A stretch of 21,664 nucleotides of DNA from a bacterium (GCA_046331705.1 JAXLQJ010000009.1:186001-207664); one strand, 5' to 3'. Shown: positions 1-21,664, counted from the first letter of the stretch. Numbers and translations are program-made. Notes: generated by a model not told the origin, from the sequence alone.

Positions 1-2
1 AC

Positions 3-320
3 GTGCGGCTGCGCGGCCTGAACGGGCGCCTCGTCACCGGCAAGGTGGCGAGCATCGTCCGCACCGCGGCGCCGGAAAGCGAGCTCGACGTGGACGCCTA
101 CCGCACCGACCGCGAGGCGCACCTTCAGCAGTCGATGAAGCAGAGCGAGGACACCTACCAGGTGCGCGTGGTGGTGACGCTGGATCCGAGCGACGAGAAG
201 CTCTCGCCCGGGATGACCGGCTTCGCGCGCATCGTGATCGGGCCGGACGTCTTCGGGCGCGCGGTGATCCGCCCGGTGCTGCGCTACCTGCGCACCGAGG
301 TGTGGTCGTGGCTGCCGTGA
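3..320 (+). CDS. C-terminal fragment of a HlyD/membrane-fusion (periplasmic adaptor)-type protein, 5' truncated by the window edge
   Basis: Open frame from the window start to TGA 318-320. GKVASI...YQVRVVVTLDPSDEKLSPGMTGFARIVIG matches the beta-barrel end (L.PGMTG.A.I) typical of HlyD-family adaptors. Confidence 0.7.
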   Translation: MRLRGLNGRLVTGKVASIVRTAAPESELDVDAYRTDREAHLQQSMKQSEDTYQVRVVVTLDPSDEKLSPGMTGFARIVIGPDVFGRAVIRPVLRYLRTEVWSWLP

Positions 321-381
321 ACGGTCGCGCGGTCGCCGCCACGGGACGGCCTCGTGGGCGCGCGTCGGACGACGGTCGCGC

Positions 382-1947
382 TCACTTGGCGCGCAGCGCC
401 GGCCCGCCGATGGCGCGCGCCAGATCGAACTGCGCGCGGTCGTAGCTCGCCAGCGCATTCGCGAGTGCGCTCTGCGCGCGCGTCAGCTCGAGCTCGGCGC
501 GCAGCACCTCTTCCTGCACCGCCGCGCCCTCTCGGTAGCGGACCTTGGCCAGCTCGTAGGACTCGGCGTTGGCCCTCACCTCGCGCACGGCGGCGAGGAT
601 CGTGCCCGCCGAGGCTTGCGAGCTGCGATAGGCCCGCACCACCTCGGATGCGACGGTACGCGTGACCTGCGTCTCGGCGACCTCGGCCTTGCGCCGCGCG
701 GCTCGCGCCTTGTCGAGCTGCGAGAGGTTGGCGGGGTCGAGCGCCCACTCCGCTGCCGCCGTGTAAACCTCGCGGTCGTCGAGATCGCGGGGATTCGTGC
801 CGAAGCCGCCGTATTCCGCCGTCAGCTTGAGCTGCGGGATGAGCCAGCGGTTCTCCCAATAGCCCTCGTTCTCGCGCGACGCCGCCAGCTCCCGCCCGAG
901 CTGAGCCACCTCGGGACGATCCGCCACCGCACGCCGCACCAGCTCGTTCAAGTCGTCGAGCGCGATCAGCTCCACGGCGGCGATCGCATCCTCCGCGGGA
1001 ACGAGCTCGGTGGTGGGCGGCAATCCCAGCTGCTCGACGAGCTTCGCCGAGGCCACCGCCACCTGCCGCCGGGCCTCGAGCACGCCACGCTCCGCCTCCG
1101 CGAGCTTGGCCTGCGCGCGCAGCAGATCCACCTCGAGCCCAGCACCGCTCGACACCCGCGTGAGCTCGAGATCGACCAGCTCGCGGCCGTGACGCACCGA
1201 GCTCTCCGCGATCCACAGCTCGGCGCAGCTCTCGACCAGATCGAAGTAGCCGGTGGCCGCCGTGTGCAAGCTGTCGTGCGCCTCGACGCGAATCGCATCG
1301 AGCGCCCCGGCCAGGTGCTCCTCGGCTGCGGCGAGCGTGAAGAGCGCCGCATCCAAGTCGTAGCTGAGCGAGATCTTGGGGCCGAAAAACGAGTTCTGGT
1401 AGTTCGCCTCGAAGAAGCGGCCGGCGGTGCCTTGGGTGAAGCCGTTCAACAGACCGAACTTCGCCTGGGTCGCGACGCTCGGCAGCAGCGAGTCGCGCAC
1501 GATGCGCCGCTCGGCTTCCGCCACCGCCGCGTCCTCCTGCGCCATGCGCACGTCGAGCGCCTCGGCTCCCACCGTCGCCAGCAGCTCGGCGAGCGAGATC
1601 GGGCGCGCGCCGGCGAGCTCCGTCGCGAGCGGCATCGCCACGTCCGTGATCGACGTCGGCGTCGCGGGGACACCCGTCAGCGCCGCGCGGGCGCGCGCCT
1701 CCGTGGGCGAGGCGCCGGATTCGGACGGTCCGGAAGGTGCCGACGGTGCGGCGGGCGTGGACGGCGGGGGAGGTGCGACGCCGTCCCGTGACGCGCCTGC
1801 CGCGGCCTCGGGCAGGGCGCGCGGCGCGGGGATCCACACCGCGGGGTCGGGCGGCGTGAGGTCGACGGGATCGACGAAGAGACAACCCGCCGAGCCGAGC
1901 ATGGCGGCGGCCGCGACCACCACCGGCACGAGTGGGTGCTTGCTCAA
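382..1947 (-). CDS. TolC-family outer-membrane efflux lipoprotein
   Basis: TTG start preceded by GGAGGA; signal peptide with lipobox-like SAGC; Pro/Ala/Ser-rich linker; two OEP-like helical repeats (GAGLEVDLLRAQAKLAEAE; YELAKVRYREGAAVQEEVLRAELELTRAQ). Confidence 0.88.
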   Translation of the reverse strand: MSKHPLVPVVVAAAAMLGSAGCLFVDPVDLTPPDPAVWIPAPRALPEAAAGASRDGVAPPPPSTPAAPSAPSGPSESGASPTEARARAALTGVPATPTSITDVAMPLATELAGARPISLAELLATVGAEALDVRMAQEDAAVAEAERRIVRDSLLPSVATQAKFGLLNGFTQGTAGRFFEANYQNSFFGPKISLSYDLDAALFTLAAAEEHLAGALDAIRVEAHDSLHTAATGYFDLVESCAELWIAESSVRHGRELVDLELTRVSSGAGLEVDLLRAQAKLAEAERGVLEARRQVAVASAKLVEQLGLPPTTELVPAEDAIAAVELIALDDLNELVRRAVADRPEVAQLGRELAASRENEGYWENRWLIPQLKLTAEYGGFGTNPRDLDDREVYTAAAEWALDPANLSQLDKARAARRKAEVAETQVTRTVASEVVRAYRSSQASAGTILAAVREVRANAESYELAKVRYREGAAVQEEVLRAELELTRAQSALANALASYDRAQFDLARAIGGPALRAK

Positions 1948-2062
1948 CGGGTTCCTCCACGCACCAAGACGGAACGCGGCGTCTCGATCGCGATCGATCC
2001 CGATCCGCCGCCGCTCGCTGCGCGACGAGCCTACGGACGCGAGTCGCGCTTGTCCAGCGCGC

Positions 2063-3290
2063 TCAGGCCGCGCGCGGCGCGTTTCCTTCCGGGGATAGCG
2101 CCGCGATCAGCCCAGCGACGACTCGCGGCCAGTCGAACCGGCGCTCCGCGTCGGCGCGCGCGGCCTCGCCGAGGGCGCGGCCGCGATCGGGTCGCGCGAG
2201 GACGCGCGCGATCGCCGCGCCGAGCTCCCGGGCGTCGCCCGGCGGAACCAGCACGCCGTTGCGCTCGCTCTCGATCTTCTCCGGGATCCCGCCGGCGCGG
2301 CTGGCCACGATCGGAAGGCGGTGCGCCATCGCCTCCACCGTGACCAGCGAGGTGCCCTCGAAGAGCGTGGGATGCACGAAGAGGTCGGCGAGCGGGTAGA
2401 GATTGTGAAGCTCGGCGTCGCTGACGTTGCCCAGGAACGTCACGTGGGCGGCGATGCCTCGCTCGCGCGCGCGCGACTCGAGCGCGCCGCGCAGGCTGCC
2501 CTCGCCCACCACCGCCCACCGCCATCCCTCGCCGAGGGCGCTCGCCGCGTGCGCCAGCGCGTCGATCGCCACGTCGATCCCCTTGTTCGCCTCGAGGCGC
2601 GCCACACTCAAGATCAACGGGCGGCGATGCGCGACGTCGAGTTGCTCGGCCCACCGCGCCACGAGCGCGTCGTCGTGCAGCGACGCGATCTCGGCCAAGT
2701 CGATGCCCGCGGGCACCACGGCGAACGCCGCGGGCGCGAACCCCAAGAGCTCGCGCGCTTCCCGCCGCGCGCCATCGTCGGTCACGATCACCACCGCCGC
2801 GCGGCGCGTTGCCGAGCGGATCGCCGCGCGAAACGGCGCGTAGAGCAGACGCTTGCGCCAGTCGGGATTCTTGAACTCCTCCATGCCGTGGTGGAAGCAG
2901 ACGAAGCGCGGCCTGCGCGCGCCGAGGCGCGGCACCATCCGCGCGATCCCCCAGGCGCCCAATCCCTGTGCGTAGATCGCGTCGAACGGCCGCGCGCGGT
3001 GCTCGGCCAGCACCGCGCGCCGCGGCGCGCGAGAACAGGAAGTAATTGGTGATCCGATCCAGGATCACCGTGCCGCGCAGCCGCCCGAGGAGCGGGACGC
3101 GGCGATGACCGACGAAGCGCGCCGTCGGCGCCCAGCCACCGAGCGATGCGTCGGAGTCGGGAGGCTCGCAGAAGAGCACCACCTCCACGCCCGCGCGCTC
3201 GAGCTGGCGCGCGACGTCGAACGCATAACGCTGCAAGCCGCCCTGGAAATGAAAGGGCAGCGCGTAACGCGAGAGCAATGCGATGCGCAC
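2063..3290 (-). pseudogene. Glycosyltransferase family 4 (GT-B) protein, split by a frameshift at ~3014-3022
   Basis: The N-terminus (GTG 3290: VRIALLSRYALPFHFQGGLQRYAFDVARQL) is in the 2031..3395 frame. The remainder (VLAEHRARPFDAIYAQG...SVARLEANKG...PTLFEGTSLVTVEAMAHRLPIVASRAGGIPE) is in the 2063..3013 frame. It may be an assembly error rather than a true pseudogene. Confidence 0.82.
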
Positions 3291-3377
3291 GAGGACGTGT
3301 CCTGGCTGGATCGAGGGTTCGCGAAGCGCCGGGAATGTGGCCGGCGACACGGCGCCGCGCAACGGCGTCGCGTGCGT

Positions 3378-3407
3378 TTTCCAGGCTTTCTCCACGCGTG
3401 CTAGGTT
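3378..3407 (+). promoter_or_regulatory. Putative sigma70-type promoter (extended -10) for the fabI-like gene
   Basis: TG-C-TAGGTT at 3399-3407 fits TGnTAnnnT; TTTCCA lies 18 bp upstream; ~55 nt before ATG 3462. Confidence 0.4.
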
Positions 3408-3461
3408 CCCGCCGCGCCGCGCGCGGATCCACCCGGCGGCCCCGTTCGCGAGACGCTCACC

Positions 3462-4370
3462 ATGACCTCATCCCCCGGCGCCGGTCTCGATCTGGCCGGC
3501 AAGCACGTCGTCGTCCTCGGTGTCGCCGATGCATCGAGCCTCGCCTGGGCGATCGCCGTGGCCTTCGCTGCCCACGGCGCGCGCGTGCGGATCGGCTATC
3601 AGCAGAAATTCCTGAGCCGGGTGCGGCTCCTGTTGATGGAGCAGCCGTCCATCGAGGGCATGCGCTGCGACGTGACCAGCGAGGACGAGCTGGCGGCGTT
3701 CTTCGGCCGTTTCGCCGACGACCCGCTCGACGTGCTGGTCCACGGCGTGGCCTACGGTCCGCCCGAGTTCTTCAACAGGCCGCCCTCGCACGTGAGTGCC
3801 GCGGGTTACGCCCAGGGCCTCGGGATCTCCTCGCACTCGCTCTCCACCGTGGTCCGCTTCGCCGCGCCCTACCTGCGCGAATGGGCGAGCGTGATGACGC
3901 TCACGTTTCAGGCCTCGCAACGCGCGATGCCGATGTACGGCACGATGGGCATCGCCAAGGCCGCGCTGGAAGCGACGGTGCGCTACCTGGCGCTCGAGCT
4001 GGGGCCGCGCAAGGTGCGCGTCAACGCCGTGTCGCCCGGGCCGGTGCAGACCGTCGCCGCGCTGGGTGAGATCCTCGCCTTCCTGCGCGAGCCCGACGCC
4101 GCCCATCACCAGCGCGGGCAGCTCACACGCCTCGCCGTGGAGGCCGCGCGCGAGGAGCTCGGGCCAGGTGAGCACGAGGACATCACCATCGCCACCGCCG
4201 CGTGGCGCCACGTGCAGGACGATTTCGCGTGGCGCTCGGCGCTGCCGGACGTCGTCACGCAAGAGGACGTCGCCGGCACGGCGCTCTTCCTCGGCAGCGA
4301 CCTGGCGCGAAAGATCACCGGACAGGTGATCCACGTCGATTGCGGTCTCTCGACCGCGCTGGTGTTGTGA
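3462..4370 (+). CDS. fabI: Enoyl-ACP reductase, FabI-like SDR, with an ~40-aa insertion
   Basis: LAGKHVVVLGVADASSLAWAIA, CDVT, LDVLVHGVAY, catalytic Y-x6-K (YGTMGIAK), VRVNAVSPGPVQT and ITGQVIHVDCG are FabI hallmarks. Confidence 0.85.
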   Translation: MTSSPGAGLDLAGKHVVVLGVADASSLAWAIAVAFAAHGARVRIGYQQKFLSRVRLLLMEQPSIEGMRCDVTSEDELAAFFGRFADDPLDVLVHGVAYGPPEFFNRPPSHVSAAGYAQGLGISSHSLSTVVRFAAPYLREWASVMTLTFQASQRAMPMYGTMGIAKAALEATVRYLALELGPRKVRVNAVSPGPVQTVAALGEILAFLREPDAAHHQRGQLTRLAVEAAREELGPGEHEDITIATAAWRHVQDDFAWRSALPDVVTQEDVAGTALFLGSDLARKITGQVIHVDCGLSTALVL

Positions 4371-4392
4371 CGAGCGCCTCGCCGCGCGCGGC

Positions 4393-5727
4393 GTGCTGCG
4401 CGACACGACGCTGACGGACGTGCAAACGCTGGCGCGGCATCCGGCGCGGATCGTCGCGGCGCTCTACCTCGGCTTCGCGCTGCTCTTCTTCGCCGCCGCG
4501 GCGACGCGCGGCGTGGCGCGCGGGCGGCTCATCGCCGGCGACGCGCTCTTCTACTACGCCTACCTACCCTCGCTGGTCGTCGATCACGACGTCGACCTCA
4601 CGAACGACCTCGAGACGCTGCGCGGAAGCTCGCCGACGCCGCTCAAGTGGAGCCCCACGACCACCGGCAAGGCGTCGAGTCCGTTCGCCGTCGGCAGCGC
4701 GATCCTCGCCTTGCCATTTTTCCTGATCGGGCTGGGTGCCGACGCGCTCTTCGCCGGCCGTAGCGACGGCTACGGCTGGTTCGCGCAAGGGTCCGTGTGC
4801 CTCGCGGGGATGAGCTACGCCGCGCTCGGGACGGTGCTGGGGATCCGGCTGCTGCGGCGCTGGCACGACGACGCGATCGCGCTCGTGGCGTCGCTCGCGA
4901 CCGTGCTCGCCACACCACTCGTCTACTACTGGCTCGTCTCCCCCGCGTACGCGCACGCCGCCTCGTTCTTCGCCGTGACCGCCTTCTTGAGCGTGTGGCT
5001 CGCCCATCGGGAAGCACTCGCCCAGCGCGGCGCGCTCTGGCTCGGCCTCAGCGCGGGCGTCATGACGCTGGTGCGCTGGCAGGACGTGCTCTTCGTGCTG
5101 GTCCCGGCGGTGGCGCTCCTGGCGAGGCTCGCGCGCGCGAGCGCGAGCGGCGCGGAGCGACGGCGCGTGCTCGCGTTCATCGCCACCACAGCCGTGGCCG
5201 CCGGGATCGCCTTCCTCCCGCAGATGTGGGTTTGGCACGAGATCTACGGGAAATGGCTTACGGTCCCGCAGGGCGACACCTGGGTGCGCTGGACGCGGCC
5301 GGACCTGCTGGCGGCGCTCGCGTCGCTCGACGCGGGTGGGCTCTTCACCTGGACGCCGCTCACCCTCGTCGGCATCCTCGGCCTCGGGATGTTCCGGCGC
5401 GCGGAACCGATGCTGGCGCTCGGCCTGGCGCTGGCGTTCGCCGCCGAGATCTACGTGGAAGGCACGGTGCACCACGGCTTGGGCAGCGCCTACGGCTGTC
5501 GCCGTCTCATCGGCGCCACCGCGATCTTCGCCATCGGCTTCGCGACCGTGCTCGAGCGCGTGCGAACGCGGCGCGGGTGGCGCGCGGCGCTCGCCGCCAG
5601 CGCGCTCTTGGTCGGCTGGAACGGGCTCTTGCTGACCGAGTATCAATGGCTCGCCCATCGGCCGGGCCGACACGGTCCCTACCCCACGCTGCGCGAGCTG
5701 ATCCAGCACACCCCGTTTCGGGGCTGA
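4393..5727 (+). CDS. Polytopic membrane protein, probable GT-C-fold (ArnT/PMT-like) glycosyltransferase
   Basis: About 10-11 hydrophobic segments; GDALFYYAYLPSLVVDHDVDLTND loop after TM1; LVRWQD, GLFTWTP and AYGCRRL motifs resemble GT-C-like hypothetical proteins. The start is uncertain (GTG 4393 or 4420). Confidence 0.65.
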   Translation: MLRDTTLTDVQTLARHPARIVAALYLGFALLFFAAAATRGVARGRLIAGDALFYYAYLPSLVVDHDVDLTNDLETLRGSSPTPLKWSPTTTGKASSPFAVGSAILALPFFLIGLGADALFAGRSDGYGWFAQGSVCLAGMSYAALGTVLGIRLLRRWHDDAIALVASLATVLATPLVYYWLVSPAYAHAASFFAVTAFLSVWLAHREALAQRGALWLGLSAGVMTLVRWQDVLFVLVPAVALLARLARASASGAERRRVLAFIATTAVAAGIAFLPQMWVWHEIYGKWLTVPQGDTWVRWTRPDLLAALASLDAGGLFTWTPLTLVGILGLGMFRRAEPMLALGLALAFAAEIYVEGTVHHGLGSAYGCRRLIGATAIFAIGFATVLERVRTRRGWRAALAASALLVGWNGLLLTEYQWLAHRPGRHGPYPTLRELIQHTPFRG

Positions 5728-5757
5728 GCGGTGCGCGCGCACCGAGCGCGGCACGCG

Positions 5758-6942
5758 TCAGGAGGAAGCGCCACCCAGCGCCGCGCGCGCGAGCTCCTCG
5801 ACGATGCGCGCCTGGGCGTCCCAGGTGAACTGCGCGAGCGCGCGCTCGCGGGCCGCGGCGCCCATCGTTCGCAGCAGCTCGGGGGCATCGAGAAAGCGCT
5901 CCATCGCGCCGGCCAGCTCGCTCACCGAACCGTCGCCGATCAGGAAACCGTCGACCGAATCGCGCACGCACGCTTCGAGCGCCGGGACGCGCGTGGTGAT
6001 GACGGGCAACCCCGCGCCCATGTATTCGAAGAGCTTGATCGGCGACCAGAAGAACCCGATCGCCAGATCGGCGTGACGGCCGCTCGCGAACGGCGCGACG
6101 CCCACGTGCGACGCGCGCAGCACCGCCGGCACGTCGTCGGGAGGGAGCCGGCCTGGCGCCCACACGCGGTCGCGGATGCCGGCCTGCTCGGCAGCGGCGA
6201 GCGCCGCTGCCCGCTCGGGACCGTCGCCCACGAGCGCCAGCCCGAAGTCCCGGCGACCACGCGCCACGAGCGACGCGGCGGCGGCGACCAGCTCGCGGGC
6301 GCCGTGCCAGGCGCGAAAGCTCGACACCAGCACGAACACGATCGTCCCCTCGGGAAAGCCCAGGTCTCGGCGCGGGCCGCGGGGCTCGACGCGCTCGGGG
6401 TCGAAGCCGTTGGTGACGGTGCGAAAACGGGCGTCGCGCCGGGCGGGCGGAACCAGGAGCGGCGACGTGGCGTAGATGCCGGCACAGTGGTCGAGGATCC
6501 ACTCGCGATAGCGCGCGACCGGCCGCCCCGGAAGACACGCATCGATTCGGCCGCGCGGCGAGCCCGGCGGATCGAAGGCTGGCGAATTCACCTCGAGCAG
6601 CGCGGGGACGCCGCATGCACGCGCCGCGCGGACTCCCGCCCCACCGAAGCTCGAGTAACGCTCGATCACCACGTCGGGACGCACCCGGCGAAGCTCGCGC
6701 GCCACCATGCCCGCCGCGCACCACTCGAGATAGCGAAACGAGTGCAGGCCGCGCCGCCGCAGCCACAGCACCCCGTCGCGATGCTCGTCGCCCCGACCGC
6801 CGACGATCGCGCTCACCAGGTGGCCGCGGCGCGCCAGCGCTCGCGTGAGCGCTGCGGTGTGCGCCGCGCCGCCGTCGCTGCCCGGCACGTGCACGCCGGG
6901 GGCCACGTAGAGGATGCGCAGCGCGGAGCTCGCGCCGGTCAT
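5758..6942 (-). CDS. Glycosyltransferase family 4 protein
   Basis: ATG 6942 overlaps the upstream TGA (ATGA). LRILYVAPG...GGAAHT, LLEVNSP, SSFRAWHG, SPIKLFEYMGAGLPVI. The ORF-track extension to 7611 is a shadow of the NUDIX gene. Confidence 0.9.
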   Translation of the reverse strand: MTGASSALRILYVAPGVHVPGSDGGAAHTAALTRALARRGHLVSAIVGGRGDEHRDGVLWLRRRGLHSFRYLEWCAAGMVARELRRVRPDVVIERYSSFGGAGVRAARACGVPALLEVNSPAFDPPGSPRGRIDACLPGRPVARYREWILDHCAGIYATSPLLVPPARRDARFRTVTNGFDPERVEPRGPRRDLGFPEGTIVFVLVSSFRAWHGARELVAAAASLVARGRRDFGLALVGDGPERAAALAAAEQAGIRDRVWAPGRLPPDDVPAVLRASHVGVAPFASGRHADLAIGFFWSPIKLFEYMGAGLPVITTRVPALEACVRDSVDGFLIGDGSVSELAGAMERFLDAPELLRTMGAAARERALAQFTWDAQARIVEELARAALGGASS

Positions 6943-7670
6943 CGCCCGGCACGCGGGGCGAGGGGATCGAGGCGGGCGAGCGCGCGGCGATCGACGCGAT
7001 GGAGCGCGCGCGCCCCCGAGCGAGTCGCCGCCGCCTGCACCACCGCGCCGTTGGCGGCGAGCTTCCGGAACGCGGGGCCGAAGCCCTGGGCGCCGCCGGC
7101 GACGGCCGTCCACGCGCGGCGCAGCTCGGTCACGTCGAAGCGTCGCGGCAGGAGGTCGAAGAGCAACGGCGAGCGTCCCAGCCGATCGCGCCAGTGAAGC
7201 ACCGCCCAGCGCACCAGCTCGCCGTGGTCGAAGGCCAGCGCCGGCAGCGCATCCGGTGAAAACCAGTCGGCGGCGGCGGCATCGTCGCCGGCCTTCACCG
7301 CGGCGGCGCGGGTCGGGAGCGCTGCCGTGTAGAGCGCGGTGACCGTGTGGCCCCGCGGATCGCGTCCGGGAGTGCCGATCACGCCGACCTGCTCGAGGCG
7401 CACGCCGCGGACACCCGTTTCCTCCGCGAGCTCGCGAGCCGCGGCGGCAGGGAGGTCCTCGTCGCGATCGACGAAGCCACCCGGCAAGGCCCAGGTGTCC
7501 GCGAACGGCGGACGGCCGCGACGGATGAGCAACACCTCGACGCGCGGCGCGCGAGCTTCCGCTGCCAGCCGGAAGAGTGCCACGTCCGCCGTCACCGACG
7601 GGCGCGGCCACTCGTACACGAAGCGTCCCGGCCCAGCCGGCGAACCGCTCGGGATGGATGCAGTCGACAT
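6939..7670 (-). CDS. NUDIX hydrolase, NrtR-like (NUDIX + degenerate C-terminal winged HTH)
   Basis: YEWPRPSVTADV, WALPGGFVDRDEDLPAAAARELAEETGV (complete Nudix box), PGRDPRG, AGDDA, LAFDH, then LLPRRFDVTEL. It is the 3' end of the 6939..9482 track ORF, with ATG at 7670. Confidence 0.88.
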   Translation of the reverse strand: MSTASIPSGSPAGPGRFVYEWPRPSVTADVALFRLAAEARAPRVEVLLIRRGRPPFADTWALPGGFVDRDEDLPAAAARELAEETGVRGVRLEQVGVIGTPGRDPRGHTVTALYTAALPTRAAAVKAGDDAAAADWFSPDALPALAFDHGELVRWAVLHWRDRLGRSPLLFDLLPRRFDVTELRRAWTAVAGGAQGFGPAFRKLAANGAVVQAAATRSGARALHRVDRRALARLDPLAPRAGR

Positions 7671-7679
7671 GAGGGGCGA

Positions 7680-7708
7680 AGGTTCCCGCGCGTGCATACC
7701 CACGTCAA
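7680..7708 (-). promoter_or_regulatory. Putative sigma70-type promoter for the NUDIX-GT4 pair (near-leaderless)
   Basis: Minus strand TTGACG (7708-7703)-N17-GAACCT (7685-7680), 9 nt before ATG 7670; no Shine-Dalgarno seen. Confidence 0.4.
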
Positions 7709-7913
7709 GGCCGACCGAGGCTCGGCCGGCCGCGGCGCGCGGCGAACACGCGCGCGCAACCCACGCGGACGTCGAGCCTGCGCCCCGAGGGACGCGGCGG
7801 CGCGCCCGCGGGGGCGCGGCGGCACCGTCGCCGTGCGCCGTGTTTCGAGCTGGCCCCCGTGGATTCCTCGGGTTTCGCGCGTGTTTCGCACGCGTCTCGC
7901 GGACGACCGCGCG

Positions 7914-7929
7914 CGGCATGCGAGTTGCG
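7914..7929 (+). promoter_or_regulatory. Putative sigma54 (-24/-12) promoter for comM
   Basis: CGGCATGCGAGTTGCG: GG-N10-GC with TTGC, close to consensus TGGCACGNNNNTTGC; ends 14 nt before ATG 7944. Confidence 0.6.
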
Positions 7930-7943
7930 CTGCGCCAGGCACC

Positions 7944-9527
7944 ATGTCGAGCGCCACTTCTCCCGACGATCGGCCCGAAGCGCCGCCAACCGCGCGGGCT
8001 CCCGCGAAGGTGTGGTCCGGCACGCTTCATGGCGTTGCTGGCCATCCGATTCGCGTGGAGGTCGACGCGCGTCCGAACGGGCTCCCGTCCTTCCAAACCG
8101 TGGGCCTGCCCGACGGCGCGGTGCGCGAGGGCAAGGATCGAATCCGCGCCGCCGTTCGCCACGCCGGCTTCTCTTTCCCCGAAGGACCGGTCACCGTGAA
8201 CCTCGCGCCCGCCGATCTGCGCAAGGACGGCACCGCGCTCGATCTGCCGATCGCGCTCGGGATCCTGGTCGCGTGCGGCGCGGTGCCGGGCACCCGGCTC
8301 GCCGACCACCTCGTGCTCGGCGAGCTCGGCCTCGACGGGACGATCCAGCCCATTCGCGGCGCGCTCTGCCTCGCCGCGGCCGCGAACGAGGCAGGCGTGT
8401 CGCACGTCGTGGTGCCCGCCGAGAACGCGGTGGAAGCGGCCCTCGTCGAAGGAGTGCGCGTCCTCGCCGCGCGGCATCTGCAGGACGTGGCGCGGCATTT
8501 CGCTGGCGACGAGGAGCTGCCCGTGGTGGCGCGGAAGCTGCCCGTGCTCGACGAGGTGAGCCGAAGCCGGGCGCCGGACCTCACGCGCATTCGCGGCCAG
8601 GCCGCCGCCAAGCGCGCGCTGGCGATCGCCGCCGCCGGTGGCCACAACCTGCTCATGATCGGCCCACCCGGCTCGGGAAAGACGCTGCTGGCGCGGGCGC
8701 TGCCCGGGATCCTGCCGCCCATGACGTTCACCGAGGCGATCGAGGCGACTCAGATCCACTCGGTCGCGGGGCGCCTGCGCGCCGGCTCCGGCTTGCTCAC
8801 CGAGCGCCCGTTTCGCTCGCCACACCACACGATCTCCGACGCTGGACTCGCCGGCGGCGGCGGCGTGCCCCGGCCTGGCGAGGTCAGCCTCGCCCACCAC
8901 GGCGTGCTGTTCCTCGACGAGCTGCCGGAGTTCCGGCGCGGAGTGCTCGAGGTGCTGCGCCAGCCCCTCGAGGACGGCCGCGTGGCGATCGGGCGCGCCG
9001 CCATCACCATCGCGTATCCCGCGCGCTTCATGCTGGTCGCCGCGATGAACCCGTGCCCGTGCGGCTACCGAGGCGACCCGCACCGCGCCTGCGTGTGCGA
9101 CCCCGGCGAGGTGCGGCGCTACCGCGGCCGCATCTCCGGGCCGCTCCTCGATCGCATCGACCTCACCGTCCACGTGCCGGCGCCGTCCTACGACGAGCTC
9201 AACGGCCCGCCATCGGGCACCGACAGCGCCGCCGCGCGCACCGAGATCGTGGAAGCGCGGGTGCGTCAGCGGCTGCGCTTCGGCGACGACGAGACCACCA
9301 CCAACGCCGTCATGGACGAAGCCCAGCTCGAGCGCTGGTGCGTCCTCGGCGGCGACGCCGCCGCGCTGCTCAAGCGCGCCATGGATCGATTCAAGCTCTC
9401 GGCGCGCGCCCACGCGCGCATCCTCAAGGTGTCCCGAACCATCGCCGATCTCGCGGCGCACGATCGCATCGACGTCGCCCACGTCGCGGAAGCGATCCAG
9501 CTGCGCTGCTGGGAGGAACCGTCATGA
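7944..9527 (+). CDS. comM: ComM/YifB family Mg-chelatase-like AAA+ ATPase (DNA branch-migration helicase)
   Basis: VGLPDGAVRE, VTVNLAPADLRKDG, GELGLDG, GGHNLLMIGPPGSGKT, RPFRSPHH, PGEVSLAHHGVLFLDELPEF, AMNPCPCG, SGPLLDRID, LSARAHARILKVSRTIADL. Confidence 0.96.
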   Translation: MSSATSPDDRPEAPPTARAPAKVWSGTLHGVAGHPIRVEVDARPNGLPSFQTVGLPDGAVREGKDRIRAAVRHAGFSFPEGPVTVNLAPADLRKDGTALDLPIALGILVACGAVPGTRLADHLVLGELGLDGTIQPIRGALCLAAAANEAGVSHVVVPAENAVEAALVEGVRVLAARHLQDVARHFAGDEELPVVARKLPVLDEVSRSRAPDLTRIRGQAAAKRALAIAAAGGHNLLMIGPPGSGKTLLARALPGILPPMTFTEAIEATQIHSVAGRLRAGSGLLTERPFRSPHHTISDAGLAGGGGVPRPGEVSLAHHGVLFLDELPEFRRGVLEVLRQPLEDGRVAIGRAAITIAYPARFMLVAAMNPCPCGYRGDPHRACVCDPGEVRRYRGRISGPLLDRIDLTVHVPAPSYDELNGPPSGTDSAAARTEIVEARVRQRLRFGDDETTTNAVMDEAQLERWCVLGGDAAALLKRAMDRFKLSARAHARILKVSRTIADLAAHDRIDVAHVAEAIQLRCWEEPS

Positions 9528-9709
9528 AATACGTCTGGAACATCGTGGAACGCGAAGGCATGGAACGCCCGTTCTGGAACCGCATCGGGGTGGCGTTCGA
9601 GAACTCCGACGGCTCGCTCAACGTGCGACTCGATTGCCTGCCCTTGAACGGCAAGCTCCACATCCGCGACCGCAAGGAGCAAGAGCGCGGCCCCGAGCCG
9701 CCGGGGTGA
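9524..9709 (+). CDS. 61-aa small protein of unknown function (W.RIG.AF.N.DGS....LD..P..G pattern)
   Basis: ATG overlaps the comM stop (ATGA); GGAGGA SD at 9512-9517; GC3-rich codons; MKYVWNIVEREGMERPFWNRIGVAFENSDGSLNVRLDCLPLNGKLHIRDRKEQERGPEPPG. Hidden at the end of the 7859..9709 track ORF. Confidence 0.85.
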   Translation: MKYVWNIVEREGMERPFWNRIGVAFENSDGSLNVRLDCLPLNGKLHIRDRKEQERGPEPPG

Positions 9710-9873
9710 GTCCACGCACGGCGGCGGGTCCCGCCGCTCGCGCGCGACGCCGAGCGGCACCCCTCAGGCGCGTTCCGACGCACGACCGCCTTCGCTCGGC
9801 GCCGGCGAAGCGGCGTCCTCGACCGACGGCGCTTGCTGGGCTCGTGGCGGCGTGGTAGCCCCGGCGGCTCGCC

Positions 9874-10881
9874 ATGGGCCGATCCCATTCATCCCGAGCT
9901 GCGCCGACACGAGCGCTCGAGCTGCGGCCGATCCGCGTGCCGGGCGTTCGCATCGGGCACGCGACCGACGCGGTCGGTGGCACGGGCGTCACGGTGGTGC
10001 TGGCCGAGGACGGCGCGATCGCGGGCGCGCACGTCGCGGGCTTCGCTTCGGGCACGCGCCAGGTCGACTCGCTCGAGCCCACGCACCTGGTGCCCACGGT
10101 GCACGCGATCGTGCTCGCGGGAGGCAGCGGCTTCGGCCTCGACGCCTCCCAGGGCGCGGCGGCGTACCTGGAGGAGCGCGGACGCGGCTTCCCGGTCGGT
10201 CGGCGGGTGGTGCCGATCGTGCCCACGGCGGTGCTCTTCGACCTCAACGTCGGCGACGCCCGCGCCGTGCCCACTCCCGCGATGGCACGCGCGGCCTGCG
10301 AGACCGCGCGTGCCGATCGTGTGGCCGTGGGCTGCGTCGGCGCGGGGACCGGCGCCACCTGCGGCAAGCTCCTCGGCGTCGCGTGCGCCACCAAGGGTGG
10401 GCTCGGGATCGCCACGGGCACGCTTCCCGATGGCACCGCGCTGCTGGCCCTGGCGGTGGTCAATCCATACGGCGACGTCGTCGACCCGCTGAGCGGCCGT
10501 CCCATCGCCGGCACGCGGCGCGCACCGAGGTCGCGTGCGCTCGCCGGCTCGACGCGGCTGATCCGCGATCCGAAGCGCATCCAGCGCGCGAGCTTTCAGA
10601 ACACGACGCTGGTGGTGGTCGCGACCGACGCGCGGCTCGACAAGCTCGGTGCGTCGCGGCTCGCGCGCATGGCGGCCTCCGGGATGCTGCGCGCGCTCGG
10701 GCCCGCGCCCACGCTCTACGACGGCGACGTGGTGTTCGCGCTCTCCACCGGCGAGCGCGCCGCCGATCCCAACGCCCTGGGCGCCTGCGCCGCGGATCTG
10801 GTGAGCGAGGCGATCGTCGACGCGGCCCGGACCGCGACCCCGATGTTCGGCCTTCCCGCGGCGCGCGACCTACGCCCCTGA
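9874..10881 (+). CDS. P1 family (DmpA/S58-like) self-processing peptidase / Ntn-like hydrolase
   Basis: VPGVRIGHATD, GTGVTVVL, GTRQ, HAIVLAGGSGFGLDA, VPIVPTAVLFDL, VGAGTGATCGK, NPYGD, NTTLVVVATDA (N|T cleavage-site type), DGDVVFALSTG. The exact start is uncertain. Confidence 0.92.
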   Translation: MGRSHSSRAAPTRALELRPIRVPGVRIGHATDAVGGTGVTVVLAEDGAIAGAHVAGFASGTRQVDSLEPTHLVPTVHAIVLAGGSGFGLDASQGAAAYLEERGRGFPVGRRVVPIVPTAVLFDLNVGDARAVPTPAMARAACETARADRVAVGCVGAGTGATCGKLLGVACATKGGLGIATGTLPDGTALLALAVVNPYGDVVDPLSGRPIAGTRRAPRSRALAGSTRLIRDPKRIQRASFQNTTLVVVATDARLDKLGASRLARMAASGMLRALGPAPTLYDGDVVFALSTGERAADPNALGACAADLVSEAIVDAARTATPMFGLPAARDLRP

Positions 10882-10925
10882 CCTGGCGCCGCCGCGTCAC
10901 TCGGATCGGCGAGCGGCGGCGTCCG

Positions 10926-11432
10926 TCACGCGATCGGCTGATCGAAGCGCTTCGCGGCGAGCTCGACGCGGGTCATCGGCGCCGAGCGCCGACACGTGCC
11001 GCACTCGCCTTCGATCCCCGTCTCCATGAGCTCGGGCGGCACGAGGATCACACCGTACTGATCGCATTTGCGGCAGCGGAACTCGACCAGGACGGCACCG
11101 CGGGGATCGAGGTCCGCGGTGAGTGGCACGCTGCGCAGACGCGCGATCGGCTCGGGCGCGGGCTTGGGCGGCTTCGCTGGCGTGGTCGCCGCTTGGGGTG
11201 GCGAGACCGCGGCGCGTGGCTCGGCGCCGTCGCTTTGGGCCGCGTCGAGCGCGCTCGCGGCGGCCTGCGTCTCGGGCGCACCGGCGTCCCACGGCTGCCG
11301 GCTCGATCCGGGATCATCCAGCGATGGCGCCGGCGCCGCGGACGCGATCCCCAGCAGCACTTCACCGCATTTCCTGCACGTCGCGCGTTCCGCTTGCACG
11401 AAACCGCAGCGTTCGCAGCGCACCGATCTCAC
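10926..11432 (-). CDS. 168-aa protein with two predicted C4 zinc ribbons joined by a Pro/Ala-rich linker
   Basis: GTG 11432 overlaps the AAA gene TGA (GTGA), with GGAGG upstream. CERC-x9-CRKC at the N-terminus and CRKC-x20-CGTC near the C-terminus. It is the 3' part of the 10926..12122 track ORF. Confidence 0.75.
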   Translation of the reverse strand: MRSVRCERCGFVQAERATCRKCGEVLLGIASAAPAPSLDDPGSSRQPWDAGAPETQAAASALDAAQSDGAEPRAAVSPPQAATTPAKPPKPAPEPIARLRSVPLTADLDPRGAVLVEFRCRKCDQYGVILVPPELMETGIEGECGTCRRSAPMTRVELAAKRFDQPIA

Positions 11433-13012
11433 GCATCCTCCGTCGCGGGCCGTTCCACGTCCGCCAGCGTCTCCGCGATCATGTCCTTGAGCCGATTGTC
11501 GAGGCACGCGGGGCGCGCGCGCTTCTCCGCCCACTCGCGCAGCTGGTCGATCTGCTCGGCCATCGTGACCGCAAGCGGCACCGAGCCCTTCATCGCCACC
11601 AGCACGTCCTTCGTCCCGGGCTCGCGGCCATCGGCGAAGGTCTCGTAGCACGCCGCCAGCACGGCTTGCTCGATCTCCGAGCCCGTGAGGCCTGCGGAGG
11701 CACGCGCTAGCGTCGCCAGGTCGAGCTGCGCTGGATCGAGCCGCCGCTTGGCGAGATGGATCGCGAGAATCTGCCGGCGCTCGGCGAGCGTCGGCAGGTC
11801 CACGAAGAAGATCTCGTCGAAGCGGCCTTTGCGGACCAGCTCCGCGGGCAAGCGATCGACGCGGTTCGCGGTCGCCGCCACGAAGACCGGCGCTTTCTTC
11901 TCTTGCATCCACGTGAGGAAGGTCGCGAGCGCGCGCGCCACCGCGCCTTCGCCCTCGCCGCCCGCGTCCGCGAACCCTTTCTCGAGCTCGTCCACCCACA
12001 GCACCACCGGCGCCAGCTTCTCGGCCACCACCAGCGCGCGCTTGAGGCCCTCGTCGCGCCCCTGGCGCTCGGCCCGGATCACCGCGCTCAGATCGAGACG
12101 CACCAGCGGGAAACCCCAGCAATCGGCGATCGCGCGCGACGCCAGGCTCTTGCCGCAGCCCTGGACGCCTAGCAGCAAGAGCCCGGCGGGCGTGGGCAAG
12201 CCGCGGGCGCGGGCCGCCTCGCCGAAAGCCTCGCGGCGACGCTCGATCCAGCGCTTGAGCTCGTCGAGGCCGCCCACGTCACCGAGCCCGAGGCCGGGAT
12301 CCACGAACTCGAGAAGCTCCGAGCGCGCCAGCACGCGGCGCTTCTCGGCGACGATGGCGCGCACCACGTCGTGCTCGGGCGCCCGCGCCACACCGAATGC
12401 CCGCGCCAGCACCCGCGCCGCGGCGCGCTCGGTGAGCCCGAGCAGCGCGCGCTCGATGCGCTCGGCGAGGTCGCGGGCGCCGGGGTCGGCGTCGCCGGCC
12501 GCCCCCGCCGCCGAGGCCGCCGCCGCGGGACGCCAGCGCGCGAGCGCGGCCTTCACCAGCGGACGAAGGTCGCGCCCGTCGGGCAACGGCAGCTCGACGA
12601 TCGCCACCTCGCGCTCGAGCTCCGCCGGCACCACCAGCACCGACGAGAGCAAGAGGATCGCCGAGCGGCGTTCGCCGAGAAGCTCGGCCAGCTCGCGCAG
12701 CCGCCGCACGATCCACGAATCGCCGAGATGGCGGTGGAAGTCGCGCAGCACGAACCAGGTCGGCGCCTCCACCGTGGCGATGTGCTCGAGCAGCGCGCGT
12801 GCGTCGCCGAAACGCGCGGACTCGCCGGCCGCCGCGTCGCTGCCCTCGAGCCCGCGGGTCTCGCTCCAGCCCAGCACCGCCACGCGTGCGCGCTTGGCGA
12901 GGCCGCGGACGTTGCGCTCCCAGCGCGCCTCCTCGGCCGTCACCAGGTAGACGAGCGTATGCCCCGAGCCGAGAAGGGCGTGCAGCTCGTCGAGAGCGGT
13001 GGTGGTGGACAC
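11429..13012 (-). CDS. AAA+ ATPase, Ycf46-like family
   Basis: [29 protein letters not shown], Walker A GVQGCGKS, Walker [54 protein letters not shown]. Confidence 0.93.
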
Positions 13013-13038
13013 GGTGGTGGCGGCGTGGAGGGCGCCCG

Positions 13039-13044
13039 AGTCTA
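13039..13044 (-). promoter_or_regulatory. Possible -10 element for the AAA/zinc-ribbon pair
   Basis: TAGACT on the minus strand, 26 nt upstream of GTG 13012; no convincing -35. Confidence 0.3.
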
Positions 13045-13172
13045 CCGCGATCGGCCCCGAGATCTACTCGCCGCGTGCCGAGCGCAGCCGCCCGACCTCC
13101 CGCGAGCGGTGTGCGATCACGGCGCAGCGTCAGCCGCCCGAGCGCCTCCCCCCGAGGTCGTGGAAGCACCGG

Positions 13173-13198
13173 TGTAACGGTGGCGAAGGTCGCGCGAC
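13173..13198 (+). promoter_or_regulatory. Possible ECF-sigma promoter for the DUF692 operon
   Basis: TGTAAC (13173-13178)-N16-CGAC (13195-13198), ~105 nt upstream of ATG 13303; resembles the AAC/CGnn architecture of ECF promoters. Confidence 0.35.
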
Positions 13199-13302
13199 TG
13201 TCGAAGCAGATCTCGCACGGTCCGCCCCGGACCCCGCCGGGACGGGCTTGCTATCCGTCGACGGCATCGGGGAGACTGGCCACTCGACCGGTACACGACG
13301 CC

Positions 13303-14196
13303 ATGACGCGATCCTTGGACATTCCGGCGCTCGGGCACGGCCTCGGCCTGCGCACCGTCCACTACCCCGACATCCTCGGGGGCTCGCCGCGCGTCGACTG
13401 GTTCGAGATCATCTCCGAGAACTTCATGATCCGCGGCGGGCGCCCGCTGTGGGTGCTCGAGCAGGTGCGCGCCCGCTTCCCGATCGTGATGCACGGCGTG
13501 TCGCTCTCGATCGGCTCCACCGATCCCCTCGACCTCGACTACCTGGGCGAGCTTCGCGAGCTGGTGCGGCGCGTCGAGCCGGCGCTGGTCTCCGATCACC
13601 TGTGCTGGACCGGTGTGGGCGGCCACAACACCCACGATCTGCTGCCGCTGCCCTACACCGAGGAGACGCTCGCGCACGTCGCCGAGCGCGTGCTGCGGGT
13701 CCAGGACTTCCTCGGGCGACGCATCCTGATCGAGAACCCGTCGAGCTACATGCGCTTTCGCGCCTCGACGATGACCGAATGGGAGTTCCTCGCGGCGCTC
13801 GCCGCGCGCGCCGACTGCCTGCTGCTGCTCGACGTGAACAACGTGTACGTGAGCGCATTCAACCACGACTTCGACGCCGACGCGTACCTGGCCGGCATCC
13901 CCGCCGAGCGCGTCGCTCAGTTTCACCTCGCGGGCCACACGAATCACGGCCGCTACATCCTGGACACCCACGACCACCCCATCATCGATCCGGTGTGGCA
14001 GCTCTACGAGCGCGCGGTCGAGCGTTTCGGCCCGGTGAGCACCCTCATCGAGCGCGACGACCACATCCCGCCCCTCGCCGAGCTGGAGCGCGAGCTGGAT
14101 CAGGCGCGCCGCATCGCGGAGACCGCACATGCCCGACGCCGGCTGGAATCTCGACCGCACCGAGCGCCTGTTGTGGCGGCTCATCACGGCGCCTGA
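13303..14196 (+). CDS. DUF692 family multinuclear non-heme iron oxidative enzyme (MNIO; BufB/HvfB-like)
   Basis: [70 protein letters not shown]: the expected metal-ligand motifs are present. ATG at 13303. Confidence 0.95.
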
Positions 14197-15034
14197 GGGA
14201 GTCGCGAAAGGGCTCGTCGCCGAGGGCGATCCCCACGGCGCGCTGCTCGCCGAGGTGCTCGAGGGAGACCCGCGCCTGAGCGCCGTCGAGCACCTCGACA
14301 TCTACGCGAACATGTACTTCGCGCGTCTCATCGACGTGCTGCGCAAGGATTTTCCGGTGGTCGAGCGCGCGCTCGGGCCGGTCCACTTCCACAACCTCGT
14401 CACCGACTTCTTGCTCGCGCACCCGCCGAGCCATTACTCGCTGCGCTATCTCGGCGCGCCGTTTCCGTCCTACCTTCGCGACCACGCGCTGGCCCGCGAG
14501 CGGCCGGGGCTCGGCGATCTGGCCGCGTTCGAGTGGGCGCTGGTCGACGTCTTCGACGACGGCGACGCGGCGACCATCGACGCCACCGAGCTGCAGGGCA
14601 TCGCGGCCGACGACTGGCCTTGCTTGGTGCTCGAGCCCATCGCCGCGCTGCGCGTCCTCGATCTCGACGCGGCGGTGCAGGCCACCTGGCTCGCCGCCCA
14701 GGACGCCGACGCGTGCGACCACGACGCTCACGCCGCCGACCACGTACACGACGCTCCGGCGGAACTTCCGCCACCGCGCCCGGGCGGCCAAGCGATGCGG
14801 ATCTGGCGCCGGGAGCACGAGGTGCTGCACCGCGAGATCGACGGGGTCGAGCGGCGCGCGCTCGACGCGCTTCGCGACCGCCGCACGTTCGCCGAGCTCT
14901 GCGAGATCGTCGGCGCGCTCGTCGGCGCGGACGAAGCCCCCGCAAGCGCCGCGACGTTGCTCGCCACCTGGCTGGCCGACGGGCTCGTGGCCAGCGCGAG
15001 GGTGGCGCCCGCCGCGCTCGAGACCGCTGGCTGA
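14129..15034 (+). CDS. DUF2063 family MNIO partner protein (BufC/HvfC-like)
   Basis: [33 protein letters not shown]...[22 protein letters not shown]...; overlaps the DUF692 gene by 68 nt, the canonical gene order. Confidence 0.9.
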
Positions 15035-15038
15035 GCCC

Positions 15039-15776
15039 GTGCCAGCCGTCGCCCCGCATGCCGAGCCGCCCTTCGGCGAGCGGCTCGCGTACACGACGCC
15101 ACGCGCCCTCGCGCTGGCGGCGATCGCCGCGCTGCTCGCCTATCCGTCGAGCCTGGTCCTGGCCTCGCGGAACCCGGGGCATCTGCCCGAGGGGCTGGCT
15201 GTGGGCGCGGTCGCCGGCGCGCAAGCGCTGCTGGTCGGCGTCGAGGTCGCGCTGGCTGCGTTCATCGGTCTCATGTGGCGGCAGCGCGCCGGGCTCCCGG
15301 GGTTGCGGCGTGCGCCCACCGCGCCACGGCCGTTGATCCAGCTACCGGCATTCGTCGTCACCGGCGCCGCGCTCGGCGCACTGTCCGGGTTCGCGTTCGA
15401 CCGTGCCCACGCCGCTGCCGCGCCGGGCCTCTACGCGGCGAACGGCGCCGAGGCGCTGGCGCTCTACGCCGGCTCGGTGCTGAGCCAGGAAGCGGTCGCG
15501 CGGATGTGCTTCCTGACGATCCTCGCCGCGCTGCTCGATCGACCGCGCGCGGCGCTCGTGCTGCACGCGCTCTGGACCACGTTCTTCACGTTCACCCTCG
15601 AGCAGCGCTTTCTTCACGCCAGCGCCACGCCCACGGGCCTCGACTGGTGCGGTCTCGCCTTCGGCCTCGCCGCCAACCTGATCTTCGGGGGCGCTTACGC
15701 GAGTCACGGGCTCGCGGGCGCCGTCGTCACCCACGCCGCCTGGAACCTGAAGCTGCTGGTGGTGCGCGCCGGCTGA
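15039..15776 (+). CDS. CPBP (CAAX protease/Abi)-like integral membrane protein with degenerate catalytic motifs
   Basis: About 7 hydrophobic segments; QEAVAR in place of EExxxR; C-terminal FGGAYASHGLAGAVVTHAAWN (HxxxN); starts 4 nt after the DUF2063 stop. Confidence 0.65.
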   Translation: MPAVAPHAEPPFGERLAYTTPRALALAAIAALLAYPSSLVLASRNPGHLPEGLAVGAVAGAQALLVGVEVALAAFIGLMWRQRAGLPGLRRAPTAPRPLIQLPAFVVTGAALGALSGFAFDRAHAAAAPGLYAANGAEALALYAGSVLSQEAVARMCFLTILAALLDRPRAALVLHALWTTFFTFTLEQRFLHASATPTGLDWCGLAFGLAANLIFGGAYASHGLAGAVVTHAAWNLKLLVVRAG

Positions 15777-15840
15777 GGACCGTCCCGCCGATCACCCCCG
15801 CCCGCGCGCGCTCCCGCTCACGACGCACACGCGGCGCGCC

Positions 15841-16809
15841 TCACGGCGGCTCGACGAGATGGAGGTCGACGTCGGGAGCGCGGGCGCCGGAGTCGGAGAC
15901 GATGACGCGCACCCTGGGCAGGATCTCCTCGAGGGTCTCGAGGTAGAGCCGATCGCGGGTTCGCTCCGGCGCATGGCGGTACTCGGCCAGCACCGACAGG
16001 AAGCGATCGCTCTCGCCCTTGGCCGCCTGGATGCGGGCGTCGGCCACCGCCTTGGCCTGCGAGACCACGCCCTGCGCCTCGCCGCGCGCCTTGGGAAGCA
16101 GGTCGTTCGCATAGCCCTTGGCGGCGTTGACGAGGCGACCGCGCTCCGCCTCGGCGTCCTGGACCTGGCGAAACGCGGTGCGCACCGGGCTCGCGGGATC
16201 GATGGACTTGAAGCTCGCGGTGACGATGCGGATCCCCACGCCGTACGCATCGAGGCGAGCGTTGGCGCCCTTCTTGACGCGCTCCAGCACCTCGTTCTGC
16301 CCGGCGGTGAGGACGTGGTCCACGTCCATCTGGCTCAACGTCTCGGTGAAGGCACCCTCGGCGGCGCGCCGCAGCACCAGCCCCGCTTGCTCGGCACCGG
16401 CGTAGAGGTAACGGGCGGGATCCTCGACCACGTACTGAAACACCGCACGCACTTCCACGATGTTGGTGTTGCCCGTCAGCCATTGCGTCTCGGTGGGCGT
16501 CGGGCTGAGCCCGCGTAGATCGTCCGAGATCTTGAAGCCAACGCTCATCGACATGGGCTCGGCGGTCTTGACCTTGGCGGCCCGGCCGAGCGGCGGCGGC
16601 AGGTTCCAGTGGACTCCCGGCGGCACGTGGTCGGAGACGACGCGCCCCAGCGCGATCGCGACGCCCACTTCGCCGGCGCTCGATCTCACCGTGTAGAAGC
16701 CGGTCGCGAGCCACCCCGCGACGACGGCGAGCGCCACGACGAGCGCCGCACGCACCGCGCGCGAGGGCGCGGCGCGTGGTGCCGCCGCGGGCGCTCCCGG
16801 CTCGCTCAC
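15841..16809 (-). CDS. hflK: HflK-like SPFH/band-7 protein
   Basis: Single N-terminal TM then WLATGFYTV, PGVHWNLPPPL, WLTGNTNIVEV, VRTAFRQVQDA, AKGYANDLLPKARGEA, YRHAPERTRDRLYLETLEEIL; GTG overlaps the hflC TGA. Confidence 0.92.
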   Translation of the reverse strand: MSEPGAPAAAPRAAPSRAVRAALVVALAVVAGWLATGFYTVRSSAGEVGVAIALGRVVSDHVPPGVHWNLPPPLGRAAKVKTAEPMSMSVGFKISDDLRGLSPTPTETQWLTGNTNIVEVRAVFQYVVEDPARYLYAGAEQAGLVLRRAAEGAFTETLSQMDVDHVLTAGQNEVLERVKKGANARLDAYGVGIRIVTASFKSIDPASPVRTAFRQVQDAEAERGRLVNAAKGYANDLLPKARGEAQGVVSQAKAVADARIQAAKGESDRFLSVLAEYRHAPERTRDRLYLETLEEILPRVRVIVSDSGARAPDVDLHLVEPP

Positions 16810-17720
16810 GGCTGCTTCCCCGCCGACCGCGGCGTCTCGGCCGCCTGCCCCCGCGTCAGCAGGCGCATGAGCTCGCTGTCACCGGGCAGCACCAGCGTGG
16901 TCTGAGGATCGAGGATCTTCCGATACGCCTGGAGCGTGCGCAGGTAGCGGTAGAACTCGGGGTCCTTGGCCAGCGCCTCACCGAAGATGCGCGTCGCCTC
17001 CGCTTCGCCTTGACCGCGGACGCGCTCGGCCTCGGCGCGTGCCTCCGCGAGAATGCGGCTCTTCTCCTGGTCGGCCTCGGCGCGAATCTTGAGCGACTCC
17101 TCCTCGCCCTCGGAGCGGAAGCGCTTGGCGATGCGATCGCGCTCGGCGCGCATCCGGTCGAACACGCTCGACTGATTCTGATCGGGGAAGTTGAGCCGCT
17201 TGATGCGGACGTCGAGCACCTCGACGCCGTAGCGCGTGGCTTGGGTGGCGGCGGACTGGGTGATCGAGGCGAGCACGTCGCCGAGCCGATGCTCCTTCGG
17301 ATCCGTGCTCACCAGCTGCACGAACGGGACGCTTCCCAGCGCGGCGCCGAGCTCGGAGCCGATCACGATCCCGAGGCGCGCCTCGGCGCCCTTGACCGTG
17401 CCCACCGATTGAAGGAACGCCAGCGGATCGTGGATCCGCCAAACGCAATAGGTCTCGATGGTGACGTTGGTCTTGTCGTTGGTCAGGTACTCGGCTTGCG
17501 GTAGGTCGAGGACCTGCAGTCGGGCATCGAGGGTGGTGACGGTCTCGATGGGCGCCGGCAGCTTCCAGTGAAGCCCACGTTCCTCCGCGAGCACCACGCC
17601 GCGCAGCTTGCCGAGGCGCGTGATCACCGCGAACTCGGTGACGTCGACCACGAACAGGCACGACTGGATCACGAGCGCCGCGACCACGACGCCGATCAAC
17701 CCACGGACCCACGGCTTCAT
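16806..17720 (-). CDS. hflC: HflC-like SPFH/band-7 protein
   Basis: N-terminal TM, FVVDVTEFAVITRLGK, GLHWKLP, YLTNDK, WRIHDPLAF, DVRIKRLNFP, VFDRMRAERDRIAKRFRSEGEEES, DPEFYRYLRTLQAY; ATG 17720 with GAGGTG SD 6 nt upstream. Confidence 0.94.
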   Translation of the reverse strand: MKPWVRGLIGVVVAALVIQSCLFVVDVTEFAVITRLGKLRGVVLAEERGLHWKLPAPIETVTTLDARLQVLDLPQAEYLTNDKTNVTIETYCVWRIHDPLAFLQSVGTVKGAEARLGIVIGSELGAALGSVPFVQLVSTDPKEHRLGDVLASITQSAATQATRYGVEVLDVRIKRLNFPDQNQSSVFDRMRAERDRIAKRFRSEGEEESLKIRAEADQEKSRILAEARAEAERVRGQGEAEATRIFGEALAKDPEFYRYLRTLQAYRKILDPQTTLVLPGDSELMRLLTRGQAAETPRSAGKQP

Positions 17721-17730
17721 CGCGCCCACC

Positions 17731-20058
17731 TCATGGGTTCGGTCCGGGGTTTGCCCCAGAGCCCGAGCCTCGCTTCAACGCCTTCAAGAACGGGCTTTCC
17801 GGCGCGGCTTCCTCGCCGCCGCCGTTGGCACTCACGCCCGGCGCGCGCCCTCCCGCTGGCGCGGCGTTCCCGGCGTCGCCTCGGCCCGCCGCGGGCATCA
17901 TCCAGAGATCGAGAGCCCCCGCGCCGGCCACACCCGGCCGCACCACCTTGCGCACCCCGGGCAACACCGTTTCCATCGTTTCCAGGTAGAGGCGCAGCTC
18001 GGTGAGATCGCGGAACGCGGCGAAAGCGTCGGCCTGCGCGCCGAACGCGCCGGCCTCCGCCGCAGCGCGCGCGATCTCGGAGGTGCGCGCACCGGCGGCG
18101 TCGAGCAGCGACTTCGCCGCCTCGCCGCGCGCCTTGGGCAACGTCTCCTCGGTGTAGCCGCGCGCGGTCTGCTCGGCGGTGAGCGCTTCCTCGCGCGCCG
18201 ACGCCACGTCGCGGAAATTCCAGTGCACCAAGGTCGGCGCGTGCACCTCGAGGAGCGCGACGCGGATGACCTCGATGCCGGAGCCGTAGGAGTCGAGCTC
18301 GCGTTGCACCAGGCGGTGGGTGTTGGCCTCGACCGCGGCGCGGCCCTCGGAATAGATCTCGTCGATGGGCCGGTCCCCGATCACCTCGACCATCGCCGAA
18401 CGGGTGGTCGCGCGCACCAGCGCCTCGGGATCGGCGACCCCGAAGCCGAACGCCACCGGATCCTTGGCGCGGTACTCGACGGTGAGATTGATGTCGATGA
18501 TGTTCTCGTCGCCCGTCAGGAAATAGCCTTCGCGCGGCTCCTTCACCCGCCGCGCCTCCGCGCCGGCGGCCCGCGCGGGATCGGGCGCCACCGTGCGAAA
18601 GCCCACGTCCAGCGTGCGCGACTGATCCACCGCGACCACGCTGCCGCGCGCGAACGGCACCGGGGCGTGCAGGTAGCTGCCCGCGCCCAGATCGCGCGCC
18701 ACGATCCGGCCGAAGCGCACGATCGCCCCGCGTTCGCCGGGGCGCACCGTGAGCAGACCGGTGAGCAACCAACCCACCACGGCGATCACGCCTGCCGCGG
18801 CGCCCAAGCGCCGGCGCGTGATCGCAAGCCCGAGCCAGCGCTCGCAGCGCTCGCCGAGTCGCACGAACTCGGGCGGCACGGGCGCTCGCGCGACGCTCGT
18901 CGCGAGCAAGACCACGAAGACCAGCGCCGACGCCAGTCGTAGCGCCATCGGCATGCCGCCCTCGCCACCGAGCGCGAGCATCGGCTTGATCCCCGTGGAC
19001 GCGATCACCAAGTCGAGCAAGGCGCCGAAGGCGATGCTCAGCACGGCCACCACCGTCACGTAGATCGCCACCACGCGCTTGCCGAGGAACTTCGTGAGCA
19101 TGACCATCGAGCCGACGTTGGTCGCCGGGCCGGTGAGCAGGAACACGAGCGCCGCTCCCGGGCTCATGCCTTTCGCCATGAGCGACGCGGCGATGGGCGT
19201 CGAGGCCGACGCGCAGATGTAGAGCGGGATCCCGATCAACGCCATCATCAGCATCGGGGTCACGCCGCGGCCCAAGAAGCGCTCCACCACCGTCGCCGGC
19301 ACGAACGCCGACACCAGCGCGCTCACCACCAAGCCCGCCAGCAGCCAATGCGAGAGATCGTCGAGCAGATCGACGAACCCGTAGCGCAGCGCACGCCGAA
19401 ACCAGCCGCCCGACGCGGGCGGCGGCACGACGTCGAGCCCCACGACCTCGCTCTCGCCGGCGTCGGGTCCGTGGGCGTGGCCGTGGTCGTGGTCGTGATC
19501 GTGGTCGACGAGCGCCGACGCCGGGCTCGGTGTCGCCGCGTCGCCGGCCAGGTTCTCGGCGCAACACGGGTCGACGACCGTCGTCGCAGCGGGCGCGGCG
19601 TCGGCGTCCGCCTTGCCCTGCGCCGCGTCGTCGCGGTCGCTTCCGCCGCCCTCGATCTCCACGGCGAGGCCCGCGACCAGTGCGGTCACGAACGCCGCGA
19701 GCGGCCGGAAGAGCGCCATCAGCCAGCCCATGAGCCCGTACGTCAGCGCGATCGAATCGACCCCGGTCTCCGGCGTGGACACCAGGAACGACACCGTGGC
19801 GCCGCGGCTCGCGCCGCGCCGTCGCAGCGCGATCGCCGTCGGCACCACCGAGCACGAGCACAGCGGCAGGGGCACGCCGACCAGCGAGGCGAGCACGATC
19901 GGTCGGACCCGCCCCTTGCCCAGCAGCCGCTGGATCAGCCGCGCCGGCACGAGCGCGTGCAGCAGGCCCGCCACCGCGAAACCGAAGAGCAGGAAGAACG
20001 ACGCCTCGCGAAACACCAACCACAGCTCGCGCGCGAAGCGCAGCAGGAATTCGAGCAT
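17731..20058 (-). CDS. Fusion protein: DUF318/ArsP-superfamily (SO_0444-like) putative metal permease + C-terminal HflK/SPFH domain
   Basis: aa ~1-390: GVPLPLCSCSVVP, FLVSTPETGVDSI, loop with PCCA and DHDHDHDHGHAHG, GIPLYICASASTPIA, GAALVFLLTGPATN. aa ~415-775: TM + TVRPGERGAIVRFGR, FLTGDENIIDI, FRDVASARE, LPKARGEA, RLYLETMETVL. One uninterrupted 775-aa frame. Confidence 0.92.
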   Translation of the reverse strand: MLEFLLRFARELWLVFREASFFLLFGFAVAGLLHALVPARLIQRLLGKGRVRPIVLASLVGVPLPLCSCSVVPTAIALRRRGASRGATVSFLVSTPETGVDSIALTYGLMGWLMALFRPLAAFVTALVAGLAVEIEGGGSDRDDAAQGKADADAAPAATTVVDPCCAENLAGDAATPSPASALVDHDHDHDHGHAHGPDAGESEVVGLDVVPPPASGGWFRRALRYGFVDLLDDLSHWLLAGLVVSALVSAFVPATVVERFLGRGVTPMLMMALIGIPLYICASASTPIAASLMAKGMSPGAALVFLLTGPATNVGSMVMLTKFLGKRVVAIYVTVVAVLSIAFGALLDLVIASTGIKPMLALGGEGGMPMALRLASALVFVVLLATSVARAPVPPEFVRLGERCERWLGLAITRRRLGAAAGVIAVVGWLLTGLLTVRPGERGAIVRFGRIVARDLGAGSYLHAPVPFARGSVVAVDQSRTLDVGFRTVAPDPARAAGAEARRVKEPREGYFLTGDENIIDINLTVEYRAKDPVAFGFGVADPEALVRATTRSAMVEVIGDRPIDEIYSEGRAAVEANTHRLVQRELDSYGSGIEVIRVALLEVHAPTLVHWNFRDVASAREEALTAEQTARGYTEETLPKARGEAAKSLLDAAGARTSEIARAAAEAGAFGAQADAFAAFRDLTELRLYLETMETVLPGVRKVVRPGVAGAGALDLWMMPAAGRGDAGNAAPAGGRAPGVSANGGGEEAAPESPFLKALKRGSGSGANPGPNP

Positions 20059-20097
20059 GTTCGAGTCCGGATCGCGACGAGCCCCGGCGTCGAGCCG

Positions 20098-20106
20098 AGC
20101 ATAGCA
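20098..20106 (-). promoter_or_regulatory. Extended -10 promoter for the permease-hflK/hflC/hflK operon
   Basis: Minus strand TG-C-TATGCT (20106-20098), a close match to TGnTATAAT in a very GC-rich context, ~40 nt upstream of ATG 20058. Confidence 0.55.
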
Positions 20107-20184
20107 GGCGATTCCGCGGCTTCCGTTCGCGACGGCCGAACGCCTCGGGGCCGCGCGTCCGAGGGTGGGACGGCGCGGCGGCTC

Positions 20185-20213
20185 TTGATCCCGCGTCGTT
20201 CCTCCATTACCTC
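20185..20213 (+). promoter_or_regulatory. Possible sigma70-type promoter for the 63-aa ORF and PLP enzyme
   Basis: TTGATC (20185-20190)-N17-TACCTC (20208-20213); imperfect -10. Confidence 0.3.
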
Positions 20214-20243
20214 TTGGCGGTTTCGCATCCGGAGGAACGAACC

Positions 20244-20435
20244 ATGAACGCCAAGCGTGCCCGTCTGCTGCGCAAGTTCGCGAGCTCCACCAAGCGCGAC
20301 CCGAGCGAGGTCAAGGACCTCTGGAAGACGATCCCCCGCACCGCGCCGCGCGCCGAGGAGAAGAACGACTCCGACGCCAGCCGCCGGTCGCTCGGCGCCG
20401 AGATCCGCCGCACCCTCGCCCGCGACGACGACTGA
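20244..20435 (+). CDS. 63-aa charged small protein of unknown function
   Basis: GGAGGA SD at 20231-20236, ATG 20244, strongly GC3-biased codons; MNAKRARLLRKFASSTKRDPSEVKDLWKTIPRTAPRAEEKNDSDASRRSLGAEIRRTLARDDD. Confidence 0.75.
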   Translation: MNAKRARLLRKFASSTKRDPSEVKDLWKTIPRTAPRAEEKNDSDASRRSLGAEIRRTLARDDD

Positions 20436-20452
20436 ATCGAACGGGCCGCGTC

Positions 20453-21556
20453 ATGACCACCGGCCCGGCGCTGTTCCGCTTCGATCCCCGCTTCGCCGCC
20501 GCGTTCGCGCACCATCCCATCCTCGCCGGGCCGACGCCGGTCCAGCCGCTCGAACGGCTGAGCCGTGAGGTCGGCGGGCCGTCGATCTGGATCAAGCGCG
20601 ACGATCTCTCGAACCCGCTCTACGGCGGCAACAAGCCCCGCAAGCTCGAGTTCCTTCTCGGCGACGTGCAGCGCCGCGGCGCTCGCTCGGTCGTCACCTT
20701 CGGAGTGGTCGGCAGCCATCACGCGCTCGCGACCGCGTTGCACGCGCGCGCCATCGGCGTCGACACCACCGCGGTGCTCGTGCAGGGGCCGCTCCATCCC
20801 CATGCCATCGAGAATCTGCGCCGGACCTGCCTGCACGCCACGCGCACGCTCTATCTCGACTGGGCGCACGCTCCCGCGGTCGCCGGCGCGCTCTGCGCCA
20901 CCTTCGTCGGTCCCATCAACCGGCCCTACCTGATCCCGCCCGGTGGCTCGTCGCCGCTCGGCAATCTCGGCTACGTGTCGGCGGCCCTCGAGCTGGCCGA
21001 GCAGGTGCGCGCCGGCGAGATGCCGAAGCCGGATTACGTGTACGTCCCCGCGGGCAGTCTGGGGACGCTCGCGGGCCTGGTGGTGGGGTTCGCGCTCGCG
21101 CGCCTCGAGACTTGGGTGGTCGGCGTGGCCGTGCTGGGACCGCCCAGCGTCACCACCGACCGCGCCAATCGCCTGGTTCGGCGCGTGCGCCGGCGGCTGA
21201 TCGAAGCATCCCCGGACGTCGAGCGCATCGGCGCGGGCTTCGAGCGACTGAGCCTGCGGTTCGGCGCGCTCGGGCGTGGCTACGGACACGCGACGCCCGA
21301 AGCGACCGAGGCCGCGCGGCACCTCGCCGAGCTCGAGGACGTGAAGCTCGACACCACGTACACCGCGAAGGCCATGGCCGGCATGCTCGAGCAGATCCCG
21401 CAGCCCAGCTTCCAGGGCAAGACGGTGCTCTTCTGGCACACCTTGAGCCGCGCCGCGCCCGCCGAGGACGCGGCCACGCTCGCGGCCGTGCGGCTCCCGG
21501 CGCCGCTCGACACCCTGGTCGCACGCGCCGAACGACGCGCCGCGTTCGCAGGCTGA
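20453..21556 (+). CDS. PLP-dependent D-cysteine desulfhydrase/ACC deaminase family protein
   Basis: PTPVQPL, IWIKRDDLS, YGGNKPRKLEFLL (PLP Lys), GSHHALATA, IPPGGSSPLGNLGYV, GSLGTLAGL, LDTTYTAKA. Confidence 0.92.
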   Translation: MTTGPALFRFDPRFAAAFAHHPILAGPTPVQPLERLSREVGGPSIWIKRDDLSNPLYGGNKPRKLEFLLGDVQRRGARSVVTFGVVGSHHALATALHARAIGVDTTAVLVQGPLHPHAIENLRRTCLHATRTLYLDWAHAPAVAGALCATFVGPINRPYLIPPGGSSPLGNLGYVSAALELAEQVRAGEMPKPDYVYVPAGSLGTLAGLVVGFALARLETWVVGVAVLGPPSVTTDRANRLVRRVRRRLIEASPDVERIGAGFERLSLRFGALGRGYGHATPEATEAARHLAELEDVKLDTTYTAKAMAGMLEQIPQPSFQGKTVLFWHTLSRAAPAEDAATLAAVRLPAPLDTLVARAERRAAFAG

Positions 21557-21570
21557 GGTCGCTCGACCTC
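21555..21570 (+). terminator. Short perfect inverted repeat at the stop codon, possible 3' hairpin
   Basis: GAGGTCG-CT-CGACCTC; no U-tract follows. Confidence 0.25.
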
Positions 21571-21664
21571 CCAACCATCCATCTCCGAGCGGAACGAGCG
21601 CCGCGACGCGCCGCGACGCGGGCCGCGGCCCTCGCCCATCGAGCGGATCGTGGCGCCGCCGCGC

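Follow-up and report, generated by a model that had tools for sequence, protein, structure and literature searches.

On the minus strand of the window (the whole stretch of bacterial DNA analysed here, 21,664 nt), three tightly packed ORFs occupy positions 15841-20058, each translating without stops. The first encodes an SO_0444-family permease fused to HflK, the second HflC, and the third another, unfused HflK (table 1), a composition that had been proposed from the sequence alone and that ORFs, translations and family scores confirm. The packing described in that sequence-only reading is also borne out by the DNA at both junctions. The stop codon of gene 1 (TGA, 17731-17733) is followed by 10 nt, GGTGGGCGCG, after which gene 2 begins with an ATG at 17720 or, alternatively, with the in-frame GTG at 17729. 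Genes 2 and 3 overlap as GTGA at 16806-16809, which contains the stop codon of the former and the GTG start codon of the latter. GC3 phase indicates coding in all three frames, with values of 0.88-0.89. In the divergent intergenic region no sigma-70-like site was found, and the search for an operator returned a 9-nt GC palindrome as the sole palindrome, so that neither promoter nor operator was found in this interval. The operon is flanked by a PALP enzyme and a small ORF on one side and by an MNIO cluster on the other.

Table 1. Features of the three-gene operon and of the region 5′ of it
Feature	Position (nt)	Strand	Evidence
Gene 1, permease::HflK fusion, 775 aa (P0001)	17731..20058	-	ORF, translation, NF033936 and TIGR01933 above cut-offs, ArsP_1 and Band_7
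Permease domain, aa 13-387, with C67-S68-C69 motif and second half-repeat motif (PLYICASAS region)	18898..20022	-	NF033936 range
Disordered His/Asp-rich loop between permease halves, aa 142-214, DHDHDHDHGHAH and CC pair	19417..19635	-	sequence, pLDDT
Linker, aa 388-414	18817..18897	-	hydropathy, charge count, DSSP of model, invariant columns
HflK TM helix, aa 415-436, predicted cytoplasm to periplasm	18751..18816	-	hydropathy 420-438; model helix 415-432
HflK SPFH domain, coiled coil and C-terminal strands, aa 437-706	17941..18750	-	TIGR01933 range
Gene 2, HflC paralogue, N-terminal TM helix then SPFH	16806..17720	-	TIGR01932, junction, cassette-HflC clade (97)
Gene 3, free HflK paralogue, 322 aa (P0003), N-terminal TM helix then SPFH	15841..16809	-	TIGR01933, E. 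coli HflK alignment
Divergent intergenic region 5′ of operon	20059..20243	.	sequence

The N-terminal half of the fusion matches NF033936, the 'SO_0444 family Cu/Zn efflux transporter', with 386.1 bits (equivalog cut-off 300 bits) over residues 13-387 and model positions 2-349 of 351. In Pfam terms gene 1 combines ArsP_1 (PF03773), called DUF318 in the earlier reading, with Band_7. Seven permease columns are invariant in 25 fusion proteins: C67, S68 and C69, C282, and S286, T287 and P288. Such a full set of family-invariant motifs, together with a score above the equivalog cut-off, is what would be expected of a working transporter. The loop between the two permease halves has a pLDDT below 50 in the predicted model, and its HxHxHxH motif is retained in the consensus of the 25 fusions. 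The His-rich loop and the invariant CSC motif are a further link of the fusion with zinc.

The 'efflux' label of the fused permease rests on analogy with stand-alone relatives. SO_0444 of Shewanella oneidensis is reported to be required for the growth of cells stressed with ZnSO4 or CuCl2 (PMC3219624), expression of another family member is reported to be induced by Cd and Cu (PMC10092412), and CSC is given as the signature motif of the family (bioRxiv 10.1101/2022.07.06.499078). The N-terminal 387 residues of gene 1 thus resemble SO_0444 in score and in keeping CSC. The S. oneidensis protein is however a stand-alone one encoded beside a ZntR-like regulator (PMC3219624), whereas here the permease is fused to HflK and no MerR/ZntR-type neighbour was seen at the operon.

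The linker that follows is rich in positive charge (seven Lys/Arg in the stretch 390-419), contains a predicted helix (396-409, DSSP of the model) and has five residues that are invariant in the 25 fusions, S388, R391, P395, E397 and G410; its sequence suggests that it lies on the cytoplasmic side. The next hydrophobic helix aligns with the TM region of E. coli HflK and leads into the SPFH half, which scores 164.3 bits against TIGR01933 (HflK; equivalog cut-off 159.4 bits) over residues 437-706. The closest solved structures for this half are E. coli HflK chains (9cz2_XA, 7vhq_E and 7wi3_B, 28% identity). The database names 'SO_0444 family Cu/Zn efflux transporter' and 'HflK protein' each cover only half of the gene 1 product.

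Gene 2, which sits between the two HflK-type genes, scores 211.7 bits against TIGR01932 (HflC; equivalog cut-off 134.4 bits), and gene 3, with 173.7 bits, is likewise above the TIGR01933 cut-off and aligns to residues 69-349 of E. coli HflK. Both products begin with a short basic N-terminus followed by a hydrophobic helix. Gene 3 and the fusion are both predicted to have the N-in TM helix and periplasmic SPFH/coiled-coil body by which HflK is recognised, and in the predicted topology the SPFH bodies of all three proteins face the periplasm. The operon thus shares with the E. coli HflK/HflC-FtsH system (PDB 7vhp/7vhq, 7wi3, 9cz2) the N-terminal TM helix and periplasmic SPFH/coiled-coil body of its HflK- and HflC-type subunits, as well as neighbouring, translationally coupled genes, and E. 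coli HflK is the best match in sequence and fold for both gene 3 and the C-terminal half of gene 1. Unlike E. coli HflK/C, which has two subunit types, it encodes three, one HflK carries a multi-helix N-terminal transporter, there is no hflX alongside, and the lineages fall outside the housekeeping clades. Residues R141, E142 and R185 of E. coli HflK are reported as implicated in FtsH contact (PMC13220708). In our alignments the R141/E142 loop is variable even among housekeeping HflK, and the position of R185 is of little discriminating value, being Arg in 9/13 housekeeping, 11/23 free and 8/24 fused HflK.

In E. coli the gene order is hflX-hflK-hflC. That order does not occur here: neither ftsH nor hflX lies inside the window, as had been noted beforehand, and both are located elsewhere in the genome, ftsH in three full copies (contigs C50, C11 and C10) and hflX about 90 kb from the operon on the same contig (C9, the nearest match) and on C5. 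According to the TIGRFAM models, the operon is the only HflK/C both in the host genome and in 6/6 genomes of its order, all six of which carry the full-length fusion.

An apparent fusion could also arise by mis-assembly, or if a stop or frameshift separating a permease gene from hflK had been missed, and some long-read MAG loci do have frame problems (one is split, L038, and in another, L014, the frame continues into HflC). Here this explanation can be ruled out for practical purposes. The frame is single and open with uniform GC3, the linker residues are invariant, and contigs from further public sequencing runs span the point where permease and HflK meet (X6 record 20, 18510-19887; X7 record 28, 18527-19254) as well as the boundary between genes 1 and 2; these are independent, come from two other studies and carry 1-3 differences. 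Both domains, ArsP_1 and Band_7, moreover occur together in 120/120 database clusters among the matches listed.

The recurrence of this domain pair is accompanied by conservation of the cassette, so that the three-gene arrangement, which had been put forward from a single locus, holds elsewhere. Among 24 species genomes, which represent about ten phyla, 23 have the order fusion-HflC-HflK on one strand; in the remaining one the contig end cuts the locus. Where the contig permits, HflC and the free HflK are never absent (23/23 SO_0444 loci and 3/3 loci with a P1B-ATPase fusion), and all 56 stand-alone permease loci examined lack SPFH genes within 7 kb. No description of the permease::HflK cassette in print was found.

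The same cassette also stands behind other transporters. In 3/3 loci (L111-L113, two of which, L112 and L113, share the same ORF coordinates and scores and are perhaps a single sequence) HflC and HflK come after a fusion of a heavy-metal P1B-ATPase with HflK; an EamA::HflK fusion heads the same HflC-HflK cassette (L109), an unnamed membrane module is fused at the same position, and one locus (L106) has a weak, sub-threshold match to Cation_efflux (E 7e-4). The P1B and EamA cassettes have the gene order of the window, their HflC belong to the same clade as that of the window and their free HflK group with the window's free HflK, whereas the N-terminal transporter families are unrelated; in the searches made they were much rarer (1/4 clusters, 3 metagenome loci). 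The transporter is therefore interchangeable, as the sequence-only reading had supposed from P-type ATPase neighbours, with the difference that the P1B-ATPase is not merely adjacent to HflK but fused to it, as are EamA and the unnamed module.

The trees, which are based on hand-selected rows and on 'quick' and FastTree searches, separate the cassette from the housekeeping proteins. The 18 cassette HflC rows, taken from cassettes with SO_0444, P1B, EamA and the unnamed module, make up a single clade (SH-aLRT 97), with nine housekeeping HflC outside it; in FastTree the housekeeping HflC form one clade (99), and housekeeping HflK also form one clade (96; FastTree 98). Free and housekeeping HflK cluster together (97), and outside this cluster lie the fused HflK, the most divergent K-type; accordingly the free HflK of the window is nearer to housekeeping HflK than to fused HflK (97). 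None of the three proteins of the window lies inside the housekeeping HflK or HflC clade, which agrees with the separate SPFH phylogeny expected of them. In the FastTree set of 119 rows, fused K, C and free K divide into sub-clades that look congruent. The fused permease domains are clustered and not monophyletic, with six label changes, at least three of them forced.

The proposal of a paralogous, dedicated cage stands in part. On the one hand, the subunits lie outside the housekeeping clades, 16 of the 24 hosts of the cassette have a separate canonical hflK-hflC pair, and the cassette HflC clade is separate even in those hosts, which argues for a dedicated set of partners. On the other hand, the operon is the sole HflK/C in this genome, so that the term paralogue, which presupposes a housekeeping complex, does not apply here, nor does a second HflK/C accompany it in the 6/6 genomes of the order.

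Zinc-uptake genes adjoin the cassette in 14/24 loci, with ZIP beside it in nine and znuA-znuC-znuB downstream in five; in the window itself, no zinc gene flanks the operon. Importers beside a presumed exporter are an odd pairing. ZnuA, in these five loci, is the only periplasmic metal-binding partner conserved beside the cassette, and no Fur/Zur-family gene was found within 5 kb of the SO_0444 cassette in 25 genomes. The recurrence of ZIP and znuABC as neighbours points to a role in zinc homeostasis rather than in general Cu/Ni/Co/As resistance.

We consider it about an even chance that the operon encodes a specialised HflK/HflC-type SPFH cage that tethers a built-in metal exporter as its client. 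The Cu/Zn permease (SO_0444 family, ArsP_1) would end in the cytoplasm, from where the conserved basic linker and the HflK TM helix would lead to a complete periplasmic HflK body. HflC and the free HflK, the latter nearer to canonical HflK, would fill the remaining ring positions, so that the exporter domains, limited in number, would be placed at the membrane patch fenced by SPFH subunits or within it. We infer co-assembly, the subunit ratio, the placement of the permease with respect to the fence and the physiological effect, as well as a possible involvement of FtsH. The purpose would most likely be to control the exporter in zinc/metal homeostasis by confining and stabilising it; where FtsH is part of the cage, as it is in E. 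coli, the tethered exporter would also be turned over conditionally. E. coli HflK/C is reported to enclose FtsH hexamers and to exist also in open 'nautilus' forms (PMC12048511), and a solved entry (9zd2) has, by its title, aquaporin-1 bound to the human stomatin assembly. This assembly, QmcA-YbbJ (8z5g), prohibitin and erlin have in common, according to the entry titles, that SPFH subunits form a ring or dome above a patch of membrane with a channel, a protease or a partner. There the client is a separate polypeptide, whereas here it is covalently attached to one of the ring subunits, always with an unfused second paralogue encoded alongside.

The cassette might instead be primarily the HflK/C modulator of FtsH in this lineage, its permease-like domain and His-rich loop sensing metal and altering cage opening and thereby the access of FtsH to membrane substrates, with transport secondary. 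Such a role would suit a cassette that is the only HflK/C in this genome, which has three full FtsH, and in 6/6 genomes of the order, and whose free HflK is near canonical HflK, and open and closed states of E. coli HflK/C are reported to control FtsH substrates (PMC12048511, PMC13220708). However, 16/24 hosts retain the canonical pair as well, which means that the housekeeping role does not generally fall to the cassette; the permease looks like that of a working transporter, and unrelated exporters (P1B-ATPase, EamA) in the same position fit a client better than a sensor. We therefore regard the sensor as unlikely. It is quite unlikely that the exporters sit inside the ring and release metal under a periplasmic dome serving as a hand-over or buffer space, possibly reused by ZIP or ZnuABC. 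All named fused modules do belong to exporter families (SO_0444, P1B-ATPase, EamA/DMT and the weak Cation_efflux match), the SPFH bodies are predicted to be periplasmic and importer genes recur beside the cassette, but a closed chamber agrees poorly with the reported open 'nautilus' of E. coli HflK/C (PMC12048511) and with the scarcity of conserved periplasmic metal-binding neighbours, ZnuA excepted.

The three proteins could also form no joint complex, the fusion acting alone and using its SPFH part for its own oligomerisation or membrane-domain targeting, while HflC and the free HflK make an ordinary complex, with the linkage reflecting shared ancestry or co-regulation. HflC and the free HflK could make a canonical pair unaided, and the divergence of the fused HflK would agree with this; against it, however, stand their presence in all SO_0444 and P1B loci where the contig permits, the congruent-looking sub-clades and the separate cassette-HflC clade even in hosts with a canonical pair, and it appears improbable. 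Broader than the cage with a tethered exporter, and in our view a speculative and unlikely extension, would be a general client-tethering SPFH module that has been joined repeatedly to ArsP_1/SO_0444, P1B-ATPase, EamA/DMT and the unnamed module, a few exporters under the dome forming an export microcompartment. If this were true, the metal case may be a periplasmic hand-over or buffer space for zinc shared with the co-encoded ZIP/ZnuABC, and it would be a natural covalent proof that transporters are clients of SPFH cages.

How SPFH cages (HflK/C, stomatin, prohibitin, flotillin, erlin) affect the membrane proteins they enclose has long been an open question, and their clients are hard to define. 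Here the gene itself specifies the client, since a transporter is joined to a cage subunit and always accompanied by a free paralogue and HflC, and exporters of at least three unrelated families occur joined to the cassette. This provides a testable system for the position of a client relative to the fence, for the need of a mixed ring, and for control of client stability or activity by the cage with or without FtsH. The cassette would represent a previously undescribed layer of bacterial zinc/metal homeostasis in widespread environmental phyla, and it may be of clear interest for SPFH research as a possible natural case of a cage tethered to its client.

Gene 1 of the operon (protein P0001) joins a metal permease and an HflK in a single reading frame. 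It matches the model NF033936, 'SO_0444 family Cu/Zn efflux transporter', over residues 13-387 (386.1 bits, cut-off 300) and the HflK model TIGR01933 over residues 437-706 (164.3 bits, cut-off 159.4), and its Pfam domains are ArsP_1 and Band_7. Gene 2 is HflC (TIGR01932, 211.7 bits) and gene 3 is a second, free HflK (173.7 bits). The close packing described in the sequence-only reading matches the DNA as read: after the TGA of gene 1 come the 10 nt GGTGGGCGCG and then the ATG of gene 2, and the overlap between genes 2 and 3 is GTGA. GC3 is 0.88-0.89 in each of the three frames, in a window of 21,664 bp with about 72% G+C.

Features of the operon and its surroundings (window positions)
Feature	Position	Strand	Description
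Gene 1	17731-20058	-	ORF, 775 aa, translates without stops
Gene 2	16806-17729 (ATG at 17720)	-	ORF, translates without stops
Gene 3	15841-16809	-	ORF, translates without stops
63-aa Lys/Arg-rich ORF	20244-20435	+	Upstream, divergent; GGAGGAA ribosome-binding site; GC3 phase fits coding
PLP-dependent enzyme	20453-21556 (ATG at 20453)	+	Upstream, divergent; directly after the 63-aa ORF
245-aa membrane protein	15039-15776	+	Downstream, convergent; weak Rce1-like match
DUF2063 gene	ends 15034	+	Downstream, convergent
MNIO/MbnB-TglH-ChrH family gene	13303 region, ends 14196	+	Downstream, convergent; PF05114, 376 bits
527-aa AAA+ ATPase	11429-13012	-	PF00004; 3 kb from the operon
Rest of window	382-1947 (-), 2063-3013 (-), 5758-7611 (-), 7347-9527 (+)		Four genes, unrelated to the operon as far as seen

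The layout of gene 1 was derived from hydropathy and from an AlphaFold2 model built on 25 fusion proteins (mean pLDDT 69.6, pTM 0.50). The permease consists of two halves, with the conserved motifs PLPLCSCS (around C67-S68-C69) and PLYICASASTP (around C282), a His/Asp-rich disordered loop between them (142-214, pLDDT below 50) and a last helix at 371-391. The linker that follows has seven Lys/Arg within 390-419 and a short helix (396-409), and S388, R391, P395, E397 and G410 are invariant among the 25 fusion sequences; it leads to the HflK transmembrane helix (415-436), the SPFH domain, a long helix (609-681) and the C-terminal strands. Since the linker is basic and probably cytoplasmic, the HflK body should be periplasmic, as in canonical HflK, and the short basic stretch followed by one hydrophobic helix at the N-termini of genes 2 and 3 predicts the same orientation for these subunits. 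Foldseek places the C-terminal half of gene 1 next to E. coli HflK (chains 9cz2_XA, 7vhq_E and 7wi3_B, 28% identity), and it matched no solved structure to the permease half.

The idea that the fusion is an artefact was rejected as extremely improbable. Other public DNA runs have contigs that span the permease-HflK junction (X6 record 20, X7 record 28) and also the junction between genes 1 and 2 (X2 record 3, X6 record 18, X7 record 26), differing from the window at 0-3 positions, and the stretch is present in 20 runs of 11 studies, every one labelled as a sludge, wastewater or digester metagenome. Among 8000 candidates scored from a collection of 5.8 billion proteins, 919 pass E 0.001, and 120 of the 120 matches listed among these (query included) carry both PF01145 and PF03773; the database names, 'SO_0444 family Cu/Zn efflux transporter' or 'HflK protein', describe one half only. 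One metatranscriptome library (X20) has two contigs of 151 nt (records 10 and 11) that match the window exactly, one of which spans the junction of genes 1 and 2. They give a weak hint of operon transcription, in which DNA carry-over may have a part, and a lack of cover in X20 over other parts carries no information. Contig depth spikes (up to 996) at 19396-19549, a His/Asp codon repeat with many loose ends, in three of three DNA runs; this is a low-complexity stretch that other organisms share, and the spikes do not reflect copy number.

A scan of one genome per species yielded 80 loci, which were classified by an ORF/BLASTP script, and 24 of them (L013-L032, L034, L038, L063 and L092) contain the full fusion. 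They come from Zixibacteria, Alpha- and Betaproteobacteria, Gemmatimonadota, Phycisphaerae/Planctomycetota, Myxococcota, Binatia, Eiseniibacteriota, Spirochaetales, Acidobacteriota and 'Deltaproteobacteria', and the full-length fusion is found in six of six genomes of the window's order. The three-gene arrangement is indeed conserved elsewhere: the ORFs share one strand and run fusion, HflC-type, HflK-type in 23/24 loci; in the exception, L024, the contig ends inside HflC. One locus (L038) is broken by frameshifts, and in L014, from a long-read Alphaproteobacteria MAG, the permease::HflK frame continues in frame through HflC as a 1071-aa ORF (7001-10216, +), which is likely a lost stop or an indel error because a real triple fusion is topologically implausible. 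Around stand-alone permeases, an SPFH ORF within 7 kb was found in none of 56 loci. A same-genus relative (G026), the main copy of which lies on contig C8, carries a second, more divergent fusion copy on contig C50 (15011-17028; 47-61% identity to P0001); this second copy is broken across frames and contains one TGA. Proteobacterial loci have an extra HflC-like gene upstream of the fusion (L014 4869-6618, L015 2643-4723, L038 4769-5780), followed in L014 and L015 by an acetamidase/formamidase-family gene; the two that were placed in a tree form their own clade (100) within cassette-type HflC.

The relation of these subunits to housekeeping HflK/C was addressed by profile searches and trees. 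The window's genome (95.67% complete) has nine Band_7 matches, of which only the operon genes pass the HflK/HflC cut-offs, three full FtsH genes outside the window, and hflX about 90 kb away; in none of the six genomes of the order does an HflK-type match near the cut-off lie outside the cassette contig. Of the 24 other hosts, 16 have an HflK apart from the cassette that scores higher (205-321 bits) and has an HflC-like match beside it, the remaining eight being MAGs, where the absence of a separate pair proves nothing; 13 of the 16 pairs were used for trees. In FastTree (119 selected rows, fragment rows left out), housekeeping HflK and housekeeping HflC each form one clade (98 and 99), the fused HflK are grouped together (82), and another group (92) takes in 21 of the 23 free HflK. 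IQ-TREE in 'quick' mode (LG+C20; 71 selected rows from 27 sources) splits the K and C sides (99) and unites the 18 of 18 cassette HflC in one clade (97) that includes none of the nine housekeeping HflC. On the K side, housekeeping HflK (96) join 15 free cassette HflK (12 from SO_0444, two from P1B and one from EamA cassettes) in a clade (97); every fused HflK lies outside it, as do the free HflK of L106/L108. The sequence-only reading would have given way if the operon were the only hflKC of its genome and grouped with housekeeping HflK/C; the former is the case in this genome, and in the trees the operon does not group in this way.

Host genomes also hold other clusters in which a long protein::HflK-like gene is followed by HflC and then HflK. 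In L109 an EamA (DMT) transporter is N-terminal to HflK (PF00892, 69.3 bits). In L106-L108, from the Phycisphaerae genomes G010, G007 and G014, the N-terminal part is a common module, about 300 residues long, with several hydrophobic helices and a conserved stretch around DAINYQFGFEVSGTWFYQLL; it matches no Pfam/NCBIfam family except for a sub-threshold Cation_efflux match in L106 (E 7e-4), and the best score of an ESM Atlas search with it was 0.79, below lead level. L110, from genome G023, has a different unnamed N-terminal part. Three HflK/C systems coexist in the Gemmatimonadota genome G015: the SO_0444 cassette (L027), the EamA::HflK cassette (L109) and a canonical pair (L098). Longer relatives of the free HflK were four proteins, of which three are ArsP_1 fusions. 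The remaining one, P0126, has 1032 aa and joins a heavy-metal P1B-type ATPase (TIGR01525, 588.9 bits, residues 69-659) to an HflK part (159.3 bits, residues 703-990). A metagenome scan with P0126 gave three full-fusion loci, each continuing with HflC and then HflK (3/3); two of them, L112 and L113, have identical ORF coordinates and scores and are perhaps copies of one sequence. Since the HflC and free HflK of the P1B cassettes group with those of the SO_0444 cassettes in IQ-TREE, the cassette looks like a single lineage that received different exporters. Around the P1B cassette and the extra HflC in L014/L015 lie DUF1559, an acetamidase-family gene and a metallo-beta-lactamase fold, none of which suggests a clear connection. 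A single origin of the fused permease is not supported: the fused SO_0444 domains cluster among stand-alone permeases and are not monophyletic (six label changes, at least three forced), so that junctions were gained, lost or exchanged more than once.

By GC3 phase and Pfam the operon stands alone in the window, which holds no zinc gene, ftsH or hflX, and scans upstream of it for sigma-70-like promoters, operators, terminators and palindromes gave nothing usable. MNIO and DUF2063 pairs make copper-binding RiPPs (bufferins). No precursor peptide ORF for the MNIO cluster was seen among small ORFs at 12950-13450, and in the flanking-ORF clustering this cluster is not kept beside the cassette in other loci. 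The AAA+ ATPase has a weak FtsH-family AAA match (71 bits) with nothing past model position 375 of 598, and no link between it and the cassette was seen. The rest of the window encodes an outer-membrane efflux protein (OEP), two group-1 glycosyltransferases and a ComM/Mg-chelatase-like ATPase, unrelated as far as seen.

Recurrent neighbours in other genomes were identified by BLAST clustering of flanking stop-to-stop ORFs in high-GC DNA, followed by Pfam, and zinc-uptake genes adjoin the cassette in 14 of 24 loci. A ZIP transporter, identified by Pfam in four loci and by BLAST cluster membership in the others, is the neighbour in nine (L015-L018, L025, L027, L028, L030 and L038), abutting directly on the same strand upstream in L025/L027/L028/L030 and downstream in L016-L018; in five (L021, L023, L029, L063 and L092; two Pfam-checked) the free HflK is immediately followed downstream by znuA-znuC-znuB. 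Together with the His-rich loop, these neighbours point to zinc or another divalent metal. According to Table 1 and passages of PMC3219624, stand-alone SO_0444 is required for growth under ZnSO4 or CuCl2 stress and the defect was complemented, and passages of PMC10092412 rank a family member of Nitratiruptor with the genes that Cd and Cu induce most strongly. Three observations oppose a simple picture: the cassette neighbours are importers, the window is without such a neighbour, and no Fur/Zur-family gene lies within 5 kb of the SO_0444 cassette in 25 genomes, the nearest being 16 kb away (G018); G023 has one at 5 kb from its alternative cassette.

The reading with the best support, at a probability of about 0.5, is a dedicated ring of the HflK/HflC type to which an exporter is covalently tethered, and co-assembly of its subunits is our proposal. 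Never missing where the contig allows, and closer to canonical HflK, the free HflK would fill the K positions without a transporter; the steric reason for it offered in the sequence-only reading, the ratio of the subunits and the placing of the permease on one or the other side of the fence are each points that we infer. Apart from the artefact, the least likely alternative is that the three proteins form no joint complex. An export chamber under the dome is unlikely, and a metal-sensing input to the regulation of FtsH is also unlikely, if less so than the chamber. For self-association of the permease, a two-copy complex prediction of residues 1-400 scored 0.00, which is no answer and evidence neither way.

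In E. coli, according to passages of PMC12048511, a chamber lined by 24 SPFH domains encloses as many as four FtsH hexamers. The E. coli HflK triple mutant R141A/E142A/R185A shows less co-purification with FtsH, according to a passage of PMC13220708. When the window's HflK proteins were aligned to E. coli HflK and positions counted by hand, the equivalents were R99/G100/R147 in free HflK and R504/V505/R549 in fused HflK. The R141/E142 columns lack conservation even in the positive control, housekeeping HflK, and the R185 column, with Arg in 9/13 housekeeping, 11/23 free and 8/24 fused HflK, does not discriminate, so that the comparison speaks neither for nor against FtsH contact; 'Arg191' (Qiao et al., as quoted in an excerpt of PMC12048511) does not fall on an Arg by chain count.

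No description of a transporter::HflK fusion or of this cassette was found in the partly accessible literature, whose coverage leaves out most subscription journals, and the words 'transporter', 'permease' and 'fused' are absent from a comparative study of prokaryotic SPFH proteins (PMC2636767). For the ring with a tethered exporter, the most likely effect is that the stability or activity of the exporter would be controlled within metal homeostasis, possibly through FtsH, which degrades some membrane transporters, and the disordered His-rich loop could, speculatively, be a plausible metal-sensitive handle for such control.
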